This document shows, one piece after another, positions 1 through 64,000 of a DNA stretch of 64,000 bases. The notes under the pieces are model-generated. The model was not told where the DNA came from, ran no database searches, and saw only the letters and a list, made by a program, of their open reading frames with translations. This DNA is from an uncultured cyanobacterium (GTDB lineage: Bacteria; Cyanobacteriota; Cyanobacteriia; Cyanobacteriales; Cyanobacteriaceae): assembly GCA_963749915.1 (NCBI GenBank), contig CAVVOP010000020.1:160001-224000 (forward strand). Reading direction: 5' to 3'. The position numbers and the translations under genes are program-made. The number at the start of each line of letters is the position of its first letter. The first letter of the stretch is position 1.

Positions 1-351
1 AAATTGCTCTTGCTGTTGAGCGATCGCTTCTTTCCAAGCGGTTTGTTTTTCCTTGACTTGCTGACGTGCTTGTTTGACCAAATTATGATACTCTTCCTCC
101 CCCTCTTTTTGAGCTTGAATCATAATTTCTTGCCGTTTTTGCTGTAACTGCCGTTGTTTTTCCTCGTATAAGACTGCTTGTGCTTCAGCTACTTCTTGTT
201 TTTCTCTTGCTTCTTGCCAATGGCGATCGATTTCCTCCTGTCGTGCACTAATGGTTTTAATTATCGGTCGATATAAAAAGCGATGTAACAAAAAAACCAG
301 AATCAGAAAATTGGCCAGTTGGGCGATAATGGTAAACCAATCAATTAACAA
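1..351 (-). CDS. atpF: N-ATPase F0 subunit b, runs off the window edge
   Basis: Manual translation from TTG at 351 gives MLIDWFTIIAQLANFLILVFLLHRFLYRPIIKTISARQEEI, a subunit-b N-terminal helix followed by coiled coil. Directly downstream of atpE; absent from the ORF track. Confidence 0.9.
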   Translation of the reverse strand, partial: MLIDWFTIIAQLANFLILVFLLHRFLYRPIIKTISARQEEIDRHWQEAREKQEVAEAQAVLYEEKQRQLQQKRQEIMIQAQKEGEEEYHNLVKQARQQVKEKQTAWKEAIAQQQEQF

Positions 352-354
352 GGT

Positions 355-630
355 TTAGCCTCCATTTTCTACAAAATGATTCCAAAAAGGGTTGGCAAAA
401 ATCAAAATCATCGAAACCACAAAACAATAAATTCCCGTCGATTCCACTAATGCCAAACCGACAAATAGAGTTCGAGTAATAGTATTTGATTGATCTGGCT
501 GTTGTGCAAGAGCTCGCATGGCATTAGCCAAAGCCAACCCTTCACCAATTGCTGGGCCAATTGCACCGATGGCCATAGTAATACCAGATGTAATAATTGA
601 AACCATACCGATTAGACCGAGATTATCCAT
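355..630 (-). CDS. atpE: N-ATPase F0 subunit c with Na+-type ligand motif
   Basis: GAIGPAIGEG...AQQPD...LVESTGIY...FANPFW; AGGAG RBS before ATG at 630. Confidence 0.93.
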   Translation of the reverse strand: MDNLGLIGMVSIITSGITMAIGAIGPAIGEGLALANAMRALAQQPDQSNTITRTLFVGLALVESTGIYCFVVSMILIFANPFWNHFVENGG

Positions 631-713
631 TAAAATTGCTCCTGTTCCAATCACAAGAAAAAACTTCTCTTGCTTGATTCTATATTTAATATGGTAAAGT
701 CATGTAGATAAAC

Positions 714-1001
714 TCAATCGAAATGTAAAGAAATGTGTGCTTTTGCCCTGGCATAGGTATAGGCATTCAGGTGGTAAAGACCGACATACTTCATCTCGTC
801 GTAGCCCTGGGCATTGGGCAGTGCGTAATCTGCCTCACCCAGGTGCCATTTGCCCGTGAAAAAGGTGCGGTAGTCTGCCTGTTTCAGCACGGAGGCCAGC
901 GTCCACTCTGTTGCGGGTAAGCCGCCGCCATAAGGACCGAGATCGCCATAGCCTGTGTCATCAGTCACAAGCAGAATAATGTTTGGTTTTTTGTCCGGCA
1001 T
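714..1001 (-). pseudogene. Arylsulfatase remnant, internally deleted and 3'-truncated
   Basis: KPNIILLVTDDTGYGDLG and GKWHLG motifs are present, but the CxPxR catalytic motif that normally lies between them is missing; only 95 aa. Confidence 0.85.
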
Positions 1002-1031
1002 TGTTTTGTCTCTCCATTAAATGGTCATTAG

Positions 1032-1052
1032 TTGGCAGGATTCACCTGCCAA
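1032..1052. other. Hairpin TTGGCAGG-N5-CCTGCCAA
   Basis: Perfect 8-bp stem just downstream of the LVIVD gene stop; no clear U-tract. Confidence 0.4.
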
Positions 1053-1078
1053 TGGATTTAATTGCGTATCCGTTTGAT

Positions 1079-1810
1079 CTAAATTGAGACTTCAAAAGCT
1101 ACTCCCTCACAAATAAACTGAGGATAATTAGTTAAAATATTTTGTCTTTCTTCTTCCCCTACAAAAATATATGTACCGACTTGTTGACTATTTTGAAAGC
1201 GATAAAAATCAACCCCTTTATTGGCATCCCCGTTATAGACATAAAAGGCAATACCTTCCTCCATAAAATTGGTATAGTTGGCACGAATACTAATACTTTC
1301 TGATTCTCCTGCATAAAGATAAGTACCGGGTATATCTTTATTTTGAAAACGATTCATCACAATTAAATCATCATCAGGTGCGATCGCTACTTTAAAAGCC
1401 TCGCCTTCTTCGGTAAAGTTAGAATAATTAGCAATAATACTTTGTCTTTCTTCTTCCCCCACAAAAATATAAGTACCCAAGACATCAGTATTTTGAAACC
1501 GATAAATAGGATTATTTAATAGATCATCAATATTATCATCTCCACGATTGGCAATATCATGGCTCAAAATTTGTAAATTATCCTCACCATCAGCAATGTA
1601 AATATATTCTTCAACCACTGTTAAAGCGTTTGCATTACCAAGAGTATCATAAGAGTCAATGAGAGAAATATTATTAGGATCACTAATATCGATGATTTCT
1701 ACTCCTTCTTGATTAGTGAGATAAGCATAGTTTCCAACTACCTCAAGGTCTTTAGTAGGATAATTGTTATCATAAGAACCTATGGTATGAGGATTAGCTG
1801 GATCACTAAT
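1079..1810 (-). pseudogene. 3' portion of an LVIVD-repeat extracellular protein with three C-terminal YRFQN..GTY repeats; 5' part cut by the IS
   Basis: LVIVD-like units (GNYAYL...IIDISDPNN) and three RFQNxxxxGTY..GE.E...F..EG.AF repeats; the frame runs directly into the IS end at 1811. Confidence 0.8.
1380..1387. repeat. HIP1 octamer GCGATCGC (example; also 7433-7440, 8105-8112 and others)
   Basis: Recurrent palindrome typical of cyanobacterial genomes. Confidence 0.85.
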
Positions 1811-3312
1811 CTGACTTTTCACGGCATCTCTGAAAGGCACTCTGGAAAGGCATTATAGACTTAGGGCAGTTTTTGAGGTAGAGTAAAGAAAAACTAGTGA
1901 GTAGAGGTAAAAAAATGTTGGATTGGTGGATGAAAAACTTTGCCAGTTGTGACTTGGGAGACGAACGTTTGAACGACAGAGCCTTCTTAATAGGCAAAGC
2001 TTTAAGTCAAGGATTTGGCAAAGCACTCTCAGAAATATTTAAAAGTGCTAATGAGTTAAAAAGGTCATATGAATTTTTGCCAATTTAAAAACAAATTTTG
2101 CCAAGATAATATGGCCGCATTGTCAAATGACAATCGCCGCCGTTGAAGAACATAATACTATTTTATCGGTAGGAGACACTACCTATCTTGATTATCGTGG
2201 AATTAAGGAAAAAAAGGAAGGGTATGGACCGACCGGTAATGGTGGGAATGGCTTAATTCTTCATAGTTCCCTAGGAATAGACCCCCAAATAGGACAAACA
2301 ATCGGATTACTGTGGCAAAAACTTTGGAATCGCGACCACAAACCCAAACCCCCCAAAGATGAAACAGCAGAAGCAAAAAAAGAACGTCAAAAACTTGCCA
2401 GAAAAGCTGCACGTCAAAGACCTTTTGAAGATAAAGAATCCTATAAATGGGTAGAATCCATTAACGAACTAGAAAAACAAGTAGACGTTTCAACCAAGGT
2501 GATTCATATCTTTGACCGAGAAGGAGATATTACAGAAGTTTTTGATAAAGTACGTCAATGCAAACATACAGGAATAGTGGTAAGGGCAGCACATGACCGC
2601 AGTTTAAATGCTGATAGCGAAAGACTTTGGGCAAAAATGGAATCAATACCTATTAATTTTGAACAAGAGATTGAGATCCCTGCTACCCCTAAACGTCGAG
2701 CTCGTAAAGCTAAATTAGCAGTGCGGTTTTCTCAAGTTCAACTGCGAGTACCATTAAGATTTGACTGTCGTGATCCCTTAAATGTCTACGCAGTTTATGC
2801 TACAGAAATCGATTGCCCAGAAGGGGAAACTCCTTTATCTTGGATGCTTTTAACCACAGAAGTTGTAGATTCAATAGACATGGCTGCAACCATTCTCAGA
2901 TGGTACACTTACCGTTGGCATGTAGAGAAGTATCATAAGATTTTAAAATCAGGTTGTCAAGCCGAACAGTATAGACTTGCTGCTGATGGGATGAAAACTT
3001 TATTAGGTTTTTTAAGTGTTATTGCGGTTGAACTCTTACAGGTAACTTATCTCCATCGTACTCAGCCAGAAGCTCCTGCTATTTCTATTCTTAACCCTGT
3101 TCAGGTTGAAGTTTTAAAAGCCAAATCTAGAAAACTTCCTCCTGTTTTAACTATATCTTGGGCAGTAGAGGCTGTTGCTTCTCTTGGGGGTTATCTTGAA
3201 CATCGACGTAAGACCCCTATTGGTATCCAAGTTCTCTGGCGTGGTTGGTTAAATTTACATGAACTATGTGAAGGCTGGAAGCTTGCAAAAAGCACTTAAC
3301 GTGAAAAGTCAG
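1811..3312 (+). mobile_element. IS4-family (IS50/Tn5-like) insertion sequence, 1502 bp
   Basis: Perfect 13-bp terminal inverted repeats CTGACTTTTCACG (1811-1823) and CGTGAAAAGTCAG (3300-3312) enclose a DDE transposase; no target-site duplication. Confidence 0.92.
1915..3299 (+). CDS. IS4-family transposase split by a -1 frameshift near 2074-2078
   Basis: DNA-binding part (LGDERLNDR) ends at 2088; the catalytic part has GDTT, FDREGD and YTYRWHVEKYHKILKSGC. One extra T joins them as YEFFANLKT. Confidence 0.85.
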
Positions 3313-3709
3313 ATCTCCCTATATGTTAGTGATCGCTGACATGAAGGCAAAACAAGCAGGTTTAAATATTCAATGGCTACATAGTCAAGCAGAAGCGACA
3401 CAACTTGAGGATGAACAGTTTGATTTAATTACAGCTAGTTTGTTATTCCATGAAACTCCCTCTTCAATTGCTCAAGCTATACTCCAGGAGTGTTTTCGTC
3501 TGTTAATACCAGGAGGACAAATTCTGATATTAGATGGCAATCAAAAAACTATCCGTCATACATCTTGGTTAACAAAGGTTTTTGAAGAACCCTATATTAA
3601 AGACTATGCAGAAGGCAGTATCGATGCTTGGATGGGTGCTGCTGGTTTTGCTCAGATCCGCACAGATGATGTCTGGTGGATGAATCAAGTTACTCGTGCC
3701 ACTAAGTAA
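3313..3709 (+). pseudogene. 3' half of a class I SAM methyltransferase, 5' end cut by the IS
   Basis: Reads SPYMLV directly after the IS end, as the tail of a DLSPYML motif; FDLITASLLFHE and RLLIPGG are present, motif I is absent. Confidence 0.8.
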
Positions 3710-3769
3710 TTTACATTAGACCTGTTGTGAAATAACATGTTATCATCTTGAAAGGGCTGGTATATAAAT

Positions 3770-5332
3770 CTACCAAGAATGCAATGCTCTCAACTGAGGT
3801 GTTTTTTTCAATTGATGGGCTTCCATACGAGTTAGGACATCATCCAAAATAGTGATCGCTTCAGCAATGAATGGTCCTTTATTCAACATAACACACTCGG
3901 CTCGTTCAGCCATTGCCGCATCAGTCATTTCTCCTCGGGAAGGTGCTCCTTTTTTCACCAAGTTTTCCAAAACTTGGGTTGCCCAAATCACGGGAACATG
4001 AGCCGCTTCACACAGCCAGAGAATTTCCTCTTGGATTTCCGTTAAACGTTGGTATCCAATTTCAACCGCCAAATCGCCCCTAGCAATCATGACTCCGAAT
4101 GAACGCTTACCTGCCGCATGAATGATTAATTCTGGTAGATTAAGAACCGCTATAGGGGTTTCAATTTTTGCCACGATTGCCAGTGGGGCAAGTCGGCCGT
4201 TGGAACGCTGGTCTAATTCTTGTTGTAGTAACTGAATATCGGCAGCTTTTTGCACAAAAGAGTAACCAATGATGTCTGCATGAGTTGCCACAAAGTCTAG
4301 ATCCTGTAAATCTTTTTCCGTCAGGGGATTGAGGGGTAAGACCGTGTTCGGAAAATTCAAGCCCTTTTCAGGCTTAAGTTTAACCCCTTTAGGCGGTGCA
4401 TGGGTCACTTGGAGTAAGAGTCCTGATTGTCCATTAGGTATTGGCAATTGGGAATCAACCACACGAGTCCGGATTTTGCCATCGTCGATATATACTGGTG
4501 TGCCAACGGTCAGAAGTTCAATAATTTCCGGAACGGTACAATAGGTTTGGAAATAATCCACAGATCCTGAAATTGCTTCACCTGAAAGAGTTTCACTTCC
4601 CAATTCACTGGGAGATCCTAATAGCAGAATATGATCTCCTCGAAATACCCTTTTTTTGTCCGGTGGTGCAACCACTGAACCAGTGCGGATTTTCGGACCA
4701 GCTAAGTCCATCATCACCCGGCAATTGACACCGATTTCTTGTTCTGCCAGTCGCACATGACGGATCATGCTTTCCCAAGCTTTTGGTAGATCGTGGGCAC
4801 AATTAATGCGGACACAGCTTGCACCTCGTTGGAGAATATCTCGCACCAGTCCATAGTCGGTGGCGGCTTCTGTGGGTAACGTGACCATAATTCTGACCCG
4901 TCGATGGGGTAAGGTGTGACCAAACAATTTCTCCGTGTGTTGCCGTAATAATTGCTCACCCTCAAAAAAAGCCTCAATGGGTGGACGTTTAATTTCAGGA
5001 GATTTAAACCCGCAAATCATTTCCAGAGTGGCAATGACTGCATCGAGATTGGGCATCACTCTGCCCTCAATACGCCCGAGGGAAGACAATCCCCAAGGTG
5101 TAAGTGCTACTTGGAGGGAACGTAAATCGTGCCGCCGTAAGGCTAGATACTGAGCCAAATTCAGTGCACTGGAGAGAAACTCAGAACGCTGGATGTGTCC
5201 TCGCCATTGGTTAAAGATGGCTTGTCCTTCAGTCTCAACGGTTTGACGAAGTTCTTTGAGGGTAGAGAGTAAAACCTCTGGACTGTCGAGATTAAGAGGT
5301 GAAACACTTAGGTCTAATGTCGAAGGAATCAT
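3770..5332 (-). CDS. pyk: Pyruvate kinase, variant with N-terminal extension
   Basis: RINCAH, DLAGPKIRTG, AKIET, MIARGDLAVE, WATQVLE, CVMLNKG. Confidence 0.88.
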   Translation of the reverse strand: MIPSTLDLSVSPLNLDSPEVLLSTLKELRQTVETEGQAIFNQWRGHIQRSEFLSSALNLAQYLALRRHDLRSLQVALTPWGLSSLGRIEGRVMPNLDAVIATLEMICGFKSPEIKRPPIEAFFEGEQLLRQHTEKLFGHTLPHRRVRIMVTLPTEAATDYGLVRDILQRGASCVRINCAHDLPKAWESMIRHVRLAEQEIGVNCRVMMDLAGPKIRTGSVVAPPDKKRVFRGDHILLLGSPSELGSETLSGEAISGSVDYFQTYCTVPEIIELLTVGTPVYIDDGKIRTRVVDSQLPIPNGQSGLLLQVTHAPPKGVKLKPEKGLNFPNTVLPLNPLTEKDLQDLDFVATHADIIGYSFVQKAADIQLLQQELDQRSNGRLAPLAIVAKIETPIAVLNLPELIIHAAGKRSFGVMIARGDLAVEIGYQRLTEIQEEILWLCEAAHVPVIWATQVLENLVKKGAPSRGEMTDAAMAERAECVMLNKGPFIAEAITILDDVLTRMEAHQLKKTPQLRALHSW

Positions 5333-5449
5333 AAGTTGAGTCTAATTGACAACTAGTTTTAATGATTATGGTCAAGGTATTCAAACTTAACTATGTTCAA
5401 GTTAGCTTTCACAAAAGTATAGTTTTAAACTGTTTAAAGTATAGCCTAT

Positions 5450-5833
5450 TCAGAGAGGAGAAGACTTAAACGCAAAAAAGGTTAAACATCCCCAACCGAC
5501 AATAAAAGCAACTCCACCTAAAGGAGTAATCGCACCTAACCACTTGACCCCTGTCAAACTCAAAGCATATAAACTACCAGAAAATAATAAAATTCCTACC
5601 ATAAAAGCAACGGCGGCAGTATTTAACCAAATTGAAGGTATTTTTTCCACTTTTGTTAAAATAGCGATGAGAAATAAACCGATACTATGGTACATTTGAT
5701 ATTTAATGCCTGTTTCCCAAATCGATAAAGCATAATCCGTTAAAATGGTTTTAAGACTATGAGAAGCAAAAGCACCACCAATGACGGCCAAACCAGCTAA
5801 AATTGACGCAATGGCTAAAAATAAGTTATTCAT
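5450..5833 (-). CDS. DUF423 (YgdD/TMEM256) membrane protein
   Basis: GAFASH, YQMYH, LFSGSLY, GAITPLGG. Confidence 0.9.
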   Translation of the reverse strand: MNNLFLAIASILAGLAVIGGAFASHSLKTILTDYALSIWETGIKYQMYHSIGLFLIAILTKVEKIPSIWLNTAAVAFMVGILLFSGSLYALSLTGVKWLGAITPLGGVAFIVGWGCLTFFAFKSSPL

Positions 5834-5889
5834 CGGCAGAAAATAGGTGTTAGTAAAATAAGATCAAATTATTTAATTTACTGATTGTT

Positions 5890-7557
5890 TTGAATTATTT
5901 AGATAAATTATTACATCCCTTAACGGATTTCGTCTCACCTGAAGAAATCGAAGAAAAAGAAGTAGTGACCTATTATTATCAGGGAACTTGTCCTCAAACG
6001 GGTGTTACCCTTAAATTACCTCGCACTATCTTAGGGGAAAAAATCGCCTTAAGTTTATGTCGTCAATTAAAAGAAACTAACTTTCACACCGTCAAAGGAA
6101 AAATGTTAGGGATTTTGATTGTCAAAGATAGTCAAGGAAAATTAGGAGTAATTAAAGCCTTTTCGGGATTATTAAACGGTAAAAAAGAAGTTAACGGTTG
6201 GGTGTCACAAATTCCGGGTTATTCTCTGATTGCTTTAGCGGAAAGTCTTACCCTTAAACAGTTGGATGAGATTAAGCAAGAAATTCTCTTCCTTAAAAAC
6301 TTATCCCTTCGTCAAGACTATCAAAAACTATCCGCTGAATATCAACGTCAATGGCAGGATTTAAAAATTACTCATCGTCAGAGAAAAGAAGATAGAGATA
6401 AAAACAGGTTTTTAGCCACCGATACCTTAGAAAAAGAAGAATTAACCAAAATACTCCATAATTTACAGCAAGAAAGTCGTCGAGATGATTGGGAAAGACG
6501 CAATTTGAAACATCAATGGCAGGATCAATTAAATCCTTTGACAGAAGAAATTAACATCGCTAACCTCAAAATTCAACAACTCAAACAACGACGAAAAGAA
6601 TTATCAAAACAGTTACAGGCACAAATGCAAACAGCCTATACTATTACTAATTTTGCTGGGGATAGTTTAAGCGTAGGAAAATTACTGGGCAAAACTTTCA
6701 TCCCCACTGGTACGGGAGATTGTTGCACCCCAAAATTATTACACCATGCCGCTACTAATCATCTACAACCCATGATGATGGCTGAATTTTGGTGGGGGGA
6801 AAACTCTCCTAATGGTGAAAAAGTCGAAGGTCTTTTTTATCCTGCTTGTGTGGAAAGATGTCAACCGTTAATGGGTTTTCTATTATCAGGTTTACCTACT
6901 TTTACCACCGTTAATACTCAAGAATCAATCCCCATTATTTATGATGATGACTGGCTATTAGTAGTAAATAAACCCTGTGATTTATTATCGGTATCTGGTA
7001 GAGGAAGTCATAATTTTGACAGTGTCGAGTCTCGTTTTAGACAGATTGCCACAGATACATCTAACATCTGGCCTATCACAGTCCATAGATTAGATCAAGA
7101 TACTTCAGGAATATTAATTTTGGCAAAAACCCAAGAAAGTTATATCAACCTATCTCAACAATTTGCCCAAAGGCAGGTTAAAAAAGTTTATGAGGCAGTG
7201 TTAAATGATTTAATTTCTCTATCAGAGGGCATTGTTGACTTACCATTATGGGCTAACCCTTTAATACGACCTCGTCAAGAGGTAAATTATGATCATGGTA
7301 AACCTAGTGTTACTCATTTTCAGGTGATGGGGGTAGAAAATGGACAAACACGCTTAGAATTAAAGCCGATCACGGGAAGAACTCACCAGCTAAGAGTCCA
7401 TTGTGCCAAAGGTTTAGGGGTTGCTATCAAAGGCGATCGCCTTTACGGAAAATCCCAGGATAATAGTCGAAGATTGTATCTTCACGCCCGTGAAATTAGT
7501 TTTACCCATCCACAACAAACAAAAGTGATACATTTACACACGGAAACACCTTTTTAA
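5890..7557 (+). CDS. RluA-family pseudouridine synthase with long N-terminal extension
   Basis: NKPCDLLS, HRLDQDTSG, TGRTHQLRVH, LYLHA. Confidence 0.92.
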   Translation: MNYLDKLLHPLTDFVSPEEIEEKEVVTYYYQGTCPQTGVTLKLPRTILGEKIALSLCRQLKETNFHTVKGKMLGILIVKDSQGKLGVIKAFSGLLNGKKEVNGWVSQIPGYSLIALAESLTLKQLDEIKQEILFLKNLSLRQDYQKLSAEYQRQWQDLKITHRQRKEDRDKNRFLATDTLEKEELTKILHNLQQESRRDDWERRNLKHQWQDQLNPLTEEINIANLKIQQLKQRRKELSKQLQAQMQTAYTITNFAGDSLSVGKLLGKTFIPTGTGDCCTPKLLHHAATNHLQPMMMAEFWWGENSPNGEKVEGLFYPACVERCQPLMGFLLSGLPTFTTVNTQESIPIIYDDDWLLVVNKPCDLLSVSGRGSHNFDSVESRFRQIATDTSNIWPITVHRLDQDTSGILILAKTQESYINLSQQFAQRQVKKVYEAVLNDLISLSEGIVDLPLWANPLIRPRQEVNYDHGKPSVTHFQVMGVENGQTRLELKPITGRTHQLRVHCAKGLGVAIKGDRLYGKSQDNSRRLYLHAREISFTHPQQTKVIHLHTETPF

Positions 7558-7607
7558 AAAGGTGTAAAACATCAAACATAAACTCGTTAACTATTACTTA
7601 CTTACCG

Positions 7608-7859
7608 ATGAACATCATTCTTTATAGTAAACCTGGATGCCATTTATGCGAGGGATTAGAAGAAAAATTACGAGCTATTACTGATATTAAATTAGAAATA
7701 GAAATCAGAGATATTAATACTAATAATCAATGGTGGGAAATGTATCAATATGAAATTCCAGTGCTGTTATTGGCAACGGAAAAAGGAGAACTATTGATCC
7801 CTCGCCCTTCTCCTCGAATTTCGGTGGTGCAATTGACAAAAATTTTACAGAAATATTAA
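7608..7859 (+). CDS. Glutaredoxin-like protein (DUF836)
   Basis: YSKPGCHLC and YEIPVL. Confidence 0.88.
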   Translation: MNIILYSKPGCHLCEGLEEKLRAITDIKLEIEIRDINTNNQWWEMYQYEIPVLLLATEKGELLIPRPSPRISVVQLTKILQKY

Positions 7860-7906
7860 CAAGGATATTTCTATAAAAATAGTTATAACTTAATTAAATC
7901 ATTGGA

Positions 7907-9400
7907 GTGAATTTCATGGAATTGCGTCAATTATTATCAGATTTAGCTCATCTTAACAACCTTGGTGAACATCCCAACCTAGAGGCAGAAGTAAAAGGCA
8001 TCACCACTAATTCCCATGCTGCCACTGGGGGTGATCTCTTTATTGGTATGCCCGGCACAAGGGTTGATGGAGGCGAATTTTGGCAAAGTGCCTTAAGAGA
8101 AGGGGCGATCGCCGCTATAATAGGACCATCCGCCGCTAGTAAAATACCCCCAACTTCTCAAGATTGCGTCATTGTTAGCGATGACATTGTGAGTATTTGT
8201 GCGGATATTGCCACTAAATTTTATGGTTATCCTAGCCAACAGTTAAAGATGGTGGGGGTTACAGGTACAAACGGTAAAACCACCACGACCCATTTAATCG
8301 AATTTTTTCTACATCAAGCCCAAAAAACTACGGCTTTATTTGGCACTTTATATGCCCGTTGGCAAGGTTATCAGAAAATTGCGACCCATACAACTCCTTT
8401 CGCCATTGATTTACAAGCCCAATTAGCGGAGGCGGTGGAAGCAGGGAATCATTACGTAGTTATGGAAGTAAGCTCCCATGCTTTAGCTCAAAAAAGAATT
8501 AGGGGCTGTAACTTTGATGTAGCTGTTTTTACGAATCTAACCCAAGATCATCTCGATTATCATGAAAATATGGATGATTATTTTTCGGCAAAGGCGTTAT
8601 TATTCAGCCCTGAATATTTGCGAGGAAAAGCGATTATCAACTATGATGACTTTTATAGTCAAAAATTGATTAATAGCCTCAATTCTGGAGAAATTTGGAC
8701 TTACAGCGTCAATAATCATCAAGCGGATTTATATACCAGCAAATTAACCTATCAAGCTACGGGAGTAAATGGTTTATTACATACTCCCCAAGGCAATATC
8801 GAATTTACCTCTCCTTTAGTGGGACAATTTAATTTATCCAATCTATTGGCCAGTGTGGGTGCAGTTTTACAGTTAGGGGTACCTTTAGAAATTATCGCCC
8901 AAAGTCTTCCTCTGTTTAAGGGTGTGCCAGGACGTATGGAAAGGGTAACACATAACGATCGCCAAGGTATAAATGTAATTGTCGATTATGCACACACTCC
9001 TGATAGTTTAGAAAATTTACTTAAGGCAGCCCGTCCATTTATCCCAGGAAAGATGATTTGTGTATTTGGTTGTGGGGGGGATCGCGATCGTACAAAACGC
9101 CCGATAATGGGTAAAATTGCGGCAAATCTAGCGGATTTTGTGGTAGTTACCTCCGATAATCCTCGCACAGAAAACCCTGAGCAGATTTTAATGGATATTT
9201 TGAAAGGTATTCCCGATTATATTACTCCTATTGTGGAAGGCGATCGAGCCTCGGCTATCAAAATAGCCATAGAAATGGCAAAAAGTGGCGATGGGGTGTT
9301 AATAGCTGGAAAAGGCCATGAAGATTACCAAATTTTAGGCACAGAAAAAATCCACTTTGATGACAGAGAAGAAGCCCGAAAGGTACTAGAATCAATGTAG
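7907..9400 (+). CDS. murE: UDP-MurNAc-tripeptide ligase (DAP-adding)
   Basis: GTNGKTT, MEVSSH, NLTQDHLDYH, DYAHTPD, DNPR, GKGHEDYQ. Confidence 0.97.
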   Translation: MNFMELRQLLSDLAHLNNLGEHPNLEAEVKGITTNSHAATGGDLFIGMPGTRVDGGEFWQSALREGAIAAIIGPSAASKIPPTSQDCVIVSDDIVSICADIATKFYGYPSQQLKMVGVTGTNGKTTTTHLIEFFLHQAQKTTALFGTLYARWQGYQKIATHTTPFAIDLQAQLAEAVEAGNHYVVMEVSSHALAQKRIRGCNFDVAVFTNLTQDHLDYHENMDDYFSAKALLFSPEYLRGKAIINYDDFYSQKLINSLNSGEIWTYSVNNHQADLYTSKLTYQATGVNGLLHTPQGNIEFTSPLVGQFNLSNLLASVGAVLQLGVPLEIIAQSLPLFKGVPGRMERVTHNDRQGINVIVDYAHTPDSLENLLKAARPFIPGKMICVFGCGGDRDRTKRPIMGKIAANLADFVVVTSDNPRTENPEQILMDILKGIPDYITPIVEGDRASAIKIAIEMAKSGDGVLIAGKGHEDYQILGTEKIHFDDREEARKVLESM

Positions 9401-9418
9401 GTAAAAGAGAAACAAAAA

Positions 9419-9573
9419 CTATAGCAATCAGGAATCATTCGTGAGAATCAAATAATTGTTTTAAAAGGATTCAGAATCCAGAATCCAGTATTCAGTAGAA
9501 TAATTCTGACTCCCGACTCCTGACTCCTGACTCCTAGTCTCACCAAAATCTCACAAATTAAAACTGATTGCAG
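9419..9573. repeat. MITE-like element with internal heptamer repeats
   Basis: Imperfect terminal inverted repeats GCAATCAG...GTGAGA / TCTCAC...CTGATTGC flank CAGAATC-type and CTGACTC-type tandem repeats; lies between convergent genes. Confidence 0.65.
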
Positions 9574-9579
9574 CGATAT

Positions 9580-12072
9580 TTAAGAAAAAGGCAGATGAAA
9601 AAACCATTGATTCAACCGTCTTAAACCACGGGTTACATAGACGGGGCGAGTATGGTTAAAAACTCCGTAGGCTCGCTGTTTCACCCAGTCGGCAATCAAA
9701 AACCAGATTAATCCATAGGCCCAGACAACTCCTGCTAAACCCCATCCAAGCGGGGTCATGAAGATGCCATACACCGCAATCAGAGTGGCCAGGACTTGGG
9801 TACCCAGGACGGCTGCCAGCAAAATTCGGGCTGGTTTAATCGACCAGAAAGGCCCCTTGGTGCGGGTCACGAAGATGGTGAGATGTCCGGCGACCGACAG
9901 CTTCAGGTAAATCAACGTTTGCAAAAGGCTGCGATCGAGGTGAAAAACTCGCTCCCCCAGATATAACATCCCAAAGGAGCTGACTACACCAGTGAGACCC
10001 AGAATGGTTGCCAACCCCAGGACGACGGGCATATTCCAGGTTTCGGGGCCCTGGGCGGGACGAGTGCGATCATAGGCAATGGAGATAATGGCACCATCAT
10101 TTAATAGAGCCAGCAGCACGATCATGATGGCGGTCACGGGATAGAAGTTGTAGACCAGAATGGAGAAGGTCATGAACAACAAAACCCGAATGGTTTCTGC
10201 GATCCGGTAAATGGCGTAGTTATTCATGCGCTGAAAGATGCGGCGACTTTCCTGAATCGCCTCCACAATCACGCCAAGTCCTGGGGTGAGCAAGACAATA
10301 TCGGCAGCGGCACGGGCGGCATCGGTGGCTCCTGAAACGGCAATCCCGGCATCGGCTTTCTTGAGGGCAGGGGCATCATTGACTCCATCGCCCGCCATGG
10401 CTATGATGTGACCTCGTTGCTGTAAGACCTCCACGATATGGTATTTATGTTCAGGAAAGACCTGCGCAAACCCGGCGGCAGCTTCGATCGCCTCGGCAAC
10501 CTGTCCGGCTTGGTGGGGAGCGGCTTTTTCTAGCAGGCTGGCATCGAGGATGTCTCCTTTTAGTCCCAGTTGATGGGCAGTTTCGCGGGCGATCGCCTGT
10601 TGATCTCCCGTCAACATTTTCAGGTCAATTCCCAGCTTTTTCACTGCCTGAATCATCAGTTGGGAGTCGGTGCGGGGTGGGTCATATAGTGGCAGTACGC
10701 CCAAAAATTGCCAGTTCCCGGAATCGTCAGTCCGGGCAACCCCCAGGGATCTAAATCCACGTTGGGCAAACTCTGCGATCGCCTGATTCACCTGAGGCTG
10801 CACTTGAGCGACATTTTTTGAGAGCGCCAGAATCACTTGGGTTGCCCCTTTGGTCACTTTAAAGCGAGCGCGATCGGCGGTTTCAACGGTGGCTTCCGTG
10901 CGTTTGCCCACCGGGTCAAAGGGCTGGAAATGGATAATTCGATAGGCATCCAGAGATTGGTCAGGCTTCAGTCCCGTGAAGATTGCCAGATCGATGGGGT
11001 CGCCGTCTTCATCCCGAGACGCCAGGGCGGCGTTGAGGATTAGCGATTCTGGAGCGGTATTACCCACACAGAATGGCTCTCCTAGGGTTAACTGGTTGAG
11101 GGTTAAGGTGCCCGTTTTGTCGGAACAGAGAATGTCAATGCCAGCCATCTCTTCGATCGCCGCTAGCCGACTGACGATGGCGTCCTTTTTTGCCAACCGT
11201 TGGGCACCGACGGCCATCGTCACCGACAGCACCGTGGGCATAGCTACGGGGATGGAGGCCACCGTTAACACCAAGACAAACCGCAGGGTCGTCAGCCAGG
11301 GATCGCCCCGAAACAGCGCCACCATGAACACCAGCACCACCAGCACCAGGGCAATCACGATCAGGTAGTCGCCGATTTTCAATACCGCTCGTTGAAAGTG
11401 GCTGACCGTCTGGGCAGATTCCACCAGGCGGGCGGTTTTACCCATGTAAGTCCGAGCGCCCGTGGCATAGACAATGCCATCCAGTTCGCCCTGCTTCAGG
11501 ATGGAACTCGAATACAGCACGCCTCCCACCTGGCATTCTACGGGGAGCGATTCCCCCGTCAACGCCGACTGGTCAACCTGCGCCGGATCTCCTGCTAAAA
11601 ACCGCACATCTGCTGGCACAATATCCCCCAGACGCAGCCGGATCAGATCGCCAGCCACCAGTTCGCGGGCTGGAATTGTCGTCCAAGTGTCGTCTCGCTT
11701 GACCTTGGCTTGGAGTGCCAGTTTCGCTTTGAGTGCGGCGATGGCATTGCCCGCCTGAAATTCCTCCCAAAACCCCACCACGCCGTTGGCGATCAGCAGG
11801 GCTAGAATCAAGCCAAAATCGACCCAGTCTTCCACCAGAGCCGAGAGGATCACCGCCGCCTCAATCATCCAAGGGATCGGTCCCCAAAAGTGCGACAGAA
11901 ACCGCATCAGCGGGCTGACGGTGGTTTCGGGTAACTGGTTATAGCCATCTTGCGATAGTCGCTGGTGGGCCCCCGTCTGGCTCAATCCTTGAGGGGACGT
12001 GCCTAATTGCTTTTGTAGGTCTTCTAACGATAGATGCGAAAGTGTTTCTGGATCGGCAGATCTAGTCATCAT
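9580..12072 (-). CDS. P-type plasma-membrane H+-efflux ATPase (P3A)
   Basis: DQSALTGES, IPVAMP, CSDKTGTLT, GDGVNDAPALK, ALLNDG; GC-rich relative to flanks. Confidence 0.93.
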   Translation of the reverse strand: MMTRSADPETLSHLSLEDLQKQLGTSPQGLSQTGAHQRLSQDGYNQLPETTVSPLMRFLSHFWGPIPWMIEAAVILSALVEDWVDFGLILALLIANGVVGFWEEFQAGNAIAALKAKLALQAKVKRDDTWTTIPARELVAGDLIRLRLGDIVPADVRFLAGDPAQVDQSALTGESLPVECQVGGVLYSSSILKQGELDGIVYATGARTYMGKTARLVESAQTVSHFQRAVLKIGDYLIVIALVLVVLVFMVALFRGDPWLTTLRFVLVLTVASIPVAMPTVLSVTMAVGAQRLAKKDAIVSRLAAIEEMAGIDILCSDKTGTLTLNQLTLGEPFCVGNTAPESLILNAALASRDEDGDPIDLAIFTGLKPDQSLDAYRIIHFQPFDPVGKRTEATVETADRARFKVTKGATQVILALSKNVAQVQPQVNQAIAEFAQRGFRSLGVARTDDSGNWQFLGVLPLYDPPRTDSQLMIQAVKKLGIDLKMLTGDQQAIARETAHQLGLKGDILDASLLEKAAPHQAGQVAEAIEAAAGFAQVFPEHKYHIVEVLQQRGHIIAMAGDGVNDAPALKKADAGIAVSGATDAARAAADIVLLTPGLGVIVEAIQESRRIFQRMNNYAIYRIAETIRVLLFMTFSILVYNFYPVTAIMIVLLALLNDGAIISIAYDRTRPAQGPETWNMPVVLGLATILGLTGVVSSFGMLYLGERVFHLDRSLLQTLIYLKLSVAGHLTIFVTRTKGPFWSIKPARILLAAVLGTQVLATLIAVYGIFMTPLGWGLAGVVWAYGLIWFLIADWVKQRAYGVFNHTRPVYVTRGLRRLNQWFFHLPFS

Positions 12073-12142
12073 TATGACTCCTTTACTGGCAAATTATGGA
12101 AAAACGATATATGGAGTATTCAGCCGTCAGCTACCAGCAAAT

Positions 12143-12985
12143 CTAGTCAAGGGAAAGTATGACCACTTTTCTAGCTAAACCTAGTTTCTTGAGGATGGAA
12201 ATTGCCCACCAAGTCATATCAATTTCCCACCATTTCCATCCTGCTTTAGCAACATTTGGATGAGCGTGGTGATTATTATGCCAACCTTCTCCATAGGTAA
12301 GAATGGCTGCCCACCAAAGGTTACGGGAGTTATCTTCGGTATTGAATGTACGGTAGCCTGTGATGTGGGCAGCAGAATTAATCAACCAAGTGCTGTGCCA
12401 GAGCAAGACGGATCTTAAGAACAGACCGTAGATCACGAACGACCATCCTCCGAGCAGATATAGCAAGATTCCTAGCGGTAGCTGGAGGAGTAGGTAGTAA
12501 CGGTTTAACCAGCGATAGAATGGCTGTCGCTCCAAATCAGGAGCAGATTTTTTATAAATATCGTAGTTAAAAAATTCTGGGCGATCATATAAGAGCCAGA
12601 GTACATGACTCCACCAAAAACCTCGTTTGGCAGAATATGGATCTTTGTCCTTATCTTCCGTATAAGCATGGTGCATTCGGTGTCCAGCTACCCAGAAAAT
12701 TGGACCACCTTGCAATGCCAGCGTGCCAACAATAGCGATCGCATATTCCAGTCCTTTCGATAACTGCAAACTATGGTGAGTCAACAGGCGATGATACCCA
12801 AGACAAATACCAATGCTGCCTAACAACCAATGTAGAAATATGGCAACCCCCAGAGCAGACCAGGAAAAGAACCAGGGAGCTAGGAGAGCGATCACATGAA
12901 CGGCACTGAAAAAACCTACTACCGTCCAATTTAGTGCCAGTGGTTGCCCACCTTCAGGGGAAATTTTAAGTGAACGAGAAGTCAT
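12143..12985 (-). CDS. desC: Delta-9 acyl-lipid desaturase
   Basis: His boxes YHRLLTH, HRMHH, GEGWHNNHH. Confidence 0.9.
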   Translation of the reverse strand: MTSRSLKISPEGGQPLALNWTVVGFFSAVHVIALLAPWFFSWSALGVAIFLHWLLGSIGICLGYHRLLTHHSLQLSKGLEYAIAIVGTLALQGGPIFWVAGHRMHHAYTEDKDKDPYSAKRGFWWSHVLWLLYDRPEFFNYDIYKKSAPDLERQPFYRWLNRYYLLLQLPLGILLYLLGGWSFVIYGLFLRSVLLWHSTWLINSAAHITGYRTFNTEDNSRNLWWAAILTYGEGWHNNHHAHPNVAKAGWKWWEIDMTWWAISILKKLGLARKVVILSLD

Positions 12986-13051
12986 ACCAGTCCTCCTTAT
13001 AAAAAAAAGTTGCGTTCCTTACAGGATTTATTTATTGAATTTGAAAACTGT

Positions 13052-14839
13052 TTATTGAGAAAAGATCAGCACACTGTAGGGTCCAATGGAAAGCGTCCCA
13101 TGCCAAGGAAGCCCATCATAGGCACCCGACTCGGCGATGACGTCAGTGCTGGGATGGTTTTTGAAATCGTCATTATAGCCCTGCCAATCGCTGTTGAAAC
13201 GGAGCTTCCAGGTTCCTGCTGCCGGGAAACCGATGAGGTAGCCATCCTGCGCGTCACGGAAGAAGTTGGCAACGACCACAACATCATCCGCCGATCCGCC
13301 CTTGTCCCAGCGATGGAAAGCGATGACCTTGCGGTCTTCGTCCAGATGATAGACCTCGGTGAACTGTCCGCAGAGTCCACGGGTGAAGCCCTCGAGGTTG
13401 AGCCGCAACCGGATGAGGTCACGGTATAGCCGAACGATGCCATGAAACTCGTCCCGTTGGTCCCAATCGACGGGGACTGTGTCGCGGAACCATCCTCCTT
13501 CGAGGAATTCCTGACCTTGGAAAAGCATGGGGATACCCGGGGCGGTGAAGACCATCGCGGCGGCCAGTGTCGAACGTTTCCTTGCATACCAGCCCTTGGG
13601 GTCGTTCGGGCTGATCTCTTGTGGTACGCGGGAGCTACCATTCGCCACTGCATCGTGGGATTCGCTGTAGATGACCCGGTCGAAAGCATCATCGTTGTAC
13701 CGGTAGCAGATGGCATCGCGGATGGCGGCAAGGGAGCGTTGCTCGTCTTGGGAAGAGATCACCGCCTGGCGGATGGGATGGACGAACATGGCATCCCACT
13801 GAGAGCTGAACCCAGCCCCACCTGCGCCAACATCCTTGGTGAGCCATCTGTTGTTTTGAAGATCTTCCGCGATCGTGATCCGGCCGGGGAATTTCTCTGC
13901 TACCTCGCTATTGATCCACTGGAGCAGACTCCAGCCATCAGGCAAGTCCCGATCTTTAGAGCCGTCCACCGTGTGAATGAATTGGGTCGCATCGAAGCGA
14001 AAGCCATCAACGTGGTATTCATTGAGCCACATCAAGATGTTATCAACAAGGTATTGACGAACCTCGCCACGTCCGTAATCGGGTCTGGTTTCTCCCCAGG
14101 GCGTGTGGGCCCGATCATCGTTGTAGAAGTAGATTCCACCGCGATCGTTCTCGCACCAGCCGTCAAACTGCCAAAGATCGAGGTCGCTGGGTCCTAGGTG
14201 GTTGTAAACAACGTCTAGGATCACCGCAATGCCCTCCTGGTGAGCTCGCTTGACGAACTGCTTAAACGCCAACGGACCTCCGTAGGTGATCTCCACCGAG
14301 AAGATATGGGCGGGGTTGTAACCCCAAGACCAGTCTCCCGCAAACTCGCCTATTGGCATGATCTGGATCGCATTGATGCCCAGTTTTTTCAAATGTCCTA
14401 GACGGGTTGATATTGAGGGGAACTTGCCTGGACGGTTAATATCCTCTTGATCGTTGAACGTGCCGACATGAAGTTCGTAGATGGCCAGTTCGTTCCATGA
14501 GGCGATATGGAAGTCATCCCCTTGCCAGTCAAAGCTCGGATCGTGAACGATCGCGTTTCCGACCGAGTTGGTCACCTCGCGGGCATAGGGGTCAATGCGC
14601 TTGAACTCGCCCCTCGGCGTGGACAGAAAGAACCGATACTGATCCCCAGCTTTAGCCTCGGCTATGTTGACGTACCAGTAACCGTTCTCTTCGGCTTGCA
14701 TGGGGTGCTTGGTATCTTCCCAGTCGTTGAAAGAGCCGATGACGGATACTCCCTGTGCATGGGGTGCCCACACGCGGAAAGCTACTCCTTGGGTGTGGAG
14801 AATTGATCCCATTCCCTTAATCTTGGTTTCATCGCTCAT
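13052..14839 (-). CDS. GH13 alpha-glucan enzyme with CBM48 (branching-enzyme/TreZ-like)
   Basis: FRVWAPHA, YELHVGTF, WGYNP, DVVYNH, FRFD, IAED, ESHD; GGAGG RBS before ATG at 14839. Confidence 0.88.
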   Translation of the reverse strand: MSDETKIKGMGSILHTQGVAFRVWAPHAQGVSVIGSFNDWEDTKHPMQAEENGYWYVNIAEAKAGDQYRFFLSTPRGEFKRIDPYAREVTNSVGNAIVHDPSFDWQGDDFHIASWNELAIYELHVGTFNDQEDINRPGKFPSISTRLGHLKKLGINAIQIMPIGEFAGDWSWGYNPAHIFSVEITYGGPLAFKQFVKRAHQEGIAVILDVVYNHLGPSDLDLWQFDGWCENDRGGIYFYNDDRAHTPWGETRPDYGRGEVRQYLVDNILMWLNEYHVDGFRFDATQFIHTVDGSKDRDLPDGWSLLQWINSEVAEKFPGRITIAEDLQNNRWLTKDVGAGGAGFSSQWDAMFVHPIRQAVISSQDEQRSLAAIRDAICYRYNDDAFDRVIYSESHDAVANGSSRVPQEISPNDPKGWYARKRSTLAAAMVFTAPGIPMLFQGQEFLEGGWFRDTVPVDWDQRDEFHGIVRLYRDLIRLRLNLEGFTRGLCGQFTEVYHLDEDRKVIAFHRWDKGGSADDVVVVANFFRDAQDGYLIGFPAAGTWKLRFNSDWQGYNDDFKNHPSTDVIAESGAYDGLPWHGTLSIGPYSVLIFSQ

Positions 14840-14956
14840 GGTTGGTTCCTCCATTACAAAGATTATCCGATAAGTTTGGCGATGGTGAAATTCGCCGGCA
14901 CGGCTCCGGTGCACGTACCGCTTGAACCGGTTGAGCAGTCAGGCTCTCGGAATGGA

Positions 14957-15148
14957 TCACTTACCGATACGAATTCCCCGGAGAAAACTAAGCAATCCGA
15001 ACACCTTAAGAATCCACAAAATGAGGGCGACGACAACCACAATGTTCAAGATTTGCTTGATCTTGCTGTCCATCGGAATGTAGTTGTTCACGAGCCACAA
15101 TAGAACCCCAACTACGATGATAACGACCACAAACTGGACTAAATCCAT
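14957..15148 (-). CDS. Small membrane protein, Thivi_2564-like
   Basis: VGVLLWLVNNYIPMDSKIKQILN between two hydrophobic helices; AGGAGG RBS. Confidence 0.8.
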   Translation of the reverse strand: MDLVQFVVVIIVVGVLLWLVNNYIPMDSKIKQILNIVVVVALILWILKVFGLLSFLRGIRIGK

Positions 15149-15273
15149 GACTAACCTCCTTTCTATTATCTAATGAGTGGTGACTTGAACTAAATAGCTA
15201 TAGTATTCGTTAAGCATTTTATTTTCTCCATGATCAATTATTCTGGTTTCATCGCTTCGACCTTGTTTACCTC

Positions 15274-15969
15274 CTATAGGACCGTTCCGAACAGAGCCCC
15301 TACAGCAGCAGTCAGCCCCATCGCCAGCACACCCCAAAAGGCAATTCGAACAGCCGATTTCATCACTGGCGCTCCACCTGCACGGGCAGCTAGTACCCCC
15401 AATGCAGTGAGAAAGATGAGAGAGTTCCCAAATACAACGGGCACCAATCTCGATTCGGGCGCTACCAGCACGGTGAGAAGCGGCATAGCTGCACCCACAG
15501 CAAACGCGCCTGCCGATGCCAGTGCCGCTTGCACTGGTCGAGCTGCCAAGCTCTCGGAGATAGCCAGTTCATCACGTGCGTGTGCACCTAATGCGTCATG
15601 AGCCATCAACTGCTTGGCAACTTGTTTTGCTAACAAAGGATCGAGGCCACGATCCACATAGATTGCAGCCAGTTCCTCCCGCTCGGATTGTTCGTCGATA
15701 TTGAGTTCTTTCCGTTCACGGGAAAGGTCAGCTTTCTCGGTATCAGCTTGTGAACTGACCGATACATATTCCCCAGCCGCCATGGACATTGCCCCAGCTA
15801 CCAGGCCAGCCACCCCAGCCACTAAGACTTCGCTGCGAGACCCGTGGGCTGCTGCCACCCCAACGACAAGGCTTGCCGTTGAAACAATGCCGTCGTTTGC
15901 ACCCAAAACTGCGGCACGTAGCCAGCCGATTCGTCCCGTACGATGTCGTTCTTTATGGCTTCTGGGCAT
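15274..15969 (-). CDS. VIT1/CCC1 family Fe/Mn transporter
   Basis: LRAAVLGANDGIVS, SMAAGEYVSVSSQ, HARDEL. Confidence 0.93.
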   Translation of the reverse strand: MPRSHKERHRTGRIGWLRAAVLGANDGIVSTASLVVGVAAAHGSRSEVLVAGVAGLVAGAMSMAAGEYVSVSSQADTEKADLSRERKELNIDEQSEREELAAIYVDRGLDPLLAKQVAKQLMAHDALGAHARDELAISESLAARPVQAALASAGAFAVGAAMPLLTVLVAPESRLVPVVFGNSLIFLTALGVLAARAGGAPVMKSAVRIAFWGVLAMGLTAAVGALFGTVL

Positions 15970-16005
15970 TTTCTTGCTCTCCCTTATGATTGAGGTGACG
16001 AGTAT

Positions 16006-16389
16006 TCATTTCGCCTCATCAACTATTTGAATAGTCTTTTCTTCAATTTCTTTGGCAGCTTGAGCTAATGTTACATCCTGAGTTAGGGTTGAAAGCATTT
16101 GCACTGGCTTAATCAGACCGATCTTCGTTTCACCTTTCTCCGTAAACACTGAAATCCGACAGGGTAACGCCATATTTAGGCGCATATCGATAGACAAAAC
16201 CTTTGCTGCCTGCACCGGATTACAAACTTCAAAAACTTTGCACTCTTCATCAAAGGCAATGCCTTTACTGCGAAGTGTGGCTCCTAGATCGTGAACATGG
16301 AGTACTCCGAAACCATGACTCATAACCGCTGATTCAAGGTCTGTCGATGCTTGGTTGAATGATTTTTTCGTTTTAACTATGTAATACAT
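16006..16389 (-). CDS. DUF302 domain protein
   Basis: FGVLHVHD, EVCNP, LPCRISV. Confidence 0.88.
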   Translation of the reverse strand: MYYIVKTKKSFNQASTDLESAVMSHGFGVLHVHDLGATLRSKGIAFDEECKVFEVCNPVQAAKVLSIDMRLNMALPCRISVFTEKGETKIGLIKPVQMLSTLTQDVTLAQAAKEIEEKTIQIVDEAK

Positions 16390-16437
16390 AGAATTATCTT
16401 GATTTTTGTTTTTCCGCCTCGCCTCTATTCCCGAATG

Positions 16438-16842
16438 TTACTCAGAAAAGTGTTCTCGAACCTTCGCCGCAATTTGGCGATCCGTCATTTTGTCAACTGT
16501 TTCAATACCGACAATGCGTCCACCGAGGTTATGTCCTTCAAGACGTTTTTTAAGTTCATCCTTTGCCTCACCAGGACCAAATATCAGGATAGACTCTGCA
16601 TCACGAATACAGGCAATGACAGCATCATAGTATATGTTCAGATGTCCGGAAAAAGCCCTCTGTTGGCTATCATCTGCAGGCACCTGAAGTGCTTCATAGG
16701 GACTATTCATCGGTGAATCACCAGAACGTCGGGGCTGTTTTTCTACCTCCGATATTATCAGTCCGATCTCTTCCCCTTTCTCCGTAACAGCCACGATAAT
16801 AGCTTCCCTGTGGTCAATCCATAGACCCACTTTTGTTCTCAT
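16438..16842 (-). CDS. eRF1 domain-2-like / host-attachment-like protein
   Basis: VGLWIDHREA...ILIFGPGEAK...ETVDKMTDRQIAAKVREHF; AAGGAGG RBS. Confidence 0.7.
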   Translation of the reverse strand: MRTKVGLWIDHREAIIVAVTEKGEEIGLIISEVEKQPRRSGDSPMNSPYEALQVPADDSQQRAFSGHLNIYYDAVIACIRDAESILIFGPGEAKDELKKRLEGHNLGGRIVGIETVDKMTDRQIAAKVREHFSE

Positions 16843-16880
16843 CGATATATCCTCCTTATTGTACAAGTTATAATAGAAAT

Positions 16881-17297
16881 TCACGATTCCTGATGAAAGA
16901 TGACTCTAACTAAGGAAACAACAACATAGCTTAAGAGAGCATAGGCTACGATCGCAATCAGAATGTTGACATCAAATATATTGGCACCACCAGCTGAAGC
17001 AGGACTAATGAATAAGGTAGAAAATGGAGCAATGAAAGGTGCAGATAGATTATTAATCAACTGAGCAAATTGATTTTGGGGGTTTGCACCAAACAAACGC
17101 AAAAAGAACCTGATTCCCAGTAGTATTTCCAGCATTCCTGCCAGGGAGAAAATGCTGTTAATTATCCAATTCAAGGTATTACTTCGTCTGGCATCTCGCA
17201 GGCGTTTCTCCTCTTGACGAAGTCGGAAAGCCTCTTCATCATGGTGCAGTTCTTGTCGCCGCTCAACATTGGTTTCATCATCGCGATCGTGATTCAT
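16881..17297 (-). CDS. YggT-family membrane protein
   Basis: LRLFGANP...LSAPFIAPF with hydrophobic helices. Confidence 0.75.
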   Translation of the reverse strand: MNHDRDDETNVERRQELHHDEEAFRLRQEEKRLRDARRSNTLNWIINSIFSLAGMLEILLGIRFFLRLFGANPQNQFAQLINNLSAPFIAPFSTLFISPASAGGANIFDVNILIAIVAYALLSYVVVSLVRVIFHQES

Positions 17298-17386
17298 TCT
17301 TAGACCTCAGAGTCAATATTTTTCTGATTTAAATAAAGTCTCCAATCAGTGACATGTACAAGCCACCACTGATTGTTCCTTCCTAC

Positions 17387-18250
17387 CTACTGTCTTTCAA
17401 CTTCTGCCTCCTTTTTAGGATTGCTATCCTTTAAATCGGTTGATTGAGAGAAAATGGGCTTGCGAGTTTTCAAGTTAAAGCGGAATCCTTGAGGTAAGAT
17501 GTGCAACCTGACTCCACACACCGCCATCGCTTCATCTTTGAGCAGTTCGCCTAAATTATCATAAGTTGCCTCTGATTCATCGACAACTGTTACAGCCCCA
17601 CGCCCCACCACTTTAAATTCGTTACCGTCCACAATTACTGCTGTATCTTCGTCAATGCCAAAACCTAAGTTAGCTGGCTGCTGTAAGAGAGCGGAAATCA
17701 GGCGACCTAACCGTCCGCGCTGAGCAAAATGCTGATCGATCACCACTGAGTGCAAAAACCCCATTCCCGACCCCATTTCTATCGCGTCCAAGCGTGGATT
17801 GGTTTCGGAGTCTCCTTCAACAATCATAAAATCGGGCATTATGGCAGCACCTGCACTCGTACCACCGATCACCATTCCTTCCCGATTGCGTTGGTGCAGT
17901 AAGGTATCTAGCTTAATTCCCTTGATGTATTCAATGATATTGGCTTGATCTCCTCCTGTAAAAAACACTCCTGTGGCTTCTTCAATAATTTTCAGTTTTT
18001 CTGGATCATCCGCATCTTCCCTGTGAATGGTATTGACAACACGCACATCCTCGACACCAAGCCGTTCAAACACTCGGGTATAGTCTTCTCCAGACTCACG
18101 AGGCTCGCTTGTTGCCGCCGTTAACACGGCAATTTTAGCTTGAGTCCCACCAGCACAGCGAACAAACTCTCGCAAGATTTCACAATCTTCTTCTTTGTCT
18201 TCTGCTCCACCAATGATGACTAATTGCCCCCGCTCTTTTGTGGATTCCAT
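17387..18250 (-). CDS. cphB: Cyanophycinase (peptidase S51)
   Basis: IIGGAEDK, FTGGDQ, GTSAGA, DQHFAQRGRLGRL, GIDEDT. Confidence 0.92.
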   Translation of the reverse strand: MESTKERGQLVIIGGAEDKEEDCEILREFVRCAGGTQAKIAVLTAATSEPRESGEDYTRVFERLGVEDVRVVNTIHREDADDPEKLKIIEEATGVFFTGGDQANIIEYIKGIKLDTLLHQRNREGMVIGGTSAGAAIMPDFMIVEGDSETNPRLDAIEMGSGMGFLHSVVIDQHFAQRGRLGRLISALLQQPANLGFGIDEDTAVIVDGNEFKVVGRGAVTVVDESEATYDNLGELLKDEAMAVCGVRLHILPQGFRFNLKTRKPIFSQSTDLKDSNPKKEAEVERQ

Positions 18251-18368
18251 ACAAAAACTCCTTGAATAACTAAACAGCACAAAAACAGAAATTGTAACCG
18301 TTCACATTCCCCCTAACCCTCGACGAGAAATGAATAGTTTCGGCAAATTGACAGGGGGAATGAAATAA

Positions 18369-18518
18369 TTACCGTCGTCTCATAAATAAGTTGTAGACAA
18401 CGCCAATCAGCACAAAAACCAAAAGCAGGTGGATTAAGCCGCCGCCAATGTTAACGGAGAATCCTAACAACCAAAGGATGAAAAGTATAACAACAGCAGT
18501 CCAAACGAGATCGAACAT
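18369..18518 (-). CDS. 49-aa lmo0937-like small membrane protein (not in the ORF track)
   Basis: Manual translation MFDLVWTAVVILFILWLLGFSVNIGGGLIHLLLVFVLIGVVYNLFMRRR*; AAGGAGG RBS. Confidence 0.88.
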   Translation of the reverse strand: MFDLVWTAVVILFILWLLGFSVNIGGGLIHLLLVFVLIGVVYNLFMRRR

Positions 18519-18568
18519 AATTTCCTCCTTAATTCGGATAAAAGTAATGAAAATTCAGTCATCGATCT

Positions 18569-19111
18569 TTAATTGAGGATATCTTGAACCTGATCTTTGA
18601 CATCTTCTACTGCATTGCGAACTTGGCTTTCGACTTGTTTAGCTTTTCCAGCAACTTGATCTTGGCGGTTGCCAGTAGCTTTACCTTTCGCTTCTTGAAC
18701 TTTGCCTTCAATGTTTTTGGTAACTGCTTTTGCTCTCCCTTTTAACTTCATCTGGTCTTTCATCTCTTCTGCTGCATTACGAGCCTGACTTTCGACTTGC
18801 TTGGCTTTTCCCATAATCTGATCTTTGGGATCGCCTGTTATGTTGCCGATCGCTTCTTGAGCTTTACCTTCAATATTCTTTGTAACTGCCTTGGCTCGAT
18901 TCATGGTGGCGATTTGAGTCGGGGGTTGGCTGATGAGTTGGGTGGGTAAAGTTGCCGCCCAACTATCTGTAGTTCCAAAATCAAAAGCGATGGTAATTGC
19001 CAGCATTATAGTTAAAATTATGGTGACAAAAAAGCGACGAATCTGTTCAAATGAAATCATTTTTAAAAACTCCAAAAAAGAATTTGATTGTTTAATCATC
19101 TCCTTAGACAT
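18569..19111 (-). CDS. CsbD-family protein with N-terminal hydrophobic segment and two tandem CsbD units
   Basis: RAKAVTKNIEGK.QEA...GKAKQVESQ.RNA occurs twice. Confidence 0.85.
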   Translation of the reverse strand: MSKEMIKQSNSFLEFLKMISFEQIRRFFVTIILTIMLAITIAFDFGTTDSWAATLPTQLISQPPTQIATMNRAKAVTKNIEGKAQEAIGNITGDPKDQIMGKAKQVESQARNAAEEMKDQMKLKGRAKAVTKNIEGKVQEAKGKATGNRQDQVAGKAKQVESQVRNAVEDVKDQVQDILN

Positions 19112-19248
19112 TAGTTAGTCACAGGAAAGAGAGGGGAAAGTGTGGGAGGTGTGGGAAAAATGAAGATTAGGTAAGCTTTTTGTCTTTCCTGTCTTTACAT
19201 ACTCTTCCCTCACCTAACCAGGTCTTTTGGCATTACTGAATCGACCCT

Positions 19249-19431
19249 CTAGTCAACAATCTTTTTGACTTCATCCTTCACATCTTCAATAGTGTGACGA
19301 ACTTTTGCCTCTGCCTGTTTTTCCTTGCCCTCTACCTGAGCTTTGGGATCGCCAGTCACATTGCCGACTGCTTCTTGAACTTTCCCTTCGATATTTTTGG
19401 CGGTTGCCTTGGCTCTATCTTTTAAACTCAT
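19249..19431 (-). CDS. csbD: CsbD-family general stress protein
   Basis: KNIEGKVQEAVGNVTGD...EGKEKQAE; AAGGAG RBS. Confidence 0.9.
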   Translation of the reverse strand: MSLKDRAKATAKNIEGKVQEAVGNVTGDPKAQVEGKEKQAEAKVRHTIEDVKDEVKKIVD

Positions 19432-19662
19432 GATGCGCTCCTTATTTAATTTTGAAAACTGCTTACCCGAATTGAATAAGAGTTAACTACTCTGCCTCTG
19501 ATAAGTGGGCACAGTACCTGCCTACCATTGTAACGGGCGGATGTTATGATTTCCTGAATAAATTTACAAAATGTAACAGTTAGAAAATATAACAGGTGAT
19601 GCACGAGTTAAGCTCCATCAACTTCAATACTGCTAGGAAGCGTGCCGAAGACATTACCGTGA

Positions 19663-19699
19663 GTAATAAGTAATAAGTAATAAGTAATAAGTAATAAGT
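19663..19699. repeat. Heptamer tandem repeat (GTAATAA)x5
   Basis: Read directly; the same unit recurs at 52263-52292. Confidence 0.9.
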
Positions 19700-19839
19700 G
19701 AGTAGTATGAAAATTGAGAAAAAGTGTCGCCATTTGAAAGGGTTCCTTGGAATTCATAAAGAAGGTGAAATTGATGAGTGTTTTTAATCAATTATACGAA
19801 ACTATATCAAGACTCATATTTTTTTGCGACAGAACCCAA

Positions 19840-22095
19840 TTAACCTTCATCCTGATAATAATTTTTGTAATCATAATAACCGTAACCATAATAACCACCC
19901 ATAGATTTTTTGACACCGTTAAGTACCATTCCTAAAATGGGCATTTTTGACATTTGTAAATCATTAAGTACCTGTCGGACATTAGGGCGATGAGTTTTTC
20001 CTAACCCAAGGATAAAAACAAGGCCATCAGTAAAAGGAATAAGAATTTTCCCATCAGAAAATCCCATCAGAGGTGGAGTGTCATAGATCACTAAATCGAA
20101 ATCTCCCTTCAATTTTGCCATTAAAGTTTGCATTTTTTGAGAGGAAATAATCCTCGTGGGATTAGGAGGTTTAGAACCGGCAGTGATGGCAAATAGATTT
20201 TCCTGTTCCGATGCTTGAATAACTTTCTCTAAAGGTATATCGTCTGTTATTAAATTACTGATTCCCATAGTATTTTTGATTCCTAAATATTTATGTAATT
20301 TAGGTTTACGCATGTCCACATCTACTATTAAAACTCTTTTGCCCAACATTGCCGCCGCTTTTGCTAAGAAAACAGTCGTAGTTGACTTTCCTTCACTCGC
20401 TTCCGCCGCCCCGACGACGATAGAACGAATAGAGCTGTCTGAGCTTAAAAGGTTAATATTCGTATAAAGGGAAAAATAAGCATCAAGGTTAGACATCGTT
20501 TCTGCATCAGCAAAAAGTCCTTTTCCTTGGTTAAAACTACTCTTAATTGATTTCTTTTTCTTATCGTTTACAACATCCAGGCTTTTATTATAAGGAATAA
20601 TCGCAAGAGTAGGCAAATCAATAGTGCTTTTAACATCCTCTACAGAATGAAATGCCGAATCCAGTCGATCAATTACAAAACCGAGTAATGTTCCTATGAA
20701 CATACTAGCAATAGTAATTAAAGCGATATTTTTCGTTGTGTCTGATACATCTTTAATAGTAGTTTCATCAATAGGTGTGAGTAACTTCCATGGAGAAGTC
20801 TGTTTTGCTACTTCTATTTGCAGATTTTCGCTGACTGCTAAGAGGCGATTTAAACTTTCACTGGCAGTCTGTAGCTCTCTTTGAATTTCTTGGTATTTTC
20901 TATTGGTGGTTGATAAAACATTAACTTTTGCATTAAGTTGTTCCCATGCTAGATCAAGTTGTTTCTGTTTTGATTGTAATACTTCAATTTGATTGTTGGT
21001 ATCAAAAAATTTCTGAGTCACTTCCACATTATTGGAAATCGAGGTCAGAAAATCTAAAGATAGATTTGACCCTTTACTACCCAGAATCTTATAAGTTTCC
21101 TGATTTAGTAATGATATTAATTCTTCTTTTTTGGCTCTCAATGTTTTGAGTATGGGGTGTTGAGTTCCCAATCTCACACTTTCTAAGGCCATTTGAGTGT
21201 CAATGTCTTTGATTTGGGAAATCAGTTTCCCATAATTAGTTTCTTTATTTAAACGAGAAACAATGTTCCCTTGTTCGGGCGTTAAATCCAACTTATTTGC
21301 TAGCTCATTACTTAGTTTCTTCATTCCGCTAAGTTCAGTTTGTACATTTTCGATTTCTCGCAATAGAAATCCAGCCTGTGATGATAACACTTCATTTTGA
21401 GTCTTAGGATCGATTAAATCATTAGTCTTTTGAAAATTTTCTAATTTCGACTCAAACATGGCTACGTCTTCAAGAACTCGATTTATTTGATCTTCGGCGA
21501 AAGCTTGGGCTTGAGTAATATTACTTATATACTCTTTCGATTGATAGTCTAAGTAACCCTTCATTAATTGATTTAATACAAACAATATTTCTTCTTCCGA
21601 TTCATCTGTATAACTAACCTCGAGAATTTTAGTTTCGCCGAATCGTTCAAGATTTAATTGGCTCATGAATTCCTTTTTTACTAATTCAGGATAACGAGAC
21701 TGAATTACCGGGAAAATAGTATCCATCACCAATGGACTTTTTAATACATCAATTTGACTATCATAATCCAAACCTGAATCGAAATATGAAGGTTTTGAAA
21801 AATTGTCCAAAAAATCTAATTTTTTACCTTCACTATTCAAAGGTTCAACAAGAAGTTTAAATTTTCCCTCATAAACTGGGGGCTGAAGTAAAATCCATGT
21901 AGATAAAGCCGTCACTAATGTAAGAGTTGTACCAATTATTATTAAGCCTCGTCTCCTGAAAACTCTCAACAATTCACTTATATTTATTTCATCATCATCA
22001 TCATCGGAAATGTTTGAATTTAAGTAAACTAATTTATTCGGTTCTTGATTCTGTGTCTGTAAATTATTGGTCTTGTCAGAGTTATTTAAAAACAT
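19840..22095 (-). CDS. wzc: GumC/Wzc polysaccharide co-polymerase tyrosine kinase
   Basis: Wzz-like N-terminal part, coiled coil, EGKST, DVDMRKP, YDTPP and Tyr-rich tail GGYYGYGYYDYKNYY. Confidence 0.92.
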   Translation of the reverse strand: MFLNNSDKTNNLQTQNQEPNKLVYLNSNISDDDDDEINISELLRVFRRRGLIIIGTTLTLVTALSTWILLQPPVYEGKFKLLVEPLNSEGKKLDFLDNFSKPSYFDSGLDYDSQIDVLKSPLVMDTIFPVIQSRYPELVKKEFMSQLNLERFGETKILEVSYTDESEEEILFVLNQLMKGYLDYQSKEYISNITQAQAFAEDQINRVLEDVAMFESKLENFQKTNDLIDPKTQNEVLSSQAGFLLREIENVQTELSGMKKLSNELANKLDLTPEQGNIVSRLNKETNYGKLISQIKDIDTQMALESVRLGTQHPILKTLRAKKEELISLLNQETYKILGSKGSNLSLDFLTSISNNVEVTQKFFDTNNQIEVLQSKQKQLDLAWEQLNAKVNVLSTTNRKYQEIQRELQTASESLNRLLAVSENLQIEVAKQTSPWKLLTPIDETTIKDVSDTTKNIALITIASMFIGTLLGFVIDRLDSAFHSVEDVKSTIDLPTLAIIPYNKSLDVVNDKKKKSIKSSFNQGKGLFADAETMSNLDAYFSLYTNINLLSSDSSIRSIVVGAAEASEGKSTTTVFLAKAAAMLGKRVLIVDVDMRKPKLHKYLGIKNTMGISNLITDDIPLEKVIQASEQENLFAITAGSKPPNPTRIISSQKMQTLMAKLKGDFDLVIYDTPPLMGFSDGKILIPFTDGLVFILGLGKTHRPNVRQVLNDLQMSKMPILGMVLNGVKKSMGGYYGYGYYDYKNYYQDEG

Positions 22096-22225
22096 AGTTA
22101 AAATTTTTTGGGATAGCAGTGTTTTAGTAAGTAAACAAGAAAAAGACGAAATTCAGGTAACTATAAGGTTTCTGTATCAAAATTGGTGTTAATTTTAATT
22201 CATTCAATAATTTATTGTAATGAAA

Positions 22226-24124
22226 CTAAACAAGTAAGGGATTATTGAATTCAGGAACTAAAATTTTCAGTTGTTTGAGTACCTCTTCTGAATTTCCTTC
22301 CTTTGCCAGGTCGAGTAAACTTTCTAAATTCGGTTGCAAAATTTCCCATTCTAGCATTGGTTCGTTCCCCGAAAATATCTGTGGGTGTTGACTCGGATTA
22401 CTATTATTTTTGTCGATTAATAGTTCTTCATATAGCTTTTCTCCCGGTCTTAACCCGATAATGTCAATTTTGATATCTTTTCCCGCTTCCATACCACTTA
22501 ATTCTATCATTTTTACCGCTAGATCATAAATAAGTACAGGATTACCCATATCTAACAAAAAAATTTCTCCGCCTTTTGCCATGGCCCCCGCTTGAATGAC
22601 TAAACTAACGGCTTCTGGAATGGAAATAAAATAACGGGTTACATTTTTATGGGTTAGGGTAATTGGTTTTCCTTCACTTATTTGTTTTCGGAAACGAGGA
22701 ATTACCGAACCGCTACTATTTAACACATTGCCAAAACGAACGATGGCAAAAATAGTTTTCGTCCTTTTCTGCGCTGCTAAACCCTGGATAACCAATTCTG
22801 CGACTCTTTTACTTGCTCCCATAACATTTGTAGGACGTACAGCTTTATCCGTAGAAATGAAAACGAAATTTTTTACTCCACAGGCTATAGCCGAACGGGC
22901 TGTGGTCAAAGTCCCCGCAACGTTATTATAAACTCCGACACAAGGATTCATTTCCACTAAAGGAACGTGTTTATAGGCGGCGGCATGATATATTGTTTCA
23001 ACGTTGTGTTTTTTTAAAATTTTTTGAAAATACAACTCGTCGGTAATATTTCCTAAATAAGGATAAATAGGCACATCACAATTTTTTTCTCTTAGTTCTA
23101 AATCAATATCATAAAGAGCAAACTCATTTAGCTCAAATAATACCAGACATTTCGGTTGTAGTTGAGATATCTGGCGACATAACTCTGAACCGATAGAGCC
23201 CCCCGCACCGGTAACCAAAACGGTCTTATGGGTAATATTTACCCTCAATAGGATATGATTAGGAGTAATTTCTTCTCTACCCAATAGTTCCGATACATCA
23301 ATATTCCTTATTTCAGAAACGGATGCTTGATTAGATAATAATTCTCTAAGATTAGGAATGGTTTTAAATTTAATAGGTAATAAGTTCAAACTTTCAATAA
23401 TTTCCTTTCGTCTTGAACTGGTTAAATTGGGAATAGCAAAAATTAGGGTTTGAAAAGGTTTTTGCCGATACAGTGATTGTAAATGATGAGGGCGATAAAT
23501 CGGAATGTTTCCTATGATTCTTCCTTCTAATTCTGGGTTATCATCAATAAAAGCTAATAATTTATATTCTGGATTTTGCTCTAAACTCTGTGCCAATTGG
23601 TATCCAGCTGAACCAGCTCCGTAAATGACCAAAGATTCTCGTGAGTACGAGTCCCACTGGAGAATAATGAGGGATTTAATCAGAGAACGAATTGTTATAC
23701 GTGATGCCGTAATGGCAATAATTGATATTAAACCATCTATAAGCATTACTGACTCACCAATAGAATCAGAAGCAAACAAAAATACTAATAGAATTCCAAT
23801 AATAGTACTAACAATAACAGACTTAGTAATTTTTGAGAAAAAACCTATATCTGTATATTTTGTCACTGGACGATATAGACCAAAGAATCGAAATATTAAA
23901 ACTTTTGAGACGAGATGAACTGTTATTAGCGGAAGGAAAAGATCAAATAGCTCGAAAGTGTGAGGAAGACTATAGAAGATATTAAAGGCTGAGAATATAG
24001 AGACTACAGACACAAGAAAATCAAGACATAATAATATAACTTCTTTTTGCCATCGCGATAAATCGCTATATTGTGGGGTGAACCGAATAAATAGATTTTG
24101 AAGAAGCATTTTTTTGACGATCAT
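22226..24124 (-). CDS. CapD/WbpM/PglF-type nucleotide-sugar 4,6-dehydratase
   Basis: TGAGGSIGSELCRQ, HAAAYKHVP, STDKAVRP, RFGNVL, GLRPGEKLYEEL. Confidence 0.92.
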   Translation of the reverse strand: MIVKKMLLQNLFIRFTPQYSDLSRWQKEVILLCLDFLVSVVSIFSAFNIFYSLPHTFELFDLFLPLITVHLVSKVLIFRFFGLYRPVTKYTDIGFFSKITKSVIVSTIIGILLVFLFASDSIGESVMLIDGLISIIAITASRITIRSLIKSLIILQWDSYSRESLVIYGAGSAGYQLAQSLEQNPEYKLLAFIDDNPELEGRIIGNIPIYRPHHLQSLYRQKPFQTLIFAIPNLTSSRRKEIIESLNLLPIKFKTIPNLRELLSNQASVSEIRNIDVSELLGREEITPNHILLRVNITHKTVLVTGAGGSIGSELCRQISQLQPKCLVLFELNEFALYDIDLELREKNCDVPIYPYLGNITDELYFQKILKKHNVETIYHAAAYKHVPLVEMNPCVGVYNNVAGTLTTARSAIACGVKNFVFISTDKAVRPTNVMGASKRVAELVIQGLAAQKRTKTIFAIVRFGNVLNSSGSVIPRFRKQISEGKPITLTHKNVTRYFISIPEAVSLVIQAGAMAKGGEIFLLDMGNPVLIYDLAVKMIELSGMEAGKDIKIDIIGLRPGEKLYEELLIDKNNSNPSQHPQIFSGNEPMLEWEILQPNLESLLDLAKEGNSEEVLKQLKILVPEFNNPLLV

Positions 24125-24279
24125 AAAAAAATTATTTAGTCAATTATATGGGCAAATATAATATAACTGTTGATAATAATCATAAGTTAATAATCAGTCA
24201 ACCTAAATTCAGATATTTGAAGATAACAAAAAGGGGAGTGCTAACTAGTTAACATCCAAATAAATGGCATTCATAAACG

Positions 24280-24310
24280 AAAAAAAAGGCGAACTATACA
24301 TAGTTCACCC
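24280..24310 (-). terminator. Intrinsic terminator of dnaK
   Basis: Minus strand GGTGAACTA-TGTA-TAGTTCGCC followed by T8. Confidence 0.85.
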
Positions 24311-24370
24311 GTAAAATTAATAACAAATTACAAACTTGAAAAAATAAATCAAGGCAAAAAATCTGAAAAT

Positions 24371-26269
24371 CTAGTTGTCAGAGAATTCTGCATCAATGAC
24401 ATCCTCACCACTATTACTTGAACCGGTGTCATTAGTGCCACTGGTATCTGTGCCTGGAGTTGCACCACCAGATTGCTGATAAATGTTACTACCGATGGTA
24501 TACAACACCTGTTGTAATTCTGGCATGACGGTTTTGATTTTCTCGTCATTTTCTTTAGCTACAGCATCTTTAAGATCTTTAATCAATCCTTCGGCTTTGG
24601 CTTTATCATCGGCGGAAACTTTATCTCCTAATTCCGTGAGTTGTTTCTCTGCTTGATAAACTAAAGAATCAGCCTGGTTTTTACGCTCAATAGCATCTCG
24701 TCTTTCTTTATCTGTCGCCGCATTGGATTCAGCTTCCTTGACCATACGATCGACTTCATCAGAAGGTAAAGTGGAAGCACCAGTAATACTGATGGATTGT
24801 TCTTTACCAGTACCTTTATCCTTGGCGGTTACATTTAAGATACCGTTAGCATCAATATCGAAAATAACTTCTATTTGGGGTACGCCACGAGGTGCAGGAG
24901 GAATACCATCTAAACGGAAAGTTCCCAAACTCTTGTTATCTTTAGAAAATTCTCTTTCACCTTGTAAAACGTGAATTTCTACGTTACTTTGTCCATCAAC
25001 GGCAGTAGAGAAGGTTTCCGATTTTTTGGTAGGGATAGTAGTGTTACGGGGAATAATTTTTGTCATTACACCGCCGAGGGTTTCCACACCCAGAGAAAGA
25101 GGAGTTACATCTAACAAGAGAATATCTTTAACTTCTCCGGCTAAAACACCCCCTTGAATAGCTGCCCCTACAGCCACTACTTCATCGGGATTAACAGTTT
25201 GATTAGGATCTTTTCCGAGAATTTTTTTGACTACTTCTTGGACGGCGGGAATACGAGTTGAACCACCAACTAAGACAACTTCATCAATATCGCTAGGGCT
25301 GAGTTTAGAGTCTTTAAGGGCATTTTGTACAGGGACAGCACAACGATCGATTAAATCAGCACATAACTCTTCAAATTTAGCTCTAGTTAAGGTTAATTCT
25401 AAATGCTTAGGTCCGTCTTGAGTAGCGGTAATAAAAGGTAAGTTAATTTCCGCTTGAGAAACGCTAGAGAGTTCGATTTTGGCTTTTTCAGCGGCTTCTG
25501 TTAACCGTTGTAAAGCCTGTTTATCTTTGCGTAGATCAATACCTTCCTTTCCTTTAAAGTCTGCCGCTAAGTGATCGACAATTTTTTTATCAAAATCATC
25601 ACCGCCTAAGTGGGTATCCCCAGAGGTGGATAAAACTTCAAATACACCATCACCAACTTCTAAAACAGAAACGTCAAAAGTACCACCACCTAAGTCAAAT
25701 ACTAAAATAGTTTCGTTGCTTTTTTTATCTAACCCATAAGCCAAAGATGCGGCGGTAGGCTCGTTAATAATACGTTTAACTTCGATGCCAGCGATTTTTC
25801 CCGCGTCTTTAGTGGCTTGACGTTGAGAGTCGTTAAAGTAAGCTGGTACGGTGATTACAGCCTCAGTAACTGTTTCTCCTAAATATTTACTGGCATCTTC
25901 GACCAATTTGCGTAAAACTTGGGCAGAAATTTCTTCAGGAGAGAATTGTTTACTTTGCGAGGGACAATCCAACTTCACATTGCCACCAACATTTAATACT
26001 TTATAAGATACTTCTGTGGTCTCGTTGGTGACCTCATCATATCTTCTACCGATAAAACGCTTAACGGAATAAAACGTATTTTCGGGATTCATTACCCCTT
26101 GACGTTTGGCAATTTGTCCGACAAGGCGATCGCCATTTTTAGCATAAGCTACTACGGAAGGAGTAGTCCTAAAACCCTCAGCATTGGCAATAACAACAGG
26201 TTTACCTCCCTCCATCACCGCCACACAAGAGTTGGTTGTACCTAAATCTATACCTACTACTTTTCCCAT
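24371..26269 (-). CDS. dnaK: Molecular chaperone DnaK (DnaK2 type)
   Basis: [36 protein letters not shown]-terminal DVIDAEF. Confidence 0.98.
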
Positions 26270-26403
26270 ATATAATTACTTCCTTATCAGTATATGTAAA
26301 TTTTTATAACGGAAACAATGAAGTTAATGATTAATTTTTGAGAATTTTTACTTAACTGCTTATTTCTTCTTCTATATTGAGGGAAAGCGATCCCTTTAAG
26401 GTA

Positions 26404-26419
26404 GTGTAGTTTTCCGTAC
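26404..26419 (-). promoter_or_regulatory. K-box-like element upstream of dnaK
   Basis: GTACGG-AAAA-CTACAC against the cyanobacterial K-box GTTCGG-NNAN-CCNNAC (2 mismatches), 135 bp upstream of the start. Confidence 0.6.
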
Positions 26420-26462
26420 CTTTTATAACCTGAGTTCCGTTTAATGTTTAATGTTTATTTGT

Positions 26463-28028
26463 TTATTTTTCTGAAGATAAACCAAAAAGATTTTTGATTT
26501 TAAACCATTTTTGGCGTAAACTCCAAAATTTACTACTTTCCATAGCCGTAATTGTCTCTTGATGTTGAGCTAAAATTCTTCTAGTTTCTTGGAGTTTTTT
26601 CCCCGTTTTATTAAGTTTTTGATGGGTATTTTTTAGTTCTTGTTGTATGGAGTATAAAGCTAAATCTGCATAAATTTTTTCAAAATATAATCCTCTATTA
26701 TTGGCAGTAGTATTTGAAGCGGAAAATAGAGAAGAATTTGTTATATTTACTGATGAACTATCTAACAATTCTTGATATAATTGCAAATAATGATTAGCTT
26801 GAATGGACAATCCATAATTATTGGTAATTATTTCCCTCGATTTTTTTCCCATAGGGACCAATAATCCCTGACCATTAGTAAGTTGTATAATTTTTTCGCT
26901 CATGGATTGAATATCCCCATATGGCACTATTATTCCCGAAATTTGATCTTGAATTAAATCAGGGATTCCGCCGACATCAAAGGCAATAACTGGTGTGGCA
27001 CAACTCATGGACTCTAACATTGTATTGGGGAAATTATCTTCCAAAGACGGTAGAATGAAAATATCCGCCGCCGAATAAATCAGACTTAATTCCTCATCGG
27101 AGTTGATATTACCGAGGGAAATAATCTTTATTCCTAACTCTTGAAATGCCTGATTAGGTTCACCAAAACAGCAAATTTTTAAGCGATCATTTTTAATGAG
27201 TGCAGAAAATTGATGATTATTTTTACATATTTTTAAACTATTAATTAATTCCATAAACCCTTTTCTTTTTTCTTTTCCCGTAACGGCTCCCACTAATAAG
27301 ATAATGTCGTCAGCATTAAGATTGCAACTTTTTTTGGCTTCTAATTTATTAATAGGTCGAAAAACATTTGTATCTAAAGAATAAGGTATAACCTCGATTC
27401 TATTATGACGAAAAACTCGACTTTTTTTTGCAGACTCAGCCAACCATTTACTAGGGGTTACAATTACTAAATTAGGATCCTTAAAAAATTCTATTTTCTC
27501 TTGTAAAAGATGATGGGGTAATTGAAAAATATCCTCAGAAAGTTGAGGACAATTTAAGCAATTATTTTCATATCCTTGACATCCTGCCGTATAGTGACAC
27601 CCTCCGGTAAATGCCCACATATCATGAAGTGTCCACAGCACCGGCTTACCTAAATCCAGTAATTTTTTGATGGTTAGGGGTGATTGAAAACCACTGGTTA
27701 TCCAATGTAAATTGATAATATCACTATTAATAATTGGGTCTAATTTAGCGACATTAAACCCCGAATAACCTAAAGAAAATAAAGTATTAGAAATAGGGGT
27801 TCTATTATTATTAATATAATGATTTTGAATATAATTGCAATAGGTAGAATCCAAACTATTTTCGAATTTATTGAGTTTATATTCCAAAACATGAGTGTCG
27901 GCGGAGGTTTTATATAAACTTAATATTTGCGATTCCTGCCCTATTTTTAGTAGTCCTTCATGTAATCGATAAGCTGCTCTTGCTGCGCCTCCCGCAATGT
28001 CAAAAGTACTAAGATGTGTTATTTTCAT
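26463..28028 (-). CDS. Complete GT4 glycosyltransferase (WcaC-like) with coiled-coil/MESSKFW tail
   Basis: GGAARAAYRLH, INLHW, WTLHDMWAFTGGCHY, RKG, EDNFPNTMLE. Confidence 0.9.
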   Translation of the reverse strand: MKITHLSTFDIAGGAARAAYRLHEGLLKIGQESQILSLYKTSADTHVLEYKLNKFENSLDSTYCNYIQNHYINNNRTPISNTLFSLGYSGFNVAKLDPIINSDIINLHWITSGFQSPLTIKKLLDLGKPVLWTLHDMWAFTGGCHYTAGCQGYENNCLNCPQLSEDIFQLPHHLLQEKIEFFKDPNLVIVTPSKWLAESAKKSRVFRHNRIEVIPYSLDTNVFRPINKLEAKKSCNLNADDIILLVGAVTGKEKRKGFMELINSLKICKNNHQFSALIKNDRLKICCFGEPNQAFQELGIKIISLGNINSDEELSLIYSAADIFILPSLEDNFPNTMLESMSCATPVIAFDVGGIPDLIQDQISGIIVPYGDIQSMSEKIIQLTNGQGLLVPMGKKSREIITNNYGLSIQANHYLQLYQELLDSSSVNITNSSLFSASNTTANNRGLYFEKIYADLALYSIQQELKNTHQKLNKTGKKLQETRRILAQHQETITAMESSKFWSLRQKWFKIKNLFGLSSEK

Positions 28029-28047
28029 ATGTTATCGCCGTCATTCC

Positions 28048-28072
28048 AATTCCTAATTCCTAATTCCTAATT
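28048..28072. repeat. Heptamer tandem repeat (AATTCCT)x3
   Basis: Read directly in the intergenic spacer. Confidence 0.8.
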
Positions 28073-29738
28073 ATTCATCTGCCGGTAAGCCGAAAGTTTT
28101 TTTAACTTTAAACCATTTTTGCCGTAAACTCCAGAATTTACTGCTTTCCATGGCGGCAATTCTATCGTTAGCTTCTTTTAATTGATTTTCAATTTGTCGC
28201 ATTTCATTTTTAATATCCCCATATTGTATTTCATCAAAATAGCTAACTTGTATCATACTATTATCGTCAGAAGAGTTATTTTCTAATTGATAAACATGGT
28301 TTTCACACTTGTGCAACTGTTCTGTTGTTTGTTGCAACTTCCATCGTAAATCAGCCATTTGTGAGGGTAAATCTTGCAGTTGTTGTACTGCTGTTAATAA
28401 CATATATATTTGTCTTTTACGCCATTTCTCCGGAGGAATTTTGGCTAAAAATTGACGTAGGGAGTATTTCGCTTTGGCGGACATTTCCTGATGTAGGGGA
28501 TATTCGGAGGTGACGAAGTATTCATATAAAGGATAAGGATAATAAACAATATTTTCTCCCGTAACGACGGCGGCAGTGATGATTTCCCAATTCTGGCTAT
28601 CAATGTCTTTGTCTTCCGTATAGGGAAATTTATCTAATAATGTGCGAGAAAATAAACAACATTCTCCACCATAAGCATTACCTTTCATCATGGTGGGCAA
28701 TGTACCTCCAGCATAACTGACAATGCGATCAACTGCTCCAATTTCTTTTTGCGCACTGGTGACAATGACGGCATTGGCATTAACGGCGGTTTCGACAAAT
28801 TTTTCGATGGTTTGAGGAAAAAGGGTTACTTGAGGATTAAAAGACAAGAAAAAATCCCCTTCAGAAATGTCTAAAAGATGATTGCCTATTCCGCCAATGC
28901 CCTTAGTTTTTTGTAATTGTATAAATTTAAAGTTGGGGAAAAGAGATTTTGCATGAAGGAATAAGTCTTTACTTTCCGAATCTTGAGAGTTATCGTCAAT
29001 AATAATTACCTCTAAATGGGGATAAGTTTGAGTTTCAATACTACTGAGACAATCAATTAAATATTTTCCTTGATTGCGAGAAATAATCCCCAAAGTTACT
29101 TTATTTGTGGGTTTTTCGGTGGTTTTTACTTCGGCAAAAGCCTTGTCAATATAGGCAATTTTTTCCTGCAATAATTTTTGATTGATATTTTCTAAAGTAT
29201 TTTTATCAGCAACTTTTGGTGTTTGAGGATAATCCGTTAATGCTTCCTGCAATTTTTCCGCCAAAGAGTCCGCATCTTTTGGTTTAAACCAGTATAAACC
29301 CTCTGTACGTTGCACTAACTGTAAAGTTTCTCGGAAACCCCCCGTATCTGATACCACTAAACTTACGGGTAATTGTCCCATTTCTAAGGCTGTATTCGGG
29401 AAATTTTCTTGGGGACTGGTTAAGCATACTATGGCATGATCTAATTCTCGAATATACTCGATGGCCTGTTGACTATAAAAGTCACTAATAATTTCATAAC
29501 TAATATCATCATCCAATTCTTGCTCGATATATTGTTCACTATTTAGATGCTTTAATTCTGCGGAATACAAAGGGACAACTTTTCCCATGAAAATAATATT
29601 AATTTTTTCCTGCCATTCAAGGGGTAAAAATTTAACAGCAGAGATAAAAGTACATAAACCTTTTCTTTCTTCTAAACGTCCAAAAAAAACCAATGAAATT
29701 AGATCATTTTTCTCAGTCTTTAAAGATTCTTGTGACAT
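28071..29738 (-). CDS. GT4 C-terminal (donor-binding) domain + GT2-like domain + coiled-coil/MESSKFW tail
   Basis: FFGRLEERKG begins at residue 17; ENFPNTALE (EX7E) and SDTGG follow; then CLSSIETQTYPHLEVIIIDDNSQD. Confidence 0.85.
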   Translation of the reverse strand: MSQESLKTEKNDLISLVFFGRLEERKGLCTFISAVKFLPLEWQEKINIIFMGKVVPLYSAELKHLNSEQYIEQELDDDISYEIISDFYSQQAIEYIRELDHAIVCLTSPQENFPNTALEMGQLPVSLVVSDTGGFRETLQLVQRTEGLYWFKPKDADSLAEKLQEALTDYPQTPKVADKNTLENINQKLLQEKIAYIDKAFAEVKTTEKPTNKVTLGIISRNQGKYLIDCLSSIETQTYPHLEVIIIDDNSQDSESKDLFLHAKSLFPNFKFIQLQKTKGIGGIGNHLLDISEGDFFLSFNPQVTLFPQTIEKFVETAVNANAVIVTSAQKEIGAVDRIVSYAGGTLPTMMKGNAYGGECCLFSRTLLDKFPYTEDKDIDSQNWEIITAAVVTGENIVYYPYPLYEYFVTSEYPLHQEMSAKAKYSLRQFLAKIPPEKWRKRQIYMLLTAVQQLQDLPSQMADLRWKLQQTTEQLHKCENHVYQLENNSSDDNSMIQVSYFDEIQYGDIKNEMRQIENQLKEANDRIAAMESSKFWSLRQKWFKVKKTFGLPADE

Positions 29739-29768
29739 AATTTTTAGATAAATTTTTTGAAAATAAAG

Positions 29769-31367
29769 TTAACCAATTAATAATTTTTCTACGATAGATA
29801 ATTCAGTATCAGGTTGATAAAGGGCAGTTTGTTTGATTAATTCTAACTCTTTTTGGGCTTCCGCCATGTCGCCTAAATTAATTAATACCATGATTTTCGC
29901 TGCCAGAATATTAGGTTTAGCCTCAGGAGGAACTATACTTAAAGAATAATCAAAGGCTTGATTGATTTCGGTACGAGAAAAATCCTCAAGAGAGTAAGTT
30001 TTTTGTAGAAGTTCTGAAGGAATTTGCCTGATATATTTGAAAATTACTGAACCCCTGGGGACATATAACATAGGTTCAAAATAGTCTTTTAAACGATACA
30101 TAATTAAATGAATCCAAACGCAACGATAATGACAAAAATCTTGATGTTGAATCACCGAAATATTAGGCACTAAAGCTGGAAAAAATTCTTGTAAAATATG
30201 ATTAGTCAAGTTCCAATCTTTCATTGCATCAACTAATAAAAATTCAATGGGTTTATTCTCCTCCCATGTCATGGTTTTTAAATCCCCTACATGAATTTTC
30301 ACTTGATTTTCATAAGGTTTAATTTGTTCAATAAAACTATCTAAAAAATTATCTTCATCATTATACTTATTTTCTAAAGGCGTATTTTTTACTTCTTCAT
30401 TCATCCATTTTTTCCAAATAAATCGCTCATAAGCATGTATTTTTATCTGGTTATTATTAATATGAGAATTGTTATTTAATCCTATAACTAAAGGTAAAGT
30501 TAACGAACCCAACCAACAACCTAAATCAACAATTTCTCCCTGGCCAGTATATTCATTTTCAGCGTAATCTTTGACATAACATCTCTCTTGCTTTGATGTC
30601 ATTCCTAAAGCGTTAATAAGCCGAGATTCCAATTCATATTTTGTATAAGTTAAAATCGGTTGAATGGGGACAAAATAAGGACGATTATGGGCATGATTTG
30701 TTCGCCAACCATAGGATTCGACTTTATTTTTCAGGAAAAAAGAAGGGAAAAAAGCTAAATCTACATTCTCATAAGCCACCTGTTCTCGATGGCAAGATTT
30801 ATTAAACCAATCCTCTTTATTAATACTATCATTAGCCTCAAAAACCCATTCAAAACAACCATGAATAGTGATATTTGTCAAGCAATTTTTCCCCAACAAA
30901 TTCGCTTTTTTAGCCTGAATTGTATCATAACCAAATCCGTTAACATCAGGAAATTCTATATAAATTTTACTATCCTTAAAAGTAGAAGAAAACCCCTGAC
31001 AATAAAGCCAACTACCCACACTCTGATATTTAAAATAATAATCTTCTTTGGCTTGATTTAAGATAAATTTATGTTCTTGAGTTAAATTTAAAATCTCATC
31101 TACTTCCGAGACAGAAAAGATATGTTTTAACGCCCGAATATGAGATTTTCCACGATATTTTTCATCATTTTGACAAATAATTAAAATCACCGCCCAACCA
31201 GCTTGAGCCATTTTTTGACTTAAGCTAGTATAATAGGTACCAATGCCACCGTTACGGGAAAATCCTTCATATTCATTACTAATTAAAAGGGCAATTTTAG
31301 AATAATCTTCTCCTTGAAATTGTTGTAAAATTTTACTCTTAAAACTGATTAAATGTTGTTTGATCAT
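29769..31367 (-). CDS. GT4 N-terminal domain fused to a SAM methyltransferase (Methyltransf_24-like)
   Basis: EYEGFSRNGGIGTYY...IEFPD...TIHG...FFPSFFL; then IVDLGCWLGS and FLLVDAMK. Confidence 0.8.
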   Translation of the reverse strand: MIKQHLISFKSKILQQFQGEDYSKIALLISNEYEGFSRNGGIGTYYTSLSQKMAQAGWAVILIICQNDEKYRGKSHIRALKHIFSVSEVDEILNLTQEHKFILNQAKEDYYFKYQSVGSWLYCQGFSSTFKDSKIYIEFPDVNGFGYDTIQAKKANLLGKNCLTNITIHGCFEWVFEANDSINKEDWFNKSCHREQVAYENVDLAFFPSFFLKNKVESYGWRTNHAHNRPYFVPIQPILTYTKYELESRLINALGMTSKQERCYVKDYAENEYTGQGEIVDLGCWLGSLTLPLVIGLNNNSHINNNQIKIHAYERFIWKKWMNEEVKNTPLENKYNDEDNFLDSFIEQIKPYENQVKIHVGDLKTMTWEENKPIEFLLVDAMKDWNLTNHILQEFFPALVPNISVIQHQDFCHYRCVWIHLIMYRLKDYFEPMLYVPRGSVIFKYIRQIPSELLQKTYSLEDFSRTEINQAFDYSLSIVPPEAKPNILAAKIMVLINLGDMAEAQKELELIKQTALYQPDTELSIVEKLLIG

Positions 31368-31421
31368 GATTAAATATGGAAGGTAAAAATTGATTCTTGA
31401 CTTTTGATTTTTGCTGTATGG

Positions 31422-33095
31422 TTACTTTTGCATAATAAAGTTTAAAACTGCATTAGTAAAGGCAAAAGGCTTATTAATTTTTTGTTTAATGAAATAGTCT
31501 TTTAATAATTCTTCCTGCAATGTTACGGGAAAAAGTTTACGAATTAAAGAATCATCACCATCAGCAATAATTAAATCATTTAAGTCAGCATTAAGGGCAA
31601 TTTCAAACTCATGAAAACTTACACCATTTCCCCAACGAATTAATGTTTCTATTCCTTCACTTATATTTTTTTCCGCCATTGCTTGATCAAGAGAAAATTT
31701 AAAATCTTCTCTGGGAGATTTATGATAATATTCAATGGCTAAATCTTCTGGCAACATATGGAAAAAATCTAACCAGGAAGTGTGATGATCATAATATGTT
31801 AAGCGATTTGGAGTTTCTGTTATGATTAAAATTCCATGGGGTTTAAGTAATTTCCATGTTTCTGATAGCACTTCCAATCTCTCTTTGATTTTCATGTGCT
31901 CTAACACTGCAAATAAAAGAATCACATCAACACCATCACTATGATTTTTTTTAATTATTGATAATGAATTTTCAGGAGTAACCTGAGTTATATCAACATT
32001 GTTAATGCCCATTATTCTCATTCTTTCTCTAGACGCTTCTACATCCTTTTCGATAATTTCATAAGCATATATCTGGTTACAAAAATGAGCAAAAGCGGCT
32101 GTACTCGACCCTGTACCAGAACCAATTTCCAGCATATCTTTACCTTGTAAATTAAAATGCTTTATTACCCAAGGTACATAGTGATACAAAGTATTATCGT
32201 ATCTTAAAAATACATGATCATCTATATCTTTTTTTATTTCCTCACTTTCTAATCTTTCTTCATCTAATGATTGATAGTATGTTTTTTTTAAAGCTTGGGT
32301 CATTTCTTCTCTTCGTGTTGAATCATCAAACTTATATTTAACTAACTCATTTTTTTTGATATTCAATGTTTTTTTGACTTGTGGAATATAATTAGGCATT
32401 TTATTGCCCTTTTCTAAATCCCACCCATAGGATCGCACCCTTGTAGTTAAATAATGAGAAGGGAAAAACACTAAATCTGCATTTTCGCAGGAATATTGTT
32501 CATAATGTGCCACTTGCCACAGCCATTCTGGATACTCAATATTATACTTTTCATTAGCCTCATAAATCCATTCATGACCACTGTGCATCGTCACTGCCAC
32601 GGCACAATTATCCCCGAGAATATTAGTTTGTTTAGCTTGAAGACTATAATAACTAATACCTAACATGTCGTGGAACTCTATATATATTTTACTGTTAGGA
32701 AATTGATGGCTAATAGCTTGGAGAAAGAATAAACAACCATAGCCTAAATAATCCACCCATTCAGAGGCAACAGAAGCTAAAATTTGATGGTGAAAAGAAG
32801 ATAAATTAAGAGTTTTCCGAAGCTGGTTAGTAGTAAATATATGCTTAACTTCCTCTAATGCTGATTCTCCGAGATAATGGGATTCGGAATCACAAGAAAT
32901 TAAGATAACATACCAACCCTGGGAATATAATTTTTTGGCTAAATTTTTATAATAAGTACCAACGCCTCCATTGCGAAAAATTCCTTCATATTCAGTGGTC
33001 GGTAACACTGCAATTTTTTGGGGATTTATATAAGGAAATAGACTTTTTATATCTGAATGAAAAGTAATAATATTTTTTTTATCAAGAGTATTCAC
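31422..33095 (-). CDS. GT4 N-terminal domain fused to a class I SAM methyltransferase
   Basis: EYEGIFRNGGVGTYY...IEFHD...TMHSG...FFPSHYL; then LEIGSGTG, AVLEH and LLKPHG. Confidence 0.8.
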   Translation of the reverse strand: MNTLDKKNIITFHSDIKSLFPYINPQKIAVLPTTEYEGIFRNGGVGTYYKNLAKKLYSQGWYVILISCDSESHYLGESALEEVKHIFTTNQLRKTLNLSSFHHQILASVASEWVDYLGYGCLFFLQAISHQFPNSKIYIEFHDMLGISYYSLQAKQTNILGDNCAVAVTMHSGHEWIYEANEKYNIEYPEWLWQVAHYEQYSCENADLVFFPSHYLTTRVRSYGWDLEKGNKMPNYIPQVKKTLNIKKNELVKYKFDDSTRREEMTQALKKTYYQSLDEERLESEEIKKDIDDHVFLRYDNTLYHYVPWVIKHFNLQGKDMLEIGSGTGSSTAAFAHFCNQIYAYEIIEKDVEASRERMRIMGINNVDITQVTPENSLSIIKKNHSDGVDVILLFAVLEHMKIKERLEVLSETWKLLKPHGILIITETPNRLTYYDHHTSWLDFFHMLPEDLAIEYYHKSPREDFKFSLDQAMAEKNISEGIETLIRWGNGVSFHEFEIALNADLNDLIIADGDDSLIRKLFPVTLQEELLKDYFIKQKINKPFAFTNAVLNFIMQK

Positions 33096-33152
33096 AGCAT
33101 TTTTATGTAACTCAATATTAATAAGGGGATTTTACCATAGCAGGGAAGCATT

Positions 33153-33194
33153 AAAAAATCTCCGGTCCCATTTTTTCAGTTTAGGACTGGAGAT
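33153..33194 (-). terminator. Intrinsic terminator after the RTX gene
   Basis: Minus strand ATCTCCAGTCC...GGACCGGAGAT followed by a T run. Confidence 0.65.
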
Positions 33195-33231
33195 GTACAT
33201 CAATCAAAGTTCAGATCAGGCTAATTCGTTA

Positions 33232-34791
33232 CTAAACAAGTACAAACTCATCACTAGGTAGAATGCTATTTGGTTGTCCTGGTTCTAAACTTAAAGAAGT
33301 TTCAGTAATAGGATTAGAGGGAGTGAAACCACCGCTGTTATAAATGCCTATAGGCTGATTATCGGTTGAGCTCCCTAAGAAATTCCCCGTAGGACTGAAA
33401 TAAAGAGTGGTCAGATCATCCGCCGAATCTGGTGTTCCCTTAGTGTCAACAACCGACAGAAAACGATTATTCACAGTGGAAAAATCGGGAAAACCAGAAC
33501 CAGGGGGAACATTACTAATCAACTGGTAAAAATCAGCGAGTAATGCATCTTTTTGTTCTAAGGTAACTTGGGGAATATATTTAATATTATTCAAGTCGTT
33601 TCCAAAAGCAACTACATCAGTCAACTCTGCTGTAGTAAGAGGCCGGGTAATGGCAGTTCCAGGAATAATGTCAAACTGGGCAGCTAACCCTTTGATACTA
33701 GTATTTACACCAATGGAAGGACCTGCAGGAAATTGAGATCCATCAATAAGGAAAAACTCAGTTACCCCTGATAACAAACCAAACTTAGTACGAGAAATGG
33801 TGACGGTAGGGGGTCCAGGGGGGGTTTGAGCGGAAACAGTTAGACCACCGGCAATAGCTGCTGTTAGTAGCCCCTGCACTCCTGCTATCTCCGAGGGAGT
33901 ACCTGTTACAGTGAGACCACCAGTACCGGTTATGCTGGTTATACCTGCACTAGTAATCTCTGAAGCCGTAATGATTGCCGCAGCACCGGAATCAATCTCA
34001 AGGGTTGAAATATTATTCAAACTGGTGCTAGACAAGTCATTATTACCTGAAATTTCCAAGACTGAATCACCTTCGGGGGGTGTAGCAAAACTTGGATTTT
34101 GGCCACCATAAAGTGTGAGATCAGCCGTAGCGGCTCCTTCATTCAATACAATTCTATTGTTTCCCAGGTCTCCAGATATGATAACTGGTCCGCTTGTGTT
34201 GTTAACAATGATTAAATCGTCGCCTTGACCACCGTAAACTGTATCATTATTTCCGTCGTTGATAGTAATGGTGTCATTTTCGTTGTCAGCAGCAATCAGA
34301 TTATTAGACGACGACTCGACGAAGATCTGATCGGAATCTTTACCGCCACGAACTTCGTTGTTATTGCCATTGACAGTAATATAATCAAGTCCCGTATTTC
34401 CATTGACGAAGTTTCCATCGCTATTAATGGAGATAGTATCCTGTGATTTTCCTCCATAAACTTCACTATCAGGATGGTTTATGGTTATAAAGTCATTTCC
34501 ATCATTAGCACTGACGAAGTCAGGTCCAGCACCAATAGTAATGATGTCATTTCCTTGCCCACCATAGACGGTATCGAGACCTTCCCCACCATCGAGGGTG
34601 TCATCACCTTGATTACCCAAAAGAGAATCATCACCGGCCAAGCCATTGATTTCATCCCCGAAATTTGTACCAACAACGGTATCATTACCAGCTAAAGCGT
34701 CGGCTAAAACACCATCTGTTAAATCAGGTAATAAACTGGGATCCCACAAATCAGGGCCGTCTGTAAAAGTTGTAATTGTAGTTAGTGCCAT
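33232..34791 (-). CDS. RTX (hemolysin-type Ca2+-binding repeat) secreted/surface protein
   Basis: Multiple GGxGxD-type nonapeptides (GLAGDDSLL, GNQGDDTLD, GGQGNDIIT); Ser/Thr/Gly rich; no obvious signal peptide. Confidence 0.85.
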   Translation of the reverse strand: MALTTITTFTDGPDLWDPSLLPDLTDGVLADALAGNDTVVGTNFGDEINGLAGDDSLLGNQGDDTLDGGEGLDTVYGGQGNDIITIGAGPDFVSANDGNDFITINHPDSEVYGGKSQDTISINSDGNFVNGNTGLDYITVNGNNNEVRGGKDSDQIFVESSSNNLIAADNENDTITINDGNNDTVYGGQGDDLIIVNNTSGPVIISGDLGNNRIVLNEGAATADLTLYGGQNPSFATPPEGDSVLEISGNNDLSSTSLNNISTLEIDSGAAAIITASEITSAGITSITGTGGLTVTGTPSEIAGVQGLLTAAIAGGLTVSAQTPPGPPTVTISRTKFGLLSGVTEFFLIDGSQFPAGPSIGVNTSIKGLAAQFDIIPGTAITRPLTTAELTDVVAFGNDLNNIKYIPQVTLEQKDALLADFYQLISNVPPGSGFPDFSTVNNRFLSVVDTKGTPDSADDLTTLYFSPTGNFLGSSTDNQPIGIYNSGGFTPSNPITETSLSLEPGQPNSILPSDEFVLV

Positions 34792-35005
34792 TTTATACTC
34801 CTATACCATGGAATTAGTTAACAAAATACGAAACATATTATTAAAATAGCGAACATTCACCATTGCTCATAAAACAATACTATACAGCATAATAATGATT
34901 AATTGTTAAGAAACAATGTTTTCGTCGTTATTTTTTAATGAATGTTATCTTAGTTTAGATAATAAAGCAAATTTTTAAAATTAGATCTTTTTTATTTTTT
35001 TTTTT

Positions 35006-36430
35006 ATGGATACTCATTTGCCACAAGCTCTTATTGTAACAGGGATGCATCGTTCTGGTACTTCTCTTTTATCCTCGTTACTCCAAAGTGCAGGAGTAAA
35101 TATTGGCCAAAAATTGGTTCCTGGGAATGACGGCAATCCTAAAGGTTATTTTGAAAATGCTGATTTTGTCAATTTTCATGAAAGTATCTTATTTTCTTTA
35201 GGTATTAATACAATTGGTTGGACTACCCAAGAACAAATTGTTCCACCTCTAAGTTATGCTGAGGAGGCACAAAGATTAATTGAGGAAAATCAGGATTTAG
35301 AAAGGCCTTGGGGATGGAAAGAACCGAGAACCACTCTTTTTCTCGATTTTTGGTCAGACTTATTACCTTCAGCCTATTTTATCTTCGTTTATCGATCCCC
35401 TTGGGAAGTTCTTGACTCTTTGTATAGGAGAGGAGATGATATTTTTCATCACAATCCTGAATTGGCTTTACAGGCTTGGAGTAGTTATAATCGGCAAATT
35501 TTACGTTTTTATCAAGCACACCCAGAAAAATGCCTATTATTTAATTTGGAGAAAGTCACGGCCAATCCCGATCATTTGATAGAGATGATTAACGGCAAAT
35601 TTAATTTATCTCTCCCACCGGTGGATTCTAGTATCTATGATGCTTCTTCTTTAAAAACGGACACCAGAAAATCTCAACGCCCTCATCTTTTAAAAATCTA
35701 TTTTCCGCAAATATGGGAACAATATCAAGAATTGAATACCATTACCGATTTTCACGATGCTTGTGTTGAGGCCGTAGAAAATTTATCTGATAATGCTTGG
35801 GTTTTGCAGGATTGGTTGAATGTCAGGGTTTTAGAAAAAAGGCTAAAACAAGAGAAGAAGTTTAGCGATGAGCATATACATTCTGTTTATCAAAAATTAG
35901 GGGAAACCACCGGGGAAAAAGAAGCTTTAGAGTTTCGGTTACAGCAATCTCAACAGGAATTAAATAATACTCAATCTCAGTTACAAGATAAGCAACAGGA
36001 GTTACAAAATACTCAGTCTCAGCTACAAGATAAGGAGCAAGAATTACATGACACTCAATATCAGCTACAAGCCCGTTTAGAACAAATCCAAGAGGAGTTG
36101 CAAGCTCGTTTAGAACAGATCCAAGAGGAGTTGCATAACACTCAATCTCATTTACAACAGACTCAACAGGAATTGCAAGATAAAAAATATGAATTACAAC
36201 AAGGGGATTTGAGGTTTAAGGAGTTACATTTTTATTTCGAGCGTTCTCAGGAAGAATTAAAACAAACTCAGGATAAACTGGCGGACATAGGCGTAAATCT
36301 CCAAGAAAAAGAAGAAGAGTTACGACATAGTCAAGAGAAAATTGTATCAATGGAAACTACTAAATTTTGGCAAATGAGGCAGCGGTGGTTTAAAATTAAA
36401 CGATCTTTAGGTATGGTAAAACAGGAATAG
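35006..36430 (+). CDS. Sulfotransferase-like domain + long coiled coil + METTKFW tail
   Basis: TGMHRSGTS, WGWKEPRT, YRSPWEV; Q/E-rich repeats. Confidence 0.85.
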   Translation: MDTHLPQALIVTGMHRSGTSLLSSLLQSAGVNIGQKLVPGNDGNPKGYFENADFVNFHESILFSLGINTIGWTTQEQIVPPLSYAEEAQRLIEENQDLERPWGWKEPRTTLFLDFWSDLLPSAYFIFVYRSPWEVLDSLYRRGDDIFHHNPELALQAWSSYNRQILRFYQAHPEKCLLFNLEKVTANPDHLIEMINGKFNLSLPPVDSSIYDASSLKTDTRKSQRPHLLKIYFPQIWEQYQELNTITDFHDACVEAVENLSDNAWVLQDWLNVRVLEKRLKQEKKFSDEHIHSVYQKLGETTGEKEALEFRLQQSQQELNNTQSQLQDKQQELQNTQSQLQDKEQELHDTQYQLQARLEQIQEELQARLEQIQEELHNTQSHLQQTQQELQDKKYELQQGDLRFKELHFYFERSQEELKQTQDKLADIGVNLQEKEEELRHSQEKIVSMETTKFWQMRQRWFKIKRSLGMVKQE

Positions 36431-36448
36431 AGTTAAATTCTAATTATT

Positions 36449-37150
36449 ATGACTGAAAATAGCAAAAGTATTGATTATGAGAAGGATTGGGATCAATACG
36501 CTCAAAACTGGTCTAATCTTCATCAAGATAAAAAATATATTGGCGATGAGTGGATTGGCAAGGAAGCGGGGGCGGCTAAAAGTTTAGACGAATATGTTCA
36601 ATTAATTGAACATAAATTTATAGCCCCTTACATCAAACTTCATCATCATGTTTTAGAAATTGGCATCGGCGGAGGACGTACGGCAGAAATTTTGCTCAAA
36701 TATTGCGATCTCTTAACCTGTGCGGATATTGCCGTGGAAATGTTAGAAGCAACAAAGCAACGCATAGGAGAAGAAAAGGTAAATTATATTAAACTAGATG
36801 GTGTAACCCTGGATAACATCAAACCTAATTCTTTGGATGTTTGTTTTTGTTATGACACGATGGTACACTTAGAACCAAGAGACATTTTTAATTATTTGAC
36901 CCGTATTCCATCACTGTTAAAAGACGATAAACTGTGCATTTTTCATCATACAAACATTCTCAGTGAATTGGGCTGGAAAAGATTTCTCAAAGATTGGGAT
37001 AAACATCTATTAGGCAGACACGGTACTGCTTTTTCCGTCATGACAGATAATATTATGGAGCGGTTTTTAACCCATTTAGGCTATAAAATTATCCTAAAAG
37101 ATGTCGAATCGGTACCGAGGGATTGTGTGTGGATTTGTCAAGCACCTTAA
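36449..37150 (+). CDS. Class I SAM methyltransferase
   Basis: VLEIGIGGGR, ADIAVEML, YDTMVH. Confidence 0.85.
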   Translation: MTENSKSIDYEKDWDQYAQNWSNLHQDKKYIGDEWIGKEAGAAKSLDEYVQLIEHKFIAPYIKLHHHVLEIGIGGGRTAEILLKYCDLLTCADIAVEMLEATKQRIGEEKVNYIKLDGVTLDNIKPNSLDVCFCYDTMVHLEPRDIFNYLTRIPSLLKDDKLCIFHHTNILSELGWKRFLKDWDKHLLGRHGTAFSVMTDNIMERFLTHLGYKIILKDVESVPRDCVWICQAP

Positions 37151-37259
37151 CAATTGATAATTGATAATTGACAATGGATCATTTTCGACATTCCATCGAT
37201 TGGGGATTGTCCACAATTTGCTGGGGTGGTTTTTAACAATTAAAAGAATAAAAATTGTC

Positions 37260-38054
37260 ATGAAAAGACCGGATTTTTTAATCATTGGAGTACAAAGAGG
37301 AGGTACAAGTTCCCTATTTCGTTATTTAATGGAACACCCTCAAATTGCCCCTCCAGTGGATAAAGAAGTGCATTTTTTTGACCTAAATTATCAAAAGGGA
37401 TGGGATTGGTATTTACAACAATTTTCTCTTTTTAATGGTGAATATCAGCAAAAAATTGACTCCCCCGGAAAGATTATTACTGGTGAAGCTAGTCCTTATT
37501 ACATTTATCATCCTTTAGTAGCTCAAAGAGTAAAACAATATTGTCCTGATGTTAAATTGATTTTTTTATTACGAGATCCAGTGGATCGAGCTATTTCCCA
37601 TTATCATCATTGTATCCGTTTTAAACTAGAAACTTTATCCTTATATGAAGCCTTAAAATTAGAAAAAGATCGCCTTAAAGGAGAATCGGAAAAATTTACA
37701 ATGGATGAAAATTACTATAGCTATAATCATCAACATTTAGCCTATATATCGAGAGGTAGATATATAGAACAATTAAAGCATTGGCGACAATATTTTTCAG
37801 CTGAACAATTTTTAATATTGCAAAGTGAAAAATTCTATAAAAATCCGACACAAACCCTCAACAAAGTAACTGATTTTTTAGTAATAGATAACTATAAATT
37901 AACGGAATATTATCCCCATAATCAGTATGAATATCCCGAAACATCCCCATCAATAATAAAACAGTTGAAAGCTTATTTTACTCCTTATAATCACCAATTA
38001 TATCAATATTTAGATGAAGAATTTTGTTTTAAAGATGAAGTAATTTTTAACTAA
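37260..38054 (+). CDS. Sulfotransferase (Sulfotransfer_1 type)
   Basis: PDFLIIGVQRGGTSSL, KEVHFFD, GEASPYY, LRDPVDRAISHY; likely start is ATG 37260. Confidence 0.9.
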   Translation: MKRPDFLIIGVQRGGTSSLFRYLMEHPQIAPPVDKEVHFFDLNYQKGWDWYLQQFSLFNGEYQQKIDSPGKIITGEASPYYIYHPLVAQRVKQYCPDVKLIFLLRDPVDRAISHYHHCIRFKLETLSLYEALKLEKDRLKGESEKFTMDENYYSYNHQHLAYISRGRYIEQLKHWRQYFSAEQFLILQSEKFYKNPTQTLNKVTDFLVIDNYKLTEYYPHNQYEYPETSPSIIKQLKAYFTPYNHQLYQYLDEEFCFKDEVIFN

Positions 38055-38100
38055 TTTAATAATTAAGTTTGAATATTTTTGGTAAAGTTAATATTTTTTT

Positions 38101-39195
38101 ATGGCAATTAAACGATCGTCTTCTGAAAATAAATCCTCCCCTGTCCCTCAACAGAGGAAAAATAAATCCGTTATTCCTAAGTCGGCATTATCGGAAGATG
38201 ATAACATTTTGTTGCCTACGGAAATTAGGGAGGATTTAGGGGAAAATGAGGATAAGATTCGCCCCCATCGTCTTGGTGATTATATCGGGCAAAAGGATCT
38301 TAAGGAAGTGATCATCATCGCTATTCAAGCAGCTAAACAGAGAAAAGACCCTTTAGATCATATTTTATTCTATGGGCCTCCTGGATTGGGCAAAACCACC
38401 ATGTCATTGATTTTGGCACAGGAAATGGGGGTAAGTTGTAAAATTACGGCGGCCCCTGCATTAGAAAGACCTAGGGATATTACAGGGTTATTAGTTAGTC
38501 TTAAACTCGGGGATATTCTCTTTATTGACGAAATTCACCGTTTAAATCGGGTGACGGAAGAATTGCTTTATCCGGCGATGGAAGATTGTCGTTTAGATGT
38601 TACTATCGGCAAGGGACAATCGGCAAAAATTCGTAGTATTCCGCTATCTCCTTTTACCCTTATTGGTGCTACCACAAAAATTGGTTCGTTAACTTCTCCG
38701 TTGCGCGACCGTTTTGGCTTGATTCAACGGTTGCAATTTTACGATGTGGATGAACTTACGGAAATTATACTGCGATCGGCTACTATTTTAAAGTTAGATA
38801 TTGATCAAGGTGGTGCGGAAGAAATAGCTCGTAGATCAAGGGGAACACCAAGAATTAGTAACCGGTTATTACGCAGGGTGAGGGATTATGTGCAAGTAAA
38901 ACATCAATCTAGTATTAATCAACTGTTGGCGGCAGAAGCGTTGGATTTACATAATGTCGATCGTTTGGGATTGGATTGGACTGATAGACTTGTATTATCA
39001 ACGATTATCGATCAATTTAAGGGTGGTCCCGTAGGCTTGGATGCGATCGCAGCTGCTACAGGGGAAGATGCTAAAACTATTGAGGAGGTCTATGAGCCTT
39101 ATTTATTACAAATCGGTTTTATTAATCGTACCACAAGGGGGCGGGTTATCACCGATAAGGCTTATCAACACTTAAGAATAATTGATCATACCTGA
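38101..39195 (+). CDS. ruvB: Holliday junction branch-migration helicase RuvB
   Basis: [43 protein letters not shown]. Confidence 0.97.
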
Positions 39196-39303
39196 GTTTC
39201 CAGTTCGCAGTTAGTGTATAACCTTAGTAGGATTGAATTAGCTAAAATTAGAGAAAAAAGACGATTAAATTTTTTTTAGAACTTTATTAATGAGGTTTAG
39301 TAA

Positions 39304-41769
39304 TTGGTGATTAATAATTACAGTGATGAAGATAAATTTATTGTTACCGAATTATTAGATACTAAAGGGGAAAAAGGAGAGTTTTTTGTTTGGGAAATAG
39401 TCAAGAAAGTATTTAAAAATAGAGTTTGTTTAGCTTATTGGCGTTACCCTATCTTTTTAGAAAAAGGTAACAGAAAAGAAGTAGATATTCTGGTTATTGA
39501 TCAACAATTGGGCTTAATTATTATTGAAATAAAGTCTCTAAAAATAGAGCAAATTATGAGCATTAATGGACACCTTTGGCAATATCAAAATTTTTATACT
39601 AATAGTGGAAATCCTTATCAACAAGGAGAAAATCAGTTATTTAATCTGTTGGAATATGTTAAAAATGAGCCCAATTTACATCAAAAAGTAACAGGGAAAG
39701 TTTTCATTGCTTTACCCTATATTCAGGAAGAGGAATGGCGAAAAAAAGGTTTTGAGCAATTACCCAGTAATCCGCCAATTATTTTTCAAAATGAGTTAGG
39801 AGAATCAAGGCTATTTTTAGATAAATTGGTCAGAATTCCGCCAGCGGTATCAGGTAATAATTTAGATAAAAAACAATGGAATTTATTATTAGCAATTATC
39901 GCAGGAAAACAAGTATTAGATACACCTAAATATCGAGTTTTAAGTAAAGATAATACCAAGGGAAAAATTTTACAAGAGTTAGCAAGTTATTCTCACCAAC
40001 TAGATTTAAAACAAGAAAAAATTGTCAAAGAAATTAGCAATAATATTGAAGAAATTAGAGGAGTCGCTGGTTCAGGAAAAACCGTTATTTTATGTCAAAA
40101 GGCCGCCTATTTACATTTAAAATATCCCCATTGGAAAATTGCGATCGTATTTTTTACCCGTAGTTTATATGAGCAAATTATTTTGTTAATTGATAAGTGG
40201 TTAAAATATTTTAGTCAGGGGAAAGTTAGGTATCATAAGTATAATAAAAATTTATTAATTTTGCACGGTTGGGGTTCAAAAAATCAGGAGGGTTTATATA
40301 GTTTAATTTGTAAAAAAGTCAAGGGGACAAAGTTAAGGGTAAATGATACTAATAGTCAATCACCGAATGAGGCATTAGGGGAAGCTTGTTACTATTTATT
40401 AAAAACCAGAAAAATCCCCGCTTTATTTGATGTGGTTTTGATAGATGAGGCACAAGATTTTGTTTCTCAGAAGTGGATATATGAAGCAAAACAGCCTTTT
40501 TTTTGGTTAGTTTATCAAAGTTTAAAGAGTAGCAATACCTTGGATAACTCGCAAAAGAGGTTAATTTATGCCTATGATGAAATGCAATGTTTAAATGATG
40601 GGTTAACTTTGACTGCCTTTGATTTATTCGGGGAAAATTCTGCTAAAAAATTGTTGACAAGTATTTTTGCCCATAGTTATCGCACTCCCGATAGGATTTT
40701 AAATACAGCTTTCGCTATTAATATGGGATGGTTAAGATATTTGGGTGTTTTAACAATGATTAATGATCAGAAAAGTTGGCAAGACATCGGTTATAAGTTA
40801 ACGGGAAAAGTGGCAGATGGGGAAACTATTACTATCAAGAAAAAAGCCTCTTTTTTACCACATCCGTTAAGTAAATTTTATCAAGGAGAAGTTATTACGT
40901 TTAAGACATTTTATTCTCGTCAACAGGAATTAAATTATTTAGGCGAAAAAATTTTAACTAATCTTCGATACGATGGTTTACGCCCAACAAAACAAATTTT
41001 GGTTATTATTTTAGGTAACAGCTATTTTGTGAAAGAATTACAGAGTCAATGCCAAGAAATTTTACAAAAAAAAGCCATAGAAGTGTTTATTCCTCATAAA
41101 AATAACCCGAATAAATTTTGGGAAGAAGGAATGATTACCGTTACGGGAATTCATCAGGCCAAGGGGAATGAAGCCGAGATGGTTTATCTTATAGCCTTAG
41201 ATCAAGTAGCCAAAGAAGAGAGTAATCTTGGTTTGAGAAATCAATTATTTGTAGCCTTAACTCGTAGTAAAGCATGGGTTAATATTAGTGGCGTTGGTAA
41301 TTATGTTATGTATGATGAGTTGAAAAAAGTGTTGACTTGTGATGGTAGTTTTACTTTTACCTTGCGTCACCAGCCATTAAAGATTATAAAACTTAGTGAA
41401 AAAGAAAAGCTAATAGATAATTTTGCCTTGGGATGTAGAGATTTTCAACATATCGACTTATCGGGAGAAAACTTGGAGAATCTTTCTTTGAATAAAATCA
41501 ACTTAATTGGGAGTAATTTACAGGGAGTGAATTTTCAAGGTGCTAGTTTACAAAAAGGGAAATTAATCAATACCGACTTGAAAGATAGTAATTTTAGTCA
41601 AGCCAACTTATGCCATTGTAAGTTAATGGGTGCCAATCTCACGGGGGTAAATTTCTCCAGGGCAAATCTTCGGGGTGCGGATTTTTCCAATGCTATTCTT
41701 TCCAACACTAATTTTACGGAAGCAGATTTAACCGATACTATTTTCGATGAGGAATTCTATGATAATTAA
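39304..41769 (+). CDS. NERD nuclease + SF1 helicase + pentapeptide-repeat protein
   Basis: EVDILV...IIEIK; GVAGSGKT; IDEAQD; AKGNE; FVALTRSK; C-terminal ANL/ADF pentapeptides. Confidence 0.85.
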   Translation: MVINNYSDEDKFIVTELLDTKGEKGEFFVWEIVKKVFKNRVCLAYWRYPIFLEKGNRKEVDILVIDQQLGLIIIEIKSLKIEQIMSINGHLWQYQNFYTNSGNPYQQGENQLFNLLEYVKNEPNLHQKVTGKVFIALPYIQEEEWRKKGFEQLPSNPPIIFQNELGESRLFLDKLVRIPPAVSGNNLDKKQWNLLLAIIAGKQVLDTPKYRVLSKDNTKGKILQELASYSHQLDLKQEKIVKEISNNIEEIRGVAGSGKTVILCQKAAYLHLKYPHWKIAIVFFTRSLYEQIILLIDKWLKYFSQGKVRYHKYNKNLLILHGWGSKNQEGLYSLICKKVKGTKLRVNDTNSQSPNEALGEACYYLLKTRKIPALFDVVLIDEAQDFVSQKWIYEAKQPFFWLVYQSLKSSNTLDNSQKRLIYAYDEMQCLNDGLTLTAFDLFGENSAKKLLTSIFAHSYRTPDRILNTAFAINMGWLRYLGVLTMINDQKSWQDIGYKLTGKVADGETITIKKKASFLPHPLSKFYQGEVITFKTFYSRQQELNYLGEKILTNLRYDGLRPTKQILVIILGNSYFVKELQSQCQEILQKKAIEVFIPHKNNPNKFWEEGMITVTGIHQAKGNEAEMVYLIALDQVAKEESNLGLRNQLFVALTRSKAWVNISGVGNYVMYDELKKVLTCDGSFTFTLRHQPLKIIKLSEKEKLIDNFALGCRDFQHIDLSGENLENLSLNKINLIGSNLQGVNFQGASLQKGKLINTDLKDSNFSQANLCHCKLMGANLTGVNFSRANLRGADFSNAILSNTNFTEADLTDTIFDEEFYDN

Positions 41770-41825
41770 TTAACAATACTAATCGATTTTGGTATTACCG
41801 AATAAAAAAGAGATCGGAAAGAAGT

Positions 41826-42065
41826 CTATGATTTCTCCTTAACTTTAACAGTTTTAGGAGATAAAACAGGAATAGGAATACAGAGTAAAGCTAATAATGC
41901 TAATATGTGTACTGACCAATGGGCGATCGCCAACCCCCAGATTAGGAATATAACAGCAGTAAAAAGGGCTAAAACTAGATAAATTTCCTGGTTAGTATGT
42001 TGGTATAGAAAGACACTAACGATAGTGGTTAAGAGTAGCAGTGTTATAAATAAAGGAATCATCAT
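41826..42065 (-). CDS. Small hydrophobic membrane protein
   Basis: About three hydrophobic segments; AAGGTG precedes ATG at 42065. Confidence 0.65.
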   Translation of the reverse strand: MMIPLFITLLLLTTIVSVFLYQHTNQEIYLVLALFTAVIFLIWGLAIAHWSVHILALLALLCIPIPVLSPKTVKVKEKS

Positions 42066-42339
42066 AATAGTCACCTTAAAAATCTGGGGGTGGAACAATG
42101 CGACATCTAAAGGTTATTAATTAAACTATTTATTATTAGATAAAGTTATCTATTCTATCCAGTAATAATTTTGTCATGGTCATTATTGCTAGCCTCGATT
42201 ATCAAGCTAACATTTTTTACTATATTTCACTGTTAAATAAGATAGTTGTCGTTACATTGTTGCAAAAGTTTATATTTCTTTATATTTTGCTAATAGTTTC
42301 AACCTATTGTAACACTAATGTTTTGTAGGGACTGTCCAA

Positions 42340-43899
42340 TTAAAGATGAACAGATTCCTCTTTTTCCTCTCCAGACATAGACACGGACTGGAGGAAGGGG
42401 GCAAGTTCCTTGTTTAATTGACCTGAGCGCATCAATTCAGCGTAAGTTTCCGCTTCAATGCCTAATAATTCCGCTTGTAGTTGTTCTGTCGTAAAACGTC
42501 TCAAATTGGGGTAGTCATTCTGAAGCTCTTCAATTTCTGTTTGCAGACGGGAAAGCTCTCCCCGCACCAGCGTCTCCCGATAACGGTAAAATTCTGGTTC
42601 AATTCCCGGTCGTTTTTCTGTTTGTTCTAAGTGTTGCAACACGCGATTGAGGGCAGACTGACGGGCGATCGCTTCCGAATACTTCTGGCGCAAAGGGAGG
42701 TCCCCCAAAAGGTTTAGGCCCGCCAGTAATGGCTTAGCAGTTAATCCCTGTACCAGCAGGGTAAATAGCACTGCTCCAAATACGGTGGCAATAATTTCCT
42801 CCCGTTCCGGTATCATGACCGGAATACTTAACGCCAAGGCAATGGAAACCGATCCCCGCAATCCTCCCCAGCACAACACCGTTTGCTCGGAAATCGAAAT
42901 TTGGGAATTAGCTAAACGATTGCTCAGAAAACCCAGACCATAAATAGATATTGCCCTTGTTAGGACCATAGCACCAACAGCGACGGCAATGGTTCCTAGA
43001 TGGTTTCCCAAGATGGCAAAGCGCACCTGGTCCCCAATCAGCAAGAAAACAATAGAATTGACAAAAAATGCCAAAAACTCCCAAAATTCGCAGACAATCA
43101 GTCGGGTGCGCGGGTTCATGCCAATACGTGAACCGAAGTTGCCCAAAATCAAGCCAGTGGTAACAACTCCAATCACCCCAGACCCTCCCATATCCTCGGT
43201 AATTAAGTAAGTCCCATAGGCAGAAACTAGGGTCAAGGACTGTTCCACCAGAGGCAGATCGAATCGCTGGGTTAGATAAGAAACGCCAAACCCAATCAGA
43301 CAGCCTACCCCTACCCCGATACCAACAACGGCGACAAACTCTACCAGAATTGGTTGAATACCTGCTTCTGTAATGCCCAGAGAGAGAGAAACTAAAAAAC
43401 TAAAAGCAACCACCGCCATGCCATCATTGAATAAACTTTCCCCCTCCATCAAAGTCGTCAGCCGTTCGTCAACCCCCAATTCCCGAAAGAGTGCCGTCAC
43501 GGAAACGGGATCAGTCGCCGACAGGCTAGCTCCGATCAACAGTGCCGTTGTCATGGGAATACCTGCTAGTTCCTGGAGTCCAAAGGCAAGTCCCAGAATG
43601 GATACTAGAACTCCCATCACGGCGTAGAGGCAGATAGGAATGAGATCTTGCTTCAAGTTTGACCATTTCAAATTCCAGGCGGCTTCAAAAAGCAGGGGCG
43701 GCAGGAAAATCAAGAGAATCAATTCAGGTGAGAGATTGACCAAACGCACATCCACCAGAGCCAGTCCTAACCCAACAATGACCAGCAAGAGGGTATAGGG
43801 AATCTGGCGAAACCAGCTAACCATTTGGGGCAAGGTTGCTACACTCAAAGAAACGGATAGGACAATCAGAAATTGTTTGAGTTGTTCTTCAATAGACAT
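42340..43899 (-). CDS. CPA1-family Na+/H+ antiporter (NhaS1/NhaP-like)
   Basis: FLPPLLFEAA, SATDPVSV, EGESLFNDG, WGGLRG. Confidence 0.93.
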   Translation of the reverse strand: MSIEEQLKQFLIVLSVSLSVATLPQMVSWFRQIPYTLLLVIVGLGLALVDVRLVNLSPELILLIFLPPLLFEAAWNLKWSNLKQDLIPICLYAVMGVLVSILGLAFGLQELAGIPMTTALLIGASLSATDPVSVTALFRELGVDERLTTLMEGESLFNDGMAVVAFSFLVSLSLGITEAGIQPILVEFVAVVGIGVGVGCLIGFGVSYLTQRFDLPLVEQSLTLVSAYGTYLITEDMGGSGVIGVVTTGLILGNFGSRIGMNPRTRLIVCEFWEFLAFFVNSIVFLLIGDQVRFAILGNHLGTIAVAVGAMVLTRAISIYGLGFLSNRLANSQISISEQTVLCWGGLRGSVSIALALSIPVMIPEREEIIATVFGAVLFTLLVQGLTAKPLLAGLNLLGDLPLRQKYSEAIARQSALNRVLQHLEQTEKRPGIEPEFYRYRETLVRGELSRLQTEIEELQNDYPNLRRFTTEQLQAELLGIEAETYAELMRSGQLNKELAPFLQSVSMSGEEKEESVHL

Positions 43900-43930
43900 C
43901 TTTTAAACGGATTTTTTTCTAATATTACAA

Positions 43931-45289
43931 CTAATTCCTCGGTTCTTCTTTCCCATTTCTTCCACGGGTCACCCTGACATCCAACACCGGAGTTTCAACG
44001 AGGTGAACGGTCATTGAGGCATAGGCAACACGACCTTCTGTACTCAAGAATTCATCAAGAATGCGGGTGAAGAGTTGGTCTTTTTTTCCCCGCCGATATT
44101 GGTAGTCAACAACGTATCGTAAGGTAAATTCTATCCAGTTGTCAGTGGTTACTAAGGTAACGGCTGGCTCAACCCTCGCGTCTTCGATTAAATACTTGTG
44201 TACCATTTGTTTCCAGTGAGTCTGAGCGAGGGAAATATACTCCCCCACGACCTCCTGTGCCACTTGCTGGAGAATTTCTCTGGCTAAGTGGTGATCGCTG
44301 CCATATTTAACCGGGATGATAATTTCATCCCAGACAAAGGGGAAATCTCCAGAGTAATTATACACAGGTTCTTTGAAGACAAAACTATTGGCAATGCGGA
44401 CGATGCGACCATTATACAAGTCAGCCTTGACCCAAGCTCCAATCTCCATCACCGTAGTTCGCAAAATACTAATGTCAATCACGTCGCCCATAATGCCCCC
44501 CAATTGTACTCTGTCACCTGGGCTGTAGAACTGTCCGAGGGAGATGGCGAGCCAACCAGCAACGCTGGCAATTACTTCCTGAAGGGCAAAGGCAATACCT
44601 GCACCGATCACCCCAAAGACAACGGTTAACTGACCCAAGCGATCGCTAAAGATAACGGTGATGAACAGGGCGATCGCCAAATAGCCGGTGAGAGTGATGA
44701 CCTTGCGCAGATGGTAGCTCGCTTCGGAGTTGGGAATGTAGCGCGGGAGAGAACGGCTAAGAGATCGGAAGATAAAGTTAATCACGACAATGCCGATACA
44801 GATAGCCACTAGCTTGATGACAACGGGTTGAGAAAACCAGCGTTGGATGGATCTGTAGAAACTACGCTCTTTTCGGTACTCAACGATAGCACCCCTTATT
44901 TTTTGTAGATATTCTGCGGCTAACTGCTGTTGAGTTTGACCGGCCGCCTGAGCATCAGCCTCCGTAATCCCGATAAGGACTGTGTCTTTTGAGGAGATAA
45001 TCGTTACTCCTTCCACCTCTGCAACCTGAAGGGAATCGAGAGGAATAGTGAAATCTCTAGCTACTCCCTCAATTCTGCCACTGATTTCTTTGGCTCGTTG
45101 TTGTGCTGAGGCTGGACCGAATTTTTCTCGGATGACGAACAGGGGTTCCTTATCCAAAACCACCGTAGCATCATGGAGCTTGTTTTCGGAGGTAGGACTT
45201 TGCTGGGAATGAGCTAAGGGATTCGTGAGGACAATGAGGCAGGTGACTAAAACAAATACGATCAAGGCTTGCCAAGGTTTTTTCATCAC
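43931..45289 (-). CDS. MscS-family mechanosensitive channel with N-terminal periplasmic domain
   Basis: GAGIAFALQE, PGDRVQLG, GDVIDI, VYNYS. Confidence 0.9.
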   Translation of the reverse strand: MMKKPWQALIVFVLVTCLIVLTNPLAHSQQSPTSENKLHDATVVLDKEPLFVIREKFGPASAQQRAKEISGRIEGVARDFTIPLDSLQVAEVEGVTIISSKDTVLIGITEADAQAAGQTQQQLAAEYLQKIRGAIVEYRKERSFYRSIQRWFSQPVVIKLVAICIGIVVINFIFRSLSRSLPRYIPNSEASYHLRKVITLTGYLAIALFITVIFSDRLGQLTVVFGVIGAGIAFALQEVIASVAGWLAISLGQFYSPGDRVQLGGIMGDVIDISILRTTVMEIGAWVKADLYNGRIVRIANSFVFKEPVYNYSGDFPFVWDEIIIPVKYGSDHHLAREILQQVAQEVVGEYISLAQTHWKQMVHKYLIEDARVEPAVTLVTTDNWIEFTLRYVVDYQYRRGKKDQLFTRILDEFLSTEGRVAYASMTVHLVETPVLDVRVTRGRNGKEEPRN

Positions 45290-45329
45290 ACTAAAAACAG
45301 TTGAGTTGGAGAATCTCGATCAATTCAGT

Positions 45330-46025
45330 TTAACATGAGTCCGATTTATGATTAAATCTTTGGCAAAAATCTTGAATGAGTAAATCAAGAACAAAGGGAT
45401 CATTACAAGCATGATGCAATTTAGCGGCAAAAGGAATAAAAAGTTGGTGATTTTGCCAATAGCGTTTACCAAAATAAAAATAGGGTTGACCGATAATTTC
45501 GTCCCGACGCCAATGTAAGCTTAATCCGGTAAATTGCAAATTGGGCAAATTCCCAATAACACAGGAAAGTAAAAATGTTTTGGAATCGGCTCTTTGAGCT
45601 TGTCCATTTCTTATGTGGTCTAATTTTTGGCGATATTGAATAATAAAATCTTGGTAACTTATTTGGCTAACATTTTCTAACAACATTTCCCAGAAGCGGT
45701 CTTGTCCTCCAACTGCTACTGGAATTATTACACTGGGATTATCCAGAATAAACCACTGATTTTCAATAAGTCGTAGGTTAAAACAAAAATGATTTTTAAG
45801 AGTTTGAACTAAATGCCAAGTTAAGAAACTAAAGAAAGTTGCTCCTTCTGCTGGATTTGCTTGATACAATTTATAGGCATCAGTAACATCAAGTTGAATT
45901 GTTATATCAACACAAGGAACTTGAATTACATTTGGGTTAGTAAAAAAATCTAAAGACCAATTCAGATAGCCTTCTTTCGCTTTTTCATCTAATAATCTTG
46001 GTTGATATTGACTAGGAATAATCAT
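45330..46025 (-). CDS. CatA-like O-acetyltransferase
   Basis: ITIQLDVT, FNLRL, PYFYFGK, LHHACND (HxxxD). Confidence 0.72.
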   Translation of the reverse strand: MIIPSQYQPRLLDEKAKEGYLNWSLDFFTNPNVIQVPCVDITIQLDVTDAYKLYQANPAEGATFFSFLTWHLVQTLKNHFCFNLRLIENQWFILDNPSVIIPVAVGGQDRFWEMLLENVSQISYQDFIIQYRQKLDHIRNGQAQRADSKTFLLSCVIGNLPNLQFTGLSLHWRRDEIIGQPYFYFGKRYWQNHQLFIPFAAKLHHACNDPFVLDLLIQDFCQRFNHKSDSC

Positions 46026-46068
46026 AGTCCCGTTTTCTTCTCCTGTGGCCAATAGGTTTTATTTTTGT

Positions 46069-47877
46069 TTATTCATCACCTTCAGAGGGCTTTTGCTTAA
46101 GGGTCGAAATCCGAAATCCTGGTGCCATATAGTCTTTTGGTAAGTAAGCTTCTGGAATTGTACTCTGATTGCCATCTCGCATCGCTGAGTAATGAGGAGA
46201 CAAGATTTCAATATCTACTTCGTTGCATTTATCCTGGATATTTTGGTGGAGTTCTGAATAGATTCTCATCATCAGATTAGGCTGGTCTGTATAGGCATTG
46301 AGTTGATAACTGACGTAGAAATCGTCGAGGCTGGTTTGCAGGACGAAAGGCGGGGGATCTTTGAGGATGTGACCAGTGGCCAAAGCGGCTTGAATTAGGG
46401 TGTCGTTGACTTTCCGCCAGGGGAGATCGTAGCCCAAGGTGATGGTCGTCTGCATGATTAAATACCTATTTAACTCCCGTGACGCCACAGTGAAATTAAT
46501 CACATTCGTGTTGAGTAGGGATGAGTTGGGAACTGTAATGATTTTGTTTGTCACGGTGAGAATACGAGTCACTAGCAAAGTTTTTTCAAGCACATCCCCT
46601 ACCACATCTCCGATCTGAATGCGATCGCCAGCCTGAAAGGCACGGGTATAAATGAGAATAACTCCCCCGACAACATTGGCAATTGCCGTGGTAGAACCGA
46701 GAGAAAAGAGGATTCCCAGAAACACAGAAATTCCTCGAAATGCAGGGGAATCAAACCCTGGTAAGTAGGGAAAGGCAACGACGGCTGACAGAGCAATAAT
46801 CAAAATTACCAAAAGCCTATAAGTGGGTTCTCCCCAATCAGCATAAAATCCAGGAATGACCAGAGTTCTTGTTTCTATGGCCGTAAAAAATGGTTTGATC
46901 CCTCGCAATATGTAGTAGGTGATGGCGATAATTAGAACGAGAATGAAGATATTAGGAAGATACTGGCCAATCCCATTAAAGATCAGCTCCAGAGCTTGAA
47001 AGAGATACTCTAAAATACTTTCGCTGAAAGTCCTCGTCCAGGGGAATAAGCTCAAAACAAAACTAAGATAAATATAGGCAAAGATGAAAAGAATAATCAA
47101 ACGAACTAACTGGATTATACGAAGGCCTAATAGGCTAATTCTGTAGGATGATACTACTTCAAAATTCTGGAGTCTCACACTAGGAATTCGAGATTCAATC
47201 CAGTTTCTAATCCTGGGAAATATTCTGCCAGATCCTCGAATAATGAGGGCAAAAATAATCAGCAAAGCCACAGTGGATAAAGCAGTATAAATCAGACTTT
47301 GAAGCAATCGAGCAGGGCTGCGATCTTTTCGATATTGCTCGAGGGCAACTTTGATTTTTTGGAAGGCTTCTTTCGCCAATTCATCTTGGGGAGTACGATA
47401 GGTTCGAGCATCTTGAGCCGTAACCGTTAGAATAACATCTTTATCTAAGAGGATATAGATCAGTTCATTATCAGGATCAGAGACGATTTTTAGACTCTCA
47501 ATGGGGATTGAATCATCTTGAGCAATTTTTTCCAGTCTATTAGTAATCACACTTGCCCGATCTGCTGCGGAAAACGAACCAACCCCCCGACGGATCAGAA
47601 AAAGGGGCTTGCCATCTAAAACAACGGGAACCCCATCAATTTTATTGTCTGCTGATACCTGTGCCTGCGGTTGAGTTGTGTCTGGTGCTGTAGGATTTTG
47701 AGCTACCCCAAAAAGAGAGGGCGTCAGTGTCAGGAATAAAACTAGACTAAAAGTTAGTAAAACCCGCCAAACCTTCCTCAAGTTGCCCCGAAAAATTGGG
47801 TCTGAGCTGTTAATTAATGGGGTTGAAATTCGCTTTTTCATGCCCTTATTTTTCCCTTGATTGTAACAATTCTGCAA
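46069..47877 (-). CDS. MscS-family mechanosensitive channel
   Basis: FPYLPG, GDRIQIGD, VPNSSLL, GYDLPW, EILSPHY; start may be at 47841. Confidence 0.9.
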   Translation of the reverse strand: MQNCYNQGKNKGMKKRISTPLINSSDPIFRGNLRKVWRVLLTFSLVLFLTLTPSLFGVAQNPTAPDTTQPQAQVSADNKIDGVPVVLDGKPLFLIRRGVGSFSAADRASVITNRLEKIAQDDSIPIESLKIVSDPDNELIYILLDKDVILTVTAQDARTYRTPQDELAKEAFQKIKVALEQYRKDRSPARLLQSLIYTALSTVALLIIFALIIRGSGRIFPRIRNWIESRIPSVRLQNFEVVSSYRISLLGLRIIQLVRLIILFIFAYIYLSFVLSLFPWTRTFSESILEYLFQALELIFNGIGQYLPNIFILVLIIAITYYILRGIKPFFTAIETRTLVIPGFYADWGEPTYRLLVILIIALSAVVAFPYLPGFDSPAFRGISVFLGILFSLGSTTAIANVVGGVILIYTRAFQAGDRIQIGDVVGDVLEKTLLVTRILTVTNKIITVPNSSLLNTNVINFTVASRELNRYLIMQTTITLGYDLPWRKVNDTLIQAALATGHILKDPPPFVLQTSLDDFYVSYQLNAYTDQPNLMMRIYSELHQNIQDKCNEVDIEILSPHYSAMRDGNQSTIPEAYLPKDYMAPGFRISTLKQKPSEGDE

Positions 47878-47956
47878 ATCACTGAATTAATCATAGGCTA
47901 ATTTGATTCCAGTACTGCGCTAACTTTTCACGGCAAGTCTCAAAGAATACGAGAAG

Positions 47957-48688
47957 CTAAATCGTTTCCTTGAATAACTCTAACACTTTCTCCCATGCGT
48001 CTTTTGCCGATTCTTGATGATAACTGGCTCTACGATCGCAAAAAAAGCCATGATTTGCCTTAGGATAACGGAATATTTGATGGGCAATGTTGTGCTTTTG
48101 TAACTCTGCCTCAATTTGATCTATTTGTTCAACGGGGATGCTAGGATCTTTTAAGCCAAAAAAGCCGTATATTTTACCTTTTATGTCCTTTGTACGCGTA
48201 ATTGTGGCAAATTTTTCATTAGGACACCAATTCGTTATTCCTGCTCCGTAAAATGAGGCTGTAGCTTTAATTTCTGGCAGGATTGCCGTTAAATATGTTA
48301 CATGACCACCGAAACAAAACCCTATACTGCCAACTCCTGTTTTTTTCACTTGGGGTAATTGATATAAATACTCAATGGTGGCTTGTATATCCCTTAATAA
48401 TTCTTCAGCTTTTGTCTTATTTTTATATTCCCTGCCGATTTCTATGTCCTTAGATGTATATCCTACGGCAAAATTGGGGGCTTGACGTTGATAAATAGCA
48501 GGGGCGATCGCCACATAACCTTCATTTGCAATGCGACAGGTAACATCTTTGATATGATCATTAACTCCAAAAATTTCTTGGATAACGATAACGGCGGGTA
48601 ATTCTTTTGTAGTTTGGGGATGAGCTAAAAAACCCTGAATAAGTAAATCTTGATTGGGAATACTAACGTTGGAAGTGATAATGTTCAT
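47957..48688 (-). CDS. Dienelactone hydrolase family protein
   Basis: QEIFGVN, GFCFGG, HGFFCD. Confidence 0.92.
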   Translation of the reverse strand: MNIITSNVSIPNQDLLIQGFLAHPQTTKELPAVIVIQEIFGVNDHIKDVTCRIANEGYVAIAPAIYQRQAPNFAVGYTSKDIEIGREYKNKTKAEELLRDIQATIEYLYQLPQVKKTGVGSIGFCFGGHVTYLTAILPEIKATASFYGAGITNWCPNEKFATITRTKDIKGKIYGFFGLKDPSIPVEQIDQIEAELQKHNIAHQIFRYPKANHGFFCDRRASYHQESAKDAWEKVLELFKETI

Positions 48689-48759
48689 AATTAATAATTA
48701 ATATTAGTTAGTACGAAAAAACCTCTTTGCCGCCATTGATCCTGAAAATTTTTGCTTCA

Positions 48760-49296
48760 TTATTCTCCACCAATAGAAACAGGTTGAATTAAAAAAGTAC
48801 TTGCTTTTTGGGCTACATTATCGCGCACTGTCATCGGGTGCAACTTAACTAAATTATCCGCTATAAAAGCATCTCTAACAATTAACTTTTCACCCACATT
48901 AAAATTAGTCTCATAAAAAACCTCTTGAATCCCTGCGGAAATAATCAACTTTAAACAAGAAATACAAGGTTCAAGAGTTACATAAATAGTCGCCCCATTA
49001 GTGGCAATACCATGTCTAGCGGCTTGGGCGATGGCATTTGCCTCCGCATGAACCGCCCTTGATGATAACGTTTTACTAGCATCACAACTACTCAAACCCT
49101 CATAACAAAAACCTTGCACAGTGCAATGAATCGAACCGGATGGAGAGCCATTGTAACCGGTAGCGAGTACTTGACGATTGTTAACAATTACTGCACCAAC
49201 AGGGAAAGCTAAACAAGTCGAGCGTGTGGCAGCCAATTTAGCCATCAGCATAAAATATTCATCCCAAGTTGGACGATCTTTTTCTTTATCTATCAT
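48760..49296 (-). CDS. dCMP deaminase (ComEB-like)
   Basis: RSTC, GYNG, HAEANA, PCISC. Confidence 0.9.
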   Translation of the reverse strand: MIDKEKDRPTWDEYFMLMAKLAATRSTCLAFPVGAVIVNNRQVLATGYNGSPSGSIHCTVQGFCYEGLSSCDASKTLSSRAVHAEANAIAQAARHGIATNGATIYVTLEPCISCLKLIISAGIQEVFYETNFNVGEKLIVRDAFIADNLVKLHPMTVRDNVAQKASTFLIQPVSIGGE

Positions 49297-49317
49297 TAAA
49301 TAATCGATAATTAATTG

Positions 49318-50298
49318 TTAATTACTAATTGCTAATTGTTCTAGGGCTAAATTGATGTTATCGCGAACAGATCGCCCAGAAATATGCAACGCCTCTTTTT
49401 CCTTATCAGTGAGATTAAGCTCTAAAATTTGCTCAACACCAGAACATCCCAGACGACAAGGCACACCCAAATAAATATCATTTAACCCATATTCCCCTTG
49501 TAAATACACTGCCGCTGGTAACAAACGGGATTGATTTAACAAAACTGATTCAATCATCTGAAAAGCAGAGGAGGCTGGTGCATAATAAGCACTACCAGTT
49601 TTTAACAATTTGACGATTTCGGCACCGCCATCACGGGTGCGTTGTAATAATCTTTCAATAGTAGAATTATCCATTAATTCAGTTATGGGAATACCCCTGA
49701 CAGTACAATAACGGGCTAGTGGTAACATTAAATCACCATGACCACCCAATACCATACTTTGAACATCACTAAAAGAAACCCCTAATTCCATAGCAATAAA
49801 AGCCTGTAAACGTGCAGAATCTAGAACTCCAGCCATGCCGAACACTCGTTTAGTCGGTAAATTAGTGGTTTTCCAGACTAAATAAGTCATGACATCCAAA
49901 GGATTAGTAATCACCAAATAAAGAGCATCAGGAGAGTAAACAAGACATTTTTGAGCCGCTTCGGTGACAATTTTAACGTTGATTTTTAACAAATCTTCCC
50001 GACTCATGCCGGGCTTGCGGGCGATCCCGGCGGTAATAACTACTACATCGGAATTGATAGTATCTTGGTAGTCGTTAGTGCCGATAATATTACGATTATG
50101 TAATTCTAGACCTCTAGCCTCCATTAAATCAAGGGCGATTCCTTGGGGTAAACCCTCCACAATATCCAATAAACAAGTGTCCGCAAGATTACGCTCAATA
50201 ATTCTTTGGGCTAAAGTCTTACCCACATTACCAGCACCAATAATAGATACTTTTGGGAATTTATAACAAAGAGGTAGATTGAGAGATTTTGTCATCAT
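49318..50298 (-). CDS. mdh: Malate dehydrogenase (LDH-like)
   Basis: IIGAGNVG, RKPGMSREDL, TNPLD, LDSAR, GGHGD. Confidence 0.93.
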   Translation of the reverse strand: MMTKSLNLPLCYKFPKVSIIGAGNVGKTLAQRIIERNLADTCLLDIVEGLPQGIALDLMEARGLELHNRNIIGTNDYQDTINSDVVVITAGIARKPGMSREDLLKINVKIVTEAAQKCLVYSPDALYLVITNPLDVMTYLVWKTTNLPTKRVFGMAGVLDSARLQAFIAMELGVSFSDVQSMVLGGHGDLMLPLARYCTVRGIPITELMDNSTIERLLQRTRDGGAEIVKLLKTGSAYYAPASSAFQMIESVLLNQSRLLPAAVYLQGEYGLNDIYLGVPCRLGCSGVEQILELNLTDKEKEALHISGRSVRDNINLALEQLAISN

Positions 50299-50517
50299 TT
50301 ACTCCGCTAATTCAATATGAGAAAGTTTTAACCATACGCTAGGAGTAGGGGTATAAAATTTAACTAGGGCGTATTCATCCTTTAAATCTAAAATTTCTCC
50401 TTTGCTTTCAAAAATATAGGAGGGAAAACGACTATCACTGGCTTTAGCTTCTAAACTGTTAGCTAATTTTTCGGGAATAGCTTTTACAAATGCACCTTTT
50501 TTGATCGTACCTGCCAT
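50299..50517 (-). CDS. ndhO: NDH-1 subunit O
   Basis: 72 aa from ATG 50517: IKKGAFVK...NSLEAKASDSRFPSYIFESKGEI...PTPSVWL. Confidence 0.9.
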   Translation of the reverse strand: MAGTIKKGAFVKAIPEKLANSLEAKASDSRFPSYIFESKGEILDLKDEYALVKFYTPTPSVWLKLSHIELAE

Positions 50518-50687
50518 AATGTTTATTTTAAAAGTATTTATTCTAATTATCTTCCAATTTTGCCATAATTTCTGATCAACTATCGGGCAACTGTTTAACC
50601 TAATCTTAAAAAATCCAGTTTTAAATGGCTGATTCAGCAACGCTTGAAAGGAGTAGAGATGAGATGGACTAAAAATTCTGCAATAGT

Positions 50688-50795
50688 TTTTAAACACGGT
50701 TTGTTCCTATGATAAAAATAGAAACAAACCGTGTTTAGTTAAAGTTTGCCGTCCCATGTCAGTATCTCACGGTCGAACAAGGAAGAGAACTTTAC
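50688..50795 (-). ncRNA. Candidate trans-acting sRNA, possibly PsrR1-like (unverified)
   Basis: Intergenic; TATAAG -10-like hexamer at 50805-50800, CU-rich CTCTTCCTTGTTC, GACATGGGACGGCAAAC, then the hairpin. Confidence 0.4.
50691..50737 (-). terminator. Strong 20-bp hairpin
   Basis: TAAACACGGTTTGTTCCTAT / ATAGAAACAAACCGTGTTTA; the single C-A mismatch is a G-U pair on the minus strand; no U-tract. Confidence 0.55.
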
Positions 50796-50926
50796 GGAAC
50801 TTATAATCAAGTTCTGAGTGGGTTAGTAAAAATGATTACCCATCCAGATGATTGGTTACTCGATTAACTACCCACACCTCAATACTGCGAGGGATTTGAA
50901 AAATTATGTGTTGTGACAAGGATAGG

Positions 50927-50965
50927 GAAGAGGGGGAAGCTTTCGGGTGTAGGTTTTTAATATTT
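50927..50965 (+). repeat. 39-bp repeat, copy 1 (inverted relative to 55543-55581)
   Basis: GAAGAGGGGGAAGCTTTCGGGTGTAGGTTTTTAATATTT is the exact reverse complement of 55543-55581. Confidence 0.9.
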
Positions 50966-51070
50966 TGGCTACCCCCTTGACAAATGATCACGACTGAAAA
51001 GTTAGAAATAAAACCCGGTGGTTAGAACATAGTTGGTCACATTTTTTTGTGCTAAATTTTCTTCAGTGAT

Positions 51071-51730
51071 TTATCGAATCATCCCTTCGAGAGTTGCACC
51101 CACAACTCTGTGGTCAGGATCACATCTTAACTCAGCTAAAGCGGCTTTAGCTCTGGGATCGTCAAAAATACCTAAAGTTCTGGCAACCTGTCCTCTAATT
51201 GCTACAGTTTTATCAGTTGATAGAGCAAAAAGTAGTTCGATAGCGTCGTTTTCGTAAATAGTTCCTTTTAATAGCCCTAAATTATTAATAGCTGTTAATT
51301 TTATTACCAGTTCGTCTCCTTCTAATGCACAAAGACACAGTTGAAAGATAAGTTCAGGAGAATTGATTTCATTAATAACCGCAAAGATGCTTTCTCTTAT
51401 CAACCAGTGAGATTCCCTTTCAAAAAACTCTACAAGGTGGGGGATAGCCTTTTCTCCATAATTTGCCAGAGAGTTAGCTGCTTCTGCTTTCACATTGGGA
51501 TCTTCATCGTTGTCTATCAAATCCAATAGGCTTTGAAATCCTTCATCTGTTCTTTTATAACCTAAACCCATAGCGACAAACGAACGAATTATTAATTCTT
51601 TATCGTACATTCTCTGCCTAAGTAAAGGAACAACTACAGAAGGCTCATGATGTCTTAGGGCAACGATCGCCTTCATGCGATTTTGAGGATTGGGACTATC
51701 GAGAAAGGTTTTAATTTGAGTTAGTTCCAT
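51071..51730 (-). CDS. PBS-lyase HEAT-repeat protein (NblB-like)
   Basis: HEAT units such as IRSFVAMGLG, VKAEAANSLA and IRGQVARTLG. Confidence 0.82.
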   Translation of the reverse strand: MELTQIKTFLDSPNPQNRMKAIVALRHHEPSVVVPLLRQRMYDKELIIRSFVAMGLGYKRTDEGFQSLLDLIDNDEDPNVKAEAANSLANYGEKAIPHLVEFFERESHWLIRESIFAVINEINSPELIFQLCLCALEGDELVIKLTAINNLGLLKGTIYENDAIELLFALSTDKTVAIRGQVARTLGIFDDPRAKAALAELRCDPDHRVVGATLEGMIR

Positions 51731-51828
51731 GACTTTTTTTGGTAAAGTTTACAAATTTTAATCTTATTTACACTTATCTGAGGAATTGACGTTGTGGTGG
51801 CTACTTTAGCAGTTAAGCCCAAACTTAG

Positions 51829-52098
51829 CTACTGAATGTTATTTAACAGCCATAGGTAAGAAATTATTCCCAACATAGATAACCCGATCAGAACATCCCG
51901 TTGCTGGGTTAACCACTGCTGAGAACTTTGCAGAAAATAGCTTATGGTTAGCCGACGTTTTCTGCCCAATTCTGCCATTAAAGAGGCGACTTCAATATCA
52001 ACTTCTTCTAGGGAAATTCTCCCTTGCTGATAAGCGGTTTCTAATTCATCTAGATTCTGCCAGTATTTTTGGGTCGCTTCTTGAAGATTGGTCAACAT
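51829..52098 (-). CDS. Hypothetical protein with C-terminal membrane helix
   Basis: 89-aa ORF with a helical N-terminal part and hydrophobic C-terminus. Confidence 0.65.
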   Translation of the reverse strand: MLTNLQEATQKYWQNLDELETAYQQGRISLEEVDIEVASLMAELGRKRRLTISYFLQSSQQWLTQQRDVLIGLSMLGIISYLWLLNNIQ

Positions 52099-52262
52099 TA
52101 ATTTATTAAATACTTTGTTAAGTTATATGAACTAATATAACAATTTATTAAAAATAATTGACAAATAAATTTTGAGTGTGTACCGAACTTTTAATTACGG
52201 TTGTTCCCCATGCACGGGGATATGGAGAAAAATCAGGCAATTTTTATGTTGTACTGGATTAA

Positions 52263-52292
52263 GTAATAAGTAATAAGTAATAAGTAATAAGT
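52263..52292. repeat. Heptamer tandem repeat (GTAATAA)x4
   Basis: Read directly. Confidence 0.9.
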
Positions 52293-52395
52293 GACACGAA
52301 TTTATTGCCTCCTGCCTTACCACCGCCGACAATTATATTTTCCAAAACCCTCGCAGTATTGAAGTGCGTCTTAGCTTACCAACACTCCTAATATA

Positions 52396-52466
52396 AAGAT
52401 TGTGTAAAGTTTTAGCATTTGTCAAGATTGTGTAAAGTTTTAGTATTTTTCAAGATTGTGTAAAGT
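52396..52466. repeat. 28-bp tandem repeat, 2.5 copies
   Basis: AAGATTGTGTAAAGT starts at 52396, 52424 and 52452. Confidence 0.9.
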
Positions 52467-52474
52467 AAGATACA
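52459..52474 (+). promoter_or_regulatory. NtcA-consensus site
   Basis: TGTA-AAGTAAGA-TACA; TATGCT -10-like hexamer 32 nt after the TAC, which is not the canonical spacing. Confidence 0.4.
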
Positions 52475-52551
52475 AGAAAAACTGGTCATTTTCAACAAAA
52501 GCCCCTATGCTAGAGAGGATATTTGTTACTTAGCAATTGAGGGACTCATAG

Positions 52552-53517
52552 ATGACAATAAATAATCAGACAGGAATTTTAACATTAGCATTTGGACCTG
52601 AGCGTTATATTCAAATGGCCATAAGATTAGCTCAATCGTTAATGCTTAACTCGCCAAACCATCCTCGAGCAATTGTTACAGATCGGAATAAAGATGAGTT
52701 ATCTCAGTATTTTGATATTGTAATACCATACAAACCTGAATATGGTCGTAACTTAGAACAAAAACTACACCTGGATTTATATACACCTTTTCAACGCACA
52801 ATGTATATCGATTCAGATTGTTTGGTAGTTAAAAGTTTAGATTCTATTTTCAGTATGCTTCGTGGTTATCCGTTGACAACTAGTGATTTCCACAAAAGGT
52901 TTCGTGACTACAGTGATCCAAATTTTGAAGTTAATGTAAATAAGGTACTTGATTATTTTAATATTGATTTCATTTACCGATTTAATGGCGGACTTTATTA
53001 TTTTGAGAGTAACTCCACCTCTACAAAAGTATTCGAACAAGCACGGGAGATTTTGAATTTTTATCCAGAGTTGGGTATCCGTCAATTCCGTAACTCTGGA
53101 CCAAATGAGGAAATTTTAATGGGTATTGCCATGAGACTAAACGACCTCAAACTGTTTAGAGACAATGGTGCTCTAATGAAAACGCCCAAGGGTTTAATCG
53201 ACAAAATTGAAATAGACGTCTTCCAAAAGTATTCTCGTTTTAACAAAAAAGGTAGGATAGTCTCGCCGGCAATAGTTCACTACTGTGGTGGATGGGTTTC
53301 ACATCCTACCTATGTTCGCGAAGTATTCAAACTACAATATGTCAATAATTACAAAGAAAACTATTTGCCACTTCTCAAAATTCTTCTACCTTTAATCTAC
53401 CTAAGAGCCCAACTAGCATACTCAATGTCTAAATTGACCAAACGATTCCAAGACAAATATGCTCGACTGACTGAACAGATGCGGCAATCACCGAAACCAA
53501 AAATGGCAAGCAATTAA
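52552..53517 (+). CDS. GT-A fold (GT8-like) nucleotide-sugar transferase
   Basis: YIDSDCLV (DxD), FNGGLYYF, IVHYCG. Confidence 0.7.
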   Translation: MTINNQTGILTLAFGPERYIQMAIRLAQSLMLNSPNHPRAIVTDRNKDELSQYFDIVIPYKPEYGRNLEQKLHLDLYTPFQRTMYIDSDCLVVKSLDSIFSMLRGYPLTTSDFHKRFRDYSDPNFEVNVNKVLDYFNIDFIYRFNGGLYYFESNSTSTKVFEQAREILNFYPELGIRQFRNSGPNEEILMGIAMRLNDLKLFRDNGALMKTPKGLIDKIEIDVFQKYSRFNKKGRIVSPAIVHYCGGWVSHPTYVREVFKLQYVNNYKENYLPLLKILLPLIYLRAQLAYSMSKLTKRFQDKYARLTEQMRQSPKPKMASN

Positions 53518-53531
53518 GGGAGGTTAGAATT

Positions 53532-54413
53532 TTGATAACTCAAAATCTTAGTGGAATGGACAAAGAACAACAAAGCTTTTTTGATGAAAACGGTTACCTT
53601 GGACCAATCCCAATGGGAGATATCCCCCACCTTTCAGATTTGAAACACTCGTTAGAGCAGTCTAGCAAAGTGTCTGGTACCAAGGTTGAAAATCTACTAG
53701 TAGAACGAGATGCACATATAAAGTTTAGATTGGTTTATGATATCGCCACGCTGCCTTGCATCAAAGATTCCATCTCTGAACTATTGGGGGACAATCTGCT
53801 TCTGTGGATAGGTCATGTAATTTGTCGCCCCCCCGGAGATAAAGGGCAGAGTTGGCACGTTGATCAAACTAATAAAAATGTCGCTGGTGTTCACGTGTCG
53901 GTTGCTGTTACTGACATGAATCTCAGTAACGGTTGTATGCATGTTATTCCTAAAACTCACAAGTACGCCGAGATATCAAATAGTTATTTTGGGGAACAAC
54001 AAAGATTGGGAAATATTGATCTTCGTGATGGAGACTCAATGTTAAGGTTTGCAGACCATTTACATCCGGAGAATGCTCCACATCAAATTGTCCCGATTCA
54101 GTTGAATTCAGGTCAATATTGCCTCACCAAAGGAGGTCTTTGGCATGGTGTTACCCCACATAAATCAGATCAAACCCGAATTGTTTTGATCGCTCGTTAT
54201 ATGAGCCCACAGAAAAAGATTACTTCCCATGAGGGAAGAAATCCCCTGAATTGCATAATTGTGAAAGGGAAAGATACTTACAGCAAGAATGTTTTATCTT
54301 TTCCCCCGCTTCCATTGTTTAAGAAATACTTGTTTTTGAATTACTCTCTAAACATGTATTACAATAAGATTTTAAAAAAGTTCTTAGATATTTCGGCGTT
54401 AGTGAATGAATAA
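53532..54413 (+). CDS. PhyH-family Fe(II)/2-oxoglutarate dioxygenase
   Basis: FDENGY, WHVD (HxD), NGCMHVIPKTH, LWHG, downstream Arg. Confidence 0.85.
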   Translation: MITQNLSGMDKEQQSFFDENGYLGPIPMGDIPHLSDLKHSLEQSSKVSGTKVENLLVERDAHIKFRLVYDIATLPCIKDSISELLGDNLLLWIGHVICRPPGDKGQSWHVDQTNKNVAGVHVSVAVTDMNLSNGCMHVIPKTHKYAEISNSYFGEQQRLGNIDLRDGDSMLRFADHLHPENAPHQIVPIQLNSGQYCLTKGGLWHGVTPHKSDQTRIVLIARYMSPQKKITSHEGRNPLNCIIVKGKDTYSKNVLSFPPLPLFKKYLFLNYSLNMYYNKILKKFLDISALVNE

Positions 54414-54600
54414 TAGACTTGTTGCGAAATAGTAAATAATAGACATCGACCACATTTAAGAAAAAGGGGGTTAAAATGCTTATTCCACCGTGCCAAAATT
54501 CTAATTTATGGGGAGGTCTAATGGACCAGAAAATAATCGTTGTACTCGGATTCAGATACTTAACATTTAAGTAATTGTTATTTTTTATCACTAGATTATT

Positions 54601-55380
54601 ATGACTCAGATCATTTTCTTTTATATGCCCAGAACAGCCTCCAGGTTTATGCGAAAATTTTTATTAAAGGAATTAGGGGATAATATCACAACGATAGATC
54701 ATGAATATCATTGGCACGAAAACGGCCAGATAAAGACCAATCATTTTGAACAAGATGATTGCTGGAGATTCTGCTTTGTACGAAATCCATACCCAAGATT
54801 TTTTAGTGCTTATAAGCATATTGTTGGGCAATCATATCAAGGGTTAAATCCTCCTGACAGGAAAGAAAGAGAGGCCATTTTAAAGTTTAATGGGTTAAAG
54901 GATTTTTGTCTAAATTTAGGAGATTTTACATCTGATTTTAGTCATAATCCTGTACATTTCATACCTCAAAAAAAATGGATTTCTAATAGTGAGGGGCAAC
55001 TATTAATGGACTACATAGCCAAATATGAATTCATGAATGATTCATGGAGAGAGATATCAGATAAATTGTCGATTAGTTATACGCCCATTTTTAATCGGGA
55101 CCGTAAATTTAGTCTAAAAAAGAGATTTACTGATTCATACAAGACGATGTTTGATTTTCTATTCCCCGAGTATCATCCTAGTTTTTTAAATAATGAAATA
55201 CTGCCATTAATTCAGGATTTCTATAAGGAGGATTTTGAACAATTTGAATATTCTCAAGATTTCACTTCCTTTTCCAATACATACTTTATGCCATACCTTC
55301 GCAAAACAAGTGGATACTTCTCTACAAAAGATAAAGATGCCTATTTACCGTTCCTAAAAACATATGGTCGTTTTAAATAA
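54601..55380 (+). CDS. Sulfotransferase family 2 domain protein
   Basis: MPRTAS, FVRNPYPRFFSAY, HFIPQ, DYIAKYE, YKEDFEQFEY. Confidence 0.82.
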   Translation: MTQIIFFYMPRTASRFMRKFLLKELGDNITTIDHEYHWHENGQIKTNHFEQDDCWRFCFVRNPYPRFFSAYKHIVGQSYQGLNPPDRKEREAILKFNGLKDFCLNLGDFTSDFSHNPVHFIPQKKWISNSEGQLLMDYIAKYEFMNDSWREISDKLSISYTPIFNRDRKFSLKKRFTDSYKTMFDFLFPEYHPSFLNNEILPLIQDFYKEDFEQFEYSQDFTSFSNTYFMPYLRKTSGYFSTKDKDAYLPFLKTYGRFK

Positions 55381-55411
55381 GAGTGAGACATGATAAACAA
55401 AGGGAAAAAAT

Positions 55412-55438
55412 AGGAGTCAGGAGTCAGGAGTCAGGAGT
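55412..55438. repeat. Heptamer tandem repeat (AGGAGTC), about 4 copies
   Basis: Read directly; reverse complement of the unit at about 9506-9535. Confidence 0.9.
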
Positions 55439-55542
55439 TTTTTTGTACTCAATACTATTGGAATATTTGCGGGGATGGAAATGGCGGCACGTCTGAACTG
55501 AGAAGTTAAACCATCTGACTCTTCCAAGTCTCACCTTCGCCC

Positions 55543-55581
55543 AAATATTAAAAACCTACACCCGAAAGCTTCCCCCTCTTC
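55543..55581 (-). repeat. 39-bp repeat, copy 2
   Basis: Exact reverse complement of 50927-50965. Confidence 0.9.
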
Positions 55582-55589
55582 GTTGAAAG

Positions 55590-56327
55590 TTAAACGGCAA
55601 GGAATCTCTGGATTACTTCTTGACTTAATTCTTGAGTTGAACCAGAAGCGACCATTGACCCTTTCTGCATGGCATAATACTTATCAGCTTGGCGAACAAA
55701 GTGCAGATGTTGTTCAACTAATAAGACTGATATTCCTCTATCTTCAATAATGCGACGAACGGCGGCTTCAATCTCTAAAATAATCGATGGTTGAATGCCT
55801 TCAGTGGGTTCATCTAGCACTAATAGACTCGGTTGTCCCATTAAAGCACGAGCGATGGACAGTTGTTGCTGTTGTCCCCCACTCAAATCTCCCCCTAAAC
55901 GGAATAGCATGGTTTTAAGGACAGGAAATAAATCGAAAATTTCCTCAGAAATATTGTCTTTTTTTCCTCTACCTTGGGGAAGGGCTTCTAAACCAAGAAG
56001 AAGATTTTCTTTAACTGTTAGGCGAGGGATAACTTCTCTACCTTGGGGAACATAACCTATACCTAATCTAGCTCTTTTATCAGTGGACAGTTTGTTAATA
56101 CTTTTTCCCTGAAAGTTAATATTTCCCGTGCGGGGTTTGAGAAGTCCCATAAGGGTTTTCAAAATGGTTGTTTTTCCCACTCCATTACGACCAATCAAAC
56201 AAACCATTTGACCTGGATTTATGCTGAGGTCAACATCACGGATAATATGACTCTCTCCGTAATATACATTAAGGTTTGCCACCTGTAACATCGGCTGATA
56301 TTCTTGAGTTAAATCTTCAGTTTTCAT
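55590..56327 (-). CDS. urtE: Urea ABC transporter ATP-binding subunit
   Basis: GRNGVGKT, LSGGQQQQL, DEPTEGIQPS; operon context. Confidence 0.93.
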   Translation of the reverse strand: MKTEDLTQEYQPMLQVANLNVYYGESHIIRDVDLSINPGQMVCLIGRNGVGKTTILKTLMGLLKPRTGNINFQGKSINKLSTDKRARLGIGYVPQGREVIPRLTVKENLLLGLEALPQGRGKKDNISEEIFDLFPVLKTMLFRLGGDLSGGQQQQLSIARALMGQPSLLVLDEPTEGIQPSIILEIEAAVRRIIEDRGISVLLVEQHLHFVRQADKYYAMQKGSMVASGSTQELSQEVIQRFLAV

Positions 56328-56336
56328 CCCACTATT

Positions 56337-57413
56337 TCATCCTGCTAAGTTTAGTAGTTCAGTTAGTTTTTGATAGGCTAGAGTTGTTTCTGGTTCTGGA
56401 GAGCTAATCTTAATAATTTGATAGGCTAAATTTAAAATTAATTCCTTCTCGTGCAAATCCTCAATTTGGTCGGTTAAAATTTCTAGATTGACGTTTTTAG
56501 CAGCATAACTACTAAAATCCTCTCGTAATTGTTCTTTTTGTTCCTCTGAAAGAGAAAGAAGTTCATTAAAAGCTTCAATAATTAAATTTTCTTCTTCGGC
56601 ATTTAACAACCCGTCTGACCAAGCAATAATAGAAATAATTCGAAGCATTCTAATTTGCTGTGGTGTTAAGGAAGTTTCTTTGCCTAAATACACTTCAATT
56701 ACCTTAGGATCGTCTTGTATCTGATCCATTGTGCCTTCGCAAAGTACCGAACCTTGGTGTAAAACTGTAACTTTTCTAGCAATTTGTCGCACAAATTCCA
56801 TATCATGTTCAATGACAATAATGGAATGATTTTCTGCTAAAGCCAACAACAAATTGCCGACATTTTCTGTTTCTTCATCCGTTAAACCAGCCACGGGTTC
56901 ATCTACTAATAATAAATCGGGAGACTGGGCAACCAACATGCCAATTTCTAAGCGTTGTTTTTCGCCATGGGCAAGAAATGCTGCCTGCAAATCTGCTTTA
57001 GAAATTAAACCAATAGTTTCTAGCAATCCGGCAATGCTACGACGTTCAGCACTAGAACCTTTACCAAATAAAGTATGAAAGACATTTTTTCGGGAATTAG
57101 CAACTAAATCGAGGTTTTCTCTAACGGTCAAATTGAGATATACTCTTGGAGTTTGGAATTTTCTGCCAATACCTAAACGAGAAATTCTATATTCGGGAAT
57201 ATTTCTTAAATTTTTTCCCTTAAACAATACCCTACCTTCTGTTGGTTGTACTTTGCCAGTAATCACATCTAAAAAGGTAGTTTTTCCGGCACCATTTGGC
57301 CCAATAATGACTCGTAACTCACCGGTATCCATACTAAAATTTAGCTGGTTTAGGGCTTTGAATCCATCAAAGTTAACGGTTAAATTGTCTATTTCTAGGA
57401 TTTTCTCATTCAT
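56337..57413 (-). CDS. urtD: Urea ABC transporter ATP-binding subunit with C-terminal TerB-like extension
   Basis: GPNGAGKT, GRKFQTP, DEPVAG, VIEVYLG, then about 110 extra residues. Confidence 0.92.
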   Translation of the reverse strand: MNEKILEIDNLTVNFDGFKALNQLNFSMDTGELRVIIGPNGAGKTTFLDVITGKVQPTEGRVLFKGKNLRNIPEYRISRLGIGRKFQTPRVYLNLTVRENLDLVANSRKNVFHTLFGKGSSAERRSIAGLLETIGLISKADLQAAFLAHGEKQRLEIGMLVAQSPDLLLVDEPVAGLTDEETENVGNLLLALAENHSIIVIEHDMEFVRQIARKVTVLHQGSVLCEGTMDQIQDDPKVIEVYLGKETSLTPQQIRMLRIISIIAWSDGLLNAEEENLIIEAFNELLSLSEEQKEQLREDFSSYAAKNVNLEILTDQIEDLHEKELILNLAYQIIKISSPEPETTLAYQKLTELLNLAG

Positions 57414-57416
57414 TCT

Positions 57417-58556
57417 TTAGTTACCTTCAATTTCTTCTCTTTCTGATTGAACTTCTGGACTTGCGTCAATCTCAGGGTAGGTGATTAATTTAGGAGTAAT
57501 GCCAAAAAGCGATTGTAGATAATTCCATCCTTCATCCTTAACCCAGCCCACAATGCCAGCTGGTAAGACTGTTACAACTATTAGGAATAATGCTCCTTGG
57601 AAAAACAACCAAACTTCTGGGAAACTTTCACTTAATAAAGTTTGTCCAAATCTAACTAATAAAGTTCCAATAATTGCTCCTAAAAGTGTTGCTCTACCCC
57701 CTACTGCTACCCAAATTACCATTTCAATAGAGAAGGCTACATCCATGGCACTGGTGGGGTTAATAATACCGGTTTGCACAGTATAAAGTGCACCGGAAAC
57801 TCCGGCAATTCCCCCAGAAATTGCGAAAACCAAAACCTTAAACCCTGTGGGATCGTAACCAGAAAATCTCACCCTGTTTTCATCATCTCTAATGGCAACT
57901 AATAACCTGCCAAATCTTCCACTTGTCAACCAACGACAGAGAAGATAAAGAAGAATCAGTAGAACAATAGTAATCTCATAAAAAACTAATTGAGCTTGAT
58001 CTGAACCAGCCAAAACTCCGAAAATTTTCTCTGTGTCTGTTTTGAGACCGTTAGTTCCATTGATTAGTTTTTGTTGTCCATTAAAGAAGTTGAAGAAAAC
58101 CAATAAAGCAGCTTGAGTAATGATGGAAAAATATACACCCTTAATGCGGTTGCGAAATACTAAATATCCCAAAAATCCAGCAACAATACTGGGGACAACA
58201 ACTAATAAGATCATTGTCAAGGGAAAAGATTTAAAAGGTTGCCAAAATATGGGCAGTTCATTAACCCCGTAAAGGCTAAAAAACTCTGGTAATTGCCCAT
58301 CGGGTAGTTGAAGATTAAGATACATTGCCAAAGCGTAACCACCCAAGGCAAAAAAGATCCCATGTCCTAGACTCAGTAATCCTGTATAGCCCCAGATTAA
58401 ATCAATCCCAAGGGCGGCAATTGCCAGGGCTAGAAATCGTCCCAATAATTTAAGGCGAAAAGGGACTAAAATCAGGGGCATAATTAAGGATAAAATAAGT
58501 ACGATCGCTCCTATAGTTATGCCTTCGATTATTAATTTTTTCTTGTTAGATATCAT
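57417..58556 (-). CDS. urtC: Urea ABC transporter permease
   Basis: DLIWGYTGLLSLGHG, GVYFSIITQA, AIRDDENRVRFSGY. Confidence 0.93.
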   Translation of the reverse strand: MISNKKKLIIEGITIGAIVLILSLIMPLILVPFRLKLLGRFLALAIAALGIDLIWGYTGLLSLGHGIFFALGGYALAMYLNLQLPDGQLPEFFSLYGVNELPIFWQPFKSFPLTMILLVVVPSIVAGFLGYLVFRNRIKGVYFSIITQAALLVFFNFFNGQQKLINGTNGLKTDTEKIFGVLAGSDQAQLVFYEITIVLLILLYLLCRWLTSGRFGRLLVAIRDDENRVRFSGYDPTGFKVLVFAISGGIAGVSGALYTVQTGIINPTSAMDVAFSIEMVIWVAVGGRATLLGAIIGTLLVRFGQTLLSESFPEVWLFFQGALFLIVVTVLPAGIVGWVKDEGWNYLQSLFGITPKLITYPEIDASPEVQSEREEIEGN

Positions 58557-59728
58557 AGTTCAGCAGTGCGTCCCTTGGGAGCAAAAATACCAGCAGGTTT
58601 AATCTGAAGAAAAGCTATAATTAAGGCAAAAATCATCACTTTTGCCATGCTCGTTGTAGCAAAGAAATTAGAAAAGTTGACAATAGATTCTAGGAAGGGC
58701 GAATTACCAAAAGGTGCAAGCATTACAGTGAAGGTTCCCGAGCCAATAAGATAAGTTAATATTCCAATTACAAGGGCGGCAATCACCGTTCCCAATAAAT
58801 TTCCCACCCCACCAACTACCACCACCATAAAGGTATCAATAATGTAATTTTGTCCTGTATTTGGTCCTACAGAACCTAAAAAACTAATGCCACAACCGGC
58901 AATTCCGGCTAAACCAGAACCTATGGCAAAAGTTAAAGCATCTACCTTTCCTGTGGGAATACCCAAACAGGCACTCATGGAACGATTTTGTGTAACCGCA
59001 CGAATGCGTAAACCCCAATTAGAACGGTTTAAAAACCAATAAGTACCCACTACACAAAGGATAGTTAAAACTATAATAAAAATGCGAGTATAGGGTAATT
59101 GAAAATCTCCGATAGGAAAACCTCCTCTTAACCATTCTGGTGCGGTAACATCTACATTTCTCGCACTAAACCAAGGTTTAACTAAGGGGGAGTTAGGAAG
59201 TCGACTAATTAAAATATTAGCGACGATGGAAATAGCTAAAGAGAGAATAAAAATAACTGTGAGGGCTTGTTTTTTGATTTTTTCCAAATCTAAACGACGG
59301 CTGAGAAAAAACTTTCCTCCAAAGAATAAGAGGCAAAACAGGATAATTCCGATTACGAAACTCCAGTTAACACTGCGTACAAATTGTCGCAAAATTAAAC
59401 TCACTCCCCAGGTGGCTAGGAGAGTTTCCAATGGTCTTCCGTAAAGATAGCGAATTACCCCTCTTTCCAACACCAATCCTGCTAAAGCCGCCACTAGAAA
59501 TGCGAAAGGTAATGCTAGAAAAACATAAAGACTGAACCAAGGTTCTCCCAAGCCTTTAAACACATTTTGAACTACAAATGTCGTGTATGCTCCCAACATC
59601 ATCAACTCTCCATGAGCGAGATTAATAACGCCCATAAGTCCGAAGACAATAGCTAGTCCTAGTGCAGTAACTAATAGCACGGAACCAATACTAAGTCCGT
59701 TAAAAATTCCGTCCAATAATTCTATCAC
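58553..59728 (-). CDS. urtB: Urea ABC transporter permease
   Basis: FGLMGVINLAHGE, RPLETLLATWG, GQNYIIDTFMVVV. Confidence 0.93.
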   Translation of the reverse strand: MIELLDGIFNGLSIGSVLLVTALGLAIVFGLMGVINLAHGELMMLGAYTTFVVQNVFKGLGEPWFSLYVFLALPFAFLVAALAGLVLERGVIRYLYGRPLETLLATWGVSLILRQFVRSVNWSFVIGIILFCLLFFGGKFFLSRRLDLEKIKKQALTVIFILSLAISIVANILISRLPNSPLVKPWFSARNVDVTAPEWLRGGFPIGDFQLPYTRIFIIVLTILCVVGTYWFLNRSNWGLRIRAVTQNRSMSACLGIPTGKVDALTFAIGSGLAGIAGCGISFLGSVGPNTGQNYIIDTFMVVVVGGVGNLLGTVIAALVIGILTYLIGSGTFTVMLAPFGNSPFLESIVNFSNFFATTSMAKVMIFALIIAFLQIKPAGIFAPKGRTAEL

Positions 59729-59838
59729 TTGTTGCTATTCCCTTTCTCTAAACACAATATTTGAAGATAAACGACAGGGAAATTATTCCCCATCCAGAAC
59801 ATTAAGCAAGGAAAAATGGGCTTATTTCCATAAGTTTT

Positions 59839-61137
59839 TTACATCTTATACTTATTGCCCTTGGCTGGATCTGTCCAGTCACAAGCATAACCCTTAGTAT
59901 CGGGAACATACTGGTTCCAAGGCATAGGATCAACGGGTTTTTCCGTTGACCAAACAATGTTAAATAAGCCATCGTCCCTGACTTCTCCAATGCGTACCAT
60001 CTTGGAGATATGATGATTGGGCATCATCGTTACCATTCCTTCCGGGGCATCAAAAGTTTGACCCACTGCGGCCATTCTAACCGCTTCTAAATCATCTGCT
60101 GTTCCTGCTTTTTCTACGGCTTGCTTCCAGAGATAAACCATGATGTAAGCCGCTTCCATTGGGTCATTGGTTACCCTGTCTGCACCGTATTTTGCTTTGA
60201 AATCTGCCACCCATTTCTCATTAGCTGGACTATCAACTGTTTGAAAATAGTTCCATGCAGCATATTGTCCCAGCAAGTATTCTTTGCCAATTTGTCGAAC
60301 TTCTTCTTCGGCAATACTTACGGACATGGTAGGGTATTTGTCAGGTTTTAAGCCAGCAGCTTGTAGTTGTTTGAAGAATGCTACATTACTATCTCCATTG
60401 AGGGAATTAAAGATTACTCCACCATTGGGAAGGGCGGCTTTGATTTTTGTAATAATTGGTGTAACTTCAGTGTTACCTAAAGGTAAGTAATCTTCGCCAA
60501 CGGTTTCTCCTCCTTGAGCTTTTAATTGTTCTTTAATGATAGTGTTCGCTGTGCGGGGAAAAACATAGTCCGAACCTACTAAAAAGAATTGTTTGCCCTT
60601 ATTTTCCAACAGCCAATCTACCGCGGGTTCAATCTGTTGGTTGGGGGCGGCACCAGTATAGAAAATATTTTTTGAACATTCCTGTCCTTCATATTGAACA
60701 GGATACCAAAGCATATGATTTTTGGACTCAAAAACCGGCAAAACAGCTTGACGACTTGCGGAGGTCCAACAACCAAAAACGGTTACCACTTTATCTTGAT
60801 CGATTAGTTTGGTTGCTTTTTCAGCGAAAGTTGGCCAATCTGAACCTCCATCTTCAATAATTGGTTCAATTTCTTTACCCAACACACCGCCAGCCGCGTT
60901 AATTTCATCTATGGCCATTAATTCTGCTTCTTTAACGGTGGTTTCACTGATTGCCATTGTGCCACTTAAAGAGTGTAGAATCCCCACCTTAATTGTTTCT
61001 CCACTACCTGCAGGACTTTCTCCAGGACTCTCGGTGGGTGTAGTTGTGTTGTTTGAACAAGCCTTGAGTAATAAACTTGTCCCCAAAGTAGCAGAACCAT
61101 AAACTAAGAATTTGCGTCGTCCTATCCTATTAGTCAT
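59839..61137 (-). CDS. urtA: Urea ABC transporter substrate-binding lipoprotein
   Basis: Tat-like GRRKFL and [31 protein letters not shown]. Confidence 0.95.
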
Positions 61138-61172
61138 AATTACTTATTGATACACCATCTATATTTAGTGTG

Positions 61173-61215
61173 ATGTTAGAGTTTTACCACGGGAAAAAGT
61201 GTATTCAAGGATACA
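61173..61215 (-). promoter_or_regulatory. NtcA-activated (class II) promoter of urtABCDE
   Basis: TGTA-N8-TACA at 61200-61215; TAACAT (TAN3T) at 61178-61173, exactly 22 nt downstream of the core box. Confidence 0.88.
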
Positions 61216-61298
61216 TAACACGGCTTATTTCTATAATCCAAAATTACCTAACCGAGAAATCTATTTTTGCAAGAGGTCTATTATGAACATAATATTTC

Positions 61299-61604
61299 TC
61301 AAACTTTGCCGTTTATTAGATTGTTAAAACCATATATTTCTTGAGTTCCCCCTATGGTGACTAATTCTATTTCCTTCTCATCCCCTGGTTCAAAACGAAT
61401 CGCAGTTCCTGCGGGTATATTTAGTCGCATTCCTTTTGTTTTTTCCCTGTCGAACTGTAGGGCAAAATTTACTTCATAAAAGTGAAAATGGGAACCAATT
61501 TGAATCGGTCGATCGCCTGTATTAGCCACAAGAATTTTTAGGGTAGAGCGACCTACATTTATTTCAATGTCACCCTTTTGAGCAATAATTTCCCCTGGTA
61601 TCAT
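61299..61604 (-). CDS. ureB: Urease subunit beta
   Basis: [32 protein letters not shown]. Confidence 0.96.
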
Positions 61605-61624
61605 TAGTCTAATTCTCCGTTTAT

Positions 61625-61927
61625 TTATTGTATTGGTTGATGAACTGTCACCAGTTTAGTTCCATCAGGAAAGGTGGCTTCCACCTGAATTTCGTGAATC
61701 ATTTCGGGGATACCTTCCATGACGTTTTCTTTAGTTAAAATGGTTCGGCCATAGCTCATTAATTCTGCCACAGTCTTGCCCTCTCTTGCTCCTTCTAAAA
61801 TGGCCGTAGTAATATAGGCAATGGCTTCGGGATAGTTAAGTTTTAATCCTTTGGCTTTGCGTCTTTCTGCCAGTAATCCAGCCGTAAAAATTAGTAATTT
61901 ATCTTTTTCCTGGGGTGATAACTGCAT
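61625..61927 (-). CDS. ureA: Urease subunit gamma
   Basis: [34 protein letters not shown]. Confidence 0.96.
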
Positions 61928-62106
61928 AATAATTTAGGCTTTTTCAGAGTAGTTGTGATGAAAAAACAATAAAAAAGTTAATTTTTATTAACCAATATAT
62001 AGATACTGGATAATCGTAATTGCTTGAATTATTGACTTCTACGCCTATTTTATACTATTGGAGGAATGAAAATACCCTCAAAACGCTTTGCTTGCTAATT
62101 ATCTAA

Positions 62107-63762
62107 TCATTTTAACAATTTTTCTGATACCGTTAAAGTGATTAGCGATCGCAATAATAAAAAAGTAAATAATCCTGTTAAGCCGAATAAAATGACTGCC
62201 CATGAGTGATAAATAGTCGAAACGAGGAGGATACCATTGAGTAAAGAAAAACCAGTTAGACAGGCATAAATTAGGGCTTTAATGGCCAAATAAATGCTCT
62301 TAGTAATCCTTTCATTTTCTAAGGAACGTATCCTAATTTGTAGTTCCCCTTGTTCTAATCTTTCCTGGAAATTTTGGATGGTAGTTTCTAAACGGGAAGG
62401 TTTTTGTAGTTGTTGTTGGATCAAGATTTTACCTTGACGGGCAACCATTAATAATATATTGCTAGGGGAACGGGTAATTCTACGGAAAAAAGGCTGACTG
62501 GCGGCAAAAAGGCTATATTGTGGATCTAAATTACGGGCAATACCGTCAAGAGTGGTTATCGCCTTGATAATAAAAGTCATTTGGGGTGGTAAGCGAAAAG
62601 GTTGTTGCTCAAACATGATATAAATTTCCGTACTAATTTCCCGAAAAGCGTTAATATCCACAGGTTTATCGAGAAAACGAGTCAAAGAAAAGTTAATTAA
62701 GCGTCTAATGGCTGTCATATCTCCCATAGGTTTAATTAAGCCCATATATATCAATGTATCTAATACTTGATCAGCATCTTTTCGCACCATGGCAAAGAAC
62801 GTTTGTATCATCTGCTCTTGAGCCAATCCTTTTACTTCCGCCATCGCCCCAAAATCATAGAAAATAATTGAACCATCTTTCCTTACCGCCATATTACCTG
62901 GGTGAGGATCTGACTGAAAAAAACCATCTTCCAATAGTTGTTTTAAATAAGTACAAATTCCTAATTCAATTAAAGGTTTTAGAGGAATACCTTTTGTTTC
63001 TAATGTTTCTCGATCATTAATTTTTATACCGGGTAAATATTCTAATGTTAATATTTTTTTGGTCGTGTATTGCCAATAAACTTTAGGGACAATTATTCGG
63101 TGATCATTTTGAAAATTATAGCGAAAACGATCGGCATTTTCTCCTTCTTTAATATAATCTATTTCGGCAAATAAAATACTAAAAAATTCTTGATAGATTA
63201 ATTTTAATTCGTACTTTTTAAATCCAGGTAAAAAGCGATCGCCAAAATTAATAATAGTTTTTAATACATGAAAATCTAGTTTAAATAATTTTTCCAAGCC
63301 CTTTCTTTGTACTTTAATTACGACTTTTTCACCAGATTTTAATGTGGCTAAATGAACTTGTCCTAAACTAGCGGCTGCAATGGGTACTCGTTCAAATTCA
63401 CTATAAATATTATCTAATTCGTTCCCTAATTCTTGTTCAATAATAGTGATGGCATCTTCAGATAGAAAAGGAGGAACGCGGTCTTGTAACTTGCTAAATT
63501 CTTCTATATATTCTAAGGGAATTAAATCAGGACGGGTTGACAATGCCTGACCAATTTTAATAAAAGTAGGACCTAGTTTAATTAATTCTTGTACTAACCA
63601 TCTAGCTCTTTTATGATACTGTTTACTAGAATTTTTTCTGCGGATAAAATCAATAAATATAAACCAAGAAAATTGTAGTGCTACGAGAAAAATATCCCAT
63701 TGACGCTGAAAAGGGGAATAATTTTGGTAATCCCAAGATAAATTATATTGCAAGGATCTCAT
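62107..63762 (-). CDS. AarF/ABC1/UbiB-family kinase
   Basis: LGPTFIKIGQ, AAASLGQVH, IKVQR, DPHPGN, DFG. Confidence 0.92.
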   Translation of the reverse strand: MRSLQYNLSWDYQNYSPFQRQWDIFLVALQFSWFIFIDFIRRKNSSKQYHKRARWLVQELIKLGPTFIKIGQALSTRPDLIPLEYIEEFSKLQDRVPPFLSEDAITIIEQELGNELDNIYSEFERVPIAAASLGQVHLATLKSGEKVVIKVQRKGLEKLFKLDFHVLKTIINFGDRFLPGFKKYELKLIYQEFFSILFAEIDYIKEGENADRFRYNFQNDHRIIVPKVYWQYTTKKILTLEYLPGIKINDRETLETKGIPLKPLIELGICTYLKQLLEDGFFQSDPHPGNMAVRKDGSIIFYDFGAMAEVKGLAQEQMIQTFFAMVRKDADQVLDTLIYMGLIKPMGDMTAIRRLINFSLTRFLDKPVDINAFREISTEIYIMFEQQPFRLPPQMTFIIKAITTLDGIARNLDPQYSLFAASQPFFRRITRSPSNILLMVARQGKILIQQQLQKPSRLETTIQNFQERLEQGELQIRIRSLENERITKSIYLAIKALIYACLTGFSLLNGILLVSTIYHSWAVILFGLTGLFTFLLLRSLITLTVSEKLLK

Positions 63763-64000
63763 TCATTCGATAATTGAGGAAAAGTAATAGTGAAAGTGTT
63801 AAGATAATTGTCTGATTTATTTAGGGAAATACTAGAAACATCAATTATTCCGTTTAAATTTTGTACCAAAGATTTGACTAAAGCCAACCCTAAACCAGTG
63901 CCACTATTGGTAACATTTTCTATCTCTTGCCCTTGATAAAAAGGTTTGAAAATTTGTATTGTCTCTTCTGCATTAATGGCACATCCATAATTACTGATCT
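63759..64000 (-). CDS. Sensor histidine kinase, C-terminal HATPase_c part (5' end outside the window)
   Basis: Manual translation ...IFKPFYQG...GTGLGLALVKSLVQNLNGII...FTITFPQLSNE*; its TGA overlaps the AarF ATG. Confidence 0.85.
   Translation of the reverse strand, partial: ISNYGCAINAEETIQIFKPFYQGQEIENVTNSGTGLGLALVKSLVQNLNGIIDVSSISLNKSDNYLNTFTITFPQLSNE

Follow-up and report, generated by a model that had tools for sequence, protein, structure and literature searches.

The window analysed here is a stretch of 64,000 nucleotides from an uncultured cyanobacterium (assembly GCA_963749915.1, contig CAVVOP010000020.1, positions 160,001 to 224,000 of the forward strand). Within it, adjoining genes on the minus strand encode the halves of a glycosyltransferase of family GT4 on separate chains, two acceptor-side halves (N-halves) and one donor-side half (C-half). 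The genes, their domains and their neighbours are as follows.

31422..33095, minus strand: gene 1 (P0001, 557 aa), HS-type GT4 N-half (N1) followed by methyltransferase MTa
32382..33020, minus strand: N1 acceptor-side Rossmann domain, residues 26-238, with EYEG..RNGG.GTYY, EFH and MHSGHEW
31425..32330, minus strand: MTa, class I SAM methyltransferase (Methyltransf_11/12/25/31), a cassette varying between strains
29769..31367, minus strand: gene 2 (P0002, 532 aa), HG-type GT4 N-half (N2) followed by methyltransferase MTb
30660..31298, minus strand: N2 acceptor-side Rossmann domain, residues 24-236, with IHGCFEW
29772..30608, minus strand: MTb, Methyltransf_24-like domain plus short helical tail
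28071..29738, minus strand: gene 3 (P0003, 555 aa), GT4 C-half, GT2-like domain, helical spacer and conserved tail
29124..29699, minus strand: C donor-side Rossmann domain, residues 14-205, with R21/K26, E111-x7-E119 and helix 179-205
28389..29102, minus strand: GT2-like domain with NPQ instead of DxD
28074..28208, minus strand: C-terminal tail of P0003 with the MESSKFW motif
26463..28028, minus strand: complete GT4 from a different family, sharing the P0003 tail and found next after the C gene in a number of related loci
33232..34791, minus strand: RTX calcium-binding repeat protein, immediately upstream of gene 1
35006..38054, plus strand: sulfotransferase-like protein, again with the P0003 tail, plus a methyltransferase and another sulfotransferase

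The three reading frames are open and intact over these coordinates, as the initial annotation had stated, and the arrangement of domains that it described is also confirmed. The first ~247 residues of P0001 and P0002 are 40% identical (E 1e-58), their remainders do not align, and neither protein matches PF00534, PF13692 or the C-half profile of the family. The donor half absent from both opens P0003, where PF00534 matches residues 11-179 (E 1.2e-13; 51.4 bits for the C-half, cut-off 26.4), with GRLEERKG at residues 20-27 and ENFPNTALE at 111-119. The two upstream genes are GT4 acceptor halves fused to different methyltransferases, and the third gene is the matching donor half; the two domains of a GT4/GT-B enzyme lie here in separate genes rather than in one polypeptide, and the split falls at the interdomain linker between acceptor chain and donor chain, as in Alg13/Alg14 and EpsE/EpsF. 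A Pfam scan of the halves to E 0.1 returned GT4/GT5-type models only, and no Alg14 or GT28 model.

The N-terminal Rossmann domain of GT4 enzymes is marked by a Gly-rich loop and a His after beta-4, and both motifs are retained in the N-halves. Against PF13439 (cut-off 28.5), N1 scored 28.7, barely above the threshold, and N2 scored 14.9, below it. The assignment of the N-terminal domains to GT-B, made earlier from motifs, was upheld, for N2 by structure comparison: the predicted N2 model (pLDDT 84.5) aligned to the N-terminal domains of the retaining GT-B enzymes GlgM, SPS, BshA and MshA (Z 12.6-14.3), with 177 residues aligned to GlgM chain residues -1..181 (Z 14.3, rmsd 3.5). N1 retains 23 of the 23 columns that are near-invariant among the fused relatives and N2 retains 21, its changes being conservative. 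PDB sequence searches with the N profile and with the C profile gave no match.

In the C protein, R21, K26 and E119 are invariant and E111 is near-invariant across 42 alignment rows. The GT2-like domain reported to follow the C-half is present (PF00535 at residues 218-330), but the initial annotation missed that it lacks DxD, having NPQ instead of DAD; the motif is missing in all two-N loci tabulated, and the domain is, judging from these residues, probably catalytically dead. Also overlooked was the tail, which is common to five proteins of the source genome G000 (P0003 and four others); it is located on the C protein, MTa and MTb themselves being without it, and may act as a membrane anchor.

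The source genome (34 contigs, 100% complete) contains two N-halves and one C-half of this family, and a profile search of the whole genome found no second family C-half; a free-looking GT4 C-fragment at G000:C25 proved to be part of a frameshifted gene of another family. The same ratio of two N to one C was found in all four same-genus genomes holding the family and in G724 and G693, which belong to another family of cyanobacteria, while G694 has two free N-halves, one free C-half and one fused copy. Altogether, a free C-half occurs in nine genomes and two free N-halves are retained in seven of these, spanning two families; the HS half is present in 9/9 and the HG half in 7/9, the other two genomes having the HS half only. 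Since there are two N-halves but only one C-half, the C-half is probably shared, giving two enzymes. Both types were also present in 26 of 26 genomes counted with at least two full N domains, a count of non-independent kin that leaves out nine further regions. The halves remain intact where the N1 gene lies on a separate contig (G409) or the C gene on the opposite strand (G724). The 170 stored proteins include 43 of the C-GT2-tail form and 20 of the N-MTb form, some of which may be contig-edge partials; source annotations label the N2-MTb proteins 'hypothetical protein', which leaves a gap in annotation. G1289 and G1281, with frameshifts inside C that mark them as likely broken or mis-sequenced, and G513, G636 and G041, with weak partial matches, were excluded from the counts.

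Purifying selection acts strongly on each of the three halves. Among G000, G407 and G409, dN/dS was 0.09-0.10 for N1, 0.05-0.075 for N2 and 0.05-0.10 for C, measured at dS 0.5-0.8, and for N2 the pair L031/L039 gave 0.089; 40 values for fused controls ranged from 0.07 to 0.42. It had been proposed that a normally fused family with relaxed halves would speak against a functional split; most homologues are indeed fused, but the halves are not relaxed. In trees from which near-duplicate loci were removed, N2 is sister to the fused HG-type N domains (support 97/89, starred) and C is placed outside the fused HG-type C clade, which implies that N2's own donor half is gone. A single clade of N1 and N2 was rejected (p-AU 0.018, for groups named after an earlier tree had been seen), and together with the tree this rules out recent duplication of one N-half. 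By sequence, N1 and N2 represent separate types of long standing, both of which fused relatives keep as complete enzymes. Two independent fusions of an N2-clade N to a split-clade C, L028 and P0019, are nested within the split clades in both the N and the C trees; the assembly prefix of L028 also includes N1 and N2-MTb on a further contig (L029), not necessarily from one organism.

Prediction of the N1-C complex supports assembly of these halves: the modelled interface passes and would rebuild a GT-B active site, as had been proposed for both N-halves and is predicted here for N1. The score was 0.86 in three runs whose contacts agreed to 86% or more, with partner pLDDT of 84 or above, and the best of three controls, unrelated proteins rather than GT-B halves, reached 0.00; the scoring mark is reached by 116/157 solved pairs and 2/215 mismatched pairs. 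In the model, N1 G44/H171 lie beside C residues 25 and 110-119, and C helix 179-205 crosses onto N1. N1 is thus predicted to bind C, although likeness to solved single-chain GT-B structures may explain the pass. The predicted interface columns are better conserved than the remaining domain in 8/8 N1 and 12/12 N2 sequences, which is consistent with N2 also binding C in trans; the contrast with N domains of genomes lacking a family C-half is weak (n=3).

We favour the reading, at a probability of roughly 0.6, that N1 and N2 both work with the one donor half in making a surface glycan. As far as sequence can indicate, this would be a GT4 (retaining GT-B) system that is split in nature and whose donor half is shared. 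Binding of the nucleotide sugar would fall to the C protein, and its last helix would complete whichever acceptor half, N1 or N2, is docked, giving two enzymes with one donor sugar and differing choice of acceptor or linkage; N1 and N2 might use C in turn, or simultaneously on a C oligomer. In the fused relatives, a complete HS-type enzyme and its complete HG-type paralogue would fill this role, and the split lineage would have lost one donor half and shared the survivor. The complex is probably held at the membrane through the tail of the C protein, the methyltransferases would be brought to it as exchangeable cassettes on the N-halves, and the product is most likely a surface glycan bearing O-methyl groups. 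We infer the activity, donor and product of the split GT4 in these terms. More speculatively, and at somewhat less than even odds, this may be a natural combinatorial glycosyltransferase in which a free donor half and two acceptor halves unrelated by descent form two active enzymes, at least one of them with a non-ancestral partner; jointly they would make a two-linkage polymer replacing the now-dead GT2 step, and the N-C interface would serve as a plug-in socket for strain-specific methyltransferase swaps that vary the surface glycan.

Alternatively, one N-half only, probably the HS-type N1, is enzymatic with C, and its counterpart is a module for glycan binding or docking, itself non-catalytic, that brings a methyltransferase or aids the enzyme. 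The presence of the HS half in every free-C genome, the less regular presence of the HG half and the attachment of MTb to N2 in five of the seven two-N genomes are in line with such a role. An N-half can also persist without C: N-GT2 fusions without a family C-half occur in three genomes, namely G538, G1100 and G1093, the last closed in a single contig, their N domain is under purifying selection (dN/dS 0.24-0.32), and one of four such sequences (L111) retains all 23 near-invariant columns. These C-less domains nevertheless look more relaxed, two of the four having lost residues of the Gly loop, and the attached GT2, which keeps DxD in 3/3 checked, can itself explain their retention. Cargo-free N2 is still conserved in G694, G693, L030 and L039, N2-clade domains have been re-fused to C, and fused relatives carry the HG-type N in one chain with an intact C; we therefore regard a single active N-half as unlikely. 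No reciprocal locus with N-GT2 plus C-MTb was found, the N-GT2 genomes holding no family C and the sole C-MTb protein (P0155) lying on a 2.7 kb contig and possibly being partial.

The initial annotation proposed a heteromer in which each N-half, bound to its own methyltransferase, couples sugar addition to a specific methylation. The conserved, selected two-chain GT4 with two acceptor halves against one donor half is supported, but the hard-wired coupling to methylation is not, and we consider it quite improbable. In its favour, the two N-halves of G000 differ in the methyltransferase they carry, as do those of G724, there with another enzyme at the opposite end. The two domains were described as SAM methyltransferases: MTa is clearly class I, and MTb is without a Pfam match, its nearest solved folds being the sugar O-methyltransferases MeT1, MycF and NovP, and is itself under purifying selection (dN/dS 0.21-0.31). 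PDB sequence searches returned generic methyltransferases for MTa and a weak TPR-like match for MTb. Against coupling, N1 stands alone (236-251 aa) in four of the seven two-N genomes (G296, G407, G409 and G693) and has a different methyltransferase at the opposite end in two, and an MTa query of five related genomes gave nothing past generic matches at E ~1e-5. Near-identical contigs without MTa are seen in public runs: X1#7 and X9#28 join N1 directly to N2, and X9#25 has a diverged MTb flanked by conserved N2 and C; none of the public-run pieces listed bridges the N1-MTa junction. MTb, which the HG half carries here, is attached to the HS protein among fused relatives. Because the methyltransferases are swappable cassettes and N1 is usually alone, fixed coupling to one methylation is unsupported.

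Read-through of stop codons, by which the three reading frames would give one polyprotein, is very improbable and was rejected. In the window the reading frame is kept across each junction, with one TAA and no second stop, and 12/17 N-to-C junction rows (several near-duplicates) are also in frame, but frame is lost between N1 and N2 in 7/7 further loci that have two full N genes, extra stops occur in the in-frame N-C gaps of L017/L069, L018, L031/L032, L038 and L060, and the C gene of G724 lies on the opposite strand. The reading that these are remnants of fused genes in decay, or a product of misassembly, suggested by the patchiness of the family (9/401 phylum genomes), the frameshifted copies in G1289 and G1281 and a premature stop close to the MTb end in L017, is largely refuted by the low dN/dS of the halves, by the recurrence of the same break in dozens of clusters and by contigs (contigs only were compared) from two public runs, one of which may be the source sample, that span the junction of MTb stop and C start with zero differences.

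GT-B enzymes place acceptor and donor specificity in separate domains, which engineers have attempted to recombine. According to excerpts of the reports concerned, Alg14/Alg13 of eukaryotes and EpsE/EpsF of bacteria and archaea are GT-B enzymes cut at the interdomain linker, and re-fusions occur (PMC8993221, PMC4973528). The present system resembles them in its separate acceptor and donor chains and its re-fusions; however, they are related to GT1/MurG with one acceptor chain per donor chain, whereas this is a GT4 with two N to one C, and, unlike in Alg14/Alg13, its acceptor halves differ in ancestry and each half has extra enzyme domains. All natural two-chain GT-Bs are described as close to Alg13/14 in the excerpted text of a 2024 paper, which also describes 'mix and match' dimers of UGT74B1/UGT74C1, where separately expressed halves from different parents form an active dimer and one of two N-halves gave no purifiable dimer (PMC10937113). 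Those dimers are artificial and GT1, whereas the present system is natural and GT4; we count the assembly of halves from different parents as support for a shared donor half, and the failed combination indicates that pairing is not automatic. In the WbdA/WbdD system of E. coli O9a and Klebsiella O3/O5, as far as the excerpted account goes, several one-donor GT modules, one per linkage, act with a methyltransferase, and a coiled-coil protein with a membrane helix recruits the polymerase (PMC11231755). GT modules on one donor would recur here, a methyltransferase does so, and wzm/wzt lie beside fused relatives, but WbdA modules are complete GT-B domains in a single chain, whereas here the chains are separate and wzm/wzt do not adjoin. 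The fused cyanobacterial relatives, pairs of N(HS)-C-MTb and N(HG)-C-GT2, have the same domains and the same HS and HG pairing, each type being a complete GT-B chain with its own donor half; no characterised example was found in the literature searched. If a shared donor half is confirmed, evolution has made a plug-in GT4 that is the natural counterpart of mix-and-match protein engineering, and its fused, split 1:1, split 2:1, re-fused and C-less forms within one family would make the cross-chain pairing rules of GT-B halves, and whether linkage is set by the acceptor half alone, directly testable.

A scan for promoters and terminators at the locus gave no excess over shuffled sequence. No wzm/wzt genes lie beside those of P0001-P0003, and one Wzt_C gene is on another contig of G000; among fused relatives, wzm/wzt adjoin L113 and L117, and wzt is found at L115. 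The fused relatives have neighbours comparable to those in the window, namely RTX proteins and sulfotransferases.

The genes analyzed here lie together on the minus strand, with intergenic gaps of 54 and 30 bases:

31422-33095, minus strand, ORF for P0001 (GT4 acceptor-side half N1, then methyltransferase MTa)
29769-31367, minus strand, ORF for P0002 (acceptor-side half N2, then methyltransferase MTb)
28071-29738, minus strand, ORF for P0003 (donor-side half C, then a GT2-like domain, then a tail)

The initial annotation described a GT4 enzyme divided into two N-halves on different methyltransferases and one shared C-half, and this anatomy was borne out. P0001 and P0002 have only their first ~247 residues in common (40% identity, E 1e-58) and then continue into unlike remainders. 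These residues are GT-B acceptor halves: N1 passed PF13439 in a Pfam scan; for the N2 structure model (pLDDT 84.5), Foldseek gave matches to sucrose-phosphate synthase, glycogen synthases, MshA and BshA, and VIA-align gave the N-domains of GlgM (Z 14.3), SPS, BshA and MshA. Neither the Pfam scan nor a family profile of the C-half found a donor half in P0001 or P0002; the missing half opens P0003, which shows PF00534, R21/K26 and E111-x7-E119. Copies of this family in the window's genome number exactly two for N and one for C; a further apparent C-half was rejected, being the last piece of a GT4 gene from another family that is broken by several frameshifts (gene at G000:C25:4614-5753; L109:2615-3754). 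A short tandem repeat of ttaggaa units (28040-28070) separates the C gene from the next GT4 gene. The nearest named relatives of the organism, a cyanobacterium, are Geminocystis, and N2 is 91% identical to the named locus L017, where a premature TAG cuts the last 22 residues off MTb (L017:7980-9524), the old end still being readable.

This GT4 family is patchily distributed. N was found in 9/401 genomes of the phylum (one-protein query), 25/401 of the order (including three weak partial matches), 4/20 of the organism's own family and 17/331 of family f6, and C in 11/401 genomes of a class sample and 4/89 of family f7. In most carriers the proteins are fused, the typical arrangement being N-C-MTb adjoining N-C-GT2. 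Free C occurs in nine genomes (G000, G296, G407 and G409 of f1; G693, G694, G724 and G735 of f7; G1051 of f20), seven of which keep two free N-halves, G694 with a fused copy besides; G735 and G1051 have one N-half each. Tandem N pairs also occur in the metagenome loci L029, L030, L031/32 and L039. Adjacency of the halves is not required, because N1 lies on a different contig in G409, and in G724 the C gene is encoded on the other strand. In G409, the separated N1 gene (L070:8390-11443) adjoins an IS66 transposase, near an ABC-2 permease gene.

By the residue after a conserved His, the N domains fall into HS and HG types, N1 being HS and N2 HG. Both types are present in 26/26 genomes counted with at least two full N domains, which are not 26 independent events, since relatives share history; HG arose more than once. 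In an IQ-TREE analysis of 80 rows, the N2 clade (100/99) and the fused HG domains are sister groups (97/89), the N1 group is separate (97/89), and a constraint uniting N1 and N2 in one clade was rejected (p-AU 0.018). In the C tree (74 rows), the window's C groups with 14 other free C domains and 2 fused ones (100/96), outside the fused HG-type C clade; N2 has therefore lost the donor half of its ancestry. The two fused C domains of this group belong to locus L028 and protein P0019 (62% identical to N2, 58% to P0003), in which the N comes from the N2 clade and the C from the split clade, each nested within its split clade. They are re-fusions and demonstrate that the non-ancestral N2-type/C pair can exist as a single chain. 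The fused/free state requires 7 changes in the C tree, so the N/C cut opened and closed several times in evolution. One metagenome contig carries MTa-N-C-MTb and MTa-N-MTb without C (L052 and L055), which may be a mis-assembly or else a complete copy accompanied by one that lacks C. Very long HG-type fusions of 1.6-2.2 kaa (L022, L043, L044, L051, L100, L118) have an additional N-terminal domain, PhyH-like judging by a named relative, and in them the tail is followed by a second GT2.

The N1+C pair, chosen as the leg without a re-fusion, was modelled as a complex and scored 0.86 in three runs, against 0.00 for the best of 3 controls, with contact agreement of at least 86% and partner pLDDT of at least 84. 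The score mark was met by 116/157 solved and 2/215 mismatched pairs, rates that are approximate because own alignments were used. In the predicted complex, C helix 179-205 packs against N1 136-138, 165-167, 208-210 and 233-242, and N1 G44/H171 lie opposite C residues 25 and 110-119, the usual GT-B crossover helix and cleft. Such a model shows predicted compatibility, not binding, because halves of a split gene can pass through likeness to solved folds. N1 and N2 are identical at 18/36 interface positions versus 78/201 elsewhere, and predicted interface columns outscore the rest of the domain in 8/8 N1 and 12/12 N2 sequences.

Relaxed selection on the halves was not seen. Nei-Gojobori dN/dS among G000, G407 and G409 was 0.087-0.104 for N1, 0.054-0.075 for N2 and 0.054-0.099 for C; between L031 and L039 it was 0.074, 0.089 and 0.078, respectively, and 40 values from fused controls spanned 0.074-0.417. 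Of the 23 near-invariant reference columns (at least 97% conserved across 147 fused N domains), all 23 are retained in N1 and 21 in N2. The split GT4 is real, conserved and selected.

We favor, with a probability of roughly 0.62, a shared donor half that serves two acceptor halves. The main rival, which we consider unlikely, holds that one active N/C pair is accompanied by a helper half, one of N1 and N2 being non-catalytic. It is kept alive by the persistence of N without C in G538, G1100 and the closed genome G1093, where N is fused to GT2 and a search found no family C-half:

L081:3296-4999, N fused directly to GT2, no family C found
L110:9070-10854, the same arrangement
L111:6127-7857, the same arrangement

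Such genes offer a naturally occurring control for the role of an N-half on its own. Their N domains have dN/dS of 0.24-0.32 at dS ~0.3, somewhat higher than in fused controls with comparable dS (about 0.14-0.22) and well below 1; therefore, an N-half can last without C. The Gly loop is altered in two of four C-less N sequences, and one of the four keeps all 23 columns. A C-less N-half may act as a binding module, or it may be a passenger that is decaying slowly on a GT2 that still works.

The further proposal that sugar addition by each N-half is coupled to a specific methylation was not supported. Among the seven two-N genomes, the HS half carries MTa in G000; in G724 and G694 its N-terminus bears MTc, a different enzyme, and in G296, G407, G409 and G693 it has no methyltransferase. 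The HG half comes with MTb in five genomes and with no cargo in two. MTa is a Methyltransf_11-type enzyme with no close relative in the 5 genomes searched; MTb (model pLDDT 94) matches Methyltransf_24 clusters at 0.96-0.97, its nearest folds being the sugar O-methyltransferases MeT1, MycF and NovP. Contigs from two public studies, matched at 88% likeness so that their joints may stem from related organisms, run from N1 directly to N2 without MTa, one of them differing from the window at 12 of 915 bases; in another, a diverged MTb is flanked by conserved N2 and C. METHYLTRANSFERASES (MTa, MTb) thus look like cargo that can be exchanged, evidence against a fixed coupling to one methylation.

Two papers describe the two-chain GT-Bs Alg14/Alg13 and EpsE/EpsF as repeatedly re-fused (PMC8993221, PMC4973528), and a third places all natural dimeric GT-Bs close to the Alg13/14 enzyme and reports that engineered GT-B halves from different parents can function (PMC10937113). 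WbdA is described with a single donor and one GT module per linkage, alongside WbdD (PMC11231755). Full-text searches of articles available without subscription turned up none that deals with a natural GT4 sharing its donor half, or with the present GT4 family. The split system resembles Alg13/14 in working mode but is not a member; it belongs to GT4 by motifs but differs in having two chains. Splitting alone recurs; what is unusual, and cheap to test, is the 2:1 design with mismatched ancestry, together with a re-fusion and a series of C-less controls that both occur in nature.

The GT2 domain of P0003 has NPQ in place of DxD. All tabulated two-type loci lack DxD in the GT2 that is linked to the shared C or to HG, and 4/7 distinct one-N split loci keep it (L042, L050, L053 and L060; not L038, L063 and L089). 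This pattern suggests that a GT2 step was replaced by a second GT4 acceptor half. Neighbors of the split genes encode sulfotransferases, another GT4 and an RTX repeat protein:

33232-34791, RTX calcium-binding repeat protein, directly upstream

L018 and L071 likewise have RTX genes alongside, which makes an RTX surface protein a candidate glycan carrier, and wzm/wzt genes adjoin fused relatives. The likely product is a surface glycan that is methylated and perhaps sulfated, whether an LPS O-chain, EPS or an RTX-protein glycan. A ~45-residue tail, possibly a membrane or complex-targeting signal, is common to five proteins of the window's genome (GT4, C-GT2, sulfotransferase-like, DUF6473 and FkbM methyltransferase), encoded at:

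window 26463-28028
window 28071-29738
window 35006-36430
G000:C8:622459-623541
G000:C21:297352-298392

DUF6473 is a separate tailed protein here; in protein P0084 it is fused ahead of C-GT2, on the side that the N-half has left free. Downstream (19840-26269) lie genes for a Wzc-like chain-length/kinase protein and a Polysacc_synt_2 dehydratase, set off from the cluster by a DnaK-like gene recognized from sequence. At 10001-16000, GC is 50-57% versus ~35% in the surroundings, which may mark a foreign or RNA-gene segment.
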